This document shows, one piece after another, positions 1-64,000 of a stretch of DNA of 64,000 nucleotides. How positions within the stretch are numbered: position 1 is the first letter of the stretch; each line of letters opens with the position of its first letter. Position numbers and translations under genes: made by a program. Where the stretch lies: the NCBI GenBank assembly GCA_963666275.2, contig CAXXOA010000003.1, positions 192,001-256,000 on the forward strand, in the 5' to 3' direction. This DNA comes from Oceanispirochaeta sp. Lineage in GTDB: Bacteria > Spirochaetota > Spirochaetia > DSM-2461. The notes below the pieces were generated by a model. That model did no database searches and was not told the DNA's origin. It saw nothing but the letters and a program-made list of their open reading frames with translations.

Positions 1-732
1 CCTACAGACATCGGCACACCCCAAGGCGGGCCCTTATCACCTCTGCTTTCCAATATCCTCCTTGATCGGTTGGATATGGAACTGGAGAGAAGAAATGTGA
101 GGTTCGCACGGTATGCAGATGACACTATCCTTTTAACGAAGAGATTGTGTGATGCTAGGAAGATCCTACAGGAAGTTTCAATATTTCTGGTAAGGAAATT
201 GAAATTGCTAGTGAATCAGGAGAAAACGAAAGTTGCAAAGATAAGGGAGTGCAGTTTCCTGGGATTCACATTCAAGGGTAAGAAGATTCGCTGGACAGAG
301 TCGTCCTTTGAGGATTTTCGGTATCATCTGAAATATCTGACAAGGCGTTCCTGGGGTGTTTCCATGGAATACAGAATCGGGAAACTCAATGAGTATATCC
401 GGGGCTGGATGAACTACTATGGGATCTCCCAATATTACAGCCCTATACAGAATCTTGATGACTGGCTCCGTAGGAGGATTCGCATGTGCTACTGGAAACA
501 GTGGCGATATCCCAGAACGAAAGTCAGGAAACTGATGGAACTGGGAATTCCGAAAGATTTTGCCATTATCACCGGTGCCAGTAGTAAATCCTATTGGCAT
601 CTCTCCAAGTCTTACGCTACCAATGCAGCTATGTCCAATAAATGGCTGGAAGAGCAGGGATTGGTCAATATCAAATATCTATGGTGTAAAGCCCAGGGAT
701 ATATCGTAACCGTCAAAACTACAGGCCCTTGA
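1..732 (+). CDS. ltrA: Group II intron reverse transcriptase/maturase, 5'-truncated by the window edge; last 8 aa come from the IS66 end
   Basis: Frame is open from base 1: GTPQGGPLSPLLSNI, RYADD, FLGF and maturase motif GWMNYY. No C-terminal endonuclease domain. The native stop (TGA 3036-3038) lies just beyond the IS. Confidence 0.95.
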   Translation, partial: PTDIGTPQGGPLSPLLSNILLDRLDMELERRNVRFARYADDTILLTKRLCDARKILQEVSIFLVRKLKLLVNQEKTKVAKIRECSFLGFTFKGKKIRWTESSFEDFRYHLKYLTRRSWGVSMEYRIGKLNEYIRGWMNYYGISQYYSPIQNLDDWLRRRIRMCYWKQWRYPRTKVRKLMELGIPKDFAIITGASSKSYWHLSKSYATNAAMSNKWLEEQGLVNIKYLWCKAQGYIVTVKTTGP

Positions 733-2260
733 AAGCCCTTTTCTGAATAGCTTCCCGGTCACAGTTCCAGGGAAGCAGTTTTTCTTTGTCAAAATCATCT
801 TCCATGACTGCGACCTGATCGAATATCCACCATAGATATCCATAGGGATTCAGATCATTCACTTTCGCCGTCTCAATCAAAGAGTAAAAGAGACTACTGG
901 ATTTAGCACCCCTCGGAGATCCGGAGAACAGCCAGTTTTTCCGACCAACCACAAAAGGTTTAATCGCCCGTTCAGCGGCATTGTTATCCGGCGTCAGGTA
1001 GGGAGACTCAATAAAACGGACGATTTTCTCCCACTGGCCCAAGATATAGGCTATCGCTTTTCCCGTCGCCGTAGACGGCCTAACCTTTTCAGCCTTGTCA
1101 TCCAGCCAGGATTTGAGGTCATCCAGAAGCGGCTGAACCAGCTCTTTTCTCCTGTTCAAGAACTTCATATCATCCAAATGCTCATCCCGGAGATTACTTT
1201 CAATCCGGTAAATATCTCTGATTTTCTTTACAGCAATTTGAGCGCTTCCGGCTTTCTTTGAAGCCTTCGCGGCATCTACAAATTTCCGACGGGCATGTGC
1301 CAGACAACCGACATGAATGATATCTTCGTTGCCGTCCAGTGCCGTTTCATAAGCCTGATAGCCGTCAGTCTGGAGATATCCCGAATATCCCTCCAAAAAC
1401 GCCTTGGCATGCTGAGAACTTCTTGTTTCATGGTAGTCGTAGATCACAAGGGGTGAGTCCGGAGGCCCTCCCCGGGCAAGCCACATGTAGGATTTTGAGG
1501 TGTCCGGACGGTTTTCTTCTCCCAGAACCTGCACTGTGGTTTCATCCATCTGGATAACAGGGCCTTCTTTGATCTTCTTCCTAAACATATCCATAAGGAA
1601 TTGGAGCCTTTCTGCTGATTTATTTGTCCAATTGGACATGTCTTGGCGGCTGATATGAGCGCCGATACGCTCAAAGCGCTTCTCCTGCCTGTAAAACGGC
1701 AGATGATCACAGAACTTATTCACCAAGATAAAGGCTAAAAGCCCCGAAGTAACGATACTACCGGGAAGGATGGAAGGAGCCGCCGGGGCTACTCTGAAAA
1801 CCGGTTTGTCTTCATCACCGGAACCCTCACAGTTCCGGCAGGCATACTTGTAACGGATATGACGCTCCACGTATATCTGCTCGGGGATATGCTGAAGCCT
1901 TTCACTGACAATCTCATCAATCTTATCCAGTTGATGCCCGCAGCCGCAGATCTTTTCCTCTTCGGGAATGTCATGGATGATGTCCTCCCGGGGGATGTTG
2001 CTGTCCAAAGGCTTTCGTCCTGCCTTTGTTCGGCTATGTGCGGGAACTGTTATCTGATCATCTGCTGCGAATTCTTCCTCAGAAGGAGCCTCTTCTTCAA
2101 ACAGTTCCTTCTGGTTAGGATCGATTTTCTCGCTGGAACGTCCAAACTTGCGATGAAGAGCCAGGCGGAGTTCTTCTGTTAATTGCTCAATCTGACCAGA
2201 CATACTCTGGATGAGTTCAAGTGCTTTCTCTGGTGATTTTTGTATCTCCGCCAAGTCCAT
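719..2260 (-). CDS. tnpC: IS66 DDE transposase TnpC
   Basis: Coiled-coil with FGRSSEK, zinc finger, KFCDHLPFYRQ, MDET, LQTDGY, CLAHARRKF, DNNAAERAIK motifs. Confidence 0.96.
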   Translation of the reverse strand: MDLAEIQKSPEKALELIQSMSGQIEQLTEELRLALHRKFGRSSEKIDPNQKELFEEEAPSEEEFAADDQITVPAHSRTKAGRKPLDSNIPREDIIHDIPEEEKICGCGHQLDKIDEIVSERLQHIPEQIYVERHIRYKYACRNCEGSGDEDKPVFRVAPAAPSILPGSIVTSGLLAFILVNKFCDHLPFYRQEKRFERIGAHISRQDMSNWTNKSAERLQFLMDMFRKKIKEGPVIQMDETTVQVLGEENRPDTSKSYMWLARGGPPDSPLVIYDYHETRSSQHAKAFLEGYSGYLQTDGYQAYETALDGNEDIIHVGCLAHARRKFVDAAKASKKAGSAQIAVKKIRDIYRIESNLRDEHLDDMKFLNRRKELVQPLLDDLKSWLDDKAEKVRPSTATGKAIAYILGQWEKIVRFIESPYLTPDNNAAERAIKPFVVGRKNWLFSGSPRGAKSSSLFYSLIETAKVNDLNPYGYLWWIFDQVAVMEDDFDKEKLLPWNCDREAIQKRAFKGL

Positions 2261-2301
2261 GAGAAAATTCTAACATGTTTGAATTCCATTGGGAAGATGG
2301 T

Positions 2302-2649
2302 TTAGACAATCTCTTCATAACTGAGAGTTTGATGAGTATGCCAGAAGTCAATACCTTCCAGGAGCATTTTCAACTGTTCCTGGGATATCTGCCTGGCTTG
2401 CTCTTCTGAATCCGGCCAGGGGTATTTTCCTTTTTCCAGGCGCTTCTGCCAGAGACAGAATCCGTTGCGATCCCAGTAAATGCACTTTATCAGCTTGCGG
2501 TCCCGGCTGCAAAAGAGGAAAAGGCAACCGGAACCAGGGTTAAGTTCCATTTCCTCCTGGGTGATAATGGATAAACCATTGACCTGTTTCCGCATATCGG
2601 TGATACCAGGTCTGACGTAGATTTGAATGCTGGTAAAATCCGGAATCAT
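2302..2649 (-). CDS. tnpB: IS66 accessory protein TnpB
   Basis: TDMRK..NGL, FLFCSR, YWDRNGFCLWQKRLEKG motifs. Confidence 0.95.
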   Translation of the reverse strand: MIPDFTSIQIYVRPGITDMRKQVNGLSIITQEEMELNPGSGCLFLFCSRDRKLIKCIYWDRNGFCLWQKRLEKGKYPWPDSEEQARQISQEQLKMLLEGIDFWHTHQTLSYEEIV

Positions 2650-2954
2650 TTTAGGATCTCTTTTAAATCGGCGACAAGACGAATCAGCGAATGAGAATCG
2701 TAATCTGATGGAATATTGATCTTATGCCCGGAGGGGTATTCGATTGAAAATGGGCTTCCTGTAGACGCCTTCAAAACTACTGGAATCCTCACAAGCCCTT
2801 TTTCCTTCTCTACTGCTGATTCCTTGCGGATTTTCATTCTCCAATAGTCGAAGGTTGAAACGGGGATGCTATTCTTCAGGCAGAACTCTGTTCGGTTTAA
2901 ACTGCTCTTCTCCCATTCATTGATTTTTCGTTTCCAAATGTCTTTTTTTTCCAT
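2646..2954 (-). CDS. tnpA: IS66 accessory protein TnpA (HTH)
   Basis: W..S.L...EFC....I..STFDYWR pattern. ATG at 2954 preceded by AAGGAG. Confidence 0.88.
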   Translation of the reverse strand: MEKKDIWKRKINEWEKSSLNRTEFCLKNSIPVSTFDYWRMKIRKESAVEKEKGLVRIPVVLKASTGSPFSIEYPSGHKINIPSDYDSHSLIRLVADLKEILK

Positions 2955-3069
2955 GCAGTAAATCTCCTTGTAGAAATTGTGCATGGAATTCAGATTACAT
3001 CGTAGGGCATAAGAAATTGACGGTTACGATATATCTGATCAAATCAGGATTTCGTTTGCTCCATGGAGT

Positions 3070-3140
3070 GAACCGCCCCGTGCGGACCCGCATGCGGGGT
3101 GGTGTGGGGGCTGGAGGTTAAAAGCCTCCGGCTACCCGAT
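3070..3140 (+). ncRNA. Group II intron catalytic domains V and VI
   Basis: Short DV stem-loop with CGC triad typical of IIC introns. DVI stem GGGGGCTGGAGG/CCTCCGGCT-A-CCC, terminal AT. Confidence 0.92.
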
Positions 3141-3218
3141 TTATGTATTTCTTTTTGGGAATCTCATTATTTGCATGTCTCACCCCTCATTTTTGGGTAA
3201 GATTTTGGAGTTATTTCA

Positions 3219-3830
3219 TCAGACTCCTTTGCTACTTAAGATAAATTCACAAATTTCATTATCATTCAGCATCTTATCTCGGTCGATTAATTTTATAGTT
3301 TCTGTTTTTGTAAAATAACTCTGTTTGATACTTTTCTGATTTTCGAAAACTTTAAGATACCCATTGTTAATGTCATCCCAATTCAATGTTTTTTCATAAA
3401 AAGAATTATCTTTACTAGCAAAAGGCCTACTTCTTGTCATTATGCAAATTGTCACATCATACTTGTCTTGCAGTTTTGAATAAAGCCTATGATGTATATC
3501 ATATATAAGCGATAACTCGAATTCATCTAAACCTGAAAGTTCCCCATAAATTAATGCGGAGATATAGCTACGATCCATTACTATATTAGTATCTGAATAA
3601 AGCATTGTTTCGTATAGATCAACGGTATGAGATATTGTGTGAAGAAGTTGCCGTTCAAATGGTGATATTGAAGTTTTTCCCTTTACAATACCACGTAGAA
3701 AACCTAGAGTATTACTTGCGCTTGGTTGCTGAAGAATAGAGGCATTTATCATTGTTGATAGTTGTTTAGAAATTGTAGATTTACCAAGATTATCGGCAGA
3801 TTCTAAAATCACTAGTTTATGTTTATCCAC
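3219..3830 (-). CDS. P-loop nucleotide kinase, thymidylate-kinase-like
   Basis: LVILESADNLGKST P-loop, MDRSYISALIYG (TMPK DR motif). Likely GTG start at 3830 overlapping the upstream stop; the ORF-track start at 3962 overlaps the upstream gene by 140 bp. Confidence 0.8.
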   Translation of the reverse strand: MDKHKLVILESADNLGKSTISKQLSTMINASILQQPSASNTLGFLRGIVKGKTSISPFERQLLHTISHTVDLYETMLYSDTNIVMDRSYISALIYGELSGLDEFELSLIYDIHHRLYSKLQDKYDVTICIMTRSRPFASKDNSFYEKTLNWDDINNGYLKVFENQKSIKQSYFTKTETIKLIDRDKMLNDNEICEFILSSKGV

Positions 3831-5847
3831 CGTTCTTGCCCTCCACTCCTTTAATACCTTGTAGAATGAGTAAAATAATCTCATCAATAAACTTACTATT
3901 GAAAAGTATTCGGTTTTCCTCTTCTGAAAGTCCATTGTTTTCTGAAAGACCTGCGATTCCAATATTACTTATTTCTTGTACAATTGATTCATAGCTAATA
4001 TCTTTCTCTTCTGAATCTAACTCAAATAAGTCACTAATTTCTTTGTAGCCAGCGTTATGATGTAATTGCCACTCTTTTGTTAATTCTTCAGGAATAGTAC
4101 CACTTACTAATAATTCACATACCTTGGATGTAACACCTCCAAAACCTCCAAGCAAATACAATGGTTTTTTTTCTCTTAAAGAAATAATTATTTCCTCGAA
4201 AACACCAGGATACTTACCCTTGTAACCAGAAAAGCGACCTCCTGCAGAAATTCGATAATTGCACTGCCCAATCATTTCTTTACGCATCTTAGTTAAACAT
4301 AGACTCCATGCAAAGCAGTTTATCGCACCGACAGGACGTAGAAATATTTCTTTATCATGGTTTTTCTGGACTTTTTCTGATGGCTCAACCTTAATAATTT
4401 TTACCACCTTATTATTTTTTGCATTCCAATCCAAAGTAGGTTCATCAATATTTGTGTAAATAGGCCATGCTAAATAATTTTGAATTTTTGGCGTGGATGC
4501 CTGTAATCGATCTTGCACAACTTTTGCCTCTTCGCAAAGAAATTCTGAAAATCCTCCTGGACGAAGATCACCACCATAAACAACAGTAGCATCTCGAAAA
4601 AGTAAATGGCGTGCAATAGTTTGAGATAGAGAAATCAAATGTTTATTAGTTTGCCCAATATTTAGCAATTCCTCAGGTTCAGGATCTGATATAGATATTC
4701 CTATCGAAATTCCAGCAAAGGCTTTTAACTCCAATGTAAGGGGAGTACAAGCAATAATTCCTAATGGTTCAATACATTTATGCTCTATTCCATATACTGG
4801 AGGATCGGGATAAATGATTTTTGAGAACTTAGAATATATTGAGTCTCCGGAATTTGAAAGTAAATTGGTTATGTCAGACAATTCTGGAGGTCGGACCAAT
4901 AACATCGTTGATCCGTCATCATGTATACTTAATAAATCTTTGTAATAATTGATTTTTAGTGTTTCGAGTAGTGCGGTCTCAAGAATAGTATGTATATCAA
5001 GCTCAGAGATAGGTAAGCTAGAGTCTAAATGAACAGATGGTACATTGACAGAATGTGGAAATGCTCGATCTTCGTTTACTTTTAAATAGTTCACAACGAT
5101 TATTGGGAGACTATTCTCTTTGGCTATTAATATCTCTTTTTGACACCAATATCTCATAGAATAATTATCAGATTGAATTGAAATCAATGTGGAATCTTTT
5201 ACGGAATTTTCAATTTCATCTTCAAAATCATGAGAAATATGGATATCATATGCATCGTAAAAACGATGCATTAACGTATTATCAATAAATGATTTTAGTG
5301 ATTTAGCCGTTTCAACGGCCCAATCATCGTATTTCGTATGACTTAAAAATAACTTTATAGCACTATCATTACCTGGAATGTTTCCACCGTTAGAAAAAGC
5401 AAATCGATAGATTTCGTGAGTTGCTGAAATGAAAAACTGTTGGGTAATATATTGTTTGTCAAAGTCATAAAGCCTTATAAAATTTAACTTTTCATATTTC
5501 TTATTCAACCCAAATCCGAATTCTGAGTTAATAGCAATTGGAATAACTTGTTGGTCATCAACGGAAAGAAATGTGTCATAATAAGCTCTCCAATCAACAT
5601 TCCCAGTCACATACTTGTTGGAGAAACAAAAAATTATAGTTTTTTTTGCTTTTGAATCAATTCTTTTGGGTATAGCATTGTCATTCGAAGTTCGAAAGAA
5701 TACAGGAAGATTCATACTTCTAGAAAATGGTCTTGAAATATCTTTTTGAAATCTGTCAAAACAATACTCTACTAAAGGCTTTACAATAGCTTCATCAGCT
5801 GAATGCCAAACAAAATAGATTGCAAGTGGCTGCCTAAAAATTTGCAT
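3823..5847 (-). CDS. TIR + SLOG domain protein (N-terminal degenerate TIR-like region, central TIR, C-terminal SLOG)
   Basis: Central TIR: LFLSHTKYD...YWCQKEI with Glu. SLOG: IGISIS, VVYGGDLRPGGF, LTKMRKEM, SAGG...YKGKYPGVFEE, PLYLLGGFGG. Confidence 0.82.
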   Translation of the reverse strand: MQIFRQPLAIYFVWHSADEAIVKPLVEYCFDRFQKDISRPFSRSMNLPVFFRTSNDNAIPKRIDSKAKKTIIFCFSNKYVTGNVDWRAYYDTFLSVDDQQVIPIAINSEFGFGLNKKYEKLNFIRLYDFDKQYITQQFFISATHEIYRFAFSNGGNIPGNDSAIKLFLSHTKYDDWAVETAKSLKSFIDNTLMHRFYDAYDIHISHDFEDEIENSVKDSTLISIQSDNYSMRYWCQKEILIAKENSLPIIVVNYLKVNEDRAFPHSVNVPSVHLDSSLPISELDIHTILETALLETLKINYYKDLLSIHDDGSTMLLVRPPELSDITNLLSNSGDSIYSKFSKIIYPDPPVYGIEHKCIEPLGIIACTPLTLELKAFAGISIGISISDPEPEELLNIGQTNKHLISLSQTIARHLLFRDATVVYGGDLRPGGFSEFLCEEAKVVQDRLQASTPKIQNYLAWPIYTNIDEPTLDWNAKNNKVVKIIKVEPSEKVQKNHDKEIFLRPVGAINCFAWSLCLTKMRKEMIGQCNYRISAGGRFSGYKGKYPGVFEEIIISLREKKPLYLLGGFGGVTSKVCELLVSGTIPEELTKEWQLHHNAGYKEISDLFELDSEEKDISYESIVQEISNIGIAGLSENNGLSEEENRILFNSKFIDEIILLILQGIKGVEGKNGG

Positions 5848-6426
5848 TTAATAACTCCACTTTGTTTGAGACTCTGATCGATTATTAGCAAATGACGGAT
5901 AACTGTTATCTGGAATATCAATTTTTCGTCTATTAAAAGCATCATCTATCCAATTTTGCACTATATATGGATTAATATCCCAATTATATATTTTTGCGTA
6001 GCCGCACTTTATATTATCATATAAGCGAGGTGGAATAGTGAAGGGGTTATATTGACCACCATTCTCACAACTTTTGTTTTCCCATGAATACTCACAATTA
6101 TAGGATGGTAAGAGTATTCCTATTAACCCTGTACGACTATTATACTGGGTTTTCCTGATACTAGAGGAAATTTCCCAGTCTACATGTTTTCTTTTCCACG
6201 TATCTTTACCAATCAAGACAATAGCAACTGTAGCGTCTTTTATAAATTTATCGCGTATTTGCTGACGTATAGTGTCGGTTTGCAATAAAGGGTTAATATC
6301 TCCTTCTTCAACTGATTTTGATATAAATCCATCAAATGAATTCGTGAATTTTTGAATAAATTGCTTTTTATAAGATTCATCATTTTTATGATGATAACTT
6401 ATGAATACTTTGTGTTTTTTTATCAT
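5848..6426 (-). CDS. ThsB-like TIR protein (DUF1863 family)
   Basis: HKVFISYHH.ND, IRDKFIKDATVAIVLIG..TWKRKHVDWEI, PPRL.DN. ATG at 6426 or GTG at 6435. Confidence 0.88.
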   Translation of the reverse strand: MIKKHKVFISYHHKNDESYKKQFIQKFTNSFDGFISKSVEEGDINPLLQTDTIRQQIRDKFIKDATVAIVLIGKDTWKRKHVDWEISSSIRKTQYNSRTGLIGILLPSYNCEYSWENKSCENGGQYNPFTIPPRLYDNIKCGYAKIYNWDINPYIVQNWIDDAFNRRKIDIPDNSYPSFANNRSESQTKWSY

Positions 6427-6435
6427 TACATCCAC

Positions 6436-7062
6436 CTATGATTGACCATCATATCTAATAAATTTCTCTTCTTGAAACATGGAAGGGAATCCAATTAGCC
6501 CATTATTATAGTTCTGTTGAATATATTCTAAAATTTGCAATGCGATCTTTTCATCCACATATCTGTGTCCTGGACCTCTTTTGCAAAGTTTTGTTGAAAT
6601 TTTTAATGGTATTTCAAACGCATCTTTCCCAAAGTAATAGAAATGACTTGAGATTAGTACCATGTCAGTAGTTGAAGTGTCTCGTTTCAAATTATGCTGA
6701 TTTATTTCGCCATTTTCGAGACTATGATGAGAATTATCTTGATGCCAATCACCATCATTTTTTTGGTGATATATATTGTCTCCATACATTTTCTTCAGAC
6801 TGCCATTCATCACCGGTTTTTTGTATTGAAAATCTGGATTTTTGTAGTATTCATTAAATGTCATTTTGGCCGTTACTTGCATAGTATAAATCAACCTAGG
6901 CGATTGTTGGTGTATGATGGATGATGTGCCAAATATCCAGTCGCCTATTTTTGCACTCTTTCTAATACTCGGCTTACAAGTTGCTAAAGTGCAATGTTTT
7001 CCAAATGGATTGGGTGCAAAACCAAAATCTCGAGGTATAACATATGAATAATACATAGCCAT
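6436..7062 (-). CDS. Nmad2 (nucleotide-modification-associated domain 2) protein
   Basis: YSYVIPRDFGFAPNPFG..CTLATCKP.IRK.AKIGDWIFG, GDNIY and LIS..FYYFG signatures. TAATG stop/start overlap at 7062. Confidence 0.85.
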   Translation of the reverse strand: MAMYYSYVIPRDFGFAPNPFGKHCTLATCKPSIRKSAKIGDWIFGTSSIIHQQSPRLIYTMQVTAKMTFNEYYKNPDFQYKKPVMNGSLKKMYGDNIYHQKNDGDWHQDNSHHSLENGEINQHNLKRDTSTTDMVLISSHFYYFGKDAFEIPLKISTKLCKRGPGHRYVDEKIALQILEYIQQNYNNGLIGFPSMFQEEKFIRYDGQS

Positions 7063-7535
7063 TAACAATTGCTCCTGCCAATCCCATATCTACTTTGCCA
7101 AGGGCCATTCCCTTCAGAATTATCAAAGTCATTGCAAATTCCGTTTATTGCATCAATAATTTTTCCTGAATTCCACCCTACTAAAGCATCTCCAAATTTC
7201 TGGAAAGATTCTGGGACATCGGAATCCTTTGCTCCTTGCATAAAAACTCCTACAATAGGCTTTCCTTGTTTTGCTGCCTGCTCAATTTCCCAATTAACCC
7301 ATTCTCTAGTATGCGTTTGCGGACCGATCAAGACAACTGTTGTTCCCGCCCAACTTATTCCATCTCTCAATAATCCTTTAATGTATTCAGGGTTTTTTGC
7401 ATCATTAGGCTTTGTGCTATCAATTGAACTATTCCTCAGAGTATAACCTTTATCGCCGAGCATCTTCTTTAAAGCTTGAACGCTTTCATCATCCTTTCCA
7501 TAATGGCTGATAAACACATTTTTATTCTTCATCAA
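7062..7535 (-). CDS. ThsB-like TIR protein (DUF1863 family)
   Basis: NVFISH..KD, LR.GISWAGTTVVLIG.QTHTREWVNWEI..A...GKPIVGV. Confidence 0.88.
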   Translation of the reverse strand: MMKNKNVFISHYGKDDESVQALKKMLGDKGYTLRNSSIDSTKPNDAKNPEYIKGLLRDGISWAGTTVVLIGPQTHTREWVNWEIEQAAKQGKPIVGVFMQGAKDSDVPESFQKFGDALVGWNSGKIIDAINGICNDFDNSEGNGPWQSRYGIGRSNC

Positions 7536-8152
7536 TATCCTCCTTTCAAGAATAAAGAATTTAATGATGGATTGTGAAACTTTATACCATTTTGCTTATG
7601 CGTTTTTGAATACAATGCAAGAGCCCAATCATGAAGGAAATCATTTTCAGATTCAAAAAATTCTTCAGATTCTCGCATCCTAATAGATTTTTCCCATTCT
7701 TCAAGTTTTTTTAATTGTTGATCAAAAGATGTTAGCGACTCAAATTTACTTTTGTACACATATGATTCATTTGAGCATGAAACCACTTTGCTTAAAGATA
7801 CTATCTTTTCTCTAAATTCTTCATAATAATGAAGATTATTTGTGATATGGTAATAAGAGCCAATTTCATAACCCAAAATTCCAGCAAAATATTCTAGCAT
7901 GAACATGTTATTAAACATATTAATACCAGTTGCACCCCAAAGAAAATCATTAGATCTCATATGAACATAAAGATTTAGCTTTCCTTGAACATCTCGAATA
8001 AACTGGATAGATCTAGTGCATGGGAAATCTTTTGTCTCCTTGATTATACCATTATTAAAACAATCTTTGACTGGATCACCTATATCAATTATTGCCTGTC
8101 TTGTGAACGCATCACGTTTAAAAGACTCAATTACATAACTAAACTGTAAGCG

Positions 8153-9724
8153 TCAAATAAACACAGGCCCTTTATCAGCCGTAATGTTATCTTTTAAATT
8201 CCATGGTAATAATTCTTCCCATTCTTGTTCATTATTGATGAACGGAGCTTTAGAGAAAACATAATGCAGATAATCAAAGGGATTCAAATTATTTTGTTTT
8301 GCAGTCTCAATCAGAGAATACATCCCGCAGGAACTGTCTGCCCCTTTGGGATTCCCGGAAAATAGCCAGTTTTTCCTCCCCAGAACAAAAGGACGAATAG
8401 CATTTTCACTGCCATTATTATCCGGAGTCAGATAAGGACTTTCCAGATATCGGATCAAATAATCCCATTGATTCAATGCATAATGAACAGCCTTACCTAA
8501 AGCACTTTCAGGTAAAACATTTTCAGCCCTTTTATCCAACCATTGTTTAAATTTTTCAAGAATGGGTTCGGCCTTGCTTTTCCGTTGTTCCTGGAACTCT
8601 TCAGGAGATAATTTCTTACTCCTTAGATCATTTTCCAAGGCATAGAGCTTCTTGATATGCTTGATTCCTTCCAGAGCACTTTTAGATTTTTTACTGGCTT
8701 TATCAGCCTCAAAGAACTTCCTTCTGGCATGTGCAAAGCAGCCTACCAGATGTATATCGGGATTGCCTTCTACCGCGGTTTTGTATCCTTGATATCCATC
8801 GGTTTGCAGATACCCTTTAAAACTAGTGAGAAAATTCTTTGCATATTCCGATGCCCGTGTTGGATGGTACTCATAATAAACAGCTTGTTGTCCCGGAGGA
8901 CCGCCTCTGGACAGCCACATATAGGATTTCTGTTTGTTATCCCGACCTGGTTCATTCAGAACCTGTACGGTTGTTTCATCCATTTGGATCACCGGACCGG
9001 ATTTTATGTGGGTTTTCAGCAGTTCAAAGAGAGGGAGAAGAGCTTCATAAGCCTTTTTCTGCCAATTACTCATATTCTGACGGCTGATTCGGGCTCCCAT
9101 ACGCTCAAACCGCTTTTCCTGTCGGTAAAAAGGAAGATGGTCCACGTACTTGTTTACCATCAGAAATGCCAACAGACCGGGAGTGACAATCCCTTTGGGG
9201 ATGATGGAAGGCTCCGGAGGGGCAATCTTTACAGCAGGAACATCTTCATCGGCGGTTCCTTCGCAATTACCACAGGCATATTTTAACCGGACAATCCGTT
9301 CTACCCAGATACGGGGAGGGATCACATGCAGTTTCTCAGAGATTTCTTCTCCGATTTTTTTCAGTTCTGTTCCGCAGGCACAGTTTTTTTCATCTTCAGG
9401 AATATCAATAATCCGTTCTTTGCGGGGAAGGTTCTCATCCAGAGGCTTTCTGCCTGTTTTCTTACGCTTGTAAGAATCTATTTGCTGTTCTTCCGAACAG
9501 TCTTCCTCAGGAGTCTGTGGTTCATCAGAATCAAATAATTCAATCTGATCAGGGATATTTTCTGCTCTTCGACCGAATTGACGATGCAATGCCAAGGCCA
9601 ACTTCTCTTCAAGAAGCTGATATTTCTTTTCCCAGTTCTGATTCTGGGCTTCTGATTCAGCAAGTTGCTTTTTCAGAGATAAAAATTCTTTTTGTGCTTC
9701 CAACGGAAGAGAGGAAATATCCAT
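8153..9724 (-). CDS. tnpC: IS66 transposase TnpC
   Basis: KYVDHLPFYRQ, MDET, LQTDGY, CFAHARRKF, DNNGSENAIR. Confidence 0.96.
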   Translation of the reverse strand: MDISSLPLEAQKEFLSLKKQLAESEAQNQNWEKKYQLLEEKLALALHRQFGRRAENIPDQIELFDSDEPQTPEEDCSEEQQIDSYKRKKTGRKPLDENLPRKERIIDIPEDEKNCACGTELKKIGEEISEKLHVIPPRIWVERIVRLKYACGNCEGTADEDVPAVKIAPPEPSIIPKGIVTPGLLAFLMVNKYVDHLPFYRQEKRFERMGARISRQNMSNWQKKAYEALLPLFELLKTHIKSGPVIQMDETTVQVLNEPGRDNKQKSYMWLSRGGPPGQQAVYYEYHPTRASEYAKNFLTSFKGYLQTDGYQGYKTAVEGNPDIHLVGCFAHARRKFFEADKASKKSKSALEGIKHIKKLYALENDLRSKKLSPEEFQEQRKSKAEPILEKFKQWLDKRAENVLPESALGKAVHYALNQWDYLIRYLESPYLTPDNNGSENAIRPFVLGRKNWLFSGNPKGADSSCGMYSLIETAKQNNLNPFDYLHYVFSKAPFINNEQEWEELLPWNLKDNITADKGPVFI

Positions 9725-9765
9725 AAGAGAATTTTAACAAAGACTGGAATTTGAGTAAATTCCTT

Positions 9766-10113
9766 TCAGGCAATTTCTGAATATTTCAATGTTTCGTGGG
9801 CTTTCCAGAAGTCTATACCCTTCAGAAGCATAGAGAGTTCTTCAAAGCTGATGGCTTTAGCAGCTTCTTCCGTATCTGGCCAGGGGAAGCGGTGCTTCTC
9901 CAGACGCTTCTGCCAGAGGCAGAAGCCTGTCTGATCCCAGTAAAGGGCTTTCAGAATCCGTCTCTGTTTATTACAGAACATAAAAAGAGAGCCGCAAAAA
10001 GGATCAAGAGACATTTCATCCTGAACTTCTACCGCCAAACCATTAATAGCTTTCCGCATATCGGTAACACCGGGTCGGATAAATATCTTGATTTGAGAGA
10101 AATCCTTAATCAT
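9766..10113 (-). CDS. tnpB: IS66 accessory protein TnpB
   Basis: TDMRKAINGL, YWDQTGFCLWQKRLEK. Confidence 0.95.
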   Translation of the reverse strand: MIKDFSQIKIFIRPGVTDMRKAINGLAVEVQDEMSLDPFCGSLFMFCNKQRRILKALYWDQTGFCLWQKRLEKHRFPWPDTEEAAKAISFEELSMLLKGIDFWKAHETLKYSEIA

Positions 10114-10408
10114 TGCACTGTACCAGGGTCTGAAGCAGTTTTTTCAATGTGATTGTATCAAAGTTCCGATCCAGTTTTATCCGGTAGGCATTCCATTGTA
10201 ACTCAATGGATGAGCCTTTGACTGTTTCCTTGGGCAATTTAACAGGAACTTCAACCAAGGATGGAGTTTTACGGTCATACCGCTTTTGCCATCCGTGGAA
10301 AGTCGTTGTTTTCAGTTTTTTATCCCGGCAGAACTGACTTACAGATTTTCCGGACTGTTTCCACTCTGCCAAAAGAGCGTAGCGCTGATCCATTGTGTAT
10401 TGTTTCAT
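10106..10408 (-). CDS. tnpA: IS66 accessory protein TnpA
   Basis: WKQSGKSVSQFCR...TFHGW pattern, first gene of the element. Confidence 0.88.
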   Translation of the reverse strand: MKQYTMDQRYALLAEWKQSGKSVSQFCRDKKLKTTTFHGWQKRYDRKTPSLVEVPVKLPKETVKGSSIELQWNAYRIKLDRNFDTITLKKLLQTLVQCND

Positions 10409-10880
10409 AGTAATTCTCCTGATGGAGATTGTACCGGGATGACTTGGAGATTTTTAGATGCGGTTTATTTGACGCTTACACTAAACTGATCGATTATATC
10501 CTGAGCACTATTATTTTGAGTATAACCAATCTGATAATCTGTATTTTCACCATTAAATTTTCGAAAACGTGGACCATATCCTGCTCTCATCCAGATACCA
10601 TCATCTGAAAACTGTTTTAAATTATTGCAATAGTAAGAGCTCATTTCAATGTCATTTCTACCAGCAGCTAGCCATAGAGACTCTGCAAATGGTAGATATT
10701 TATTCCATTCTCTTTCGGGTACAGTAATGATTCTTGCACAAGGATTTGATATTTGTACAATGATAGGTTCAGGTAATTCGTAACAAACTTTCCCACGAGT
10801 CGCTCGCTTTACACCTTCTTTCAGAAGAACTGCTGACATTTTTACAAGAAACTCATTTAAACTATCGTATTTAAATTTTG

Positions 10881-11861
10881 TTACATCCATTCGTTCACCT
10901 GGGGATAGTTAAGATTCCATTTTGGTGGAAAAAATAAATCTATCTTTGTTTGATTTATTTTAAATTTCTGTTTAATTCTTTTATTACCTACAGATAATTC
11001 TGGTAATTTTACTCGAAGGAATTTATCTGTTTCACAAAAACAATTTTGAAGATCAATGAGAGTAGGTTCTCTTCCAAATAAATTATTAAAATAATAGCCA
11101 TACTTTTCTCTATATTTTTCAATATTATCAGCTGTGTAACGAATTGCATCCTCGTAACTATAACCATCAAGATCAGAAAAGCACTTCTTTATACCACGGA
11201 TTGCACCAATTCCAGCTTTTACAAATGAATTCTCATCAAAATCAAATACATCAGAATAATTGAGGTCAATTGCGTATTGGTATGCTAAAAATGGACCTAT
11301 AAATGAACACTTAATAAGTATTTCGTACAGCTCTTTTAATGTTTTACACTTTAGCATCTTGTTAATTACTGGTGTATCAATAATTTCTGTTTTAAGCATT
11401 TGAAGCCATTTCTCATGCTTATAAAAATACCCTTTAGTATAGTTTCGGTGTGTACCTGTCATCAAATATGCTGCACTGAATATTGGACGATTCTTAATCC
11501 TTTCACTCAGGATATTCGATATTTCAGTAATATTGAAATTCTGAGTTGTGATAAATCCTAAATTATGCTCAATAAATTCCCAAGTATCGATTCTGTTGAA
11601 AATTTTAAAAAGAAGAATACGTAGAATTGTATCTTGAGCAGAAAAGTTACCCTTAGGAGAATAAATTACTTGGCGAACAAGATATTGACTAACCCGATCG
11701 CAAACACGATATACATTTGTAAATTTATACTCTGATAAAATGGGATCTGTAGTCAGATTGTTAAATTGATTGCAGGTTTCATTGTATCTATGCCAGAATA
11801 TATTCATTCGTTCTTGCATGAAATAAAAATAGTATTGAAATGCTTCATCACGAATCTTCAT
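10881..11861 (-). CDS. aGPT-Pplase1 / 5-hmdU DNA kinase helical-domain family protein (HhH-glycosylase-like base hypermodification protein)
   Basis: F..ER..IF..R, DPIL.EYKFTNVYR..DRVSQYL, FKIFNRIDTW, IGPFLAYQYAIDLNYS, AG.GA.RG, LIDLQNCFCETDK motifs. ATG at 11861 with AGGA upstream. Confidence 0.85.
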   Translation of the reverse strand: MKIRDEAFQYYFYFMQERMNIFWHRYNETCNQFNNLTTDPILSEYKFTNVYRVCDRVSQYLVRQVIYSPKGNFSAQDTILRILLFKIFNRIDTWEFIEHNLGFITTQNFNITEISNILSERIKNRPIFSAAYLMTGTHRNYTKGYFYKHEKWLQMLKTEIIDTPVINKMLKCKTLKELYEILIKCSFIGPFLAYQYAIDLNYSDVFDFDENSFVKAGIGAIRGIKKCFSDLDGYSYEDAIRYTADNIEKYREKYGYYFNNLFGREPTLIDLQNCFCETDKFLRVKLPELSVGNKRIKQKFKINQTKIDLFFPPKWNLNYPQVNEWM

Positions 11862-11936
11862 TGTCTTTCCTAAAATACTTTTGTATTTGTAACCTGATGT
11901 TTTAACTTTTCTCAATCTTTACGATATCAAATATAT

Positions 11937-12110
11937 ACATAACTATCTGATCACCTGCGGCCCGGCCTGGCCGAAGGACAGGTATTGGCGTTCTTCTTGC
12001 CAACATGGTAAAACATCTTTACCATATTGAGAAGCGATTATTTACTATTGAGTGGGAATATCAGCAAGAAGTATGACAATAGGGGTGACTGGTGCATCAG
12101 CATGTTATGT
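11937..12110 (-). other. Integron attC recombination site (174 bp)
   Basis: Minus strand: R'' ACATAAC, 5 nt spacer, L'' GATGCACC (one extra base) ... L' GGTGATC, 5 nt spacer, R' GTTATGT. Interior forms a long imperfect hairpin (TATTGGCGTTCTTCTTGC with GCAAGAAGTATGACAATA). Confidence 0.78.
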
Positions 12111-12196
12111 GAGCTTCCTTGGAGCAATTTTGCCCTAGATTCATATTTAATATTAATATTTACATTGTTTTCTATTGATCAACAGAGGACTGATTT

Positions 12197-12487
12197 ATGA
12201 AGAATAAGATAAAGATCTTCTTTTTAAAAATATTTCTTTACATGATCGGCATTTATGATTTCATGATGCTTCTATATGCGCTAGCAGTTATATTTCTAGG
12301 TGGGAATGGTATTACAGGGCTAAACAACATGCTCATAAAAACAGGGGGCAGTTATCGAGGTGTTGACCATTCTGTTGGTGCTGTAGTCATTGTTACTTTA
12401 ATAGTTCAAATTATGCTTATCAAAATAATTATTAGTAAAATAAAGGAATTAGAAGTTGATGTTAAAAAGGATATTTCTGATAACTAG
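12197..12487 (+). CDS. Small two-TM hypothetical protein (cassette)
   Basis: 96 aa, two hydrophobic helices, GAGGA RBS, AT-rich. Confidence 0.65.
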   Translation: MKNKIKIFFLKIFLYMIGIYDFMMLLYALAVIFLGGNGITGLNNMLIKTGGSYRGVDHSVGAVVIVTLIVQIMLIKIIISKIKELEVDVKKDISDN

Positions 12488-12557
12488 GTTTCTGTCTATT
12501 CATGAATTCCATGATAAGCTTATGTTAACTTAATTTTGTCGGCTAAGGAGTTATTCA

Positions 12558-12836
12558 ATGGTAACTGAATATGACATATCTAACATTCTACCTAGACTCA
12601 TAGGATCACTTAAAGAGATTTATGATCAAGAAATTCAGAATGGAAACACTGTAGTTGAGATTGCTGGAGGATGGCCTATGAAAAGGGTAAATATCTGGTT
12701 TGCAAAACCAATATCCTCTAAATATAAAAAACAGTTTCCTGATCTTATATATAAGTATCTAGGAGATCCAAAAGGAGATCTGGAATACTATATGGATAAA
12801 TTGAACGAAGCATTCATCGCTGCCAAGTTCTCATAA
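12558..12836 (+). CDS. Small hypothetical protein (cassette)
   Basis: 92 aa, strong AAGGAG RBS. No family recognised. Confidence 0.7.
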   Translation: MVTEYDISNILPRLIGSLKEIYDQEIQNGNTVVEIAGGWPMKRVNIWFAKPISSKYKKQFPDLIYKYLGDPKGDLEYYMDKLNEAFIAAKFS

Positions 12837-12879
12837 TGTACGTTCTGTCAATTATTGGTTTATATTAAAGGAAAAAATA

Positions 12880-13098
12880 ATGACACTTTCGGAAAAATTA
12901 CAAATTGTATTCTTTTCACTATTGCTATTAAATTTTTTTGTTGTTTTTATTAAGCATTGGAAAAAATCAATAAATAATATTTATGACATCAGAAATCAGC
13001 AAATTAGGCCTATAAAAAGCAATATTAAAATGCCGTCATTGAAAATTACTGTAATCCTTTTAATCATAAATTTTATATTACTAGTTATCAGATTTTAA
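12880..13098 (+). CDS. Small two-TM hypothetical protein (cassette)
   Basis: 72 aa, hydrophobic ends, AAGGA RBS. Confidence 0.55.
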   Translation: MTLSEKLQIVFFSLLLLNFFVVFIKHWKKSINNIYDIRNQQIRPIKSNIKMPSLKITVILLIINFILLVIRF

Positions 13099-13215
13099 TT
13101 TAGGGGAAATACTTAACATTGTCCCCATAATCGGTTACCGACAATCACCTATTCTGTCACTTTAGAATTTTTAAATTAACAAATTTATACTGAAAACTAC
13201 AAAAATTTTGAGTCC

Positions 13216-13272
13216 ACATAACATTACTTATTATCCTGTTCAGTATAATTATCCCGTCTATGCAGTGATAAC
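13216..13272 (-). other. Putative attI-like end of the cassette array (continues at 15603-15680 beyond IS66 A2)
   Basis: Minus-strand core GTTATGTG at 13222-13215 is complementary to R'' of the attC at 12104-12111. No attC hairpin is evident on its right; instead repeated TTAT...ATAA motifs. Confidence 0.55.
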
Positions 13273-13285
13273 GTAACCGTCAAAA

Positions 13286-14827
13286 CTACAGGCCCTTGAA
13301 AGCCCTTTTCTGAATAGCTTCCCGGTCACAGTTCCAGGGAAGCAGTTTTTCTTTGTCAAAATCATCTTCCATGACTGCGACCTGATCGAATATCCACCAT
13401 AGATATCCATAGGGATTCAGATCATTCACTTTCGCCGTCTCAATCAAAGAGTAAAAGAGACTACTGGATTTAGCACCCCTCGGAGATCCGGAGAACAGCC
13501 AGTTTTTCCGACCAACCACAAAAGGTTTAATCGCCCGTTCAGCGGCATTGTTATCCGGCGTCAGGTAGGGAGACTCAATAAAACGGACGATTTTCTCCCA
13601 CTGGCCCAAGATATAGGCTATCGCTTTTCCCGTCGCCGTAGACGGCCTAACCTTTTCAGCCTTGTCATCCAGCCAGGATTTGAGGTCATCCAGAAGCGGC
13701 TGAACCAGCTCTTTTCTCCTGTTCAAGAACTTCATATCATCCAAATGCTCATCCCGGAGATTACTTTCAATCCGGTAAATATCTCTGATTTTCTTTACAG
13801 CAATTTGAGCGCTTCCGGCTTTCTTTGAAGCCTTCGCGGCATCTACAAATTTCCGACGGGCATGTGCCAGACAACCGACATGAATGATATCTTCGTTGCC
13901 GTCCAGTGCCGTTTCATAAGCCTGATAGCCGTCAGTCTGGAGATATCCCGAATATCCCTCCAAAAACGCCTTGGCATGCTGAGAACTTCTTGTTTCATGG
14001 TAGTCGTAGATCACAAGGGGTGAGTCCGGAGGCCCTCCCCGGGCAAGCCACATGTAGGATTTTGAGGTGTCCGGACGGTTTTCTTCTCCCAGAACCTGCA
14101 CTGTGGTTTCATCCATCTGGATAACAGGGCCTTCTTTGATCTTCTTCCTAAACATATCCATAAGGAATTGGAGCCTTTCTGCTGATTTATTTGTCCAATT
14201 GGACATGTCTTGGCGGCTGATATGAGCGCCGATACGCTCAAAGCGCTTCTCCTGCCTGTAAAACGGCAGATGATCACAGAACTTATTCACCAAGATAAAG
14301 GCTAAAAGCCCCGAAGTAACGATACTACCGGGAAGGATGGAAGGAGCCGCCGGGGCTACTCTGAAAACCGGTTTGTCTTCATCACCGGAACCCTCACAGT
14401 TCCGGCAGGCATACTTGTAACGGATATGACGCTCCACGTATATCTGCTCGGGGATATGCTGAAGCCTTTCACTGACAATCTCATCAATCTTATCCAGTTG
14501 ATGCCCGCAGCCGCAGATCTTTTCCTCTTCGGGAATGTCATGGATGATGTCCTCCCGGGGGATGTTGCTGTCCAAAGGCTTTCGTCCTGCCTTTGTTCGG
14601 CTATGTGCGGGAACTGTTATCTGATCATCTGCTGCGAATTCTTCCTCAGAAGGAGCCTCTTCTTCAAACAGTTCCTTCTGGTTAGGATCGATTTTCTCGC
14701 TGGAACGTCCAAACTTGCGATGAAGAGCCAGGCGGAGTTCTTCTGTTAATTGCTCAATCTGACCAGACATACTCTGGATGAGTTCAAGTGCTTTCTCTGG
14801 TGATTTTTGTATCTCCGCCAAGTCCAT
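13286..14827 (-). CDS. tnpC: IS66 transposase TnpC
   Basis: Protein identical to 719-2260. Confidence 0.96.
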   Translation of the reverse strand: MDLAEIQKSPEKALELIQSMSGQIEQLTEELRLALHRKFGRSSEKIDPNQKELFEEEAPSEEEFAADDQITVPAHSRTKAGRKPLDSNIPREDIIHDIPEEEKICGCGHQLDKIDEIVSERLQHIPEQIYVERHIRYKYACRNCEGSGDEDKPVFRVAPAAPSILPGSIVTSGLLAFILVNKFCDHLPFYRQEKRFERIGAHISRQDMSNWTNKSAERLQFLMDMFRKKIKEGPVIQMDETTVQVLGEENRPDTSKSYMWLARGGPPDSPLVIYDYHETRSSQHAKAFLEGYSGYLQTDGYQAYETALDGNEDIIHVGCLAHARRKFVDAAKASKKAGSAQIAVKKIRDIYRIESNLRDEHLDDMKFLNRRKELVQPLLDDLKSWLDDKAEKVRPSTATGKAIAYILGQWEKIVRFIESPYLTPDNNAAERAIKPFVVGRKNWLFSGSPRGAKSSSLFYSLIETAKVNDLNPYGYLWWIFDQVAVMEDDFDKEKLLPWNCDREAIQKRAFKGL

Positions 14828-14868
14828 GAGAAAATTCTAACATGTTTGAATTCCATTGGGAAGATGGT

Positions 14869-15216
14869 TTAGACAATCTCTTCATAACTGAGAGTTTGAT
14901 GAGTATGCCAGAAGTCAATACCTTCCAGGAGCATTTTCAACTGTTCCTGGGATATCTGCCTGGCTTGCTCTTCTGAATCCGGCCAGGGGTATTTTCCTTT
15001 TTCCAGGCGCTTCTGCCAGAGACAGAATCCGTTGCGATCCCAGTAAATGCACTTTATCAGCTTGCGGTCCCGGCTGCAAAAGAGGAAAAGGCAACCGGAA
15101 CCAGGGTTAAGTTCCATTTCCTCCTGGGTGATAATGGATAAACCATTGACCTGTTTCCGCATATCGGTGATACCAGGTCTGACGTAGATTTGAATGCTGG
15201 TAAAATCCGGAATCAT
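14869..15216 (-). CDS. tnpB: IS66 TnpB
   Basis: Identical to 2302-2649. Confidence 0.95.
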   Translation of the reverse strand: MIPDFTSIQIYVRPGITDMRKQVNGLSIITQEEMELNPGSGCLFLFCSRDRKLIKCIYWDRNGFCLWQKRLEKGKYPWPDSEEQARQISQEQLKMLLEGIDFWHTHQTLSYEEIV

Positions 15217-15521
15217 TTTAGGATCTCTTTTAAATCGGCGACAAGACGAATCAGCGAATGAGAATCGTAATCTGATGGAATATTGATCTTATGCCCGGAG
15301 GGGTATTCGATTGAAAATGGGCTTCCTGTAGACGCCTTCAAAACTACTGGAATCCTCACAAGCCCTTTTTCCTTCTCTACTGCTGATTCCTTGCGGATTT
15401 TCATTCTCCAATAGTCGAAGGTTGAAACGGGGATGCTATTCTTCAGGCAGAACTCTGTTCGGTTTAAACTGCTCTTCTCCCATTCATTGATTTTTCGTTT
15501 CCAAATGTCTTTTTTTTCCAT
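15213..15521 (-). CDS. tnpA: IS66 TnpA
   Basis: Identical to 2646-2954. Confidence 0.88.
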   Translation of the reverse strand: MEKKDIWKRKINEWEKSSLNRTEFCLKNSIPVSTFDYWRMKIRKESAVEKEKGLVRIPVVLKASTGSPFSIEYPSGHKINIPSDYDSHSLIRLVADLKEILK

Positions 15522-15955
15522 GCAGTAAATCTCCTTGTAGAAATTGTGCATGGAATTCAGATTACATCGTAGGGCATAAGAAATTGACGGTTACGTGATA
15601 ACTCTAAAAACCACAGTTATCTAGACATTCCCGCAGTATAACCAGGCAAATAAACAAGTTATCCTGAACAGTATAATAAACCCATTACCCCTCAATCACC
15701 TTAACTTTTTATAATTTCCCAATCCCGGCAACCCGAATCAGGAGCAAACCCATCTCCCCAAATAGGGATAGGAGGGGAGCCGCAGGCTGTGTTCGAAAGA
15801 ACACCGGAGCCCCGGATAGCCCGGGCCCCGCAGGGGCATTTGCCTTAAAAAATGTAAGGGATAAATCGGATGATTTCTGCAGGAAGGGGAGAAGGAAAAG
15901 GGGAGGGACAGGTCCGGCCGGATAACTCTGGGGGAGGGAACTCCGGACGGGGGGC

Positions 15956-16007
15956 GGAAAGCTAGTACAGATTGTTTATATAGAGAGTGGTACTCCCGGC
16001 AGAGGAG
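15956..16007 (-). repeat. 52 bp copy of the 3' end of the FG-GAP gene (matches 25825-25876)
   Basis: GGAAAGCTAGTACAGATTGTT(T/C)ATATAGAGAGTGGTACTCCCGGCAGAGGAG, one mismatch. Confidence 0.9.
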
Positions 16008-16223
16008 ATCAGAACTCAAGATCTTTACATGTGTGGGTTCAGTAGAAGATTGGCTGTCTTTATTTGGAATATTATTCGGCTTTAAATTGAGATACAATAT
16101 TTTCCAGGTAAAAAGAAATATTACTTATCAATCTGTTTAGATAACCAAAAAGAACAACAAGAGGTCCTGAAAATATATGAGTATTGCAAAAAATCAATTA
16201 AAGTGGGGTGAAAAAGAAAAAGC

Positions 16224-16253
16224 TTGACAAAAAAGGATAACAAAACTTAAGAT
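16224..16253 (+). promoter_or_regulatory. Putative sigma70 promoter for the dehydrogenase gene
   Basis: TTGACA-18 nt-TAAGAT. The spacer contains GATAACAAAA, also seen at 17550. Confidence 0.5.
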
Positions 16254-16331
16254 GACGTATTATTGTCAATACAAATCATTTTTATACCAGAAAAATTTCT
16301 ACTGTAATGGAGAATCCGGAGGGAGAGTCAT

Positions 16332-17345
16332 ATGAAAAAGTTAAAAGTGGGATCTGTAGGCCTGGGACGCCTGGGTTTACAGCATGCTGAAAATATTGCC
16401 ATGAGACTAAAAAATGCGGAGTTGTATGCTCTTTGTGATTTAAATGAATCGCTTCTGAATGAAACAGCTGACAGGTTAAATGTTCCTCATCGATTCACGA
16501 ATTTTGAAGATATGATCAGACTTGCAGAAATGGATGCTGTTATTATTGTTTCGCCCTCCGGGATGCATACAGGCCAGATCTCATCTGCATTAAAAGCGGG
16601 AAAACATGTTTTTTCCGAAAAACCTCTAGGGGTGACTATAGAAGAGTGCAGGGAGGCTGAAAAGTCAGTAGAGAATCACAAAGAGAAAATCTTCATGCTG
16701 GGATTTATGCGGCGATTTGATGAATCCTATATGTATGCCCATAAAAAAGTGTTTGATGGGGAGATCGGCAGACCGGTTCTTTTCAGGTCCTACAGTCAGG
16801 ATCCTGAGAAGTATATTGACGGTGCCATAAAATTTGCGGCCCACAGCGGAGGGCAATTCCTGGACATGGCCGTTCATGATATAGATCTTGCACGGTGGTT
16901 TCTTAAGTCAGAACCTGAAAGTGTTACAGCTCTGGGAGGGTGTTATGCCCATCAGGAGTTTGGTAAATACAGGGATGGAGACAATGTTTCATGCCTGATG
17001 AAATTTGAGAATCAGGCGATGGTCTTCCTGTTTGCCGGAAGAACTGCTCCCCATGGATACAATGTGGAGACGGAGATTATCGGTACTGAGGGGATACTGA
17101 GAATTGCTTCGGTACCTCAGAGGAACCATGTTGAAATTCTGGATCAGCACGGCGTCCGCAGAGAATGCAGCGACAATTTTATTGAACGCTTCGGTTCCTC
17201 CTATGTTAACGAGCTGCAGGAATTTGTGGATTGCATCATTGAGGACAGAAAACCTGAAGTCACCGTTTATGACGGGACCAGGGTTACGGAAATCGCCTAT
17301 AAGTGCAAGGAAGCTTTTGAAACGGGCAGACAGCTGTTTTTTTAA
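16332..17345 (+). CDS. Gfo/Idh/MocA oxidoreductase, myo-inositol 2-dehydrogenase-like
   Basis: GLGRLG Rossmann motif, KHVFSEKP, GFMRRFD, SGGQFLDMAVHDIDL. Confidence 0.9.
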   Translation: MKKLKVGSVGLGRLGLQHAENIAMRLKNAELYALCDLNESLLNETADRLNVPHRFTNFEDMIRLAEMDAVIIVSPSGMHTGQISSALKAGKHVFSEKPLGVTIEECREAEKSVENHKEKIFMLGFMRRFDESYMYAHKKVFDGEIGRPVLFRSYSQDPEKYIDGAIKFAAHSGGQFLDMAVHDIDLARWFLKSEPESVTALGGCYAHQEFGKYRDGDNVSCLMKFENQAMVFLFAGRTAPHGYNVETEIIGTEGILRIASVPQRNHVEILDQHGVRRECSDNFIERFGSSYVNELQEFVDCIIEDRKPEVTVYDGTRVTEIAYKCKEAFETGRQLFF

Positions 17346-17499
17346 TAACGTCCGTTTAGATCTTTACCATTCCTGAGAAGCTCTACAAGGTGTTGCTGGA
17401 AAAAGGCATGGAAAATTGGGTGACAACGTTATATGAAATCAACCCGGTTTTTAGGTGACCAATAAAAATAATTAAGGAGGTGTATAATTTAAAAATCAA

Positions 17500-17560
17500 T
17501 TGACATGAAAAAAAAATCAGCCATAAAATGTTTTTAGATAACTAAAATAGATAACAAAAT
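17500..17560 (+). promoter_or_regulatory. Putative sigma70 promoter with adjacent palindromic operator for the TTT-ROK-sulfatase operon
   Basis: TTGACA (17500)-18 nt-TAAAAT (17524), then TTTTAG-ATAA-CTAAAA (17532-17547) and a repeat TAGATAACAAAA. Confidence 0.55.
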
Positions 17561-17652
17561 AGAGTGGAAACTGCATTTATCGGCCTAATCAACCGATATT
17601 GCTCATCCAGAGAGGTCTTTGTTAACTGAGAAATTTCCAAAAGGAGTGAGAA

Positions 17653-18669
17653 ATGAAAAAGGGACTATGTATTCTTACCATTATGATAGTAAGTTTTATG
17701 ACAGTACCGGTTTTTGCCAATGGTACATCTGAAACGGGAGGGGAAGGATTTCCGGAAAGAACGATTGAAAATATATTTCCCTGGGGACCAGGGTCTTCCA
17801 TGTCGGTGAGCCAGATAATTGCTTCCGCCATGGGTGAGGAATTGGGGGTCTCCATAACCGTTATTTCTACACCGGGAGCTGCCGGTACAAAAGCATTCCA
17901 GACTGCAATGAATAAACCTGCTGATGGTTATACAATCATCGATGGCTATGTAGCCCCCCTTGTCCTTCAGCCGATCCTGGGTAATGCAGACTGGAGTTAC
18001 GAGGATTTCAAACCTCTCCATTCAGCTGCTTCGAATGCTTTCTCCATTGCCTGCAATATTAATGAAACCCGGTGGAATACCTTTGAAGAGATGATGGAAT
18101 ACGGGAAAGCCCACCCCGGAGAACTAAGATACTCAACCGGTTCAAGAAACAATCTGCCCCATATGGTCATCGCCAAGGTTCTGCAGTCTTATGGCGTAGT
18201 CGCTCAGCAGATCCCCTATTCTGTTGCCGGTGACTCTGACAAGGACCTCAAAGCAGGAGTGCTTGATTTCGCCTATCTCAATGTGGGGAATTACCTTACT
18301 GACAAAAAGAGCCTAAAGGTTCTTCTTGTACTGTCTGAATTGCCCGGTGCCAAAGCAACCTTCGACGGAGCACCCAGTTTTGCAGATCTCGATATAGACC
18401 TGGGACTCTCCAATCTCGGGCCCATGGGCTGGACCTGGTGGCTTGTAAGAAAAGATACACCTGATGAAGTAACCGAAATACTGAGACGCGCAATGGACAA
18501 GGTCATGATCCGGGAAGATGTGAGAACTAAAATTGAGAATCTTGGTTTTGTACCACTCGACTGGGGGGATGAAAAGTATGAATTGATTATCGGTTCCGTT
18601 CATGATCAGCTGATGACCATGGGAGATGCCCTGAAATGGGAACAGGAACAGTTAAATAAGCTGAAATAA
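17653..18669 (+). CDS. tctC: Tripartite tricarboxylate transporter (TTT) substrate-binding protein, TctC/Bug family
   Basis: Signal peptide, FPERTI..IFPWGPG, PGAAGT, KPADGYT. Confidence 0.88.
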   Translation: MKKGLCILTIMIVSFMTVPVFANGTSETGGEGFPERTIENIFPWGPGSSMSVSQIIASAMGEELGVSITVISTPGAAGTKAFQTAMNKPADGYTIIDGYVAPLVLQPILGNADWSYEDFKPLHSAASNAFSIACNINETRWNTFEEMMEYGKAHPGELRYSTGSRNNLPHMVIAKVLQSYGVVAQQIPYSVAGDSDKDLKAGVLDFAYLNVGNYLTDKKSLKVLLVLSELPGAKATFDGAPSFADLDIDLGLSNLGPMGWTWWLVRKDTPDEVTEILRRAMDKVMIREDVRTKIENLGFVPLDWGDEKYELIIGSVHDQLMTMGDALKWEQEQLNKLK

Positions 18670-18685
18670 AGGAAAGGAAGATTTT

Positions 18686-19198
18686 ATGACAAATCGTAAG
18701 CGGGCGGAATGGCTGGTGATGGTTTTTTTCGCAGCCCTGATACTATTAGTGTTTCAGCAGATAATGACTGATATGACTGAACGAGGTATTGCCAGCGGCG
18801 GACCCTATAACAATGCTGCCTCATATCCGAGGGCTGTGGCGGTAATAATAGGAATACTCTTGATTGTTCAGCTTCTCTTGCGATTTTTTTCAAAAGACAA
18901 GCGGACAGGGAATATGCGCAACAATGAAGCAATTTCAGGGATTTCCCTGTCAGGCTTGAAAAGGCCTGTACTGCTCCTGGTTATTTTCGCCGCTTACTTA
19001 TGGGCTCTTGGATTTCTGGGATATTATATTTCCACGCCTTTCATGATGATGGGGATCATATTCCTGACCGGTTTAAGAAAACCTGTTCAGATCGTTCTGT
19101 CGAGTTTTATTACCACTTTTATTCTGGCGTTTGTATTTGAGTCTTTTCTGAAGATCGTGCTTCCGGGTGGAATCTTCAGATTGAATATGCCCTGGTAG
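18686..19198 (+). CDS. tctB: TTT small membrane subunit TctB
   Basis: Four to five TM helices, YPR motif, C-terminal F...L...LP.G. Confidence 0.85.
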   Translation: MTNRKRAEWLVMVFFAALILLVFQQIMTDMTERGIASGGPYNNAASYPRAVAVIIGILLIVQLLLRFFSKDKRTGNMRNNEAISGISLSGLKRPVLLLVIFAAYLWALGFLGYYISTPFMMMGIIFLTGLRKPVQIVLSSFITTFILAFVFESFLKIVLPGGIFRLNMPW

Positions 19199-19209
19199 GA
19201 AGGATATTT

Positions 19210-20736
19210 ATGCTGCTTGGTTCATTAGGTGCGGGTTTGTCTCTGTTTTTTTCACCACTTGCGATTTCCCTTACTTTTCTGGGGGTTGTATTTGGTTTGA
19301 TCGTGGGAGCTCTTCCGGGGCTCGGACCCCTGATGGGAATAATACTGATGCTTCCTGTTGCGGTGACTCAACCTCCGGTAGCCGCAATGGGATTCTTAAT
19401 TGCCATATTTGTGGGAGGCTCCTGCGGGGGATCCATTTCAGCGATACTGCTGAGAATTCCGGGAACTCCTCTTGCGGCGGCCACCCTTCTTGACGGATAT
19501 CCCATGGCTGAAAAAGGAAGAGCTGCTGATGCCGTGGGAATCGCCATTTCAGCATCTTCCATAGGAGGTCTGCTCGGGGGAGTGATCCTGATTCTGTTTG
19601 CACCGATGCTTGCCAGGTTTGCCAGCCGTTTTGCTCCTCCCGAATATGCTGCACTGGCTGTAACAGGTTTGATCGCCATATCCGTAATATCAAAAGGATC
19701 CCTCATAAAGGGGCTTTTGTCAGGATGTCTGGGACTTCTTCTTGCAACAATAGGTACGGATGAGTTTTCAACAGGGTACCGTTTCACATTCGGGTCCTAC
19801 AACATGCTCAATGGATTTCATATTGTCGCCGTTGTGGTTGGTCTCTTCGCAATCTCGGAGATGGTTTTTCAGATCATGGGAAACGATCTTAATAAGAAAC
19901 CGGATATCAGTGTCTTTAAAGCCAGTTTCAGATCTGTACTGATTGTACTGAAGCATTGGGGAAATCTTATCCGCTCATCCGTCATTGGAGCTTTTTTCGG
20001 TTCCCTGCCGGGGGCGGGCGGAGTCATCAGTTCCTTTACAGCCTACGCCCTGTCCAAGGCTCTGGCCAAACCGGATGAACACTATGGAGAAGGCGAAGAA
20101 GGAGGCGTCGTCACAACAGAGAGTGCTAACAATGCCACAGTGGGAGGAACTCTCATACCGACCCTGGCTCTGGGAATCCCCGGCGATGCCACTTCGGCTG
20201 TACTGCTGGGGGCTCTGCTGATTCTCGGTTTTTTCCCGGGGCCCACACTGTTTGAGTATCACCAGGAAATTGTAGGGGGAATATTCCTTGTCTACCTGTC
20301 ATCAAATCTTTTTCTGCTTATTGTTGGAATCTTTGCGACGCCTCTTTTTATCTATGTGCTCAGAATCAGGAAATCCTATTTGATTCCTACAGTTTTACTT
20401 TTATGCGCTATAGGGACATTTGCCCTCCAGGCCTCTGTTTTTGATCTCTGGGTGATGCTGGCATTCGGCCTTTTGGGAATACTGTTTCGTATTGCCAGGT
20501 TTCCCCTTGCTCCCATAGTCATTGGAACGATTCTCGGCCCCCTGCTTGAAAACAATTTCAGGCGCTCTCTTCTTCTATCCGAAGATGGGATAAAGATCTT
20601 TCTTCAGAGACCTGTATCGGTTATCCTCATAATTATTAATTTGCTTATGTTTGCCGGTTCCCTGTGGTTTACTCTGCGGCATAAAAATGAGAGCGATAAA
20701 AAAATAAAAGAAGCACCGGCAGGAATTGAAGGGTAG
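19210..20736 (+). CDS. tctA: TTT large membrane subunit TctA
   Basis: GALPGLG, GGSISAILLRIPGTP..AAT.LDGYPM, ESANNA, LGIPGD. Confidence 0.93.
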   Translation: MLLGSLGAGLSLFFSPLAISLTFLGVVFGLIVGALPGLGPLMGIILMLPVAVTQPPVAAMGFLIAIFVGGSCGGSISAILLRIPGTPLAAATLLDGYPMAEKGRAADAVGIAISASSIGGLLGGVILILFAPMLARFASRFAPPEYAALAVTGLIAISVISKGSLIKGLLSGCLGLLLATIGTDEFSTGYRFTFGSYNMLNGFHIVAVVVGLFAISEMVFQIMGNDLNKKPDISVFKASFRSVLIVLKHWGNLIRSSVIGAFFGSLPGAGGVISSFTAYALSKALAKPDEHYGEGEEGGVVTTESANNATVGGTLIPTLALGIPGDATSAVLLGALLILGFFPGPTLFEYHQEIVGGIFLVYLSSNLFLLIVGIFATPLFIYVLRIRKSYLIPTVLLLCAIGTFALQASVFDLWVMLAFGLLGILFRIARFPLAPIVIGTILGPLLENNFRRSLLLSEDGIKIFLQRPVSVILIIINLLMFAGSLWFTLRHKNESDKKIKEAPAGIEG

Positions 20737-20739
20737 TCT

Positions 20740-21951
20740 ATGTTCAGGAAATTCAGTGAAATCAATGAGTTCAGGGTTACGGAAAAATCTGTATACCTTC
20801 TAATCCATCAGAAAGGACCGATTGCAAAGAGCGCCATAGTAAAGGAGCTCGGTGGATCTCTCACAAATATTAACCGGTTTATTGCGGAACTGGAAAAAAC
20901 TGAATTGATTACAGGGAGCAAAGGAAGCGGAAGAAAGGCGGGTGAATATACCATCAATCCAGATGCGGCATATTCCATCGGAGCCTATCTGAACGGTGAT
21001 GTCATCGGTATAGGCCTCTGTAATATAGGAGGGCAGGTTCTTGAATCGGTGGAAGAACTCTATTGTGATTTTAAAACTCCCGAGAAAGTTATAGGTTTTT
21101 TTGCTGAGACCTGGAAACAGCTTATCAGTCACATTGATAAAGAAAAGTTACTCGGTACGGGAGTTGCCGCGGTCGGACCACTGGATAATGACTGCAGAAC
21201 GATTCTTGTCCCCGAACAGCTTTCCGGTTGGAGAAATGTGCCTATAGCCGATATGTTTGAGAGTAGAATACAATCGCCGGTCAATATCGATTATTTTGCA
21301 GAAACGATTCTGATGGGTGAATTACTCTTTCAGAAACATGATCTGAACAAGGACATAGGCCTGCTATGGCTGGATGCAGGCATCGGTCAATCCCTTTACA
21401 ACAGGGGGAAGTCGAATCAGTATCATCGGGATCAGAGTTTTTTACTGGCCCATCAGGTTATCAATTTTCTGGGAATGCCCTGTGTTTGCGGCCGACGCGG
21501 ATGTCTTCACACCTATGGAACAATTTCCTCATTAAGAAGAAATCTGGAGCCCTTTATAGAATCCCATAATGATATGAATGATGAGGATGAACAGAAATTC
21601 AGAGAAGATCCCTGGCAGTACTCATCGGATTTCGAAAGGATACTAAAAGCGATTGAATCCAGTCAGAATAAACCCCAGATAGATTACATCCTTGAGGAGA
21701 TGAAAGAGGCCTATCTCGCAGCCCTTGGAAATTACATCTACCTGTTAAGGCCGGAAGAGCTGATTTTCTGCGGTAAAATGGCATTCAGATTCAGGGATAT
21801 GTTTGAGGATATTCTCAGGAAAATAGGACACAACTCGGGATACTACCCGAAAACGGAACTCTCAACTTCCTGGATGCCTCTTGGAAGTGAGAAGATGATT
21901 CAGGGCGGAGCTGCCCTCGTATTCAATAAATATATGAATTTTACCGTATAA
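20740..21951 (+). CDS. ROK-family transcriptional regulator
   Basis: N-terminal wHTH with GRK, ROK fold, GIG, C.CGRRGCL. Confidence 0.87.
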   Translation: MFRKFSEINEFRVTEKSVYLLIHQKGPIAKSAIVKELGGSLTNINRFIAELEKTELITGSKGSGRKAGEYTINPDAAYSIGAYLNGDVIGIGLCNIGGQVLESVEELYCDFKTPEKVIGFFAETWKQLISHIDKEKLLGTGVAAVGPLDNDCRTILVPEQLSGWRNVPIADMFESRIQSPVNIDYFAETILMGELLFQKHDLNKDIGLLWLDAGIGQSLYNRGKSNQYHRDQSFLLAHQVINFLGMPCVCGRRGCLHTYGTISSLRRNLEPFIESHNDMNDEDEQKFREDPWQYSSDFERILKAIESSQNKPQIDYILEEMKEAYLAALGNYIYLLRPEELIFCGKMAFRFRDMFEDILRKIGHNSGYYPKTELSTSWMPLGSEKMIQGGAALVFNKYMNFTV

Positions 21952-21969
21952 ACCCGGAGACAGTTAAAG

Positions 21970-23466
21970 ATGAAGACAATAGTAATTCTCAATGACAGCG
22001 TTAACAGACGCTATCTGAAAACATATAACAGTAATGCTCAGACAATTACACCGAATATTGAGCGGCTTCAGAGTCGGTCCTGCATATTCGATAATCACTG
22101 GACAGGATCGGCACCTTGTATGCCTGCGCGAAGAGACATGTTTACGGGCCGGCTGAATTTTCTGGAAAGGAACTGGGGGCCGGTGGAACCCTTTGACTGT
22201 ATGCTGCCGGAGCTGCTGAGAAAACATAAGGTACGCTCCCATATGGTTACGGATCACTTTCACTATCTGGAGCTTGGGGGCGGTGGATACTGCCAGTCCT
22301 TTGATACCTGGGAATGCTTCAGGGGGCAGGAGCATGACAGTCTTGAGTGGACGGATCCGGGATTTTCAACTCCCCCGTACAAAGGCCGTTTCAATGAATA
22401 CTACTATGAGAACAGCAAGGGTTTTAAAGAGGATTCCGATTTTACCACCCCCCGGACTTTTCAATCCGCCGCCAGATGGCTTGAAAGGCATGGTGACGAA
22501 GATGATTACATGCTCTGGATTGAGGGATTCGATCCCCACGAACCCTTTGATACTCCAAAGGAATTTCTTGATCTTTACGATGATACCTACGAGGGGGATC
22601 AATTTATCTGGCCCGAGTATGCCCCCTTTACAGGAACGGAAGAGGAACTGAAACATATCAGGAACAGGTATGCCGCCACCATCTCCATGACGGATAAATG
22701 GATAGGTAAAATACTGGATATCTGTGATCGCCAGTCCCGATGGGATGATACTCTGATTATTTTTACCACTGACCATGGTTATATGCTGGGAGAACACGGG
22801 TTAATGGCCAAGAACTATATGCCAGCTTACAATGAGGTCTTTCATATCCCCCTGTTCGTTCATGTTCCGGGCCAGAATTCTGAAAAACGGATTTCAGCAC
22901 TTACCCAGAATATTGATTTATTTCCAACCATTGCTTCCTACCATGGTATCCAGGAAGACGAACTGCCTGATACCACTCAGGGTAAAAACCTGTTACCCCT
23001 CATAAGCGGGAGTAAAGATTCATTGCGGGATTATGTATTGTACGGACTTTTCGGGCAGAGTCTAAATATTACAGATGGCAGGTACAGCTATTTCAAATGC
23101 CCTGCCAGGGAGGATAATCAGCCTCTCAATATATACACTTCCATGCCTGTTACTTTAAATCAGTATATGGGAGGAGAAAATATCAGAAAGGCAGACAAGA
23201 TAGATATGGGACGTTTTTTATCCTGGACAGATTACCCGGTTTATTCCATTCCAGCCAATGATTTTCTCTGGAAAAATGAGTCCCAGCGGTTTGATAAAAG
23301 AACGATTTATCACAGTGCCAATCATCTGTTTGATCTTGAAAACGATTATGAGCAGAACAGGGAGTTAGATAATCCGGAAATTGAAGCCCGTATGGAGGAG
23401 CTTATGAAAAGGGCTCTTATGGAGTACGGCAGTCCCGGGGATCAATTTGAAAGGCTTGGATTCTGA
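21970..23466 (+). CDS. Cys-type sulfatase
   Basis: CMPARR (CxPxR) motif, FDPHEPF, TTDHG..LGEHG. Confidence 0.92.
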   Translation: MKTIVILNDSVNRRYLKTYNSNAQTITPNIERLQSRSCIFDNHWTGSAPCMPARRDMFTGRLNFLERNWGPVEPFDCMLPELLRKHKVRSHMVTDHFHYLELGGGGYCQSFDTWECFRGQEHDSLEWTDPGFSTPPYKGRFNEYYYENSKGFKEDSDFTTPRTFQSAARWLERHGDEDDYMLWIEGFDPHEPFDTPKEFLDLYDDTYEGDQFIWPEYAPFTGTEEELKHIRNRYAATISMTDKWIGKILDICDRQSRWDDTLIIFTTDHGYMLGEHGLMAKNYMPAYNEVFHIPLFVHVPGQNSEKRISALTQNIDLFPTIASYHGIQEDELPDTTQGKNLLPLISGSKDSLRDYVLYGLFGQSLNITDGRYSYFKCPAREDNQPLNIYTSMPVTLNQYMGGENIRKADKIDMGRFLSWTDYPVYSIPANDFLWKNESQRFDKRTIYHSANHLFDLENDYEQNRELDNPEIEARMEELMKRALMEYGSPGDQFERLGF

Positions 23467-23810
23467 TTTAAACATATAAATGCAGCATCCTGAAACCTAT
23501 TTCTTATATAAGAGACTTCTGCTCGGAAAGCAGAAGCCATTTTAGGAAAAACAGGTTCATTCGATTGTGATGGGGAGCCTTTTATAGGCGGGAGAACGTC
23601 CCTGTTTAGACTGCTCAGATAGAGGAGAACTCTTAGAATGCTCCCCCCTGTCTTAGCGGTCTACAGGAGGTTCAGATCGCCATTCCCGTCGGCAAAACTT
23701 GTGAAGGCAGCTCCTATATCTTTCAGGGAAAATTGATTTCTCGCAATAACACATGTTAAATATGACTAAAAAAGTTATATTTAAAGGATACTCATCTCAA
23801 GGAGCGTCCT

Positions 23811-25685
23811 GTGAACAAATTTTCCGCGATATTTCTCCTTCTTTTAATGCCTGTTCTATCGTTATGGGCTTCAGAGGATTTTCAGGTTCAGAAATATTCA
23901 ATCACCCTGGATTCTGAGCCCATGGCTTTGGACGGGTATCTCGGTTACTACCTTTACAGTGCGCCTCTGGGGCGGGATGAAGTGGTTATGGGCTGGGATC
24001 ATTACACCGATGCCCATATCAGAATCTACAACGAGGATTTTTCAGATTACCGGAAGGAATTTGTTATTGAGGATCATGTTCTTCAGGACATTGAAACCAC
24101 CGAAGACGGCAGCATTCTGGTTTTAGCTGTTTATCACCCGGATGCTTCGCTGTCTCTTGCCAATGCGTTTAAAAGTCCCCTTCCTATGGATCTGATCAAA
24201 TATGACCGGAACGGCAGAAAAATATTTCAGACGAGAATCACAGGAGGAGAGGGCATTAGCGAAGGAAAAACCTGGTATGCCTGGATGCCCTCTATAGCCT
24301 CTGCCGATGTGAAACAGGGGAAAAACGGCAATTACGGCGTCTTTCTTGAGGTCAGTCATAATTTCGGAGCAACCGGTACCCACCAGACAGACCTCTTTGT
24401 TATGGTGGATAAAAACGGAAATATCATCGAGAACTCCAGACAGTTTCAGACTGTCTCCCACAGCAATGAGCTGCATCTTCTGGCAGGGGAAAAAGACAAT
24501 GAGTTTGTCTCCATCACCGTAGGAGATATGTATCCCTTCGGCTTTACTTTCATCAATCGACTGAGCGGTGAATATGAAGTGATCTGGCCGGTGACGGATA
24601 AAGATGATCTGCAAAGGATGAAAGACAGCAATCAATACACCACAGGCGCCGGCGGGATAGAACGTTTTATGAACTGGGGAAATGAGTACGTGGCTGTTAC
24701 AACAACGGCGCTCCCCCGGGATCTGCCCATAGACTATATGGCGGGAGACCCCTATGGAATCCTCCTGCTCAATATGAACAGGGAAGGTGAGGTTCTTACG
24801 AAATCCTGGTTGAAACAGAGCAGTGCAGATATCGATAAAGCCTTTGCCGCCCCCCGGGGGGAGTCTATTCTGACAGGCTGGGTTCAGTACGATGATGAAT
24901 TAGAGGGGCTAGGGGTCCCTGCGCTTATGGAAGTTGACCGGAAAGGGAATATTCTGGCAGGCCCCCAAAGGGTGGAGGATGCGGAAATTTACTACCACAG
25001 TTACTTTTTTAATCTCCCTTCCGGGGATGTGGCCTGGACTGTAATGAAAAACGCTTCGACAGTGGATATATACAGGGTGAAAGGACGCAGATCAGCTTCT
25101 CCCGTGGCCGCAGCGGCAGACTGGGATGACGGGACAATCCTATTCTGGAAGGACAATCAGTTCTCCCTCTACGACTTCCCGGCCTCAAAAACAGTTTCCG
25201 GCCTGCCCCTCCCGCTGAACTCAGGAACCTGGCCCGGTCACCCGGGGGTATTTCCCGATGCGGTTCTTAATTATAAAAATGGAGATGCCTATCTGTTTTC
25301 CGGGGCCCAATATTACCGTATGGACATAAAAAACGGGAGTGTATACAGCGGAGGCCCCGGCGATATTTCCCGGGACTGGCCGGGGGTTAGCTTTCCCGCC
25401 ATAGACGGGGCCTTCAGAACTGGGGATAAAATCTACCTGTTTTACGGAAACCAGTATATCCGGTTCAACGGGAGGACCAACCAGGCGGACCGGGGCTATC
25501 CCAAAACCATCAATCCCTATACCTGGCCCGGTTTGGGGTTCTCCAGTATAGATGCGGTTTTTGAAAGGAACGGGAAAGCCTACTTTTTTTCTGGGGATGA
25601 ATATGTCCGTTTTGATATAGCCCTGGACAGAGCGGATGACGGATATCCCCAAAAGATACAGGATGGTTTTCCCGGCATATTCTAG
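23811..25685 (+). CDS. Secreted protein with C-terminal hemopexin repeats
   Basis: Signal peptide. Four repeats of IDAAF..GK.YFF.G..Y.R.D......GYPK.I...WPG type. Confidence 0.8.
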   Translation: MNKFSAIFLLLLMPVLSLWASEDFQVQKYSITLDSEPMALDGYLGYYLYSAPLGRDEVVMGWDHYTDAHIRIYNEDFSDYRKEFVIEDHVLQDIETTEDGSILVLAVYHPDASLSLANAFKSPLPMDLIKYDRNGRKIFQTRITGGEGISEGKTWYAWMPSIASADVKQGKNGNYGVFLEVSHNFGATGTHQTDLFVMVDKNGNIIENSRQFQTVSHSNELHLLAGEKDNEFVSITVGDMYPFGFTFINRLSGEYEVIWPVTDKDDLQRMKDSNQYTTGAGGIERFMNWGNEYVAVTTTALPRDLPIDYMAGDPYGILLLNMNREGEVLTKSWLKQSSADIDKAFAAPRGESILTGWVQYDDELEGLGVPALMEVDRKGNILAGPQRVEDAEIYYHSYFFNLPSGDVAWTVMKNASTVDIYRVKGRRSASPVAAAADWDDGTILFWKDNQFSLYDFPASKTVSGLPLPLNSGTWPGHPGVFPDAVLNYKNGDAYLFSGAQYYRMDIKNGSVYSGGPGDISRDWPGVSFPAIDGAFRTGDKIYLFYGNQYIRFNGRTNQADRGYPKTINPYTWPGLGFSSIDAVFERNGKAYFFSGDEYVRFDIALDRADDGYPQKIQDGFPGIF

Positions 25686-25830
25686 GGGGGCGTTTCCCTG
25701 TTTTTTCTGTATCCGCCGGGCCCTGCAGGGGGGTCTGCCTGAATAGCAAAGGTGTATAGAGCCGGTACAGGGGGGGACAGGCCCTGCAGGAGAAGCCTAT
25801 GGGAAGGCTCTCCGGCAGGGGAAAGGAAAG

Positions 25831-27312
25831 CTAGTACAGATTGTTCATATAGAGAGTGGTACTCCCGGCAGAGGAGTCCGTTTTTCCTGTTACCAGAAGA
25901 TCCAGGTCTCCGTCGCCGTCCACATCGGCTACACTGATAGAGCCTCTACATAGTTCTGTCAGTCCTGCCTGGGCGTCAGCGAAGTTTCCCTGTCCGTCGT
26001 TAATGTAGAGGGTTGTTTTATTACCGCTGCTGGAATAGCCTGATAGAACCAGATCCATGTCTCCATCACCATCGATGTCGGCAAAGGCGCTGGCGCTGTA
26101 CATAAGAGCTTTCAGTCCCACCGTGGATTTTGCAAAGATCCCGCTGCCGCCGTTGATGTAAAGACTTGTGAATTCATCGTTTGAAGAATCACCGGAGATC
26201 AGAAGGTCAAGATCTCCGTCTCCGTCGATATCGGCAAAGTTGCTGGTAGAAAGAACCACGCCTTCCAAACCGGCCGAAGCATCGGAGAAGTTACCGGAAC
26301 CGTCATTATAGTAAAGTGTTGTATACCTATAGGCCATTTCGTTTCCGGAAGTAACAAGGTCCAGATCACCATCGCCGTCCACATCGCCCAGGCTGATGGA
26401 TCCGTTCCCAGCTCCTACCAGTGCGGCCCCGCTGTCGGTGAATGCTCCGCTGCCGATGTTTAAATAGAGCCTGGTGATCCAATTCAAATTACTTCCTTCA
26501 TATCCGCTGATAACCAGATCCTGATCACCGTCTCCATCCACATCGCCAAAACTGCTGGAGCTGACATTCAAATCTATTATCCCTGCGGAGCTGTCTGTGA
26601 AATAGCCGTGCCCGTCGTTACTGTAGAGAACTGTTCTAAATGAACTGGTGCTAATAGCTCCGGCTATAAGAAGGTCCTGGTCGCCGTCGCCGTCCACATC
26701 GGCAAAGCGGCTGGTGCTGTAATGCACTCCCGTCAGTTCCTGGTCGTTGTAGAAGTTACCCTTTCCGTCGTTGCAGTAGAGGATGGCTGTATATCCGTTC
26801 CGGGTGTCCCCCGTGATGATCAGATCACTGTCGCCGTCGCCGTCTACATCGGCAAAGTCACTGGAGCTCTCATACACGCCCTGCAGGGGCCTGTCGTGGG
26901 GGGTGAACAGGCTCGTATAGTCGATGTCCCACATGGCATAGAGGGTCACCGCCGCCGCGCCCATGGTAAACGTGTCTCCGGCGGCGTAGGCTGTACCGCT
27001 GCCGTCGGCTTTTGTATTCCATCCCCTGAAGCTGTGGGCAGTGCGGGTCAGGGAGCCTGTGTTGTCCTGTACGGTGACTGTCTCTCCTGCACTGTAGTTT
27101 CGGCTCTCCCGGGGGACAGTGCCTTCGGTGGCACTGTTTCCATTGTAGCTTACAGTGAAGGTCGTACTGTCGGAATTCGTTGAACTCGTCGTCTCCTCTA
27201 GAATCTCATCGTCAATATCGGTGGTGCCGTTGGGGCAGCCTGTCAGAATCAGTCCGACCAGAAGTATGAGGACGCATGCGGCTGTCCGGAGTCTTCCTGT
27301 TGCTTTTGTCAT
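25831..27312 (-). CDS. Lipoprotein with InlB B-repeat and FG-GAP/VCBS beta-propeller repeats
   Basis: Lipobox LTGC, GWNT.ADGSGT.Y repeat, seven FADVDGDGD.DL repeats. Confidence 0.88.
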   Translation of the reverse strand: MTKATGRLRTAACVLILLVGLILTGCPNGTTDIDDEILEETTSSTNSDSTTFTVSYNGNSATEGTVPRESRNYSAGETVTVQDNTGSLTRTAHSFRGWNTKADGSGTAYAAGDTFTMGAAAVTLYAMWDIDYTSLFTPHDRPLQGVYESSSDFADVDGDGDSDLIITGDTRNGYTAILYCNDGKGNFYNDQELTGVHYSTSRFADVDGDGDQDLLIAGAISTSSFRTVLYSNDGHGYFTDSSAGIIDLNVSSSSFGDVDGDGDQDLVISGYEGSNLNWITRLYLNIGSGAFTDSGAALVGAGNGSISLGDVDGDGDLDLVTSGNEMAYRYTTLYYNDGSGNFSDASAGLEGVVLSTSNFADIDGDGDLDLLISGDSSNDEFTSLYINGGSGIFAKSTVGLKALMYSASAFADIDGDGDMDLVLSGYSSSGNKTTLYINDGQGNFADAQAGLTELCRGSISVADVDGDGDLDLLVTGKTDSSAGSTTLYMNNLY

Positions 27313-27370
27313 AAAAACCTCTTTCTTTGTCCGGGATTTTTATGACAATGTGCCGTATTTTCCTTTTCCG

Positions 27371-27401
27371 GTCGTCCAGAAACGTGTTTTAGGACTTTTT
27401 T
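27371..27401. promoter_or_regulatory. 31 bp conserved upstream element, copy 1 (identical to 29038-29068)
   Basis: GTCGTCCAGAAACGTGTTTTAGGACTTTTTT, containing imperfect palindrome GTCCagAAAC-gt-GTTTtaGGAC, about 58 bp upstream of both FG-GAP starts. Confidence 0.6.
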
Positions 27402-27510
27402 TTGTGTAAAAGAGCCTTGAGACAGGCAATTGAGAGGTTCTGAGAGCCCGTATCAGACGGGACAGGCCGGGAAATCAGGCAGAACCTGATCCCCGGCAGG
27501 GCGATACCGG

Positions 27511-28980
27511 TTAATACAATCCGTTCAGATAGAGTGTGGTTGTGGGGTTTAAGTTTATATCCCTTCCCGTCAGCAGCAGGTCCCTGTCGCCGTCGCCGTC
27601 CACATCGGTAATACTGATGGAGCCCTGGCAGACAGCCGTCAATCCGGACGGGACATGGGTGAAATTTCCCCTTCCATCGTTGATGTAGAGAAGGGACACA
27701 TAAGTGTCTGTTCCATCCATTCCGGTCAGAACCAGATCGGGGTCCCCGTCACCGTCCAGATCGGCAAAGCTGCTGGAGCTTAAACTCAGAGCTGTCAGTC
27801 CCGCTGAAGTTTCGGAAAAATTGCCCGTTCCGTCGTTGAGATAAAGAGTTGATGACCCGTTTCCTGATATAAGAAGATCCAGATCTCCATCTTCGTCGAT
27901 ATCGCAAAAGTTGTTGGTACCATCGAATATTGCCTTCAAGTCGGCGGAAGCAGCGGAAAAATTCCCGGACCCGTCGTTTTTGTAGAGGGTAGAATGTAGA
28001 GGGGGGAATCCCATACCGGACGTGACTAGGTCCGGATCACCGTCACCGTCTACATCTCCGAAACAGCAGGCTCCCTGACCGGCTCCTGTCATGGATATAT
28101 CTGTTTTTTCATTGAAAAGGCCGCTTCCATCATTCAGATACAGTTTGGATACGGCACTAAAAATACTCTCACCATCATTTCCGTTGATCACCAGATCCAG
28201 GTCTCCGTCGCCGTCCACATCGGCGAAACTGCTTGAGCTTACAGCCATATCCATGATCTCTGCGGAGCTTTCGGTGAATTGACCGCTCCCGTTGTTGCTG
28301 TAGAGAACCGTACTCGCCGAGCTGCCTGTATACCCGGCAATCAGAAGGTCCTGATCGCCGTCACCGTCCACATCGGCAAAGCTGCTGGTGCCTCTGAGTA
28401 CTCCCGTCAGTTCCTGTTCCCTGTAAAAAATCCCCTTTCCGTCATTATGGTAGAGCATGGCTGTGTATCCGTTCCCTGTGTTTCCTGTGAAAATCAGATC
28501 CTGATCGCCATCGCCGTCTACATCGGCAAAGGCACTGGAGCTGTAATGGACTCCCGGCAGGGTTCTGGAGGAAGGGGTGAACAGGCTGGCAAAATCGATG
28601 TCCCACCGGGCATAGAGGGTCACATCCTCCGTCCCCATGGTAAAGGTCTCGCCGGCGGCGTAGCTGGTGCCGCTGCCGTTGGCTCGGGTGTTCCACCCGG
28701 TAAAGCTGCTGCAGTTGAGGCTCAGGGACCCTGTGTTGTCACTGACAGTCACGGTTTCCCCTTTTTTATAGCTCCCGCTGTCCAGAGGGACCGTTCCGCC
28801 GGAAGCCTGGTTTCCTTTGTAGGTCACTGTATAGGTTGCACTGTCCTCTGTGGACTGGGTCTCCTCATAAATCTCATCGTCAATATCGGTGGTGCCGTTG
28901 GGGCATCCTGTGATAATAAGGATCAGCGTAATGGCCAGGGCCAGCACCCCGGTTTTGAATCTGCCTGTGATGACTGTCAT
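27511..28980 (-). CDS. Paralogous lipoprotein with InlB B-repeat and FG-GAP/VCBS repeats
   Basis: Lipobox ITGC, shares CPNGTTDIDDEI and overall architecture with 25831-27312. Confidence 0.88.
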   Translation of the reverse strand: MTVITGRFKTGVLALAITLILIITGCPNGTTDIDDEIYEETQSTEDSATYTVTYKGNQASGGTVPLDSGSYKKGETVTVSDNTGSLSLNCSSFTGWNTRANGSGTSYAAGETFTMGTEDVTLYARWDIDFASLFTPSSRTLPGVHYSSSAFADVDGDGDQDLIFTGNTGNGYTAMLYHNDGKGIFYREQELTGVLRGTSSFADVDGDGDQDLLIAGYTGSSASTVLYSNNGSGQFTESSAEIMDMAVSSSSFADVDGDGDLDLVINGNDGESIFSAVSKLYLNDGSGLFNEKTDISMTGAGQGACCFGDVDGDGDPDLVTSGMGFPPLHSTLYKNDGSGNFSAASADLKAIFDGTNNFCDIDEDGDLDLLISGNGSSTLYLNDGTGNFSETSAGLTALSLSSSSFADLDGDGDPDLVLTGMDGTDTYVSLLYINDGRGNFTHVPSGLTAVCQGSISITDVDGDGDRDLLLTGRDINLNPTTTLYLNGLY

Positions 28981-29037
28981 AAAAACTCTTCCTCCGGCTT
29001 GTATTTTCGTCTCAATGTGCCTGTTTTTTTCAAAGCC

Positions 29038-29068
29038 GTCGTCCAGAAACGTGTTTTAGGACTTTTTT
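29038..29068. promoter_or_regulatory. 31 bp conserved upstream element, copy 2
   Basis: Identical to 27371-27401. Confidence 0.6.
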
Positions 29069-29174
29069 CACAGGAAAAAGAAGACCCCTTTCGGCGGCCT
29101 GTTGTTTTGAAATCGATTATTACAGGGAATATTTTGAAATCCTAAAACAAAAAGGAGCATTCCTGTTCAGACAT

Positions 29175-30020
29175 TCAGGGATAGAACTTCAGAGCCCCCG
29201 CAAACACCGGCCCCCCCGGTACGGTCCGGTTTTCCTGCCGGACTGATTCGCTTTCCAGGGCCTCCTCCCGGAGGAGGTTCATCCCCGCCGAGCCTGTGAA
29301 GGAGAGGTTTTCAGTAAAAAACCACTCCAAAGAGCCTGTCAGAGCGAGTTCTCCCAGGGCGTAGGTCTCTCCTTCGGAGATTTCCATGGTATCTTCATGG
29401 AATCCCAGGGAGAGGGTAAAACTGAGTTCTTCCAGGGGGCTGTAAACCGCTTCTATCCGGAAGGGCAGGAGGAGCTGCAGCCGGATCTTCTCCTGAGGTT
29501 CCCAGCGGAGGCCGCCCAGAGGGACGGGGTAGTCTCCCCGGAGGGGCTGATAGGATGCCCCGGCCAGCCAGGTCAGACACGGAGGGCCGGGAAGGGTATA
29601 CAGGAGGAAACCCCGGCTGAACCGGATCTCCCGGGAGCTTCCCTTCTGCAGATGGGATGAACCGGATGCGCTGATCCCCAGGGTACTTCCTCCGGGCAGG
29701 AAGAAGGCTGCCCGGAGGCCCCCGGAAACTAGGAGCGTCTCTTCCGGGGAGTTTTCAAACAGGGGGCTCTCCCAGCGGGCGGATGTGACAGACAGCGGGA
29801 GGCTCAGCAGGAACCGGTCCGGCCGGAACAGCAGGGGGATCTGAAGGGTGAGGTCTGCTTTTGTGTTCCCCTCCTTTTCCCGCTCCTTCCAGGGGCCGTT
29901 GCTATAGCTGAGGCTGAAGCTGGCAAGGGGCCGTTCTCCCTGTTTTCCTTCCTCTCCCCGGACAGACGTTCCTGCTGCCAGCAGAAGAAAAAGGAGGAGG
30001 CTGAATTTGATGGATGTCAT
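29175..30020 (-). CDS. Putative outer-membrane beta-barrel protein
   Basis: Signal peptide, amphipathic beta strands, aromatic C-terminus. Last gene of the ECF operon. Confidence 0.6.
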   Translation of the reverse strand: MTSIKFSLLLFLLLAAGTSVRGEEGKQGERPLASFSLSYSNGPWKEREKEGNTKADLTLQIPLLFRPDRFLLSLPLSVTSARWESPLFENSPEETLLVSGGLRAAFFLPGGSTLGISASGSSHLQKGSSREIRFSRGFLLYTLPGPPCLTWLAGASYQPLRGDYPVPLGGLRWEPQEKIRLQLLLPFRIEAVYSPLEELSFTLSLGFHEDTMEISEGETYALGELALTGSLEWFFTENLSFTGSAGMNLLREEALESESVRQENRTVPGGPVFAGALKFYP

Positions 30021-30023
30021 TGT

Positions 30024-30422
30024 CTATTCAGGCAGGGTTTCTTCGGGGAAGCCGAAAAAAGGATAGAGATTGTCCACGATCCCCTCCATCCTGGCGGACT
30101 GTTCCTCCGTCAGGATGGAACGGATCTCCGCAAAGGTTTCCAGAAGCTGGGGCTCGATGGACCGGCGGAAACTCTCCCTCTCCTCTTCGATGGAAAGGAA
30201 GAAGTCCTCCACCGCCCCTGTCAGGGTCGCCTCCTGATCGGGCGACATATCCAGTTCCCGGACAAACTTCTGAATCAGAATGGCCCGGCGGGTCTCATTG
30301 TCCTCTGAAAAACTCTGTATTTTATATTTGAAAAAAAGTCCTGTCAGGAGCATTCCTGTTGTGATTCCAATAAAAAAGGTTAATACCAGAAGCATAACTA
30401 TCTGGGGTTTTCTGTTCATCAT
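30024..30422 (-). CDS. Spy/CpxP-like periplasmic protein
   Basis: N-terminal TM, ELDMSPDQ and ILTEEQ (LTxxQ) motifs. Confidence 0.65.
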   Translation of the reverse strand: MMNRKPQIVMLLVLTFFIGITTGMLLTGLFFKYKIQSFSEDNETRRAILIQKFVRELDMSPDQEATLTGAVEDFFLSIEEERESFRRSIEPQLLETFAEIRSILTEEQSARMEGIVDNLYPFFGFPEETLPE

Positions 30423-30432
30423 CCTATCCTTT

Positions 30433-30741
30433 CTAAAAAAATAATATTCCCGCCAGGTCGTTCAGGGAGAGAGGGTTCAGCGACTCCTGCAGGGCCATGA
30501 GCAGGAGAGAGTCTGTCAGGTCCCGGAAGATAAGGAGGTTCATCCCCCCCGTGGCTGCCAGGCAGGCTGCGGCGGCGGAAACCACCCAGGAGGCAAAGAG
30601 AGGACGCTCCGCAGTAAAAAGGGCATTGTCGCCGTAGATCCTTTTCATAACCGCATCCGCCAGGGCGGTACCGTTCACTTCTTCCGCACGGGCTGTGAAA
30701 TGGTTCTTCAGATAGACCAGAACATCATCAACGCTTTTCAC
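30433..30741 (-). CDS. Putative membrane anti-sigma factor
   Basis: Overlaps the ECF sigma stop, one TM segment, VM.RI motif. Confidence 0.55.
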   Translation of the reverse strand: MKSVDDVLVYLKNHFTARAEEVNGTALADAVMKRIYGDNALFTAERPLFASWVVSAAAACLAATGGMNLLIFRDLTDSLLLMALQESLNPLSLNDLAGILFF

Positions 30742-31334
30742 TGGTTCTCCTCCTCTTCAAAATACACGGACAGACGGGATTTCAGCTTCTGCCGGGACCG
30801 GTGCAGAAGGACCTTGATTTTGCTTTCGCTCCATCCCGTGGCCCTGCGGATATCGCTAACGCTCAGCTCTTCAAAATAGAAGAGGGAAACCGCGATCTTC
30901 TGGTCGGGTTTCAGCACATTCAGGGACTTCCGGATCTCCCTCCGGGCATCCTCAGAGAGAATATCCTCCAGAGGTTCCGGCCGGGTATCGGCTCTGTCGT
31001 AGAGGAGACCGGCTTCCCGGTTCTCCTCCTCTCCGGACAGAAGAAGTTCCTTCCTTCTGTAGTGCTTCCGCCAGTAGTTTCGGACACTGTTGACAGCGAT
31101 CCCCGTCAGCCAGAGCGGGAACGGCCTGGTCTGATCAAAGCGGACAAGGGAGGTATAGGCTTTCATAAAGATATCCTGTACAAGATCGTCCCTGTCTGCC
31201 CCGGGGATTCCCTGGGAGATCACAAACCGGGCTATCCCGTGGCCGTGTCTTGTCATGAGTCCTCTGTACCTTTCCCTATCGCCTTCCAGTACGGCGGCGA
31301 TATCCTCAATATCCTGATCCATGGATGTTCCCAT
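30738..31334 (-). CDS. ECF (group 4) RNA polymerase sigma factor
   Basis: DDLVQDIFMKAY, F..WL..IAVN, region 4 LS..DI...TGWSESKIKVLLHRSRQKLK. Confidence 0.93.
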   Translation of the reverse strand: MGTSMDQDIEDIAAVLEGDRERYRGLMTRHGHGIARFVISQGIPGADRDDLVQDIFMKAYTSLVRFDQTRPFPLWLTGIAVNSVRNYWRKHYRRKELLLSGEEENREAGLLYDRADTRPEPLEDILSEDARREIRKSLNVLKPDQKIAVSLFYFEELSVSDIRRATGWSESKIKVLLHRSRQKLKSRLSVYFEEEENQ

Positions 31335-31363
31335 TGTCTCCTTTCAGGGTGTTTCTACTCTGG

Positions 31364-31445
31364 TATTCGCTCCCCCGGAGGGAAAGGTTACAGTTCTTTT
31401 TCAAGAAGAAATTTTCTGTAACCACCGGCGGTTCCGCAGCGAATA
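31364..31445. promoter_or_regulatory. Pair of divergent ECF-type promoters CTGTAACC-N16-CGAATA
   Basis: Minus strand 31393-31364 points to the sigma gene; plus strand 31416-31445 points to the TolC gene. Identical -35/-10 boxes and spacing. Confidence 0.8.
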
Positions 31446-31452
31446 GAGGGGT

Positions 31453-33804
31453 ATGATCAGGAAAAACAGCATATTCTACTTTCTTCTCGCCCTCTGCCTG
31501 CTGGAACTGGTTCCCGCCCTTGCGGGGCAGTCTCTGCTGGTGCTGACAGACGGCCCTCTCTCCTATTATCGGGGAGTTCTGGCGGAAATAGAGGGGGAGT
31601 TGGCCTCATCGGTCTACGAAGAGGTCCTTGCCGGGGCGGAATACAGAGAGTATATGAGCCGCCTCTCCCCGGAGGGGCAAATGCCGGGGGATGAAGGGGA
31701 GAGTCCGGGCTACTCCCTGGTTCTGGCACTGGGACAGGCTTCTTCCCGGCTGGCTCTGGCCTCCTTTCCCCAGACCCCGGTTCTGGGAGTCTCCTATCTT
31801 TACGATCCTGCCGAAAGGGCTCTCTGGGAGGCTCTGCTCGCTTCGGGAAGAGCCCCCCGCCGGGTGGTACTGACCGATCTGGAACTGGAGCGGCGGAGCA
31901 GTAAGTTCGCCGAGGATTTCAACCAGCCGCCGCCGGTTCCCGTGACCGATCCGGTCTCCCTGAGCTGGCTCTTTTCTTCCGCCCGGGAGTGGATTACCCC
32001 TGTAGGAACAGAAGCCCGAGCCCTGGAAGCCGATCCGGCTCAGCCCCTGCTGATTCTCCCCTCAGACTCTCTGACCCCGGAGGAGAAAGAGGGGTTTTTC
32101 AGAATCCTTGACGGGACAGGGGCTCTTCTGGTGACAAGCTCCCGGGAGGATCTTACCCGTCCGGGAGGGGCCGTCTCCTATTTTCCCCGGACGGACCGGA
32201 GGATGGGACGGGAAATCTCACTACTTATGGAGGATCTTCTATCAGGTGCCCATGAGCCAGAGGTCCCTCTGAAAATCCTGAAGTTCTCCGATTCCCTCAC
32301 TGTGAATGCCCCCACTCTGAGCTCCCGGGGGACGGACCCTCCCTGGCAGACCCTCCTGCTGGCAGAATTCACTGGGATGGACCCCCGGAAGGGACTTTCA
32401 CCGGAGCAGGCCGCTGCAGAAGCTCTGCAAAATGATCCCGCCTACAGGAGCGCCGTCCTGGACCGGGAGGATCAGTTCTGGTCGGTCCGTACCTCCCGAT
32501 CGTCTCTGCTCCCCCAGGTCTCCCTTTTTTCCCAGATGGCCGCGATCGATGAGGACCGGGCGGAAAGCAGCCTCTCTCCCTATGAGTACGAAGGCTCCGC
32601 AGGCGTTCAGGCTTCCCAGATCCTCTGGTCTGACGGGGTCCGCACGGGCTACGGGATACAGAAACTCCTGCTCCAGGCCCGGAAGGGGGAAGCTGAGACC
32701 CGCCGGCAGGACACGCTTTATGCGGTTTTCCGGGGGTATTACAACCTCAGCCGGGCTATGGCGGCTCTTGAGATTCAGAAAGACGCAGTGGATCAGACAA
32801 GGGCCTATCTGGAGCGTTCGGTGCTCCTTGAAAAGATAGGGGAGGACTCGCAGCTTAATGTTTACCGCTTTGAGAACCAGCTTGCAAGGGACAATCAGTC
32901 CCTGATCGATGCCCTTTCCCGGGCCCGGGGAGCCTATCTGGAACTGCTCCATCTCAGAGGAGTTCCTACCTCTCAGGCGCGGTTTTCTCCGGAGAATCTT
33001 CCCCTGCCGGGGGAGAGCTCTGAACTGGAAAGATTTGTGATGGCCTTTCTGGCCGATGCGGACACTCCGGCCCGGACGGCTCTTCTGGAGGATATCGTCG
33101 TCTCCGCCGCCCTGGGGGAGTCCTCTTCCCTGCTGTCACAGGACTCCCATCTGGAAGCTGTGGAGAGGGAGAAGGCCATGCGATCCCGGGCTTTCTTCAG
33201 CCCTACTGTTCTGCTCTCCGGAGAATGGGCCTACACCTTTTATCAGGGAGGCGCCGGAGGGGGAAGTGAAGTGTCCCTGGCTCCGGGTGTTTCCTTCAAT
33301 TCCTCCGACCTGAGCAGCAGCGACGACTTTACCTGGTCCGCCGGCCTTTCTCTCTCTCTGCCTCTTCTGTCGGGAGGCGAAAGGGCGGGGGAACTTAAAA
33401 AAGCGGAGGTCCAGGTGGAAAAGGCCCGGACCGCCAGGCAGTCTGCGGCGGATTCTCTGGCGCTTAATGCCCGGAATCAGGTGACCGGACTTCTGTCGGT
33501 CTATGCAGGACTGCAGGAAGGGTTGAAGGCCGAGAGGGCCGCACAGATGGCCCTGGAGTTTACCGAAGAGGCCTATGAAAAGGGTTCGGTCAGCAGTTAT
33601 GAACTGCTGGATGCCCAAACAAGCCATACCGCAGCCTCCCTGGCTGTGACGGATAGAAAAAGCGACTTTACCATGGCCCTGTTGGGGGTACTGCGGGTTA
33701 TGGACAAAACCGATGCCTTCATAAGCCTCTCTGCAGCCCGGGATGTCCGGGAGATCTTCTCCCGGATGAGTTATGCCGGTAGGGCAACAGGAGATACCAA
33801 ATGA
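31453..33804 (+). CDS. TolC-family outer-membrane efflux protein with long N-terminal extension
   Basis: C-terminal about 470 aa OEP repeats (LLPQVSL, YEKG..S.YELLDAQ). N-terminal about 300 aa resembles a periplasmic binding domain. Confidence 0.8.
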   Translation: MIRKNSIFYFLLALCLLELVPALAGQSLLVLTDGPLSYYRGVLAEIEGELASSVYEEVLAGAEYREYMSRLSPEGQMPGDEGESPGYSLVLALGQASSRLALASFPQTPVLGVSYLYDPAERALWEALLASGRAPRRVVLTDLELERRSSKFAEDFNQPPPVPVTDPVSLSWLFSSAREWITPVGTEARALEADPAQPLLILPSDSLTPEEKEGFFRILDGTGALLVTSSREDLTRPGGAVSYFPRTDRRMGREISLLMEDLLSGAHEPEVPLKILKFSDSLTVNAPTLSSRGTDPPWQTLLLAEFTGMDPRKGLSPEQAAAEALQNDPAYRSAVLDREDQFWSVRTSRSSLLPQVSLFSQMAAIDEDRAESSLSPYEYEGSAGVQASQILWSDGVRTGYGIQKLLLQARKGEAETRRQDTLYAVFRGYYNLSRAMAALEIQKDAVDQTRAYLERSVLLEKIGEDSQLNVYRFENQLARDNQSLIDALSRARGAYLELLHLRGVPTSQARFSPENLPLPGESSELERFVMAFLADADTPARTALLEDIVVSAALGESSSLLSQDSHLEAVEREKAMRSRAFFSPTVLLSGEWAYTFYQGGAGGGSEVSLAPGVSFNSSDLSSSDDFTWSAGLSLSLPLLSGGERAGELKKAEVQVEKARTARQSAADSLALNARNQVTGLLSVYAGLQEGLKAERAAQMALEFTEEAYEKGSVSSYELLDAQTSHTAASLAVTDRKSDFTMALLGVLRVMDKTDAFISLSAARDVREIFSRMSYAGRATGDTK

Positions 33805-34895
33805 AATACACACACCTTTTGACACTGACTTTTCTGGCCCTGCTGACGGGCTGCCGGGAGAGTGGAGAGACCCCGTCTGCGGCAGAACCCCGGCTTGTGA
33901 GGACCCTGGCGGCTACTGTGTCGGATCCGTCTCTGGTCCGGACTTTTTCGGGGATTACCGCCGCAGAGGAGGAGCTGGTCCTGGCCTTCCGGATTCCCGG
34001 AGAGGTCCGTGCCGTTCCTGTCCGTACGGGAATGACCGTGCCGGGCGGAACCCTGCTGGCCGCTTTGGACCGGGAGGAGTATGAGCTGGAGCTGGAGCGT
34101 ACCGGGGCAGCACTGGAAAGCGCCGAAAACCAGTACACTACAAGCGAAGCCTCCTACAGAAGGATCCGGGAACTCTATCAGAACGACAGTGCCAGCCGGA
34201 GCCAGCTCGACTCAGCCCGGACGGCCTATGAATCCTCCCAGTCCAGTCTGGCTTCGGCCAGGACCCAGAAGGAGCGGGCCGACCTGCAGCTCTCCTACAC
34301 CGAGCTGCGGGCGCCCTTTCCGGGGGAGATTACCCAGGTCCTTTGCAATCCCGGTGAGATTATCGCGGCCGGTCAGGTTGTGGTTTCCCTGATCAGCCGC
34401 CCGGTGAATGTGGTCCGCTTCTCGGTGACCGAAGATATAATCCCCTTCCTCAGGGAGGGAATGGCCGGCCGTGTTTCAGTCTCCTCCCTGGGGCTGACAG
34501 GTTTGGCCGGTACTGTCCGGGAGATCTCTTCGGGGCACTCCCAGAACAGCGCCCTCTATTCTGTCCGTCTGGAGTTGGACGAGCCCCCCGGAGCGCTCCG
34601 ATCGGGCATGGCCTGTTCGGTTCAGCTGGAACTCTCCGGAGAGTCCTCTCCGGTATTCCTTGTTCCCTCCCAGGCGCTTATGGAGGATCACCGGGGGCGC
34701 TTTGTTTATCTGGCCCGCCCCGATGGAGAGGGAACCGCCAGGGTGGAACGGGCGTCGGTCGAGGCCGGGAGGCTGGAGCGGGAGGGCATACAAATCCTGG
34801 GGGGACTGAACCGTGGGGATCTTGTGATCACCGCCGGCATGTCCCGTCTGCGGGAGGGTATGACTGTCAGGACCGGGGGGGAGGTTTCTCCGTGA
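33801..34895 (+). CDS. RND efflux periplasmic adaptor (MFP) lipoprotein
   Basis: LTGC lipobox, LAFRIPG, LRAPFPG, LRSGM. Confidence 0.92.
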   Translation: MKYTHLLTLTFLALLTGCRESGETPSAAEPRLVRTLAATVSDPSLVRTFSGITAAEEELVLAFRIPGEVRAVPVRTGMTVPGGTLLAALDREEYELELERTGAALESAENQYTTSEASYRRIRELYQNDSASRSQLDSARTAYESSQSSLASARTQKERADLQLSYTELRAPFPGEITQVLCNPGEIIAAGQVVVSLISRPVNVVRFSVTEDIIPFLREGMAGRVSVSSLGLTGLAGTVREISSGHSQNSALYSVRLELDEPPGALRSGMACSVQLELSGESSPVFLVPSQALMEDHRGRFVYLARPDGEGTARVERASVEAGRLEREGIQILGGLNRGDLVITAGMSRLREGMTVRTGGEVSP

Positions 34896-37800
34896 CCATT
34901 ACCGAACTCTCTCTGAGAAAAAAAACTGTCACCCTTGTGCTCCTTATCCTGCTGATCCTGGGGGGGCTATACTCCTACTTCACCCTTCCCCAGGCGGAGG
35001 ATCCCGGGTTTACGGTCCGGGCCGCCCAGGTGATCACCCTTTATCCCGGGGCGTCTCCCGAAAGGGTGCGGGATACAGTCACTATTCCTCTGGAAGACGC
35101 CATCGGCGAACTGGGGGAACTTGAACACGTGACCTCGAGATCCCAGGAAGGGGTCTCCATCATTACAGCCACGGTGGCATTTGAATACGGAGATCTGGAG
35201 GCTATATGGGACAAGCTGGCAGATGCGGTGGATGCCGTGCGGGAGGATCTCCCTGAAGGGGCCCTGACCCCCCGGATCGAGGACGACTACGGTGATGTTT
35301 TCAGCATCCTCCTTTCTCTCACAGGGGAGGGGTACAGCCTGAGCGAACTGGACTCGATCGCCCGGGAGGTCCGGCGGAAACTTATGGGGCTGAGCGAAGT
35401 GAGCCGGGTGGATATCTATGGAGTTCCCGACAGGGAAGTCCTTGTGTCTTACCAGAGGGAGACCCTGGAGGCCCTGGGGCTGACACCCTACCATCTGGCC
35501 ACGGCGGTGCAGAAAACCAATGTGATCCGCCCCGCGGGAACCATTACTCCGGGCCGGGAGGATATCTCTCTCGAGGCGGAGGGCAGCTATACCTCCCTTG
35601 CGGGACTGGAGGAAACTCTGGTGCCACTGCCGGGAACCTCTGAATCCGTCCCTCTTCGGGACCTGGCCGCGATCTCTCTGGAAACGGAGGATCCAGTTAA
35701 ATCCCTGGTCAGGCAGGAAGGACGCGAGGCGGTAGTGCTGGCTGTCAATATGAAAGAGGGCGGCAGGATCACCGTTATGGGAGATCAGGTCCGGGAGCTG
35801 ACGGACCGGCTGGCCCGTCAGTACCCCCTGGGGGTGGATTTTGACTTTATGATCTTTCAGCCCGAACTGGTGAGCGGCCTGATAGACCAGTTCACCTTCA
35901 ATGTGATTCAGTCGATCCTTGTGGTCATGGCGGTGATGATCCTGGCTTCGGGGTTCCGGAGCGGTATGGTGGTGGCCTCTCTGGTTCCGGGTACCATGAT
36001 CGGTTCCCTGTTGATCATGAATATGGCGGGGATCGGGATCAATCAGATGTCCCTGGCGTCGCTTATCATTGTTCTGGGGATGCTTGTGGACAGCGGTATT
36101 GTCATGGTCGAGTCGATGCAGCTTGAAATCCAGGGGGGAAAAACCCCCTTCCGGGCGGCGGTGGATGCCTCCCGGGAGCTGAGACTCCCCCTTCTGACAA
36201 GCGCCCTGACCACTTCAGCCTCATTCCTGCCTATCGCCATGGCCCAGAATCCGGCGGGAGAGTATACGAGGCCCCTCTTTTATGTGGTGACTATAGCCCT
36301 GGTGCTGGCCTGGGTTCTGACGATCACCCTGATTCCCTTTCTGGGATTTCTGTTTCTTAAAAGACCCGGGGATTTCCCTGAGAATATCAGAAAAAACAGG
36401 TCCCCCCGGGAGACTCCTGCGGCACTGGAAAGGGCAAAAGTCAGGTATCTGGGGATCCTGACGGCCGTTCTCCGCCGGAGGGGAATCATGATCGGTCTGC
36501 TGGTGCTGGCACTGATCGTTTACCTCGGGGTTTTCCGGCGGATCCCTGTCTCTTTTTTTCCGCCCACCACCTATCCCTATTTTACTATGGAGATCTCCCT
36601 GCCCCGGGGAACATCCATCGCTGCCACCGCCGCCCTGGCTGACCAGGTGGATGCCTGCCTTGCAGAGGATCTGGAGGGGCAGGTCGCTTTCTTCGGGAGC
36701 TTTATCGGCGGCGGGGTTCCCCGGTTCCGTCTGAATATAGCGCCCCAGGACTCCCGGCCCGAGTACGCCTTCTATATTGTAAGGCTCCAGCAGGGGGCCT
36801 CTCCCGCCGAGATCTTCAGGGCCCTCAGGGCTTTAGTGCCTGAGATCGAAGCGGATGCGGAACTGAAGCTCTCGCCCTTCACCTACGGGCCCGGCTTCAA
36901 TGCCCCCGTGGAGATCCGGATCTCCGGAACGGACAGGGAGGCGCTTTATGTCCTGGCGGAAGAGGCGAAGAACCTTCTGGCGGACCAGGAGGGGATTCTC
37001 AATATCCGGGATGACTGGGGCCCCCGGCGGAAGATCCTTTCTGTGGAAATGGACGAATCCAGCGCCAGGCGGTACGGCATTACCCATCAGGATGTGGCGG
37101 TTTCCCTTCAGGCTGCCTCCCGGGGTCTCTCTGTTTCCGAATACAGAGGTGAGGAGACCTCTCTGTCGATTATTCTGAAAGACAGCGCCGCCGGATACGC
37201 CTCCATGGGAGATCTGGAATCCCTGAATGTCTATTCCGAGACAACGGGAGCATCGGTTCCTCTCAGGCAGGTGGCCCGGATCAGCCTGGACTGGCAGCCC
37301 GCTCTGATCATCCAGAGGGACGGCGTGGAAACCATTACGGTACAGGCCGATGTGGCCGAAGGGGTCAATGCGATTTCCGCTGCCAGAGAGGCGGGAAGGA
37401 TTCTGGAAAATCGTCCCGCCGGTCTGCCCAGGGGATTTTCCGTGGATGTAGGGGGAACCTCCGAGGGATCCGCCCAGGCCAACAGAGCTATTCTGGAGAA
37501 GGCTCCCATCGCCCTGTTCATCATCATTATGCTTCTGGTTGTCCAGTTCAACTCTGTCAGAAAGAGCCTGATCATACTGGTAACGGTTCCCTTCGGTTTC
37601 ATAGGCGTGGTTTTCGGGCTATGGGTCACAGGAAGCACATTCAGTTTTATGAGCCTGCTGGGTCTGGTCTCCCTTTCTGGGGTGGTCGTGAACGATGCGA
37701 TTATCCTTCTGGAGCGGGTGGAACTGGAAATCAGGGAGGGCGCCGATTCTCTGACAGCCCTTTACAGAGCTGCCCTGCGGAAGTTCCGGCCGATCCTTCT

Positions 37801-37999
37801 TACCTCGGTCACCACCATCGCCGGGCTGATCCCCCTGATGATTTTCGGAGGGCCCCTCTGGCTCCCCATGGCATCGGCTCTTGTCTTCGGACTGGCCTTT
37901 GCCACGGTTCTGACCCTGGGGGCTGTTCCCGCCCTCTATGCCATTCTGTTTAAAGTCGACCGGCCTGAAGTGCCGGGCAATTACAAGGAGCTTTTATGA
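34892..37999 (+). CDS. RND efflux transporter permease (AcrB/CzcA superfamily)
   Basis: 1035 aa, YPGASPE, GMLVDSGIV..E, RPILLTS.TT..GL.P. Confidence 0.95.
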   Translation: MTITELSLRKKTVTLVLLILLILGGLYSYFTLPQAEDPGFTVRAAQVITLYPGASPERVRDTVTIPLEDAIGELGELEHVTSRSQEGVSIITATVAFEYGDLEAIWDKLADAVDAVREDLPEGALTPRIEDDYGDVFSILLSLTGEGYSLSELDSIAREVRRKLMGLSEVSRVDIYGVPDREVLVSYQRETLEALGLTPYHLATAVQKTNVIRPAGTITPGREDISLEAEGSYTSLAGLEETLVPLPGTSESVPLRDLAAISLETEDPVKSLVRQEGREAVVLAVNMKEGGRITVMGDQVRELTDRLARQYPLGVDFDFMIFQPELVSGLIDQFTFNVIQSILVVMAVMILASGFRSGMVVASLVPGTMIGSLLIMNMAGIGINQMSLASLIIVLGMLVDSGIVMVESMQLEIQGGKTPFRAAVDASRELRLPLLTSALTTSASFLPIAMAQNPAGEYTRPLFYVVTIALVLAWVLTITLIPFLGFLFLKRPGDFPENIRKNRSPRETPAALERAKVRYLGILTAVLRRRGIMIGLLVLALIVYLGVFRRIPVSFFPPTTYPYFTMEISLPRGTSIAATAALADQVDACLAEDLEGQVAFFGSFIGGGVPRFRLNIAPQDSRPEYAFYIVRLQQGASPAEIFRALRALVPEIEADAELKLSPFTYGPGFNAPVEIRISGTDREALYVLAEEAKNLLADQEGILNIRDDWGPRRKILSVEMDESSARRYGITHQDVAVSLQAASRGLSVSEYRGEETSLSIILKDSAAGYASMGDLESLNVYSETTGASVPLRQVARISLDWQPALIIQRDGVETITVQADVAEGVNAISAAREAGRILENRPAGLPRGFSVDVGGTSEGSAQANRAILEKAPIALFIIIMLLVVQFNSVRKSLIILVTVPFGFIGVVFGLWVTGSTFSFMSLLGLVSLSGVVVNDAIILLERVELEIREGADSLTALYRAALRKFRPILLTSVTTIAGLIPLMIFGGPLWLPMASALVFGLAFATVLTLGAVPALYAILFKVDRPEVPGNYKELL

Positions 38000-38670
38000 A
38001 AATTAAAGTGAGGATTCCCGGGCCGCTGGCGGTCATTCTGTTTCTGGCCGGGGGAATCTTTCCCCTGAAATCCGATGCTCTGTGGGAGGAGGTCCTGGAT
38101 GAGGTAAACCGGAGCGGTCAAGCTGTTGCCCTGGATATATCCATAGAGGGGTATCTCTTTGACAGGAAGGGGACAATGCTCTCGTCCGGGAACACCCGGA
38201 TACAGCGGTCTATCGTCTCGGGAACGGTCCATGTGGATTCGGTCAGGGAGGATGGAGACTTCCAACCCGACCAGGAGACTCTACTGGAGCTTTTCGGAGG
38301 AACCATGCCCCGCCCGGGAGGGATTTTCGACAGGTCTGTCCAAAGCCGGCTGACCCTTACGCAGAAAGACTGGCTCTATTACAACGGGGAGGAAACTGTT
38401 CTGTACGATTACAGGTTCGAATCGGAAAAGCAGGGACCTATCAGCGGTCAGATCTGGATAGATCCTGAAAAACATCTGCCCCTGAGAATTCTCTCTGTCC
38501 CGGAGAAGACTTCGGGGTTTCTGGATACAAGCCGTATGGATCTCTATTTTCATAGGGATGAACAAGGTCTGTGGATACCCTATGAAATGCAGATGGAAGG
38601 CTCCCGTTCGGGAATTCTCTCCCGGAATGTGAGCATCAGGATGCAGATGGGGGACTTTTCCGAGCTTTAG
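37996..38670 (+). CDS. Exported LolA-like/beta-rich hypothetical protein
   Basis: Signal peptide, G.IWID...LP.R motif, coupled to the RND gene. Confidence 0.5.
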   Translation: MKIKVRIPGPLAVILFLAGGIFPLKSDALWEEVLDEVNRSGQAVALDISIEGYLFDRKGTMLSSGNTRIQRSIVSGTVHVDSVREDGDFQPDQETLLELFGGTMPRPGGIFDRSVQSRLTLTQKDWLYYNGEETVLYDYRFESEKQGPISGQIWIDPEKHLPLRILSVPEKTSGFLDTSRMDLYFHRDEQGLWIPYEMQMEGSRSGILSRNVSIRMQMGDFSEL

Positions 38671-38782
38671 GAGTGGCTCTTCATCACTGGGATCAGTCTT
38701 ATCCTAGAATTTAATAAAATTATATATATGAATTGAAATATGTATAAAATGTTCTTATCTTTACTGTAGAGAAGGAGCCCAT

Positions 38783-39163
38783 ATGTACAGTATAAAAAAA
38801 GAATCGGCAATGAATTTTACCGACACTCTGGAAAAGACGAAATCGGAACTGCGGAAAGAGGGTTTCGGTGTGCTCACCGAAATCGATATAAAAGCGACTC
38901 TTAAAAAGAAACTGGATGTGGACCGGGATAACTATGTGATCCTGGGAGCCTGCAATCCCCCCAATGCCCATAAGGCCCTGGAAGCGGAGGTCGAAATCGG
39001 TCTGATGCTGCCCTGCAATGTGATCGTCTATGAACAGGACGGGAAAACCTACGTCTCAGCGATCCGTCCCTCCGTAGCCATGGGAATGATAGAGAACCCC
39101 GGCCTGGGAGAGGTGGCTTCCACCATTGAAGAGAAACTGAACCGGGTGATAGAAGGGGTCTGA
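38783..39163 (+). CDS. DUF302 family protein
   Basis: GFGVLTEID..ATLKKKL, ILGACNP, GLMLPCNV.VYE. Confidence 0.9.
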   Translation: MYSIKKESAMNFTDTLEKTKSELRKEGFGVLTEIDIKATLKKKLDVDRDNYVILGACNPPNAHKALEAEVEIGLMLPCNVIVYEQDGKTYVSAIRPSVAMGMIENPGLGEVASTIEEKLNRVIEGV

Positions 39164-39193
39164 CGGCTTTGGAGTCTGGAGGTATTCAGGCTA

Positions 39194-39457
39194 TCAGCTA
39201 ATTAAATCAGCCGTAATGATCCGGCAGGTATTCCTGTTGATTGTGAGCTGTATATTCTCTCCTGTATGAATCAGGTAGTAGTTTTTACCCCGGACTGTGA
39301 TATCCCCGGGAGGAATTTCCTCAATTAGCCGGAGGATGTATTCTTCCATATCCCGGTTGGTGAGGTTCAGGTTCAGCTTTTTTCTGATTCTGTCGTAAAC
39401 CAGGTCGGTATAGCAGAGATTCTGCAGGATTGAATCTTTGGGGTTCATCAAGATCAT
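39194..39457 (-). CDS. DUF3781-like small protein
   Basis: YT.L...RI.K.L, RGKNYY, T.N.....IITA. Confidence 0.7.
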   Translation of the reverse strand: MILMNPKDSILQNLCYTDLVYDRIRKKLNLNLTNRDMEEYILRLIEEIPPGDITVRGKNYYLIHTGENIQLTINRNTCRIITADLIS

Positions 39458-39485
39458 GACTTCTTTATTTTTTGATTCAACAAAT

Positions 39486-40037
39486 TCATTGTGGTTTCAG
39501 GTTAAAGGGCGATATATAGGAATGTTGGGTAGTGTATAGAAAATCCTTGTAAAATTTTTCTGTTTCTCCAAAGACCTGAAATGCAAGCGCAAGTTGAAAG
39601 TCTGTGAAGTCAGCTCCAAAATAGGCTATATACTGCTTTATCGGACTAATATCGCTTTGGAGAACTAAACACTGAATTGAATCAGCTTTGATTTGATCTG
39701 ATTGTAAATTTAGCGGGTGAGATTTAAAAGATGGATTCTGTGATATGAAGGATTTCAAATCATTCTTTATGAATTCATCCAAAGTATCAAACTCGTAGTC
39801 TGTGTATGCCATTATCCCCGCTGGAGCATTCTGGGGTGTGAATCCCTCTGGGATAAAGAAGTTATCAATCCCCAGAGTAGCCTGGGCAAACTCCATCATC
39901 ATCTGCCATCCTGCCTGTAAGGCGATAATATAAGTTTGCCCTTCCCCATACATTATATATGTTCTAGGCTCAGTCTCCTGGGAGTGAGTCGGGGTTGAAA
40001 GTAGTATTAAAAAAAATAAGGCAGCAATCTTTCTCAT
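39486..40037 (-). CDS. Exported hypothetical protein
   Basis: Signal peptide, GAGGA RBS. Confidence 0.65.
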   Translation of the reverse strand: MRKIAALFFLILLSTPTHSQETEPRTYIMYGEGQTYIIALQAGWQMMMEFAQATLGIDNFFIPEGFTPQNAPAGIMAYTDYEFDTLDEFIKNDLKSFISQNPSFKSHPLNLQSDQIKADSIQCLVLQSDISPIKQYIAYFGADFTDFQLALAFQVFGETEKFYKDFLYTTQHSYISPFNLKPQ

Positions 40038-40067
40038 ATATTATTTCCTCGATGAAGGGATCTTTGT

Positions 40068-41048
40068 CTAAAAGGATCTCATGAGAGCATCGTACTGTTC
40101 TTTATCATATGAAAAATAGAGAATCCCGTGTCCGGTTGAACTGAAGTCATTAAATTTCCCCATCCGGAAGACAAGATAAGATGCTTTTTTATTTTCAATA
40201 ATATCTTTCATATTTATGTATTGATCGTGTGTTGTTATCAGTTCAAGATAACCTGGTTTCTGTTCGTTATCGGGTTGAAATATCTCTAAGGGGACTATAA
40301 TTTTTTTCTGATAGCTTGATAAAAAAGGTCTCCCCACATTCATGGATTTAAAATTCTTTATGATATCATTTTCATCCTCAATATCTTCAATTTTAAATTG
40401 GCACTCTTCCGGGGAGAAATAAACAAGAAAACTCTCTCCTCCGTATATTTGCATACCATAACCATCATGCGCAGCAAACTGCCTGTTTAGATCATTTCTG
40501 CCAATAAAAGTCTTGTCTTTTAAGATATCATATTCAATTTTATCCCGATAACTCTTTGAATAGTAATTATAGTCAAATGGTTCTGAATCAGACCATCTCG
40601 GGTTGTCATTGACAAGAAAGATGATTTCCCGGCTTTCAAATGTAAAATAGGTATCTTCAGCGACTAAACCTGTAAACATTTTTTCTTTATCAAACAGCAG
40701 GTAGCCATGCACTTCGTAGGTTACATGAAGGGATTCTACTTCGGCCTGATTTTCATTTAAAAGGAATATATAGCTTTCAAGACCTTCGTCAAATTTTACC
40801 TGAATTTGTTCCGGGATAGTGAATTGAGCCTTGGTGTTATTGTAGACAAAAGGGGCCGCCAGGTAGCCGCTAAGCAATTTACCATTCTCATCCATTTCAT
40901 AAACCTGGTCTATATCGATGTTCACGATCTTATCAAATAAATATGTATTTAAAGAATTGGAAGTATTGATATCTTCCTGTGTCAATTCGACAGTTCGGCA
41001 ACTCGTAAATAATATTGCCAGTACGACTATTGGTAGAAAACGTTTCAT
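40068..41048 (-). CDS. Hypothetical lipoprotein
   Basis: Lipobox LFTSC, 326 aa ORF. Confidence 0.7.
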   Translation of the reverse strand: MKRFLPIVVLAILFTSCRTVELTQEDINTSNSLNTYLFDKIVNIDIDQVYEMDENGKLLSGYLAAPFVYNNTKAQFTIPEQIQVKFDEGLESYIFLLNENQAEVESLHVTYEVHGYLLFDKEKMFTGLVAEDTYFTFESREIIFLVNDNPRWSDSEPFDYNYYSKSYRDKIEYDILKDKTFIGRNDLNRQFAAHDGYGMQIYGGESFLVYFSPEECQFKIEDIEDENDIIKNFKSMNVGRPFLSSYQKKIIVPLEIFQPDNEQKPGYLELITTHDQYINMKDIIENKKASYLVFRMGKFNDFSSTGHGILYFSYDKEQYDALMRSF

Positions 41049-41366
41049 GCAACCCCGCTATTTTGATCTGGTTAAATTGTATTATACATTTACAGTCGTT
41101 CTCGTATAGGTGTCGTTTAAATTATTGTTCCGAAGGTTCTCCGGATTCTTTTCTCTCCTTGCAATGGATCTATAAATTTCTGATTCAACATGCAAGATGA
41201 ACCTGTATATCAGAAGGATTTTAATTGAGTATCAGGTTCTGGAATCCGTTACCGGGTACAATTTTATAGGGCTATTTCTAATTTAGTATGTTACTATAAA
41301 ATTAAGATAACAGCTATTTATTTATAGTTTGCAGATGGAAGAAGACTTGATTGAAAACAGATAGGG

Positions 41367-42290
41367 ATGGTATGCATGGAAAGGGAAGGTTTTAGTGTTC
41401 AGCAAGTATTAAAGTTCATTGTTAAACTGATTTTACCATTGGCAATTTTCGGTTCTACTCTACTTTTCAATTCTCGTGCTGATAGAAGGCTAGGGAGTGC
41501 CCAGAACCTGGAAAGGGATATTTCTAATAAACAGTTCCAGATGGAACTTATACAATCCCTTTCATCAGAAAATTATCATGAAAGACGAATGGCTTATCTT
41601 TTCCTGTTTGAACAGACCACTACACCCGAGTTTATGAAGCTTCTGGACTATAATGATGATCCAGCTTTAATTGATACATTGAGCGCCATTTTACTCAAAG
41701 ACAATCTAGATGAGACTATTCAGAGCATTATTGACAAAAGCCTCTACTCCAGGCTTCTTCCCTTAATGAATAGTTTGGTGAATGTTGAATGGGAACATTT
41801 TAATAAAAATACATATAAAACAGTTGGTTTCTATACATCTCCCTCTCGTATTCTGGTTCCCGACTGGCGGGAAGAGGAAGTTCAGAAATGGTATATTAAG
41901 AGTATTAAGACAAGTAGTCATGAAATTTTAAAGGAGTCCCATTATCCTCTCCCAAAAGATGCCAGCGGATTTGTCAGAATAGAATCAGATGGCTTTGAGA
42001 ATACCAGCCCTTTGAACCTTTCTGAAGCAGATATCTCGATTGGGCAGACTATTTTGACTATAGTGGAAAACGGATCAGAAAAGGCCGTTATTTCCGGTAA
42101 GATTGCAGATGTTAAGGAAAATCTCTTCTATTACTCATTTAATGATAGTTCTTTTAATTTACTAGCAACACCAGAAAAAAGATTTGGGACTCCCATTTTC
42201 AATACATATTTACGGGTAATCGGATATCACATGGGACAATCCAGTGCATCTCATTCCACTGAAATGATAGGAGTTGCAATTGATAATTAA
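41367..42290 (+). CDS. Membrane-anchored hypothetical protein with degenerate trypsin-like C-terminal region
   Basis: N-terminal TM. C-terminal FGTPIFN...VIGYH resembles SGSP.FN..G.V.G.H without the Ser. Confidence 0.5.
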   Translation: MVCMEREGFSVQQVLKFIVKLILPLAIFGSTLLFNSRADRRLGSAQNLERDISNKQFQMELIQSLSSENYHERRMAYLFLFEQTTTPEFMKLLDYNDDPALIDTLSAILLKDNLDETIQSIIDKSLYSRLLPLMNSLVNVEWEHFNKNTYKTVGFYTSPSRILVPDWREEEVQKWYIKSIKTSSHEILKESHYPLPKDASGFVRIESDGFENTSPLNLSEADISIGQTILTIVENGSEKAVISGKIADVKENLFYYSFNDSSFNLLATPEKRFGTPIFNTYLRVIGYHMGQSSASHSTEMIGVAIDN

Positions 42291-42342
42291 TTTTCCTAGA
42301 TGGTTTCGGCTGCATTCCTATTTTTATGTGTTTCTTAAGATT

Positions 42343-43107
42343 TCACAGAAAAATCTCCGGCTCTTTCCTTACCTGACATTTCTCAAAGAGCATATTCCTT
42401 ATTTTCAGACTGGTGGGATCTACCACTTCCCGTGCCTCTTCGGGGCAGGCCTTTATGCAGGCGCAGCATCTCAGGCATTTTGTGCCGTCAGTTTTTAAAG
42501 GGTTTTCCTGGGGGATAGCAGCTACAGGGCAAAGAGCGATGCATGAATAGCAGAGAGTGCACTTCCCCTTGTCAGTTTGAATGATCACTTCCGGTTTGGG
42601 AGGCACTTCCCTGTAGGGATAATTTCCAGGCACGGCAATTTTTCCTGATGCGTGACCCTTTCTTTCCCGGATTGCTCTGCCGAATTGCCGGGCTGCCGCC
42701 AGATCCTCTGCGTCCGGTCTTCCCCGGGCAATAGGAGTTTTACCGCTGGAAAGGGAGTGTTCTCCGATAAAGGCTGCCGCCCCCAGGATGGTTCCCCCTT
42801 TCTGTTCAACCAGGTCTTTCAGTTCCAGCAGGGCGTCTTCGTATTCCCGGTTGCCGTAGACCACGGCCAGCAGGCAGTCTGTGTTCTCCAGGTTGATCTG
42901 ATTCAGCCTCTCCGGGAATACTCCGGGTAACCTGCCTACATACACAGGGGCTCCGATAAGAACAGTCCCTTTTACAGTTTGCGGTTCTGCCCGGTTTGTG
43001 AGGTCAATCACCCCCGGGCTGGCAGAGGAGTAGGCTTTGGCCATTTCTGTCACAATCTTTTTTGTGGTTCCCGTAGGGGAAAAGTAGATCAGGTTTACAT
43101 CATTCAT
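42343..43107 (-). CDS. EFR1-type flavodoxin-fold/4Fe-4S ferredoxin protein
   Basis: YFSPTGTT, VYGNREYEDALLEL, two CxxCxxCxxxCP motifs. Confidence 0.9.
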   Translation of the reverse strand: MNDVNLIYFSPTGTTKKIVTEMAKAYSSASPGVIDLTNRAEPQTVKGTVLIGAPVYVGRLPGVFPERLNQINLENTDCLLAVVYGNREYEDALLELKDLVEQKGGTILGAAAFIGEHSLSSGKTPIARGRPDAEDLAAARQFGRAIRERKGHASGKIAVPGNYPYREVPPKPEVIIQTDKGKCTLCYSCIALCPVAAIPQENPLKTDGTKCLRCCACIKACPEEAREVVDPTSLKIRNMLFEKCQVRKEPEIFL

Positions 43108-43165
43108 TCCATCACCTTATAAAATCTTTCGGACGAGTCGGGGAGGCTCAGGGTTTCTGCATGTT

Positions 43166-43879
43166 TCATATCAGTTTCTCACCGATCATACCAATGAGAA
43201 AACCGAAACTCGCACCTGTTGCGGGTATCCAGTCTTTCTGCCTTCTGGAAAGAGGGGCAATATCCTGAAAAATTAAATACAGTATACCGCCACTGGCATA
43301 TAACATAATTATATCTATCAGTTTCCGGTTATCGCTGAGAAAAACCTTCCCTGATAATGCGGCAATAATTCCCAGAAAACTCAGGAAGAACATCAGCCAT
43401 AAGGCCTTCTTTTTAGACAGGCGTCTGCTCAGTTCAATATAGGAATTGAAACCCTCCGGTAAATTCTGCATTCCGATAAAAACAGCCAGGAGTAAGCCGA
43501 ACTTATGATCATGGGCAAAGGATGCCCCCAGCGCCAGGGATTCAGGGATAAAATCCGACATCATGGAAATAACCTGAGAATAGGCTCCCCGGATTCTATC
43601 AAGTATCATATCAATAGCCATGAAGGTGAAACTGCCTGCAAGAAAGATTACTGTAATATTCAAATTATCCAGATCAGATATGGACTGGGGAATCAGTGCA
43701 AATGCTATTGCGGAAAGCAAGGCCCCTCCGCCAAATGCCACAATCCAGTGGTTGATCTCCTCTCTCAGTGTTTTCTCGGCTTTCTGAAATATACTGGATA
43801 ACAAACCCCCCAATATGATCGGGAGTCCCGCCAGGCTGGAGTACATTATAATTTTAAATAATTCATTCATCCGAGTCAC
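43166..43879 (-). CDS. ZIP/ZupT-family divalent metal transporter
   Basis: AFGGGALL, DFIPES, QNLPEGF, multiple TM helices. Confidence 0.85.
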   Translation of the reverse strand: MTRMNELFKIIMYSSLAGLPIILGGLLSSIFQKAEKTLREEINHWIVAFGGGALLSAIAFALIPQSISDLDNLNITVIFLAGSFTFMAIDMILDRIRGAYSQVISMMSDFIPESLALGASFAHDHKFGLLLAVFIGMQNLPEGFNSYIELSRRLSKKKALWLMFFLSFLGIIAALSGKVFLSDNRKLIDIIMLYASGGILYLIFQDIAPLSRRQKDWIPATGASFGFLIGMIGEKLI

Positions 43880-43942
43880 CTTCTGTCTGTCTTAAGCAGT
43901 TGCTTTGTAAAGGACATATTACCAGAGACTGGTCAGGGATGT

Positions 43943-44932
43943 TTATAAAAGTTCATTTTCTATTACTTTCTTATAGCAGTCGGGACAGATCCCATGACTG
44001 AATTCGGCGGAGGAATTCTGTTTAATATAATGTTCCAGCTGATTCCATGCCCCTTCATCGTCCCGAATCTTATGGCAGTAGGAGCAGATGGGAATGATTC
44101 CCTGCAGGGTTTTCACTTCTACCAGGGCGTTCTTCAGCTCGGAAATCAGTTTTTCCTTTTCAGTGTCTTTCTGTTTTACATTCTGATCCATTTTGATAAA
44201 TTCGTCTGCGAGAAGGCCGATTTCGTCTCTATGCTTTACTGAAATGTTCCGGATAACATCTATATTGTTTTCTAGAATGGAATTACTGATAATATTTAAA
44301 GGCTTCACGATAGTGATATTGACAAGAAATGCCGTCAGTAAATTGGCTGACAGCAATAAAAGCAATTCGATAAGAAACAGGTTTGTCAGGTTTTTGCTAT
44401 ACTCAGTGAGACTCTCTGTCCTCAGGTTTAAAAGACGTTCCTGTTCTGATATCACCTGGTCCGTTATCATGCGGATTCTGTCCATCTGCACTTTACCGAT
44501 ATTACTATTAACAATTTCTATGGCTTCTTCTATATTCCCTTCTTCTGCAAGCGCTATTGTCTGTAGTAATTCTGAATTTTTCTGATTCATTATTTCAAAC
44601 AGTTCATTCAGGTATATCTGCTGTTCCCGGTTATCTTCCGTGAGGGAGATAAGTTGTTCCAGGTTATGTTGGGAGTTCTTCACTCCATCGTAAAATGGTT
44701 CCAGATAACTTGGGTTTAATGTTAGAAGATACCCCCGCTGGCCGGTTTCTGAATCTTTCATATGGCCGATAAAACTTTTGCTGTAGTCCAGGACTTCATA
44801 GGTATGCAGAACCCATTGATTTTGTTCTTGTACATAATCATTAGACTGGATCTGTATATAAAAATTCACCACGGCAATAATGGATAATATACTGAAATAA
44901 AAAATGATTTTTCCTGTAATCTTTAATCGCAT
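43943..44932 (-). CDS. CHASE3-HAMP membrane sensor with C-terminal Cys/His domain
   Basis: V.HT..V, DSETGQRGYLLT (CHASE3), DEIG.L (HAMP), PICSYCHKIR...HGICPDC. Confidence 0.85.
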   Translation of the reverse strand: MRLKITGKIIFYFSILSIIAVVNFYIQIQSNDYVQEQNQWVLHTYEVLDYSKSFIGHMKDSETGQRGYLLTLNPSYLEPFYDGVKNSQHNLEQLISLTEDNREQQIYLNELFEIMNQKNSELLQTIALAEEGNIEEAIEIVNSNIGKVQMDRIRMITDQVISEQERLLNLRTESLTEYSKNLTNLFLIELLLLLSANLLTAFLVNITIVKPLNIISNSILENNIDVIRNISVKHRDEIGLLADEFIKMDQNVKQKDTEKEKLISELKNALVEVKTLQGIIPICSYCHKIRDDEGAWNQLEHYIKQNSSAEFSHGICPDCYKKVIENELL

Positions 44933-45164
44933 TCCTATGTTTCATTCCTTTTAAAACAGAGCGTTATGAATACACGGCAAAGTTGAAAGGCGGGTATGCG
45001 TACAGGCAATTCAGCAGCAATGCTTGATTTAAAAGTGGTAATAAGTTGTATGTTCAGTACAGGATCCCGGATAGAGGGGCGGAATCGCATACCTGCTTCT
45101 ATTATAGCATCTATCGGTAACGGAGCCGTGTTTTATCTGTATGGCGGATACTGTTTTTTTTTAA

Positions 45165-45294
45165 TATTCCCTTATTCCTTATTGTAAACAACAGGAGCTT
45201 TGTACTTCCAGGAATTCCACAGCTCTTCCTTCGCCAGAAGGTCCATCATAAAGTGGGCCGTGTTGATGCGGCTTGTTTTGCCCGAGTCGAATAT
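45165..45294 (-). repeat. 130 bp copy of the 3' end of the NAD(P)H-binding gene (matches 46583-46712)
   Basis: Direct repeat with two mismatches, including the stop codon. Confidence 0.92.
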
Positions 45295-45456
45295 ACATCT
45301 GAGCAGAAACGGAGGATATTTAAAGCAGTTCAGTAGTCTTATTATTTAAGCGGCTATCAATAATTCTTTTCAGTACAAAGTTATTGAAAAAATGGTTTCC
45401 TTGTTTACGTAACTGATGTATATTTTACGGATAAAAAATATATTCAGGGAAATACA

Positions 45457-46473
45457 ATGAAAAAACTGTTGCTTGCTCTTTTTTTCCTTACTTCTGCTTT
45501 TATCATTAGCTGCGACCTCAATTCAGATACTTCTGATGATGAGGATACTACACTACCTTCTGAGGAGGAAACTTCTTCCACCCCCTCGGAATCCGATCCT
45601 GCTTCCCGCAGCTGGAACCAAGTTACTGCCTCCGCAGCCTGGACAGCCCGGCATTCTTTTGGAGCCGTTACCTATGATAATAAAATGTGGATTATGGGGG
45701 GGGAAGATAGCAGTTTTAATGAACTGAATGATGTGTGGTCAAGTACGGATGGGATTACCTGGACAGAAGTTACCAGCTCGGCAGCCTGGAGTGCACGGCA
45801 GGATATGGCTGTTGTTTCCTATGATGGAAAGCTGTGGGTTATGGGTGGATACGATGGGAATGGCGATTCTCTCAATGATGTGTGGTACAGTACCGACGGA
45901 TCAACCTGGACCGAGGCGACCAGTTCTGCCGCATGGAGTGCCAGAGATTCCATGCGGGTCATAGTTTATGATAATAAAATGTGGCTTCTCGGGGGGTATG
46001 ATTATGATGAGTGGCCTCAGAATGATGTGTGGTACAGCACCGATGGCGTAAACTGGACAGAGGCTACTGATTCAGCTGCCTGGCCTAAGAGAGAAACCCT
46101 GGATGTTGTTGTTTTTGATAACAAAATGTGGATCATCGGTGGGACCAATGATGAAACCTTATACAATGATGTGTGGTCCAGTAGCGATGGTATCATTTGG
46201 ACAGAGGTGACCGGTTCTGCCGCCTGGTCCGCTCGGTATGGAAAAGGTGTCATTGTCTATGATAATAAAATCTGGGTGATGGGCGGTTCCTATTCGTTTT
46301 CCCAACTCAATGATGTATGGTTCAGTGCTGATGGATCTACCTGGATTCAGTCTATGGATTCCGTTCTCTGGAGTGGAAGAAATTCTATGGTAGTAACCTC
46401 TTTTAAGGATAAAATATGGCTTATGGGCGGTCGCTATCTGCTGGATCTTCTGAATGATGCGTATTCCTGGTAG
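45457..46473 (+). CDS. Kelch-like beta-propeller lipoprotein
   Basis: Lipobox IISC. Six repeats SAAWSAR...YDNKMW.MGG...NDVW.STDG..W. Confidence 0.85.
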   Translation: MKKLLLALFFLTSAFIISCDLNSDTSDDEDTTLPSEEETSSTPSESDPASRSWNQVTASAAWTARHSFGAVTYDNKMWIMGGEDSSFNELNDVWSSTDGITWTEVTSSAAWSARQDMAVVSYDGKLWVMGGYDGNGDSLNDVWYSTDGSTWTEATSSAAWSARDSMRVIVYDNKMWLLGGYDYDEWPQNDVWYSTDGVNWTEATDSAAWPKRETLDVVVFDNKMWIIGGTNDETLYNDVWSSSDGIIWTEVTGSAAWSARYGKGVIVYDNKIWVMGGSYSFSQLNDVWFSADGSTWIQSMDSVLWSGRNSMVVTSFKDKIWLMGGRYLLDLLNDAYSW

Positions 46474-46589
46474 ATCCGGGATTGTTATTAAATAGGGAAG
46501 GAGTCATCTGTATGTGCGGCTCCATGCAGAATATCAGGGACTGAAAATATACCTGTGTAAATCACAATCCCTTCAAGGGAATTATTCCC

Positions 46590-47312
46590 TTATTCCTTAT
46601 TGTAAACAACAGGAGCTTTGTACTTCCAGGTATTCCACAGCTCTTCCTTCGCCAGAAGGTCCATCATAAAGTGGGCCGTGTTGATGCGGCTTGTTTTTCC
46701 CGAGTCGAATATGGGGCTCCTCTGAGTTGAAGCAAAGAGGGTGTATTCTGTCACTTCCTCTTCGTCGGTCAGAGCATCGGGTCTTAGGGCCACCCATTCC
46801 GGTGAGTTCCCTGGCTGAATATTTTTTTCCAGAAACTGAAGGGCTTTTTCGTTGTCTCTCTGGGGGGGCAGTATGACTCTCAGTAGTGAGATAACAAGAT
46901 TTTCCCGGAAGGAAAACTTTTCCGAGCTGCCTCCTTTCAGACAGGCTACGGTGTTCATGAGAATCACCTTTGTCTTTGACGGATCCGGTATATTCTGGAC
47001 AATCTTCTTTATAGAGTCTGTGACCAGATAGTGGGGTTTGCCGAATACTCCTTTAAAGGAAAGGTTGTGGCCCAGGCAGGAGATGACAGCATCCGTATCG
47101 GAAAGGATCTCTTTCATTCTCTCATCGCGGATATCCATTATGCTTTCCACGATGACTTCAAGGTTTTCCTTCTGAGGGATCTCCCGGAATTTGTCCGTCC
47201 TTCTTGCCAGGGCTTTTACCTGAAAGTCATTCAGAAGCAGTTGCTTCACAACCTGAAATCCCGTTTTACCGGTAGAACCTACTACAAGAACTCTCATATT
47301 TCCTCCATCCAT
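46590..47312 (-). CDS. NAD(P)H-binding oxidoreductase (flavin reductase/BVR-B-like)
   Basis: VLVVGSTGKTG, DAVISCLG, W..LRP. Confidence 0.85.
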   Translation of the reverse strand: MDGGNMRVLVVGSTGKTGFQVVKQLLLNDFQVKALARRTDKFREIPQKENLEVIVESIMDIRDERMKEILSDTDAVISCLGHNLSFKGVFGKPHYLVTDSIKKIVQNIPDPSKTKVILMNTVACLKGGSSEKFSFRENLVISLLRVILPPQRDNEKALQFLEKNIQPGNSPEWVALRPDALTDEEEVTEYTLFASTQRSPIFDSGKTSRINTAHFMMDLLAKEELWNTWKYKAPVVYNKE

Positions 47313-47392
47313 CTTCTTCCGAATGATTGATCATTTATCTTTCAATAAGTATCAGGTATTTATTCTGCAAAAGACAGGAGGAAAGAACAGCT

Positions 47393-48274
47393 TTACAATA
47401 TCTTCCGGATCTCCTGAATCAGTTTCTGCCGGTCACTCTCTCTGACCCGTGGATTAATGGGAATGTCCACATTCCCGAAGGAGCCTTTGGCCAGGCGGAT
47501 GATATTGTCGTTACTCAGGACATTGGCGGGAGGCCAGTTCAGTTTTTTTGCTGTTTCTTCCCGGAGCTCATAGATCTGATCGGCCAGAGCCTTTTTTTCG
47601 GCGGACAAAGTCTTGAAGCTGTTCCTCTTCCTGTAGGCGGGGATGCTCTTTTTGTCGTAGTCCACATCCTGCTGGACAATGGTGCTTATCAGATCGTGAA
47701 TTTTTCCTTGCTCTTCAATCCGCTTATGGAGCAGGTCCCGCAGATGGAACAGGTATTTCACATCTTCCAGAGCGTACTGCATGGCCGCGCTGTTGATGGG
47801 CCTTTTCGTCCAGTTGTACATCTGGAATTTCTTGGAGACCTGAATACCCAGCATGGCATCCAGCAGGGAGTTGAGTCCGCGCTTTTCCAGATTCAGGACT
47901 TCCACGTGGTACTTCAGATCCAGCACGGATTTCAGCTGGATTTTATACTGTCTGTAGATCAGCATCCGGTCGGAAGAGGCGTCAAAAAAGATCTTGACGA
48001 TCTTGCTTTCCAGCAGTTTTTTCAGCTCCCCTGTAGAGATCTTGAAGGGATCTATGATTGTAAATTCTGTTCCATCGAATATCTGGATCAGGCAGAGCTG
48101 CTCTCCGTAGCAGTGGAGGTTGAACTCTCCTTCGATGTCCATGGCCAGTTCGGTAATTTTATTGGTGTGGAGATAGTTACGGAAGGCCGAGAGCTTTTTG
48201 TCCGTGTCTATCAGTTTGTATTGTATTTCTTCAGGCATAGGTTCAGTGTAAGGGAATATCCCTTTTTTCACCAT
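47393..48274 (-). CDS. rnd: Ribonuclease D-like 3'-5' exonuclease with HRDC domain
   Basis: AMDIEG, LCLIQI, NW..RP....MQYALEDV, LREE.AK..N.PP..VLSN. Confidence 0.85.
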   Translation of the reverse strand: MVKKGIFPYTEPMPEEIQYKLIDTDKKLSAFRNYLHTNKITELAMDIEGEFNLHCYGEQLCLIQIFDGTEFTIIDPFKISTGELKKLLESKIVKIFFDASSDRMLIYRQYKIQLKSVLDLKYHVEVLNLEKRGLNSLLDAMLGIQVSKKFQMYNWTKRPINSAAMQYALEDVKYLFHLRDLLHKRIEEQGKIHDLISTIVQQDVDYDKKSIPAYRKRNSFKTLSAEKKALADQIYELREETAKKLNWPPANVLSNDNIIRLAKGSFGNVDIPINPRVRESDRQKLIQEIRKIL

Positions 48275-48313
48275 GTTTAGTCGGAGAATAATTGGGGAAC
48301 CCTTCCCGGGGGG

Positions 48314-48922
48314 CTAATTTTTCCGCAGGCTGGGGATTTTCAGTCCCTGTTCGGACGACTCTATCAGGATCGCCAGCCTTTTTAACCGGGTTTCCTCCCT
48401 TTTCGCGCTCATGATCCACCAGATCGAATCCCTTTTGTAGGACGGCGCCAGCCGGGAGAAAAACTCCCAGGCCGGGGGATTCTCCTTTATTCTGTTTTCA
48501 TACTCTTCAGAGAGGGGGACATTTCTGTGTTCCGCCGTATAGCCCTTCTTGTCGGAGCGGCTGTTGTAAATGTTTATGCCCTCAGGCTGCATCAGTCCCA
48601 GTTTCAGAAGCTTTTCCACTTTTTGTACGTTCACCGCACTCCAGACGCTGTTTTTCTTCCGGGGAGTAAAACGGATTTTATAGCTTTTGTCATCGATGGT
48701 TTTGCGGATCCCGTCGATCCATCCGAAGCAGAGTGCCGCATCCACCGATTCGGACCAGCTGATGCTCTCCCGGCCGGATCCTTTTCTGTAGTATCCCACC
48801 CATAATTCACTGACGGTCCTATGGTTAACTTCCAGCCAGCTGCGGAATTCTTCGGGGCTTGCAAAAAAAACGATCTTTTCCATGGTGATTATCCTCTGGT
48901 TCAGACTTTCAGACTCCTCCAA
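48314..48922 (-). CDS. YdeI/OmpD-associated family protein
   Basis: ALCFGWIDG, RFTPR...S.WS..N, WIMSAKREETR..RL. Confidence 0.9.
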   Translation of the reverse strand: MEESESLNQRIITMEKIVFFASPEEFRSWLEVNHRTVSELWVGYYRKGSGRESISWSESVDAALCFGWIDGIRKTIDDKSYKIRFTPRKKNSVWSAVNVQKVEKLLKLGLMQPEGINIYNSRSDKKGYTAEHRNVPLSEEYENRIKENPPAWEFFSRLAPSYKRDSIWWIMSAKREETRLKRLAILIESSEQGLKIPSLRKN

Positions 48923-48972
48923 GTCTTACGATACTGCCGGGAGAATGTCAAATCTTCAGACCCGACGCTTCT

Positions 48973-49905
48973 TTACAGAATCACAGCGATGCCCAGAGGA
49001 GCAATGTAGGAAAGGCTGAAAAGGATCAGATTTCTGACGGCTGTGACAAAGGTTTCCGATTTGACCTGCCGGGAGAGAAAGAGCCTCATCTGTTTCAGAA
49101 CCAGGGGAATACTCAGCAGGGTCAGGAGGGATATCAGGGGGAGAACCCTGAATACCACTGCCAGGATCAGGAAGAGATAGACTCCGGCGCAGGAGGCGCT
49201 GTAGAGTTTCAGGGACGCTTTCCGGCCCAGGTAAAAGGGCAGCAGGAAGCGGTCATTCCGGATATCCTGTTCCAGGTCGCAGATATTGTTTGCCAGCATC
49301 AGGTTGGCAATGAGAAGGATAAAGGGGAGGGACACCAGCAGAATGGTCAGAGTTCCGGGAATGTCGATCCGGAGGTTCAGGAACCCGCTGCTGAAAGAGA
49401 GTTCCGCCAGGGCAGGGTGATGGATATACACCGAGATATAGGGAATGAAAAAGCCCATCATCAGGCCGGAGAGGATCTCCCCCAGGGGCATCCGGCTTAT
49501 GGGGATGGGGCCCCAGGTGTAGAAAATCCCCACCAAAAAGGAAAAGATTCCCAATATCAGGATAACAGGTCCGGTCCGGCTGACAAGAAGGAGCCCCGCC
49601 AGAGAGGCTATGATCAAAAGGAGAGCGATAATCCCCCTGACCCTTCCCAGGGGGATGGTTGCGGTGGCTATGATGTTATGGCTTTCCCTGTCTTCCATAT
49701 TCACCGCCTTTTTGTAGTCCATGTAGTTGTTTATGGTTGTTGTGGCCATGTCAAAAAGAAGGAGGGAGAGGAACATCAGGGCAAGATTGAAACCATTGAT
49801 ACTGCCGTAGTGGTAGAGCGCAAAGAGGCTGGCAAAAATAAAGGGGAACTGGCTGGCCGTTTTGGTCTGGATTTCCACCAGGTTTAAAAAGGTCTTTATT
49901 TTCAT
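48973..49905 (-). CDS. menA: 1,4-dihydroxy-2-naphthoate polyprenyltransferase (UbiA family)
   Basis: NNYMDY, YT.GP.PISRMPLGE, ANNICDLEQD. Confidence 0.88.
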   Translation of the reverse strand: MKIKTFLNLVEIQTKTASQFPFIFASLFALYHYGSINGFNLALMFLSLLLFDMATTTINNYMDYKKAVNMEDRESHNIIATATIPLGRVRGIIALLLIIASLAGLLLVSRTGPVILILGIFSFLVGIFYTWGPIPISRMPLGEILSGLMMGFFIPYISVYIHHPALAELSFSSGFLNLRIDIPGTLTILLVSLPFILLIANLMLANNICDLEQDIRNDRFLLPFYLGRKASLKLYSASCAGVYLFLILAVVFRVLPLISLLTLLSIPLVLKQMRLFLSRQVKSETFVTAVRNLILFSLSYIAPLGIAVIL

Positions 49906-50012
49906 ACAGGTCTCCTCGGTTCCGGGATGTCTCCAGAATGCCGGATATCAGCGGTACCTCCGGCCCTAAAAACTTTCTTTACAATATAAATATATGACCA
50001 TAAAATTGGGAG

Positions 50013-50972
50013 GTGAATCGATTTTTTAAGTTCTCACCTTTTATATTTGCATTTCTATTCACTATTATCCTTTTCCTGGCTTTCTACACTTTGTTGAAAA
50101 GCCCGTTTTTCGTTAGGGGAAACTCTGAAAGCGGTGAGGAAAAGTCCTATCACTACGCCTTTTTTCTGCCCGCTTCGGATCATGCCTTTTTCAGGCAGCT
50201 GAAGGAGGGGGCCCTGAATGCCACCTCCTCTCTGGACTGTTCCATCTCCTTCCATGAACTGGATACGGACCCGTTGAGCCTGGAAATGGTTCCCTTCTCC
50301 GGCGTTGACGGCATCGGCGTCTATGCCTATCAGAAAGATCGAGAAACTCTTGCGAATCTATCGGCCATATCCGATGCAGGCATACCCATCATTCAAATAG
50401 AAAATGAAATCATACGAAATGAAAAAACCTTCTTTATCGGGACGAACAATTTTGAATCGGGGAAGGCCATCGGCAAAATGGCCCTCCAGTCGGGTAAAGA
50501 GAAAATCAACCTGGCTCTGGTGTACAGTCAGAAAAACCCGGGACTCATGACCGAAGCGAATCTCCTGGAACTGGGACTGAAATCCACTATGGGGTTTCAC
50601 CTGGCCAATGTCCAGAAAGAGCAGACCACCCTGAACCCCCTTGATGCGGAAGGCCTGACTTACAGGCTGATCCGGCAGGACCCGGCCATTGACGTTATTG
50701 TGCTGACAGATCCCAATGATACCCTTGTGACCGTTCAGGCCATAGTGGATATGAATCTGGTGGGAGAGATCCAGGTTATCGGTTTCGGCGATGACAAGAG
50801 GATACAGGAGTATATTAACAAGGGTCTGGTTCTGGGCTCTATTGTGAGAGATCCCTTCCTGATCGGTTTCAGCGCCATCCTGGCCCTGCAGGACATCAAT
50901 ATAAACGGATACACCTCGGCCTATGTGGACACGGGGATCAGCATTATAACGGGGAGGGACTCCAGTGATTAG
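50013..50972 (+). CDS. Periplasmic sugar-binding-fold protein, putative co-sensor
   Basis: FIGTNNFESG, VIGF.D, overlaps the histidine kinase start. Confidence 0.78.
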   Translation: MNRFFKFSPFIFAFLFTIILFLAFYTLLKSPFFVRGNSESGEEKSYHYAFFLPASDHAFFRQLKEGALNATSSLDCSISFHELDTDPLSLEMVPFSGVDGIGVYAYQKDRETLANLSAISDAGIPIIQIENEIIRNEKTFFIGTNNFESGKAIGKMALQSGKEKINLALVYSQKNPGLMTEANLLELGLKSTMGFHLANVQKEQTTLNPLDAEGLTYRLIRQDPAIDVIVLTDPNDTLVTVQAIVDMNLVGEIQVIGFGDDKRIQEYINKGLVLGSIVRDPFLIGFSAILALQDININGYTSAYVDTGISIITGRDSSD

Positions 50973-52461
50973 ACTCCGGATGAGCAACTCCCTCAGAGCA
51001 AAGCTGCTTTACTATTTTATTTTCTCCATGGCTTTCACCCTGGTCTCTTTCAGTATCATCCTCACCCTGTCCCTTACTCTGCAGGATATCGCCGATAAAC
51101 GCTTCGAAGATGAGCAGTCCCTTCACACCCTGCAGGTGCAGCTGGATGAAATACAGGAACCCATAGAGAGTTATCTCAGTTTCTATTCTTCCTCTTCCCT
51201 GGCGCAGCTGCTTTATGCCTCGGAATCCATAAAAGAGACTCTCCCCGACAATCGGGTCATAAGGGATGATGAATCGGAATTGATGAAAAGGGATATCTAT
51301 TTCCTTATAGATTCCTATCTGCTTCAGGTGGATCAGCTCATTGAAATGAAACGGGGCCGGAATGTGCCGGGATATACCCGGGGCTTTGAGGATCTGTCCA
51401 TCCTCTACAATTACATCACCGACAGAATCAACGAAGTGAGTCTCAGAGGATTCAGAAGGCAACTGGGGGAATACCGCAGTTTCCTTGAGCTCTTCAGAGC
51501 CATGCAGATGTACAGCCTTATCCTGATCGTCCTGATTATGACCTTCTCCTTCACCCTGCTTATGAAAAATGTGAACACTATCTCTTCTCCCATTTATCAG
51601 CTCTCTCTTCTGGCCGGGAAAATTTCAGCCGGGGATTTCGATATGGAGGATGTCCGCTTCGATTCGGTAGATGAAATCAATCATGTTGCCTCGGCCTTCA
51701 ATGAAATGAAAAACAGCATCAGCCACTATGTGAATGAATTAAAAAAGCAGAAGGACATCGAACAGCAGATCATGACCGAGAGAGTGAGGAATCTCAAAAT
51801 GGAGCAGCTTCTCAAGAGGATGGAACTCTACACCATGCAGGCTCAGATGAATCCTCATTTTCTGTTCAACACCATAAACACGGGAGTGCAGCTTGCCATT
51901 GTGGAAGAAGCGGAGAAAACGGCGGATTTTATGGAGAACCTGGCCGCCCTGTTTAGATACAACATCCGGGAAAAGAAGTTTTTCGTTCAGTTGCGCCATG
52001 AGTACGAGGGGCTGAAGTCCTATTTCAATATATTGAAAATCCGTTTCCCCAAAACCCTCCGCCTGGAACTGGATATCAGCGAGGAGCTTCTGGATGATTT
52101 CAGCTGTCCCGCCATGGTGCTGCAGCCTCTGGTGGAAAACTCGGTACTCCATGCCTTCAAAGATAAGGAGGGCATCGGGACCGTTGCCGTTTCCATTGCG
52201 TACAACAATCCGATTCTGCGTATCTCCGTCAAAGACGACGGTGTCGGAATTCCCGAGACAACCGTACAGGCCCTTCTGGTTCCCCATATTCACGACTACC
52301 AGCTCAGCTCCAAGGTTATGGGGCTGGAGAATGTGATCCAGCGCTGCTATTTCTTCTATCCCGACGTTGAGGATGTTGTCGAAATCCACAGCGAAATCGG
52401 CCGGGGAACGGAGATAGTGATCAATATCAATACGGAGGTGGAACCATGTATCGAGTTGTGA
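50965..52461 (+). CDS. YesM/LytS-type sensor histidine kinase
   Basis: HAMP, QAQMNPHFLFNT, LQPLVENS..H, DDGVG. Confidence 0.93.
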   Translation: MIRLRMSNSLRAKLLYYFIFSMAFTLVSFSIILTLSLTLQDIADKRFEDEQSLHTLQVQLDEIQEPIESYLSFYSSSSLAQLLYASESIKETLPDNRVIRDDESELMKRDIYFLIDSYLLQVDQLIEMKRGRNVPGYTRGFEDLSILYNYITDRINEVSLRGFRRQLGEYRSFLELFRAMQMYSLILIVLIMTFSFTLLMKNVNTISSPIYQLSLLAGKISAGDFDMEDVRFDSVDEINHVASAFNEMKNSISHYVNELKKQKDIEQQIMTERVRNLKMEQLLKRMELYTMQAQMNPHFLFNTINTGVQLAIVEEAEKTADFMENLAALFRYNIREKKFFVQLRHEYEGLKSYFNILKIRFPKTLRLELDISEELLDDFSCPAMVLQPLVENSVLHAFKDKEGIGTVAVSIAYNNPILRISVKDDGVGIPETTVQALLVPHIHDYQLSSKVMGLENVIQRCYFFYPDVEDVVEIHSEIGRGTEIVININTEVEPCIEL

Positions 52462-53939
52462 TTGTTGACGATGAAGAACCGGTGCTGGACAGCTTCGGGT
52501 TTCTATTCAGGAAATATATCAAGGATTTTACCCTTTGCGGCAAAGCCAGAAGCGGCACCGAGGCTGTTAAGGAAATAAAAGACAAGAATCCGGACGTGGT
52601 GTTCATGGATATCCAGATGCCTGGCATGGACGGCATCGAAGCGATCCGTCAGCTCCGCCCCCTTTTTCCCCAGGTCATCTTTATTCTGGCCACCGCCTAT
52701 GAGCGCTTTGATATCGCCCAGAAAGCGATTCCCTTGGGCGTATTCAGTTACCTTGTCAAACCTGTGTCCAGGGCGAAAATCCTGGAAGAGCTGGATAAAG
52801 TCAAGCAGGAACTCGATACGAGAAAAAGGGAACAGCATACCCGCCTTGAAGACGAACAGTTCCTTGAAAAAACAAGAGATGAAAGCCTGAAACAGTTCCT
52901 GACCGGTCTGATCTGGAAGAATCCCGATGAAGAGGCCTGGAATGATTTCTGCCATCTTTTCGGCATAAACAGCGAGGGCGCCTCCGTCTGCCTCCTCGGG
53001 GGACTTAATTCGGTTTCCGAAGGCATACGCAGGGATCTCTATAAGGCTCTGATTCAGAAAATACAGTACAAATTCCATGTCCTTTATACCGAACTGGGGG
53101 ATAAAATGATCCTCTTTTTTCCCGATGAAGGCGTCGGGAAGGATCAGGATAAACAGCTGCGGCAAATCGTCAATGAACACAGTGCCGGCGATCTGACTCT
53201 GGGGATCGGAGGATTCTGCCGTTACTCTGAACTTTCACGCTCTGTCACTGAAGCGTTCCTTCCCTTCGGGGATGCGGAAAACAGCCGGAGCGACCACAAC
53301 AGAGACCCGCAGAACATGTCCTCTCTTTGCAGGGAGATCCTCAGGTGCGAAAGGAGCAAAGGGGAAGAGCTGTTTGAGAATTTCTGGGTTGAGGTATTCA
53401 AAAAAGACGAGTTTAACGTGGCTAAAGGGAAGATGGTCGCACTGTTTACCCTTCTTCTGCATGATATTGAGAATAATATCCTGATCAGAAGTCAGTTGAA
53501 CCTTGATCCTTCTGAACAGATTATGCCCCTGAAAACAATGGACGAATGGAGGCCTTGGGCGGCATCGGCCAAAACCAGCCTCTTTGATCTTCTGGATCTT
53601 CAGAAAAGCCAGGCCTATCCTCAGCCTTTGAAAAAGGCGCTGGCCTATATTGCCCAAAACTATGATCAGCAGATTCATCTCACCTCCGTTGCCGGAGAGT
53701 GTTCTGTCTCCAGCAGCTATCTGAGCCGTCTGTTTTCAGAGCATCTGGACACCACTTTCATCGATTATGTAAACAGATACAGAGTGAATCAGGCGATCTT
53801 TCTGCTGCGGGATAAGGATATTTCCATAAAAGAAGCCTCATTCAGGGTGGGATACCAGAATCCGAATTATTTCAGCAGGATATTCCGCAAAATAATGGGG
53901 ATTTCTCCGTCTGATATAGGTAAAAGGAGCTCTCAATAA
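52446..53939 (+). CDS. YesN-type response regulator (REC + AraC)
   Basis: VDDE, MDIQMPGMDG, YLSRLF, VGY.NPNYFSRIF. Confidence 0.93.
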   Translation: MYRVVIVDDEEPVLDSFGFLFRKYIKDFTLCGKARSGTEAVKEIKDKNPDVVFMDIQMPGMDGIEAIRQLRPLFPQVIFILATAYERFDIAQKAIPLGVFSYLVKPVSRAKILEELDKVKQELDTRKREQHTRLEDEQFLEKTRDESLKQFLTGLIWKNPDEEAWNDFCHLFGINSEGASVCLLGGLNSVSEGIRRDLYKALIQKIQYKFHVLYTELGDKMILFFPDEGVGKDQDKQLRQIVNEHSAGDLTLGIGGFCRYSELSRSVTEAFLPFGDAENSRSDHNRDPQNMSSLCREILRCERSKGEELFENFWVEVFKKDEFNVAKGKMVALFTLLLHDIENNILIRSQLNLDPSEQIMPLKTMDEWRPWAASAKTSLFDLLDLQKSQAYPQPLKKALAYIAQNYDQQIHLTSVAGECSVSSSYLSRLFSEHLDTTFIDYVNRYRVNQAIFLLRDKDISIKEASFRVGYQNPNYFSRIFRKIMGISPSDIGKRSSQ

Positions 53940-54970
53940 TGCTGCACAGAACCACTGTTATTTTCCTCACTGTTGTCCTGCTACTCTCCTGTACTCCCGG
54001 GGAAAAAGAGGAAAAAGAAAAGATTCTCATCGGTTTTTCCGCCGCTTCGGAGACATTCCTTCTTGAGAGATGGGACCGGGATACCAAGATTTTCATGCAT
54101 ACCGCCCGGGAGCTGGGAGCGGAGGTCATATTTGCCAAATCACCGGGAAACGCCCTGGATCAGATCCCGCAGATCCAGTATCTGCTGAAACAGGATATCG
54201 ATGTGCTGGTGGTCATTCCCCAGGACAAGGCTCTTCTCGGGGGGGTGATTCAGAAAACCCTGGACAGGGGCATTCCCGTACTCTCCTACGACCGGCCGAT
54301 CATGGATGTTCCCATTACGGGGTACATCTCCTTTGACAATCAGGAAGTGGGCCGGCTGCTTTCATCGGCCCTCCTTTCCCGGGTTCCCAAAGGCAACTAT
54401 GTCATCGTCAACGGTTCGGTACATGACAACAACAGCTATCAGGTCAGCAGCGGCGTTCATGAGGTCCTGGATCCTTTTATTGAGAAAGGGGATATCAACC
54501 TGGTGGAGGAGATCTGGCTGGAGTACTGGAGCTATGACGAAGCCCTGGAGGAGATCGGGAAGGTTCTGGAGAGGAACGAAGATATTCAGGCCATTTCGGC
54601 GGCTAACGACCTCATCGCCCAGGCGGCTATCAGGCTCCTCTCGGAGAGGCAGCTGGCGGGAAAAGTTGCCGTGGTCGGACAGGATGCGGATTTAGTGTCC
54701 TGTCAGAGCATTGTTGAAGGCACCCAGTTAATGACTGTGTATAAACCGATTCAGACGCTGGCGGCCAGAGCGGCGGGACTCGCTGTCGCCATGACTCAGA
54801 ATGAAATGCCCGAACCCGATCTGTATATAGAAAACAACAGCGGTAAAAAGATTCCTTTCTATGTGGAAACGCCGATTCCTGTTTACAGGGACAACCTGGA
54901 TTCCACTGTCATTCACGACGGTTTCCATTCCCGGGAAGATGTCTATCGGAACGCAATAGGACAAAACTAA
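53939..54970 (+). CDS. Sugar ABC substrate-binding lipoprotein, XylF-like
   Basis: Lipobox LLSC, ERWDRD, SYDR, SFDN..VG, DNN, GQDAD, MTVYKP. Confidence 0.88.
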   Translation: MLHRTTVIFLTVVLLLSCTPGEKEEKEKILIGFSAASETFLLERWDRDTKIFMHTARELGAEVIFAKSPGNALDQIPQIQYLLKQDIDVLVVIPQDKALLGGVIQKTLDRGIPVLSYDRPIMDVPITGYISFDNQEVGRLLSSALLSRVPKGNYVIVNGSVHDNNSYQVSSGVHEVLDPFIEKGDINLVEEIWLEYWSYDEALEEIGKVLERNEDIQAISAANDLIAQAAIRLLSERQLAGKVAVVGQDADLVSCQSIVEGTQLMTVYKPIQTLAARAAGLAVAMTQNEMPEPDLYIENNSGKKIPFYVETPIPVYRDNLDSTVIHDGFHSREDVYRNAIGQN

Positions 54971-55245
54971 CCTCAAATCTGTACTATCTTTTTTTGTAAT
55001 AATAAACCTCATGTCAAAATAGCCCTGTTCTTAGCATAACTCTCCTGTATCTGAATCGGAAAAACCATAATACTATTTTTTTAACTAACCAGTTTAAATC
55101 GAGTTATCCGTCACAGGATTATTGAGTACTTTGTATCTTTTTGAGTGCTTACAGGGAAATAAGATAGCTGAAAACCGTGATTTTGCAGCAGTTTCCCGGG
55201 ACGGCTCTGAATCGTGAATTTTTGAATAATTATAGGGGTGTTTTT

Positions 55246-56766
55246 TTGACTGATAATACTATATTGCGCATGAAGTCTATAACGAAGACATTCCCCGGGG
55301 TCAAAGCCCTGGATGAAGTCGACATCGTTGTAGAAAAAGGAGAAATCCACTTTATAGTCGGAGAAAACGGCGCCGGAAAATCTACGCTTATGAAAGTTTT
55401 AAGCGGGATTTATCCTCACGGGTCTTACGACGGCGATATCATTTTTGATGGAAAAATCAAACATTTTCACGGAATAAAAGATTCTGTGAATGACGGTATT
55501 GTTATCATCAATCAGGAACTGGAGCTGTTTCCCAATTTAACGGTCTATGAGAATGTCTTTGTGGGACATGAGATCTGCAGGAACATGTCTGTGATGGACT
55601 GGGACAAGACCAAAGAGGAAGCGAAGAAGTTTCTGGATATGGTTGGTCTTGAAGTCGATATCTACAGCCTTGTGGGAACCCTTGGAGTGGGCAAGCAGCA
55701 GTTAGTCGAAATTGCAAAAGCATTAAGCCAGAATGTAAAACTGCTGATTCTCGATGAGCCCACGGCGGCTCTGAATGAGGATGATAGTGAAAACCTGTTG
55801 AAACTGCTTCTGGATCTGAAGAAGCACGGCATCACTTCCATCATGATTTCTCATAAGTTGAAAGAAGTGGAGGCTATTGCCGATGCCATCACTGTCCTGC
55901 GGGACGGTAAGACCGTTGCCAGAATGACAAAAGATGAAATCAATGAACGGGAAATCATCAAAAACATGGTGGGCCGGGAAATTGAGGATATCTTCCCCAA
56001 AAGACCTAAATATACCGGAGGAGAGGTAGTTCTTGAAACGGCAAGGCTCAACTCTTTTGATCACTCCCTGAACCGGTACATTGTAAAAGATTCCAATATC
56101 AAAATCCGAAAAGGCGAAGTGGTCGGGATTGCCGGACTGATGGGGGCGGGCAGAACAGAGCTGGCCCATAGCATCTTCGGAAATCCGAAGAACTATAAAA
56201 TCACAGGATCCACCATTGTTTTCGGTAAACCCGAAAAGCTGACCTCTCCCAAGAAAGCCATTGAAAAGGGCATTGCCTATGTCTCTGAAGACAGGAAGAA
56301 CAACGGTTTGATTCTGGAGGAGAATATCAGCCAGAACATAACCATTTCCTCTCTGAAAAAGATATCCAGGATGGGTGTTATCAATTTTACAGATCAGAAT
56401 CTGCAGGCGGAAAAATATGTCAGAGATCTGAATATCAAGACCCCATCCATTATGCAGAAACTGAAGAATCTGAGCGGGGGAAACCAGCAGAAGGTGCAGG
56501 TCGGCAAATGGCTGTTTGCCGATCCGAAAATCCTGATCCTGGATGAACCGACCCGCGGGATCGATGTGGGGGCAAAATACGAGATATACACAATTATCAA
56601 TGATCTGGTAGCCAAGGGCATGAGCATCCTGTTCATCTCTTCAGAATTACCCGAGATCCTGGGCATGTGTGACAGGGTCTATGTCATCGCTGAAGGGGTT
56701 CAGACAGCAGAATTCGATATCGAAGATGCGACGCCGGAAAAAATAATGGAACACGCAACAGTTTAA
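55246..56766 (+). CDS. Sugar ABC transporter ATP-binding protein (XylG/GguA-like)
   Basis: GENGAGKSTLMK, two DEPT motifs, LSGGNQQK. TTG start at 55246 after AGGGGTG. Confidence 0.93.
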   Translation: MTDNTILRMKSITKTFPGVKALDEVDIVVEKGEIHFIVGENGAGKSTLMKVLSGIYPHGSYDGDIIFDGKIKHFHGIKDSVNDGIVIINQELELFPNLTVYENVFVGHEICRNMSVMDWDKTKEEAKKFLDMVGLEVDIYSLVGTLGVGKQQLVEIAKALSQNVKLLILDEPTAALNEDDSENLLKLLLDLKKHGITSIMISHKLKEVEAIADAITVLRDGKTVARMTKDEINEREIIKNMVGREIEDIFPKRPKYTGGEVVLETARLNSFDHSLNRYIVKDSNIKIRKGEVVGIAGLMGAGRTELAHSIFGNPKNYKITGSTIVFGKPEKLTSPKKAIEKGIAYVSEDRKNNGLILEENISQNITISSLKKISRMGVINFTDQNLQAEKYVRDLNIKTPSIMQKLKNLSGGNQQKVQVGKWLFADPKILILDEPTRGIDVGAKYEIYTIINDLVAKGMSILFISSELPEILGMCDRVYVIAEGVQTAEFDIEDATPEKIMEHATV

Positions 56767-56817
56767 GACGGACACAGGCAAAGCCTGCTGGCGTCTTATA
56801 CAACCTAAGGAGAAGTA

Positions 56818-58254
56818 ATGGAACAGAATCGTAATGTATTCCAGGGAATTGTGTGGGGAATATACAAATATTTCCTGACTTTGATCTCAATGATTAAAAC
56901 CAATATCAGAGATTATGGGATGTATATTGCCCTTATTGTTATTTTTATCATTTTTCAGTTTATGACCGATGGGGTCTTCTTAAGGGCGTATAATTTTACA
57001 AACTTACTGAATCAGTCCGCCTATCTGGCCGTTTTAGCCGTGGGAATGACCCTGATCATTGTGACCCAGCAGATTGACCTGTCTGTCGGTTACCTGGGAG
57101 CCTTTCTGGGAGCCTACATTGTGGTGGCAGTCGAAACCGGAGGACAGAGTGTCTTCGTTGCTTTAGTTGCTGCTTTTGTCATCACGGTTCTTGTGGGTAT
57201 CATCAAGGGTTTCTTTGTTGCCAATGTGAAAGTCCCTTCTTTTGTAGTCACCCTGGCGGGGATGTTTATTTTCAGAGGGTTTCTGTATTTCCGTGTTAAT
57301 AACAGAACTATTTCGACAACCAATGATTTCTTCCTTAAAATCGGTACGGGTTATCTGCCCAAGATTGAAATCTCCGGATACGACATCATTTCGCTGGGAG
57401 CGGGTATCGCCCTCATCCTTATCGTGGTCATATCAGGCATGCTGCTGCGGAAGAAACAGTCCAGACTGGGTATACCCAATGAGAAACTCGAATTATTCAT
57501 CACGAAGATTGCGGTGATTTCCCTTATCATCGGCTATCTGACCTACACATTCGCCGCCAACAAGGGCATCTCCTACCTGTTATTGATCACAGCTGTGGTT
57601 GTGGCTTTCTATCATTTCATGACAACCCAGACGACCCTGGGCAGAAGGATCTACGCCGTGGGAGGAAACCCTGAGGCTGCAAAACTCTCGGGAATCAATG
57701 TGGAGAAGACCCTGATCATTGTTTTTGTCTCCATGGGAATTACCACAATGATTGCCGGTCTGATGTATGTTGCCAGACTCCAGAATGCGTCGCCCAAACA
57801 CGGGCCTTTCTGGGAACTCTACACCATCGCCGCTGTCTTTATCGGCGGTACCAGCGCCCGGGGGGGGATCGGTAAGGTTGTGAACTCCGTAGTCGGTGCG
57901 GTGGTTATCATGTCGCTGAAAAACGGTATGTCCCTGGCCGGGATCGAAGCCAATATCGAACCCATCATACTGGGATCCGTATTGCTGATGGCTGTGGTAT
58001 TCGATATCTACACAAGGAATGTCATGCCTGTGGATCTTGTGGGTATGCACTATGCCAAGAAAGCCTATAAAGAAGAACTCTCTCAGGCCCGGGCTAATTT
58101 CAACAGGGCGAAAAAGCAGCTGAAGGATGCCCAGAAAGAAAATAAAGACGATCTTATTGAATACGAGTATGAGTTTACAAACGCACAGGGTGCCTACAAT
58201 AAGATCAGAGACAGAATCAGAGTCAGCATGGAAGCTGATTTTATTAAAGAGTAA
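56818..58254 (+). CDS. Sugar ABC transporter permease (XylH/GguB-like)
   Basis: IDLSVG, VPSFVVTLAGM, GR.IYAVGGN.EAA.LSG, IAA..IGG.S. Confidence 0.92.
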   Translation: MEQNRNVFQGIVWGIYKYFLTLISMIKTNIRDYGMYIALIVIFIIFQFMTDGVFLRAYNFTNLLNQSAYLAVLAVGMTLIIVTQQIDLSVGYLGAFLGAYIVVAVETGGQSVFVALVAAFVITVLVGIIKGFFVANVKVPSFVVTLAGMFIFRGFLYFRVNNRTISTTNDFFLKIGTGYLPKIEISGYDIISLGAGIALILIVVISGMLLRKKQSRLGIPNEKLELFITKIAVISLIIGYLTYTFAANKGISYLLLITAVVVAFYHFMTTQTTLGRRIYAVGGNPEAAKLSGINVEKTLIIVFVSMGITTMIAGLMYVARLQNASPKHGPFWELYTIAAVFIGGTSARGGIGKVVNSVVGAVVIMSLKNGMSLAGIEANIEPIILGSVLLMAVVFDIYTRNVMPVDLVGMHYAKKAYKEELSQARANFNRAKKQLKDAQKENKDDLIEYEYEFTNAQGAYNKIRDRIRVSMEADFIKE

Positions 58255-58309
58255 ATCTTTGCGGACCTAAGAATCTGCAATTTTTTAATATTTCAATTGG
58301 AGGAACGAA

Positions 58310-59485
58310 ATGAAACGTGTTTTGTTTGGACTGCTTGTGCTCATAGTCATGTCAGGTCTTGCCTGTAAGAATGACAGCGGTATCAAGATCGGTGTTGTGT
58401 TACCGGATGCATCCGAAGAAAGGTGGGCAAATCAGGACGGAGCTTTCTTTAAGCAGGATCTTGAAGCTCTGGGTGAAGGTTATGAGTTTGAAATACTCTT
58501 TTCCGAGGGTGATGAATCCAAGGAGAAACAGAATGTAGAAGCTTTGATCGCCAAAGGAGCAAAGGTTATTATCATTACGGCTCACGGTAACGGCGGTGCC
58601 TCTGTAGAAGCGGCTCACGCGGAAGATGTTGTCGTTGTCGCTCATGACAGAATGGCCAAATCAGCCTCTGACGTAGCCGACTACTACACCACATTCAACA
58701 GCTGGAACGTAGGTAAAGCCATGGGTAAACATCTGGTTGACGCGGCAAAAGCCGAAGGCTACTCTCCCAGCAACAAAGCTGACCTGGCCATTTTCGCCGG
58801 CCGTGTTGTTGACTGGCCCAACGCCACATACTTTTTCGGCGGAGCCTTTGAAATGCTGCAGCCTGAACTCGATATGTTCAATATCGTAAACCAGGATCCC
58901 GCTCCCTTCCTGGCTCTGGATCTCTATACAGAAGCGAACTTTAACGATGCTGCCAAAGATGCCCTTCAGGCTGCTATGCTCCCCATCGATACGGACTGGA
59001 ACCCTGAAACTGCCGGTATCAAAGCCGCCGGTGTTGTCGCTCAGATCGAAAAGACATCTGACGCCGTTTTCGTACTGGCTCCCAATGATGATACTTCTGC
59101 CGCCATCCGCCAGGAATTTGCAAAAATGGCTGAACCCTACGACAAATACTTTACCACCGGTCAGGATGCTTCCAATGTGACATTGGCCAGCCTGATGGGC
59201 GACACTGTAACCGGTAAGGGAACTCAGACCATGACTGTTTTCAAAGATGTTTCCAAACTGGTCAGTGACTCTGTAGCCATTGCTAAAAACGTTGTTGACG
59301 GCGTTGACGGACTGACAGGATTAACAAGCGGACCTTCTATCGACGGTGCCAAAACGGCTTATTCTCCCATCGATACACTGCTGGCTTCCAATCCCCAGTT
59401 AACCTATGACACCATTTTTGCCACCGGTTACAAATCAGAGGATAACCCCGATTTCAGTGACATTGATTTCAGCCCCTACAAATAA
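58310..59485 (+). CDS. Sugar ABC substrate-binding lipoprotein (ChvE/XylF-like)
   Basis: Lipobox GLAC, ERW..DG, AHDR, APNDD, TGQDA, QTMTVFKD. Confidence 0.88.
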   Translation: MKRVLFGLLVLIVMSGLACKNDSGIKIGVVLPDASEERWANQDGAFFKQDLEALGEGYEFEILFSEGDESKEKQNVEALIAKGAKVIIITAHGNGGASVEAAHAEDVVVVAHDRMAKSASDVADYYTTFNSWNVGKAMGKHLVDAAKAEGYSPSNKADLAIFAGRVVDWPNATYFFGGAFEMLQPELDMFNIVNQDPAPFLALDLYTEANFNDAAKDALQAAMLPIDTDWNPETAGIKAAGVVAQIEKTSDAVFVLAPNDDTSAAIRQEFAKMAEPYDKYFTTGQDASNVTLASLMGDTVTGKGTQTMTVFKDVSKLVSDSVAIAKNVVDGVDGLTGLTSGPSIDGAKTAYSPIDTLLASNPQLTYDTIFATGYKSEDNPDFSDIDFSPYK

Positions 59486-59505
59486 TTAGTTTGTAAGGAT
59501 TCTTT

Positions 59506-59549
59506 AAAAAAATACCTTAAGGCCTGCACGGCTTTAAGGTATTTTTTTT
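59506..59549. terminator. Intrinsic terminator, likely bidirectional
   Basis: AAAAAAATACCTTAAGGCC-TGCAC-GGCTTTAAGGTATTTTTTTT immediately after the ABC operon. Confidence 0.85.
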
Positions 59550-59565
59550 CTGCCCCTCTTTTTAC

Positions 59566-60070
59566 TCAATCATTTAACAGATTTTGCAAGACTGGTTTCA
59601 AGCTTTGAGGCTGAGTCTCCTTCACCGTAAAGGAATGGCATTGATTGAACCGGGCGTAGGCTGCCAGCTCAGACTTCAGAGCCCTGGCAAAGTCTTCCGC
59701 TGCCTGAGAGTAAAGGGTGTTACCAGTCAATTGCGCGGCCTCAGTGAGGAAATCCCTGTACATTCGCCGGAAAAGGGCTCCTCCGGTTCCCGCTGTTTCC
59801 CATCTGATCCGAAGCCAGGATAAGATCCGCCCCGGTGTCGGGCGCACTGACCAGCCAGTTTGAAATATCTGAAACGAGTTTGCTGATACCCCGTGGCCCA
59901 AGATTGGATATGGGCGCATTCAGATAGGCTTCTGTATTGTTCCGTATACTTTTGGAGACTGCTTCAGAAACTGCCTCCGGGGAGGGAGGGATTTTCCTGG
60001 GTAAATGAAAGGGCTCTGGAACTCATGGGCCCCCGGGCAAGCCGGGTTCTCTTCATTCAGCTTTCGGATA
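59566..60070 (-). pseudogene. Degraded BtrH N-terminal/DUF4872-like gene fragment
   Basis: Family-like segments GPMSSRALSFT, APISNLGPRGI and ETAGTGGALFRRMYRDFL.EA are broken by a stop and a frameshift near 59800. Confidence 0.6.
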
Positions 60071-60335
60071 ATGTGATCAGACCGTGTTTTTTCATCTTTT
60101 ATGTGGGAGGTGTAATGAAAGAACAGTAGGTCCTGTGAGAGGTTGTATTCCGCTTTCTGTCCTTCATCAATGTCCTGCATACGGCGCAGTTCCACTTCAA
60201 GAAACTCTGTCCTTACACTGCTTCCGTGCATATTCCTCCCCCCCGCATTTTCTGCCATTTTAAGTGGGAATACTCCCCGGAATACTACCCTTGGGGTATG
60301 TGCCGGAGACTGCGGCAGGGTTAGAATCCCGAAGT

Positions 60336-60584
60336 ATGAAAACAATCAAAGACGAATTGACTTTATTCAATGCCCTTAGGTATGAAATAAGGGCATTGGG
60401 AAATCTGGAGATACATAATTCTGAATGGGACTATGTGGAGAGCATCTATCACAGAAAAATGGATGGAATTTCTATAGTAACCATACTGATCTGTATTGTG
60501 GACCAGGCGGCGTTACTGGGAATAATCAGAAGGCTGTATAATCATGGACTGCCTATCATTACAGTTCGATTCCTTGAAACCTGA
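60336..60584 (+). CDS. Small protein of the type found beside MalT-like LuxR regulators
   Basis: YEIR..G.L, VDQAAL.G....L...GLP.I.V pattern. ATG at 60336. Confidence 0.65.
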   Translation: MKTIKDELTLFNALRYEIRALGNLEIHNSEWDYVESIYHRKMDGISIVTILICIVDQAALLGIIRRLYNHGLPIITVRFLET

Positions 60585-60681
60585 TTTCTTATCATCGGTA
60601 CACTCCGGGAAATGTTCAAGACCCTGAATCTTTGTGCTATAATGTAAACCTTTCAGTAGCCTTATCCCGCAACTGAGGTAA

Positions 60682-63408
60682 TTGATGACGATTCCCTTTT
60701 TAGAAACCAAATTTCATATACCACCTGTCAGACCCGAATATGTTTTTCGTCCGAGATTGGTAGAACAGTTAAACCGCAACCTCCATCGGAAATTAACCCT
60801 GGTGTCCGCACCGGCGGGCTTCGGAAAAACATCTCTCATAAGCGAATGGATTCTTGGAACGAACCGGCAGACGGCCTGGCTGTCCCTGGATAAGAGAGAT
60901 AATGATCCCCTTCGTTTTCTCAGCTACTTGACCGGAGCCCTGCAAAAGACAGGGGATAACATTGGCAGTAGGGCTCTGAATATGATCCAGTCCGCAGAGC
61001 AAACACCTTCGGAACCGGTGTTGACAAGTCTTATCAATGAAATCGCCTCCCAATCCCGCGAGATAATTCTGGTTATTGACGATTACCACATCATTGATGA
61101 TCGGGAGATAGATGAGATTCTCAATTTTCTCATCGATAATCTCCCCTCCCAGATGCACCTGGTTCTCTCTACAAGGGAAGATCCTCAACTGGGTCTGTCT
61201 CGCCTGAGAGCTTCCGGGCAAATGAATGAACTCAGAGCCCTGGAACTCCGGTTTCTGAGAAATGAAATTGCCCAGTTTATGAACGACCGTATGAAACTCC
61301 AACTGAACCCCGAGGATATTGCGTCCCTTGAGCAGCGCACCGAAGGATGGATTGCCAGTCTTCAGCTTGCCGCCCTCTCTATCCAGAAGCAGCAGGATAT
61401 CCCCGGATTCATTAAATCCTTTACAGGCAGCAATCGGCTGGTACTGGATTATCTTGTAGAAGAGGTACTGCGCAACCAGAACGGGGAAATTCAGGAGTTT
61501 CTCATTAAGACTTCTATCCTGGAGAGGATGTGCGGTTCTCTCTGCAATGAAATCACAGGGCGGGAGGACAGTCAGAAAATTCTGGAAACCCTGGAAAACA
61601 GCAATCTCTTTATCATTCCCCTGGATGATGAACGCCGCTGGTTCCGGTATCATCATCTTTTTGCAGAATTGCTGCGCCATCGTCTAAGAGAGACTCAGAA
61701 CGATAATATTCCAGAACTCCACAAAAAAGCCGGGTTCTGGTTCTCTCAGAATCATTACGATTTTGAGGCCATTGAGCATAATCTCCTGGCCAGGGACTTC
61801 GAAAACGCAGTTGGCTGGATAGAGGCCTACCTAAGGGAGAATTTTGAGAAAATCACCCAGGCCACCCGAAAGCGCTGGCTTGAATCGATTCCAGAAGAAT
61901 ATCTTGGTACCAGACCTTACCTGGCTCTTTTCGAGGCCTGGTCCATGATTGTCGCAGGTCAACTGGAGATCGCGGAACGGTGCATAGGAGCGGTGGAAAA
62001 CTCTCCGGTACCAAGGGGTTCCTCAAATCAGGAAAACAGACTTCAATGGACCCAATGCCTGGCCATGGCTGCCGTCTTTCGATCTTTCATACAGTCCTAT
62101 CGAGGCAATTTTGACGCCAGTATCCGGCAGGGTTTGCGGGCACTGGATTACCACCGGGAACTGATCAGTCAGCACGGGCCCGCTGCCGGTGAGGGCGAGA
62201 TCATGAGACCCCGGACCTTTGCGCTGATCGTTCTGGCTTATGCCTACGATATTGCAGGATTAATGGATGAAGCCGAACAGGCCCGGAGGGATGCGGTTTC
62301 AGCGGCGAAGCTGTTGAACGATAGGGAACTCATAGGCTTTGCCGGTGTTTTACATGCAGAATCTCTCAAGAGTAAAGGGAATCTGCGGGAAGCGGCAAAA
62401 ATATGTCAAAACCTTCTATACGATCCGGAGAATCTGGATATCTCAGAAAATCCGAAGTTCTGCTGGCTTTTTGCTTTCTACAGTGATGTTCTGACAGAAA
62501 TGGGTGAAACCGATTCTGCACTGGAACAGGTGGAACTGGCCCTGGAACGAGCCTCCCGCTGTGAAGACGGGTTCTATATAATCCGCAGCTGCATTTATAT
62601 AGTCCGAACCTTCATTTCCTGGGGAGAGTCGGAACGGGCCTGGCAGGCTATTAATCAGGTGGAACGTCTTGCTTTACAGCGATCCCTGCCTCTGCCCAAG
62701 CTTCTTATTTTACAATCCTGGAAGGCTCGGCTTCTGCTTGCTCAGGGAAAAATCGATGAGGCTGTGCAATGGGCTGAGAATCTCCGGATTGATACCGGCA
62801 CTCCTCCGCTCCGTATCCATGAAGAAGAGTATCTTGCGTTCGCAAGGATCAGGATTGCCCAGGGATTTCCGGAAGAAGCGATACTCCTTCTGGAATGGGC
62901 CGAAACTCTGGCTGTTTCTGAAAATAGAACAGCCGCCATCATTGAGTCCTTTATAATTCAATCTATGGCATTCCTGATGCTGGATAATCTGAACAGCGCC
63001 CTGAAAATTCTTGAAAAAGCCCTTTCCCTGGCAGAACCTCTGGATTTTATCGGTATTTTTATTGACGAGGGCTCTTCCATGAGCAGGCTGCTCTACGAAG
63101 CGGCAAAAGCGGGCATCCGGACCGCTTACGTCCGGCTGCTGCTGGACCATTTTCCCTCAAATAAACCTGAAGTAAAGACGATGGCAAAAATAGAAGCGAA
63201 GCAGAACGGACTAATGGAACCTCTCAGTGACCGGGAAATCGATGTACTCCAGCTTATCGCGGAAGGGATGTCCAATGAGCAGCTGGGTGAAAAATTATTC
63301 ATTTCCGTTCATACAGTGAAGGTTCATACCCGGAACATATATGCCAAACTGGAATGCCATAACCGTACAGAAGCCGTAGCCCAAGCCAGGAAATTCGGAA
63401 TTCTCTAG
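60682..63408 (+). CDS. MalT-like LuxR transcriptional regulator (STAND ATPase + TPR + LuxR HTH)
   Basis: TK..PP, RPRL, APAGFGKT, IDDYH, TEGW, FRYHHLF, LS.RE.DVL.LIAEG.SN...TVK.H..NIY.KL. Confidence 0.93.
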   Translation: MMTIPFLETKFHIPPVRPEYVFRPRLVEQLNRNLHRKLTLVSAPAGFGKTSLISEWILGTNRQTAWLSLDKRDNDPLRFLSYLTGALQKTGDNIGSRALNMIQSAEQTPSEPVLTSLINEIASQSREIILVIDDYHIIDDREIDEILNFLIDNLPSQMHLVLSTREDPQLGLSRLRASGQMNELRALELRFLRNEIAQFMNDRMKLQLNPEDIASLEQRTEGWIASLQLAALSIQKQQDIPGFIKSFTGSNRLVLDYLVEEVLRNQNGEIQEFLIKTSILERMCGSLCNEITGREDSQKILETLENSNLFIIPLDDERRWFRYHHLFAELLRHRLRETQNDNIPELHKKAGFWFSQNHYDFEAIEHNLLARDFENAVGWIEAYLRENFEKITQATRKRWLESIPEEYLGTRPYLALFEAWSMIVAGQLEIAERCIGAVENSPVPRGSSNQENRLQWTQCLAMAAVFRSFIQSYRGNFDASIRQGLRALDYHRELISQHGPAAGEGEIMRPRTFALIVLAYAYDIAGLMDEAEQARRDAVSAAKLLNDRELIGFAGVLHAESLKSKGNLREAAKICQNLLYDPENLDISENPKFCWLFAFYSDVLTEMGETDSALEQVELALERASRCEDGFYIIRSCIYIVRTFISWGESERAWQAINQVERLALQRSLPLPKLLILQSWKARLLLAQGKIDEAVQWAENLRIDTGTPPLRIHEEEYLAFARIRIAQGFPEEAILLLEWAETLAVSENRTAAIIESFIIQSMAFLMLDNLNSALKILEKALSLAEPLDFIGIFIDEGSSMSRLLYEAAKAGIRTAYVRLLLDHFPSNKPEVKTMAKIEAKQNGLMEPLSDREIDVLQLIAEGMSNEQLGEKLFISVHTVKVHTRNIYAKLECHNRTEAVAQARKFGIL

Positions 63409-63535
63409 TACAAGGGAGTTCCTCCACTCCTCTTGTATCCCCATTTACAGGCGAATACCCCTTCCTTTACTACCTCTGTGGTATGTGATTCCGCCTTTGT
63501 AAGCCTAGACTCTTACCTCATAAAGAGGGGGAAAG

Positions 63536-64000
63536 ATGAAAAAAACAGACCTTAAGATAAGCTATTACGAGTACAACGCCTTTATCATCGAATCAGGAGG
63601 TAAGACTGTAGCGATTGATCCGGGAGCCACCTTTGCCTATTACTTCCAGTTTAAATCGCTTATTCCCAGAGACATCTGGCCTTCTGTGAGCCACATTATC
63701 ATAACCCACGGAGATCCTGATCATTACTGGTTTGCCGATAAAATCGCCTCGGCATCGGGAGCACCGGTCATTATGAACAGAATCATGATGAGGAATACTC
63801 CCGAAGGCGCCAGAGCATTGGGCCCCCGTTCGAAGGGGCTCAAATTCAACTGGATTGTGGAGAATCCTGAACTCTTCGACCTTGGAGAAACCCGTTATAT
63901 CGATGGCATAAGCTTTACCGCCGTGGAAACGGCCCATGGCCCTCTATCGTTAAAAATGGGCCCTTTTGAAAAAGTGGAATATCCCGGTCCGGAGGAACGG
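63536..64000 (+). CDS. Metallo-beta-lactamase-fold hydrolase, 3'-truncated by the window edge
   Basis: Hand translation from ATG 63536: YNAFIIESGGKTVAIDP...IIITHGDPDH. Absent from the ORF track because the frame has no stop in the window. Confidence 0.8.
   Translation, partial: MKKTDLKISYYEYNAFIIESGGKTVAIDPGATFAYYFQFKSLIPRDIWPSVSHIIITHGDPDHYWFADKIASASGAPVIMNRIMMRNTPEGARALGPRSKGLKFNWIVENPELFDLGETRYIDGISFTAVETAHGPLSLKMGPFEKVEYPGPEER

Follow-up and report, generated by a model that had tools for sequence, protein, structure and literature searches.

The prevailing view is that integrons carry only defence systems that are small and streamlined, since recombination of long cassettes is poor. The largest known cassettes reach about 2 kb in the account that Cury et al. 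(PMC4889954) give of them, and the same account has attC sites clustered only within 4 kb. A survey of 783 integron defence systems, as summarised by Darracq et al. (bioRxiv 10.1101/2024.07.02.601686), reports none with more than two components. Loot et al. found no length penalty up to about 3 kb, near which the published excision tests end, and a V. cholerae cassette lengthened to 4 kb by an insertion sequence gave 0 reads. The anti-phage system DS-4 appears in the DefensePredictor list (PMC13092281) as validated, although the protection recorded there in E. coli is weak (lambda, -log EOP 0.93, with smaller plaques).

We analysed a 64-kb window, the whole stretch of 64,000 nucleotides from an Oceanispirochaeta genome to which all positions refer. 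An initial annotation had proposed that a seven-gene operon in this window forms one very large integron cassette, and a flanking pair of attC sites, matching ends and the absence of an internal attC all support that proposal. We regard the unit as very probably a single integron gene cassette, one that would have been excised and have existed as a circle. Like the integron defence cassettes outlined in two recent preprints (bioRxiv 10.1101/2024.07.02.601686; 10.1101/2024.07.02.601719), it is attC-bounded, lies in a chromosomal array and carries predicted anti-phage genes including TIR; unlike those summarised by Darracq et al., with two components at most, it holds seven genes in 6.46 kb. We found no report of a cassette of such size in the literature covered, chiefly the main text of open papers. 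The features are as follows.

1..3140, plus strand: group II intron in the R'' box, in the attC bottom strand, beginning 1,221 bp left of the window (Rfam RF00029, RF02001, RF01998; Pfam RVT_1, GIIM)
706..3027, minus strand: IS66-A inside the intron, with an 8-bp target duplication
3141..11942, minus strand: cassette core holding the seven-gene operon; it runs from the crossover that follows G11943 as far as the R'' box and measures 6,460 bp once IS66-B is taken out
3141..3218, minus strand: trailer of 78 bp whose end is the R'' box of this cassette's attC, the remainder of which lies left of the window (G000:C3:190680-190779)
3219..3830, minus strand: gene 7, dTMP-kinase-like P-loop protein, 203 aa, GTG start (PF02223 and TIGR00041, both weak and below cut-off; 44% relative in locus L039)
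3823..5847, minus strand: gene 6, TIR plus SLOG (LD_cluster2), 674 aa, equivalent to two adjacent separate genes in E. coli loci
5848..6426, minus strand: gene 5, second ThsB-like TIR, 192 aa
6436..7062, minus strand: gene 4, Nmad2 (PF18753), 208 aa, 53% to E. coli DS-4-type Nmad2
7062..7532, minus strand: gene 3, ThsB-like TIR (DS-4-type TIR), 156 aa (PF08937; PADLOC ThsB1, E 5e-54; 44-46% to E. coli DS-4-type TIR)
7532..8145, minus strand: gene 2, 3' part
8146..10479, minus strand: IS66-B inside gene 2, with 8-bp target duplications (8138-8145 and 10480-10487) and close copies elsewhere in the genome
10488..10890, minus strand: gene 2, 5' part, thymidylate-synthase/hydroxymethylase-like, 338 aa in full
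10881..11861, minus strand: gene 1, HMUDK_hel (PF18723, Pfam E 4e-83), 326 aa, 30% to the E. coli DS-4-type protein
11862..11942, minus strand: leader before the first ATG, about 81-82 nt, with an AGGA ribosome-binding motif
11937..12110, minus strand: intact attC of the upstream neighbour, 174 nt (fold and covariance model), whose R' box (11943-11937) is the giant cassette's 5' end
12104..13221, minus strand: first cassette of the array, adjacent to the giant unit; its three short ORFs lie on the other strand
13215..13262, minus strand: attI-like header, homologous to the site beside intI on contig C1
13273-15594: copy of IS66-A just past the attI-like header

The boundaries given by the annotation were confirmed on the sequence. 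On the minus strand the unit opens with GTTATGTAT (11943-11935), which has a single occurrence in the window with both strands searched, and it closes with TTATGTAT (plus strand, 3141-3148), immediately after the intron 3' end (3140) and 78 bp past the last stop codon (3219). The 8-nt complementarity claimed for these ends is real, extends to 9 nt once the G from the intron 5' exon is counted, and lies beyond chance as judged by cross-pairing: none of 54 cross-pairings using one end of the giant unit matched over at least 8 nt (maximum 7 nt), and 9 nt was reached in 7 of 756 pairs of ends taken from different cassettes. Own ends match over at least 9 nt in 15 of 28 intervals of the Oceanispirochaeta genome and over at least 8 nt in 51 of 74 intervals in relatives, and such matching is the usual signature of cassettes within the genus. 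Intervals without matching ends (10/28 and 23/74, respectively) reflect site damage, insertion sequences, undetected sites or wrongly placed anchors, only some of them having been inspected. The neighbouring cassette does have the separate matching pair ascribed to it, over 8 nt.

Removing IS66-B in silico from 3141-11943 leaves 6,461 bp, as against the 6.5 kb or so first estimated; with its own attC body (G000:C3:190687-190779), which lies outside the window, the cassette comes to 6,554 bp, or to 13,256 bp when its mobile elements are counted. GC content is 32.5% in the core and 47.8% in the genome as a whole. The leader (11862..11942) had no listed promoter consensus, and a promoter scan was uninformative, with 54 sites compared with 42.9 +/- 5.5 in shuffles. 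The trailer up to the R'' box recurs at about 98.5% identity on a contig from another study; the contigs compared here are fragmentary and none spans the unit, and parts that they leave uncovered (including the neighbour cassette in run X4) were excluded as evidence. Neither an excised circle, a second array position nor an empty site was seen in the genome and these contigs.

Both flanking attC sites are well formed. The upstream site is more stable than all 200 of its shuffles (fold z -6.4), has 93% identical copies in two other arrays and scores 84.5 bits with the covariance model, but belongs to that model's training set. On the left, the annotation had called for joining the intron exons; with the sequence left of the window retrieved, this restores an attC hairpin of 110 nt that has both R and L boxes (-23.1 kcal/mol, z -5.8, equalled by 0 of 300 shuffles) and two extrahelical bases at a spacing of 6 bp, both on the bottom-strand R''/L'' arm. 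The attC of the circular form, at -26.9 kcal/mol, is stabler than the rebuilt site. The probability that AAC:GTT is paired is 0.96-0.99, and the attC bottom strands lie on the lagging-strand template as judged by GC skew. The large size was probably tolerated because both attC fold almost wholly to the paired form and present their bottom strands on that template, the same conditions as those of the result of Loot et al. on cassettes up to about 3 kb.

Detection of attC combined a constrained-fold scan, by which degraded sites are still missed, with a covariance model trained on the genome's own attC family. The model gave 31.9-86.2 bits for 16 held-out sites and 14.5-14.6 bits for two degraded ones; inside the unit, the best score on the attC strand was at most 8.3 bits. 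The reported lack of an internal attC is thus borne out, and gaps between the operon genes run from -10 to +9 nt. It is highly improbable, and already largely refuted, that two or more smaller cassettes (e.g. one DS-4-like, the other TIR/SLOG) merged here through loss of internal attC sites. The two modules do form separate convergent operons in E. coli, and introns and insertion sequences often destroy attC sites in this genome, producing a false 5.6-kb interval on C1; but elsewhere a destroyed site is marked by a scar of 100-300 bp, where the largest gap here is 9 nt, and the unit's outer ends match one another. Gene content outside integrons argues against fusion as well, since genes 1-6 stand in the same order, at 85% nucleotide identity over 5.7 kb, in the closest relative, a non-integron locus, and the kinase gene 7 lies past the TIR/SLOG genes as it does in L039.

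That closest relative lies in a defence island that has neither attC nor intI. All close relatives observed are in defence islands, with L092 lying between tyrosine recombinase genes. The annotation had asked whether homologous operons extend past the proposed boundaries; in the three closest loci examined (L092, L039 and L012) all shared genes fall within the unit. L012 terminates within gene 6, and L092 extends only a few codons into gene 7 before it stops at a sequence resembling an IS66 end. An apparent gene 7 match in L092 was rejected as an artefact of an over-long ORF overlapping gene 6. No genus-type attC or intI was found in any of 160 homologous loci (nhmmer on all 160, covariance model on 5), a blank that applies to the attC family of this genome, on which the model was trained; a generic hairpin scan of L092, L039 and L012 found nothing at the operon borders. 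The cassette form is therefore certain from the Oceanispirochaeta genome only. Gene 1 was not found in 37 family relatives, 22 of them at least 90% complete.

This island setting could suggest that the operon entered the array without IntI, through an illegitimate or IS-driven event that placed it in a small cassette, with the matching ends derived from that older cassette or from chance. In keeping with such an entry, the cassette leader of about 82 bp does not align with that of L092, so that the short ends could derive from a host cassette. We nevertheless consider it very unlikely: the borders show no transposase, integrase, terminal repeat or remnant ORF, just 82 and 78 bp flank the genes, and a 9-nt match by chance has a probability of about 1%. 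Related genomes, moreover, hold multi-gene cassettes of 3-4.7 kb (Hachiman-like, Lamassu-like and methylase-ATPase), several of them with 9-nt matching ends. The product of such an insertion would still be a cassette by structure.

The intron at the left end is antisense to the cassettes, in the attC bottom strand, as are the group IIC-attC introns in the description of PMC3001079, of which it is a putative member. Its assignment draws on the Rfam group II models and RVT_1/GIIM, the DNA search having given short ltrA matches only, and in the present copy the RT gene is broken near its 3' end by IS66-A. TTG precedes nine of the ten intron starts listed and ATG the other, with TT after most 3' ends. 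Twelve copies of the intron 3' end, 99-100% identical, occur in the genome, with repeats of IS66-A close by; the operon might thus have been joined to the array through an assembly error across intron copies or through their recombination. This is extremely improbable: the right junction, at the intact attC, falls in unique sequence, and since the R'' box is on the operon side of the intron, the end match is independent of the intron join. Such an event could alter which attC body belongs to the unit but not the presence of cassette ends, and, the left junction being to a repeated intron, the original attC body may differ from the present one. Excision of the cassette on its own should now be blocked because the intron splits the attC. 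The cassette is now frozen by the intron and partly damaged by the IS66 in gene 2.

The array belongs to a set of five that share the attI header. The genome's one intI is intact (390 bits, above the TIGR02249 cut-off) and lies on contig C1, not on the contig of this array. Lack of an adjacent intI recalls the CALIN elements as defined in PMC4889954, but the four such arrays here each keep an attI header resembling the one beside the single intI. Because each retains its own header, these intI-less arrays look like satellite platforms and not broken-off fragments. A 5,601-bp interval on C1, considered as a second giant, was rejected as several cassettes with IS-destroyed sites.

Removing IS66-B in silico restores gene 2 as an uninterrupted frame of 338 aa, and the cargo as a whole most likely serves in anti-phage defence. 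As DS-4 is laid out in PMC13092281, the likeness consists of a single operon encoding thymidylate-synthase-like, HMUDK_hel, TIR and Nmad2 proteins, with gene 2 interrupted here, at 27-53% identity to E. coli loci whose gene order and size are those of DS-4. The cassette differs from that layout in its gene order, in adding a second TIR and the TIR-SLOG gene, and in the gene 2 broken by IS66; gene 7 shows no homology to the DS-4B-type dNMP kinase (BLASTP E 0.63; PF21448 in DS-4 versus weak PF02223 here). Several TIR proteins together with a SLOG-domain protein also recall type III Thoeris as outlined in bioRxiv 10.64898/2025.12.03.692087, but here SLOG is fused to a TIR protein, and the NCBIfam ThcB4 score is 25.7 bits against a cut-off of 220. 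Searches of solved structures gave no match for gene 6 or the gene 1 alignment. In this reading, a module for nucleotide modification resembling DS-4 (hydroxymethylase-like enzyme, kinase, HMUDK_hel, TIR and Nmad2) is combined with TIR proteins that would signal to a SLOG domain, a chemistry that we suggest only tentatively.

In the history that we favour, a complete defence-island operon would have gained an attC at its 3' end and passed through a circle of about 6.55 kb, which the genome's single IntI would have integrated in trans at the array's attI. One more cassette would then have been inserted in front of it, and later a group II intron would have entered its attC and an IS66 its gene 2. 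An unlikely extension is that the cassette was newborn, the whole polycistronic transcript (a 6.4-kb message) having been fused to attC by the RT of the attC-targeting intron now in its attC; we raise it because only 82 bp precede the first ATG and only 78 bp follow the last stop, and because an 85%-identical copy exists outside integrons. If true, the cassette and its donor-like counterpart could be set side by side to test how cassettes arise.

The typical cassette is not below about 1 kb, as had been stated, at least in this genus, where the median is about 1.2-1.5 kb and several reach 3-4.7 kb. The giant cassette is the top of this genus-wide size tail and measures roughly three times the former upper limit in the account of PMC4889954; a unit of 6.46 kb would probably be missed by standard calling, given the clustering of attC only within 4 kb described there. 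This suggests that the size limit is lineage-dependent and partly a product of the 4-kb clustering rule in the usual detection program. The cassette provides a natural substrate for measuring IntI recombination at twice the tested length (about 3 kb), and with its close non-cassette relative it forms a pair bearing on the origin of cassettes.

The seven-gene operon on the minus strand at window 3141-11943 (hereafter the unit) is a real, unusually large integron cassette. Both end motifs described in the initial annotation were confirmed, GTTATGTAT at window 11943-11935 on the minus strand and TTATGTAT at window 3141-3148 on the plus strand, directly past the 3' end of a group II intron, and the claimed size of about 6.5 kb without IS66 agrees with the 6,461 bp that we computed. 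The window corresponds to G000:C3:192001-256000. Two features adjoin or interrupt the unit:

Window 11937-12110: right attC, the site of the upstream neighbour cassette; 174 nt, fold -36 kcal/mol, z -6.4
Window 8146-10479: IS66 element (IS66-B), splitting gene 2, with 8-bp target duplications at its ends

Without IS66-B, gene 2 is an open frame of 338 aa. The seven genes abut or overlap (intergenic gaps of -10, -1, -1, +9, 0, and -8 nt in order), with non-coding margins of 82 bp ahead of the first ATG and 78 bp past the last stop, and the GC content of the unit is 32.5% versus 47.8% for the genome. Full cassette length is 6,554 bp with the mobile elements removed and 13,256 bp with them in place.

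Complementarity between cassette ends was assessed across 28 intervals in the Oceanispirochaeta sp. genome, and reached at least 8 nt in 18 and at least 9 nt in 15. Ends of the remaining 10 match over 0-5 nt only; in those inspected, either an intron scar or IS had damaged one end or the anchor was misplaced. When ends of different intervals were cross-paired as a control for chance, 9 nt was reached in 7 of 756 pairs, and cross pairs using the unit's ends (n=54) matched over 7 nt at most. End complementarity is a genuine cassette signature. The other 17 end-matched cassettes of this genome span 897-2,645 bp (median 1,518).

The left attC, which is the unit's own, is split by the group II intron, which begins 1,221 bp to the left of the window. 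When the intron exons were joined, a check proposed with the original claim, a 110-nt attC hairpin was restored (-23.1 kcal/mol, z -5.8; none of 300 shuffled sequences was as stable), in which the R boxes pair, an L stem forms, and two bases are extrahelical. In its circle form, with the unit's own 5' end replacing that of the neighbour, the stem is fully closed and 3.8 kcal/mol more stable. Copies of the right attC at 93% identity are present in two other arrays. A covariance model trained on 9 intact sites from this genome, run over window 1-17000 with filters off, returned the right attC, itself a training member, as the sole site (84.5 bits); as claimed, no internal attC emerged, the best score within the unit being 8.3 bits on the attC strand and 10 bits on either strand. 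On other arrays the model gave 31.9-86.2 bits for 16 held-out sites and 14.5-14.6 bits for two visibly degraded ones. Two further scans, one by constrained folding over the IS-free array and one with nhmmer over the window, likewise gave no internal attC, and the gaps between the unit's genes are too small for one, because attC sites here are ~100-175 nt long.

In its present state, solo excision of the unit should be blocked, because 4.4 kb of intron separates the R'' box from the remaining attC; gene 2 is also broken by IS66-B. In published experiments (bioRxiv 10.64898/2026.03.17.712381), a V. cholerae cassette that an IS had lengthened to 4 kb was likewise not recovered. At the far ends of three arrays (G000:C3:182645-182668, C2:1165075-1165104, and C1:1032446-1032512), only a short intron 3' remnant stands where an attC is expected, and similar scars occur inside arrays, which suggests intron-linked deletions. 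A putative IS also sits just within the R'' box of attC sites (G000:C1:1295350 and C2:1166480), and a transposase with ~300-bp non-coding derivatives is located at R' boxes in G000:C1:1296910-1301420.

No integrase gene (intI) adjoins the array; the genome's one match above the TIGR02249 cut-off lies on contig C1. The header of this array, window 13215-13262, is a homologue of the site next to the C1 intI, and this same attI header starts five arrays (window 13215-13262; G000:C1:1063334, C1:1288086 on the minus strand, C2:1179974, and C3:279776), which are probably satellite platforms served in trans by the one intI. Across the genus, intI occurs in 10 of 11 genomes and the same attC family in all 11. 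Judged by GC skew, the C3 plus strand, which carries the attC bottom strands, should serve as the lagging-strand template. For two well-folding sites in lagging-template orientation, Loot et al. (PMC5371416) describe no length effect among tested inserts of up to 3,060 bp. A well-folded attC pair together with favourable strand orientation is probably why a long cassette is tolerated here.

Large cassettes also occur in relatives. Among 18 regions from six relatives, partly picked for wide attC gaps and thus biased towards large units, ends match over at least 8 nt in 51 of 74 intervals, with a median core of 1,202 bp.

Multi-gene cassettes of 3.0-4.7 kb in relatives
L176:9222-12251: 3,040 bp, HamA and helicase, Hachiman-like, 9-nt ends
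L179:7693-11317: 3,635 bp, ABC three-component, 9-nt ends
L178:2600-7074: 4,474 bp, three genes of unknown function, 9-nt ends
L180:6147-10807: 4,671 bp, C5 methylase, ATPase, and a third gene, 9-nt ends
L190:2844-6263: multi-gene, RT and AAA/TOPRIM, 9-nt ends

A few further 3-kb intervals appear to hold IS genes. The unit is the largest cassette among those surveyed in the genome and its relatives. Cury et al. (PMC4889954) put the largest known cassettes at ~2 kb and set a clustering limit of 4 kb, the ACID description gives 200-800 bp for most cassettes and ascribes those >2 kb to insertions (PMC2674596), and integron defence systems never exceed two components in the account of Darracq et al. 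(bioRxiv 10.1101/2024.07.02.601686). Within the literature searched, we found no report of a cassette of this size. Cassettes lacking an ORF, with cores of ~225-310 bp, recur in relatives' arrays (L187, L184, L181, and L175). A further family (window 12104-13221; G000:C3:278029-279386; G000:C2:1169973-1173754) combines conserved ends and the same adjacent 174-nt attC with middle ORFs that differ between members, all on the opposite strand. Window 23811-28980 encodes a secreted-looking repeat protein and two lipoproteins, paralogues of each other, that are rich in DVDGDGD repeats.

A search for gene 1 in 37 other genomes of the family gave no match. We examined 160 homologous loci, taking the 80 best of 104 found in genomes and the 80 best of 343 found in metagenomes; in 55 of the 81 with 5 kb on each side, homologues of genes 1-4 are co-located. 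The closest of these 160, L092, is 84.8% identical over 5,724 nt, from ~10 nt ahead of the first ATG through the end of gene 6; it neighbours AAA/HNH and tyrosine recombinase genes, with no attC-like hairpin or intI. Genes 1-4, 6, and 7 are present in V. nigripulchritudo (L039), with no attC at the borders. The operon therefore also occurs in ordinary island DNA, and the cassette borders fit it closely. We also compared contigs from four sequencing runs, low-depth pieces none of which spans the whole unit (the tables for X7 and X8 are nearly identical and may be one data set). A 1,325-bp contig from X4, a separate study, runs from gene 7 through the trailer and 13 nt into an intron end, with 19 differences. 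One X6 contig reads straight across the IS66-B insertion point, which shows that an uninterrupted gene 2 occurs at ~97% identity. For two relatives, P0004 (gene 1, 77%) and P0124 (gene 6, 67%), the longest contig listed is 6,432 bp, close to the unit's length, and may be another cassette form.

Pfam searches identified HMUDK_hel, two ThsB-like TIRs, Nmad2, and TIR plus SLOG cluster 2 domains in the unit, along with weak matches to thymidylate synthase and dTMP kinase. The nearest structure to an intact gene 2 homologue is CMP hydroxymethylase, with Asn replacing that enzyme's Asp, which we take to point to a uracil substrate. DS-4, an anti-phage system from DefensePredictor, comprises thymidylate synthase, kinase, HMUDK_hel, TIR, and Nmad2, and the single result listed for it is modest protection against lambda (PMC13092281). 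Genes 1-4 share 30, 27-28, 44-46, and 53% identity, respectively, with DS-4-type E. coli loci chosen by DS-4 gene order and size rather than as exact DS-4 accessions. The DS-4 kinase is not homologous to the unit's kinase-like gene. A TIR, TIR, TIR, SLOG module beside these loci is 34-40% identical to gene 5 and aligns with the two halves of gene 6 at 24 and 31%. In E. coli (L172:2801-11428 and L173:2840-12111), operon and module are adjacent and convergent, next to mobC and ardC, which suggests that the two travel together. Judged from sequence, the cargo would work like DS-4 joined to a module resembling type III Thoeris (a TIR and SLOG defence system), as a strict member of neither. In the favoured but tentative reading, the TIRs would sense infection and produce an ADP-ribose-derived signal for the SLOG domain to read, and genes 1, 2, 4, and 7 would either produce modified uracil nucleotides or use them as substrates.

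Follow-up and report, generated by a model that had tools for sequence, protein, structure and literature searches.

The window (the whole 64,000-nucleotide stretch of DNA that was analysed) carries, at 3219-11915, seven co-directional minus-strand genes, the neighbours among which abut or overlap by a few bases. The GC content of the cluster is 0.31-0.36, against 0.44-0.49 in the flanks. Read in the direction of transcription, the genes encode an HMUDK_hel protein (10881..11915; 344 aa when read from TTG, although the start is likely the ATG at 11861, giving a 326-aa product), a thymidylate synthase (TS)-family enzyme in two pieces (10480..10890, 137 aa, and 7532..8145, 203 aa), a ThsB-type TIR protein (TIR_A; 7062..7535, 157 aa), Nmad2 (6436..7068, 210 aa), a second ThsB-type TIR protein (TIR_B; 5848..6435, 195 aa), a TIR-SLOG protein (3823..5847, 674 aa) and a thymidylate-kinase-like P-loop protein (3219..3962). 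Started at its TTG, the last of these reading frames would share 140 bases with the TIR-SLOG gene, so that the ATG at 3884 is probably its true start. Gene layout, domain matches and composition thus bear out the initial annotation, which had described seven AT-rich minus-strand genes in this order.

The TS-like gene is split by an IS66-family insertion sequence of 2334 bases (8146..10479, minus strand), delimited by its ends and by an 8-base target duplication, ACTAAACT, at 8138-8145 and 10480-10487. The element carries three transposition genes on the minus strand (8153-9724, 9766-10113 and 10106-10408), and is matched by the profile NF033517 transpos_IS66 (E 9.8e-131). Eleven full-length copies of it occur in the genome, of which 4 are 100% identical. 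The N-terminal piece of the TS-like protein aligns with residues 1 to ~135 of intact orthologues, and the two halves together align end to end with these orthologues of 327-336 aa. With this gene split, the pathway as a whole is probably inoperative in this genome. Two further IS66-family copies, identical to each other, flank the cluster on the minus strand: copy A at 706..3027, bordered by the 8-base duplication GATATATC (698-705 and 3028-3035) and found in three identical copies in the genome, and copy B at 13273..15594, bordered by GTGATAAC (13265-13272 and 15595-15602). As each has its own duplication, they inserted separately and did not move here as one composite transposon.

The C-terminal piece of the TS-like enzyme retains the catalytic Cys (FPCT), the MRSND motif, the Asn of GINMF and the His and Tyr of LHYY. 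The closest solved relative of the family is the CMP hydroxymethylase MilA (5b6d; E 1.2e-34, 123 bits, versus at most 67 bits for classical TS). The ribo- and cytosine-specific residues of MilA are, however, absent: the positions equivalent to MilA Lys133, Ala176 and Asp186 hold Arg, Ser and Asn, which form a deoxyuridylate-type signature (PMC5175136). The kinase matches PF02223 Thymidylate_kin weakly (E 3e-05; 24.2 bits, under the Pfam cut-off of 27), and also TIGR00041 (E 2.9e-07), PADLOC PDC-M51B (E 7.4e-09) and the thymidylate kinase 9wd2 (E 0.0041); a Walker A motif (NLGKST) and a DRS motif can be read in its sequence. It is not conserved among related loci, being present in none of 27 genome loci found from the HMUDK_hel protein and in one of 80 SLOG-centred metagenome loci (L089, in the same context).

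The label 'aGPT-Pplase1-type', given to the first gene in the initial annotation, is acceptable: its product matches PF18723 (E 3.6e-83), now HMUDK_hel in Pfam and, as we take it, formerly named aGPT-Pplase1. The gene is called a '5-hmdU kinase' gene, and a P-loop is absent from the protein. Its AlphaFold2 model (mean pLDDT 88) instead predicts a helix-hairpin-helix, DNA-glycosylase-like fold. The top VIA-align match is the queuine salvage enzyme 7ugk (Z 10.0, rmsd 6.3, 242 aligned), beside gp46 of phage PaMx11 (8z2m; Z 9.9, rmsd 4.2, 224 aligned) and 20 further rows of DNA glycosylases (Z 5-8); for a helical protein, matches with Z no higher than about 10 are middling, and by the tool's notes values of this kind can reflect common arrangements. 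Relatives at ~25% identity occur in 470 phage records. Cys294-Glu295 is invariant in an alignment of 20 sequences, and Cys294 can be equated, by relative chain position and not by residue-by-residue alignment, with the catalytic Cys247 of gp46. According to PMC11472151 and PMC8989533, gp46 uses a Cys as its catalytic nucleophile and works on bases flipped out of DNA.

TIR_A matches PF08937 ThsB_TIR (E 2.7e-23) and the PADLOC ThsB model PDLC00418 (E 4.5e-54). Its catalytic-type Glu83 and C-terminal Cys157 are invariant among 15 aligned orthologues, and its closest solved relatives in a profile search are the ThsB-type TIRs 8wcf (E 3.8e-15), 9b7d and 6lhy. TIR_B matches PF08937 (E 2.5e-19) and PADLOC PDC-M50B (E 3e-12) and has relatives in loci L013, L014, L016, L017 and L059. 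The TIR-SLOG protein consists of an N-terminal region of ~160 aa, a TIR domain (TIR_2, E 2.6e-08) with an invariant Glu238, and a SLOG cluster 2 domain at residues 378-648 (PF18163, E 3.3e-68), so that a catalytic-type Glu is retained in all three TIR domains of the cluster. Its sole solved relative, the SLOG domain of BcThsA, is marginal (E 0.097). Related proteins are encoded either by one fused gene or by two genes, for a TIR protein (~395 aa) and a SLOG protein (~320 aa).

Nmad2 (PF18753, E 9.9e-71) is predicted by its model (mean pLDDT 86.6) to adopt a PUA-like (EVE/YTH/ASCH) fold resembling modified-base readers. YTH, EVE, ASCH and McrB N-terminal domains, with Z of 4.8-7.8, occupy the first 21 of 50 VIA rows (values below 8 are middling and, by the tool's notes, can arise from common arrangements), and the best Foldseek match is 2p5d (E 5.9e-3). 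Readers of modified DNA bases that have this fold include the McrB N-terminal domain and THYN1. Complex prediction for TIR_A with Nmad2 scored 0.86, against 0.34 for the best of three controls; the runs share at least 86% of contacts, and partner pLDDT is at least 88. Of 157 solved complexes, 116 attain that mark, as do 2 of 215 mismatched pairs; these counts hold only roughly, because our own alignments were used in the prediction. The prediction supports binding of TIR_A to Nmad2.

HMUDK_hel, TIR_A and Nmad2 form a core found in 20 of the 27 genome loci. Thirteen of these 20 also contain a SLOG gene (cluster 2 in nine, cluster 3 in four), and none was seen in the other seven. Conversely, among 80 metagenome loci centred on SLOG cluster 2, a separate TIR gene is present in 62, Nmad2 in 30, HMUDK_hel in 16 and the TS-like gene in 13. 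In the 35 loci that were assessable (those with 3 kb or more of upstream and 1.5 kb or more of downstream sequence), Nmad2 is found in 21, HMUDK_hel in 12 and the TS-like gene in 10; nine have TIR_A and Nmad2 without HMUDK_hel, and 13 have TIR genes only, without Nmad2. The SLOG-centred counts are not independent events, since near-duplicate contigs (for example L036-L038, L040/L041 and L076/L078/L085) were counted separately. The survey agrees with the initial annotation that this is a defence-type locus with a real association between nucleotide modification and TIR/SLOG genes. Locus L059 has the same gene order as the window, with the TS-like gene intact. In sister loci the TS-like gene is replaced by a radical SAM enzyme (eight loci) or by MazG/MazG_C, with or without a dCTP-deaminase-like gene (five loci); all these families are free-nucleotide enzymes.

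The initial annotation also knew of no experimentally characterised system with this composition. Part of the composition has been characterised: DS-4, an E. coli system whose anti-phage action was demonstrated in the DefensePredictor study (Science 2026; PMC13092281), has five of the seven functions. It comprises a 361-aa thymidylate synthase, a 185-aa dNMP kinase, a 340-aa HMUDK_hel protein, a 163-aa ThsB-like TIR and a 220-aa Nmad2 (PMC13092281, Tables S6 and S8). The one phenotype row found for DS-4 is for lambda, and the effect is modest (-log10 EOP 0.93, ~8.6-fold less plating, with smaller plaques; PMC13092281). What the window adds is the second ThsB TIR and the TIR-SLOG (cluster 2) protein, a Thoeris-like pair. 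Lambda, to our knowledge, does not contain hmdU, and the action of DS-4 on it therefore makes it less likely that phage hmdU-type nucleotides, one of the triggers suggested initially, are required. The DefensePredictor authors' HHpred analysis likens the DS-4 TIR to MilB (4JEM), a hydroxymethyl-CMP N-glycosidase, with probability 0.99 (PMC13092281), and by this analogy TIR_A may cleave a nucleotide rather than NAD+.

An E. coli chromosome that carries a five-gene DS-4-like cluster (locus L028) has BLASTP partners for all proteins of the window's cluster except the kinase, which gave no BLASTP match to the kinase of L028. Identities are 31% for HMUDK_hel, 29-30% for TS, 44% for TIR_A and 53% for Nmad2; TIR_B is 35-38% identical to two ThsB TIRs, and the TIR-SLOG protein 25% to a 397-aa TIR protein and 31% to a 272-aa SLOG cluster 2 protein. 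In L028 the DS-4-like genes and the TIR/SLOG genes form two operons that run in opposite directions, with an IS30 fragment and an Mrr-type nuclease gene between them. Members of the Bacteroidota and Desulfobacterota, as well as E. coli, have the module of second ThsB TIR and TIR-SLOG beside the DS-4 core, and each module is also found alone. The initial argument that interleaving of the genes excludes two neighbouring systems was thus too strong.

We lean towards a composite anti-phage locus, horizontally acquired, made of two separable modules and here interrupted by an insertion sequence. We infer the chemical steps, the order of events and the talk between modules as follows. In the DS-4-type module, the TS-family enzyme would add a one-carbon group, most likely hydroxymethyl, at C5 of dUMP, and the thymidylate-kinase-like enzyme would phosphorylate the product; the module would further include the glycosylase-fold protein of the phage thymidine-hypermodification family (HMUDK_hel/aGPT-Pplase1 type) and TIR_A tightly paired with Nmad2. 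The Thoeris-like module would comprise TIR_B and the fusion of a TIR domain to the SLOG cluster 2 ligand-binding domain. The TIR_A-Nmad2 pair would be the core for sensing and signal making, the Nmad2 pocket reading a modified pyrimidine, as a free nucleotide or in DNA. This pyrimidine would be made or processed by the TS-like enzyme, kinase and glycosylase-fold protein once infection upsets deoxynucleotide metabolism or replication. Once activated, the ThsB TIRs might convert NAD+ into a small signal; its binding to the SLOG domain could activate the adjoining TIR domain, which as effector would consume NAD+ and so stop the infected cell. Reduction of lambda plating by the five-gene DS-4 was already known, with its mechanism unexplained.

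It is possible, though on the unlikely side, that a DS-4-type system and a multi-TIR/TIR-SLOG Thoeris-like system merely travel together, shuffled by recombination into one operon in some lineages and without cross-talk. Defence genes commonly cluster, and the opposite-strand operons in E. coli and the 13 of 35 assessable loci in which TIR-SLOG is accompanied by ThsB TIRs only fit such independence. So does the defensive score of the five-gene DS-4 on its own (PMC13092281). Yet the association spans phyla and gene orders even though SLOG cluster 2 is very rare (none among 400 further genomes from the host phylum, taken as the background rate), and in nine of the 35 loci TIR_A and Nmad2 directly adjoin TIR-SLOG without the remaining DS-4 genes, so that the pair behaves like a pluggable sensor module for a SLOG effector. 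Rather improbable, in our estimate, is a poisoned building block, whereby, upon infection, the TS-like enzyme and kinase would bring 5-hydroxymethyl-dU or a similar C5-modified dU into DNA during replication and the glycosylase-fold protein, guided by Nmad2, would attack or modify the base and wreck phage DNA, with the TIRs as back-up or regulators only. The dUMP-type signature together with a nucleotide kinase, the glycosylase-like fold with its invariant Cys-Glu and catalytic gp46 counterpart, and the reader-like fold of Nmad2 all speak for it; the equivalence of Cys294 and Cys247 by chain position only, and the dispensability of clade-1 phage paralogues for group transfer in vitro (PMC8989533), speak against it, and it leaves unexplained both the replacement of the TS-like gene by radical SAM or MazG and the role of a TIR paired with Nmad2.

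A small-molecule route of the MilA/MilB type appears very unlikely. Here the TS-like enzyme would hydroxymethylate a pyrimidine nucleotide and TIR_A or the glycosylase-fold protein would cut the N-glycosidic bond, the freed modified base serving as an antimetabolite or as an ADP-ribose-joined signal. MilA as best solved relative, the HHpred likeness of the DS-4 TIR to MilB and the nucleotide-level glycosylase 7ugk as top fold match of HMUDK_hel argue for this route. However, TIR_A is closest to ThsB-type TIRs, with MilB absent from its profile-search matches at E up to 1, and the TS-like enzyme differs from MilA at the specificity positions given above. More remote still is the first option of the initial annotation, in which the host would label itself by hypermodifying its thymidines, a process over which the TIR arm would stand guard. 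HMUDK_hel relatives do occur in phages known for thymidine hypermodification (PMC8989533), but a profile search of the window's operon gave no match to the P-loop 5-hmdU DNA kinase family or to clade-2 aGPT-Pplase, the locus is rare, mobile, dispensable and broken here, and cloned DS-4 is active in E. coli K-12 without a companion nuclease (PMC13092281, strain list).

The cluster consists of seven co-directional minus-strand reading frames (3219-11915), whose neighbouring stops and starts overlap or abut. They encode, in order, an HMUDK_hel protein (PF18723, E 3.6e-83); a TS-family (TS-like) enzyme, in two pieces that match TS/MilA profiles; a ThsB-type TIR protein, TIR_A (7062-7535; PF08937, E 2.7e-23; PADLOC ThsB model, E 4.5e-54); Nmad2 (6436-7068; PF18753, E 9.9e-71); a second ThsB-type TIR, TIR_B (E 2.5e-19); TIR-SLOG, 674 aa long, which joins a TIR domain to one of SLOG cluster 2 (PF18163, E 3.3e-68); and a thymidylate-kinase-like P-loop protein, which is weakly matched (PF02223, E 3e-05, below the cut-off; TIGR00041, E 2.9e-07; PADLOC PDC-M51B, E 7.4e-09). 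The reading frames and the Pfam, PADLOC and NCBIfam family searches bear out the gene order and domain calls of the initial annotation. PADLOC has no models for HMUDK_hel, the TS-like enzyme or Nmad2, and matched only through its ThsB models, PDC-M50B (TIR proteins), PDC-M51B (kinase) and, weakly, PDC-S66; NCBIfam returned no above-cut-off name for any protein of the locus. The GC content of the cluster is 0.31-0.36, against 0.44-0.49 in its surroundings, and ordinary transport and metabolic genes lie to its right. The window sits on the third of the three contigs (381,805 bases) of a 5.27-Mb genome.

Five of the seven functions are those of DS-4 (working id NTTI), a validated E. coli defence system from DefensePredictor (DeWeirdt et al., Science 2026; PMC13092281), because its published parts list matches: a thymidylate synthase (361 aa), a dNMP kinase (185 aa), HMUDK_hel (340 aa), a TIR protein (163 aa) and Nmad2 (220 aa). 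Common to the window and DS-4 are thus a TS-family enzyme (split in the window by an insertion sequence), a nucleotide kinase, HMUDK_hel, and a ThsB-type TIR directly followed by Nmad2, the last two genes being adjacent and overlapping in both. The DS-4 TIR is ThsB-like by DefenseFinder, and the HHpred search of its authors aligned it to the hydroxymethyl-CMP glycosidase MilB (PMC13092281). The two sets differ in gene order, in the TS-like gene, which is broken in the window, and in the kinase: a T4 gp1-type dNMP kinase, as in DS-4, was not found in the window operon, whose kinase is thymidylate-kinase-like (TMP-kinase-like) and was not paired by BLASTP with the P-loop protein of E. coli. Two genes of the same window operon lie outside the DS-4 set, those for TIR_B, the second ThsB TIR, and for the TIR-SLOG cluster 2 protein.

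The core is therefore already known and validated, and the parts had been noted computationally before; DefensePredictor (PMC13092281) cites Burroughs et al. 2015 (PMC4678834) for a preceding prediction. Phage protection is known only for the cloned E. coli DS-4, whose phenotype is one row of Table S7 (lambda, -log10 EOP 0.93, smaller plaques), and the text of PMC13092281 available to us gives no mechanism. The initial annotation knew of no experimentally characterised system of this composition; that does not hold for the five functions of DS-4. On the form with the TIR-SLOG cluster 2 module we found no experiment. Beyond DefensePredictor we found no experimental literature on this gene set, and the main text of a preprint on TIR systems (10.64898/2025.12.03.692087) makes no mention of a TIR-SLOG or Nmad2 form, though such a form may be among its roughly 30 predicted effectors. 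DS-4 itself is among the few validated defence systems with phage-style thymidine-modification enzymes.

In E. coli, a DNA search matched Nmad2 in 16 of 5426 complete genomes. One such locus, L028, has two clusters on opposite strands, with an IS30 fragment and an Mrr-type nuclease gene between them. The first consists of five genes and is DS-4-like; the second encodes two ThsB TIRs, a TIR protein of 397 aa, a SLOG cluster 2 protein of 272 aa (E 3.9e-76) and one hypothetical product. BLASTP against this annotated locus, which stood in for the exact clone of the DS-4 paper, paired all the window proteins except the kinase: HMUDK_hel at 31% identity (E 1.2e-32), the TS pieces at 29-30%, TIR_A at 44%, Nmad2 at 53%, and TIR_B at 35-38%; TIR-SLOG matched both the 397-aa TIR protein (25%) and the SLOG protein (31%). 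The window thus has homologues, at 29-53% identity, of four of the five proteins in the DS-4-like cluster and, given this pairing, the seven functions travel together in E. coli, as two operons. The element that carries both clusters of L028 (chromosome record, 1-14111) appears to be integrative and mobilisable: it has genes for MobC, ArdC, a T4SS coupling protein and an integrase, the last of which is broken.

To see which genes keep company with HMUDK_hel, we mapped 27 loci from species-representative genomes by phmmer and Pfam. TIR_A and Nmad2, as an adjacent pair, were beside HMUDK_hel in 20 of them; one other locus is a 1.6-kb contig that cannot be judged. The fourth enzyme of these 20 core loci varies: it is TS-like in six, a radical SAM/SPASM protein in eight and MazG/MazG_C in five (one of which also has a dCTP-deaminase-like gene), the relevant gap of locus L017 being outside the scan. 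A SLOG gene accompanies 13 of the 20, of cluster 2 in nine and of cluster 3 in four; in the nine cluster 2 loci, TIR and SLOG are either fused or encoded separately, the gene being broken in L003 and truncated at the contig end in L001. The window-type kinase was found in none of the 27 loci, and a search for P-loop motifs in their small neighbouring ORFs revealed no conserved kinase. Five of the six non-core loci (L015, L020, L021, L024 and L026) are TIR-less and pair HMUDK_hel with MazG_C; an M78 (IrrE-like) peptidase gene lies near in L015, L020, L021 and L026, an HTH regulator in L020, L021 and L024, and a thymidylate kinase in L020. The set looks like a regulated cassette of its own. One TS-type locus (L012) has a small Nmad1 (DUF1599) gene at 2240-2527, between its TS-like and TIR_A genes.

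The converse survey was centred on SLOG cluster 2: a metagenome scan with an alignment of eight sequences gave 80 loci, scored with HMMs of our own alignments, of which 35 were assessable (at least 3 kb upstream and 1.5 kb downstream). These counts are of contigs, several of them near-duplicates (for example L036-L038), and not of independent events. A separate ThsB-like TIR gene was present in 62 of the 80 loci (34 of the 35 assessable), Nmad2 in 30 (21), HMUDK_hel in 16 (12) and the TS-like gene in 13 (10); the window-type kinase occurred once in the 80 (L089). Among the assessable loci, 13 had TIR genes only, without Nmad2, nine had TIR_A and Nmad2 without HMUDK_hel, and one had none of the surveyed features. 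One locus, L059, keeps the window's order from HMUDK_hel through the TS-like gene, TIR_A, Nmad2 and TIR_B to TIR-SLOG, with the TS-like gene intact. To gauge the background rate, 400 other genomes of the host's phylum were searched for SLOG cluster 2, and none gave a relative. The co-occurrence in other genomes that the initial annotation proposed to look for was therefore found from both sides, as the 13 core loci with a SLOG gene and the 30 SLOG loci with Nmad2, and the TIR_A-Nmad2 pair is the piece common to the DS-4 and TIR-SLOG contexts. In a locus with TIRs and TIR-SLOG only (L040, 11528-12280), the last gene of the cluster has a CFI-box-CTERM domain (NF041770, E 4.9e-24).

The closest solved relatives of TIR_A by profile are the ThsB-type TIRs 8wcf (E 3.8e-15), 9b7d and 6lhy; MilB was absent from its matches at E up to 1. 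Glu83 of TIR_A and its last residue, Cys157, are invariant (Cys157 in 15 of 15 orthologues), and the corresponding glutamate is kept in TIR_B and in the TIR domain of TIR-SLOG. For the Nmad2 model (pLDDT 86.6), the top 21 of 50 VIA-align rows were YTH, EVE, ASCH and McrB-N domains, at Z of only 4.8-7.8, and Foldseek gave weak matches to the same PUA-like (EVE/YTH/ASCH) group (best E 5.9e-3). These are folds known to bind modified bases. Predicted as a complex, TIR_A and Nmad2 scored 0.86, against 0.34 for the best of three controls; in a calibration that holds roughly, as our own alignments were used as input, 116 of 157 solved complexes attained this mark, as did 2 of 215 mismatched pairs. 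Contact agreement between runs was at least 86% and partner pLDDT at least 88. The predicted interface joins the TIR_A tail (145-157) to many invariant Nmad2 residues, including the Cys31-Lys32 region. The modelling thus supports binding of TIR_A to Nmad2.

The TIR/SLOG module resembles Thoeris in that ThsB-family TIRs with a catalytic-type glutamate adjoin a SLOG-domain protein, and Thoeris logic here would mean a signal maker and a signal-activated effector. Type I Thoeris pairs ThsB with ThsA (SIR2-SLOG), an effector that may carry TM or Macro in place of SIR2. The effector domain of the window is a TIR rather than SIR2; its SLOG domain is of Pfam cluster 2 and matched solved structures only marginally (best, the BcThsA SLOG domain, E 0.097); and nucleotide-modification-type genes belong to its operon. 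With no SIR2 or Macro match in the operon by Pfam, and with that SLOG assignment, type I was rejected. In type III, a SLOG effector is combined with more than one TIR (van den Berg et al. 2024, as cited in 10.64898/2025.12.03.692087). This type was rejected by the NCBIfam models: ThcB4 gave 25.7 bits for TIR-SLOG and 21-29 bits across the proteins scanned, far under its cut-off of 220, and the other type III models had no match at E up to 0.01. As far as such models can tell, the module appears Thoeris-like yet outside the described types.

A profile of the TS-like enzyme was built from the intact orthologues, the two window pieces being left unjoined. Its best solved relative is the CMP hydroxymethylase MilA (E 1.2e-34, 123 bits), with classical thymidylate synthases at 67 bits or less, and the catalytic Cys and Glu are retained in the alignment. 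Where MilA has Lys133, Ala176 and Asp186, its determinants of ribose and cytosine specificity, the TS-like family carries Arg, Ser and Asn; Arg and Ser mark deoxyribonucleotide-using enzymes, and Asn uracil-using ones (PMC5175136). A MilA-type CMP hydroxymethylase was rejected on these residues. The same signature predicts dUMP as the substrate, and either dTMP or hydroxymethyl-dUMP would fit as the product.

The HMUDK_hel protein has no P-loop. Its model (pLDDT 88) aligned in VIA-align to a queuine salvage enzyme (Z 10.0, rmsd 6.3, 242 aligned), to gp46 (8z2m), the 5-phosphomethyl-dU glycinyltransferase of phage PaMx11 (Z 9.9, rmsd 4.2, 224 aligned), and in 20 further rows to helix-hairpin-helix DNA glycosylases (Z 5-8); in helical proteins Z under about 13 may lack specificity, but the list is uniform. 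The folds of HMUDK_hel and Nmad2 rest on these VIA-align searches and on the consistency of the match lists; Foldseek gave no match at E 0.001 or less for either model, and the HMUDK_hel profile had none among solved structures (best E 0.38). Cys294-Glu295 is invariant in 20 family members, and from its position along the chain we infer that Cys294 is the counterpart of gp46 Cys247, the proposed nucleophile (PMC11472151). HMUDK_hel relatives with about 25% identity were found in 470 phage records, most of them from ViI-like and M6-like phages. Calling this gene a '5-hmdU DNA kinase' is thus misleading, given the missing P-loop, the glycosylase-like fold and the likeness to gp46; 'aGPT-Pplase1-type helical protein', as the initial annotation had it, fits better.

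With the phage thymidine hypermodification clusters of ViI, M6 and PaMx11, as described by Lee et al. (2018, 2021; PMC8989533), the window shares the HMUDK_hel family, with its glycosylase-like fold as in gp46, a dUMP-type TS-family enzyme and a nucleotide kinase. Unlike them, it lacks a P-loop 5-hmdU DNA kinase, a clade-2 transferase, a PLP enzyme and any other tailoring enzyme, and its surroundings are those of bacterial defence, with TIR, Nmad2 and SLOG genes. For the first two of these, the P-loop 5-hmdU DNA kinase and the clade-2 aGPT-Pplase (amino-acid:DNA transferase), Pfam gave no match in the operon proteins at E up to 0.01, which leaves the helical HMUDK_hel family as the sole one represented.

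With some reserve, we favour a composite locus of two modules, one of the DS-4 type and the other Thoeris-like. At its core, TIR_A paired with Nmad2 would do the sensing and make the signal; a C5-modified deoxyuridine compound would be made or processed by the TS-like enzyme, together with the kinase and the glycosylase-fold protein; and TIR-SLOG would be a signal-activated, NAD+-consuming effector. The interchange of the TS-like gene with radical SAM or MazG enzymes points to free nucleotides as what the variable part works on. That the TIR-Nmad2 pair recurs, is predicted to form a complex and is repeatedly wired to TIR-SLOG suggests the TIR as signal maker, Nmad2 as sensor subunit and SLOG cluster 2 as receiver, and gives concrete handles on the mechanism of DS-4. 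If these roles are right, TIR signalling would extend to triggers or messengers derived from modified pyrimidines, and the swapping of the nucleotide enzyme (TS-like, radical SAM or MazG) would be explained. A more tentative version, which we think unlikely, has the modification-type enzymes serve as input or fuel of the TIR cascade and not for DNA marking: a C5-modified dU, obtained from dUMP through the TS-like enzyme, the kinase and the glycosylase-fold protein, would be read by Nmad2 bound to TIR_A or even built into the TIR product, SLOG cluster 2 would sense the signal and fire the TIR effector, and the C-terminal Cys of TIR_A, in the Nmad2 pocket, would be part of the switch. Such a pathway would be Thoeris-like and gated by, or signalling through, a modified pyrimidine.

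Other readings set the genes to different work. The association of modification-type and TIR/SLOG genes is real, yet optional in both directions, and that the window holds two unrelated neighbouring systems we regard as rather doubtful. Less credible to us is a route of nucleotide poisoning and base excision. A MilA/MilB-like route to a free base, as in mildiomycin biosynthesis (PMC5175136, PMC4081090), shares with the window the kinship of the TS-like family to MilA and a TS-like gene followed by a small Rossmann-like protein, whose DS-4 counterpart others aligned to MilB; the window differs in its specificity residues and in TIR_A being a ThsB-type TIR by profile search, and we hold this route to be improbable. 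Self-marking of host DNA seems to us very improbable. The weak effect of DS-4 on lambda speaks against any need for phage hmdU. The window itself probably carries an inactivated copy of the operon, its TS-like gene being split.

The element that interrupts the TS-like gene is of the IS66 family (2334 bases, 8146-10479) and is bordered on both sides by the 8-base duplication ACTAAACT. Aligned with intact orthologues (327-336 aa), the TS-like pieces join end to end and overlap solely in two duplication-encoded residues, so that the insertion is the only visible lesion; it is also recent, because the genome holds 11 full-length copies of the element at 92-100% identity, four of them at 100%. Being broken, the window copy is poor starting material for experiments. 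Another IS66-family element, with three identical copies genome-wide, flanks the cluster in two of them (706-3027 and 13273-15594). Each flanking copy has its own 8-base duplication, hence they inserted separately and no composite transposon landed here. The IS66-family elements of this genome appear to be active. Between the operon start and the right-hand copy lie three small AT-rich ORFs (12197-13098, plus strand; 96, 92 and 72 aa) with no significant family match; among them only the 72-aa ORF gave any hit, to DUF2434 and below threshold (E 0.0034, 16.9 bits; cut-off 25), and the first, of 96 aa, looks membrane-spanning. At the left edge (1-732), a group II intron reverse transcriptase/maturase (RVT_1 and GIIM) is encoded by an open-ended frame that runs into the left-hand copy, which seems to have landed at or in the 3' end of that frame.
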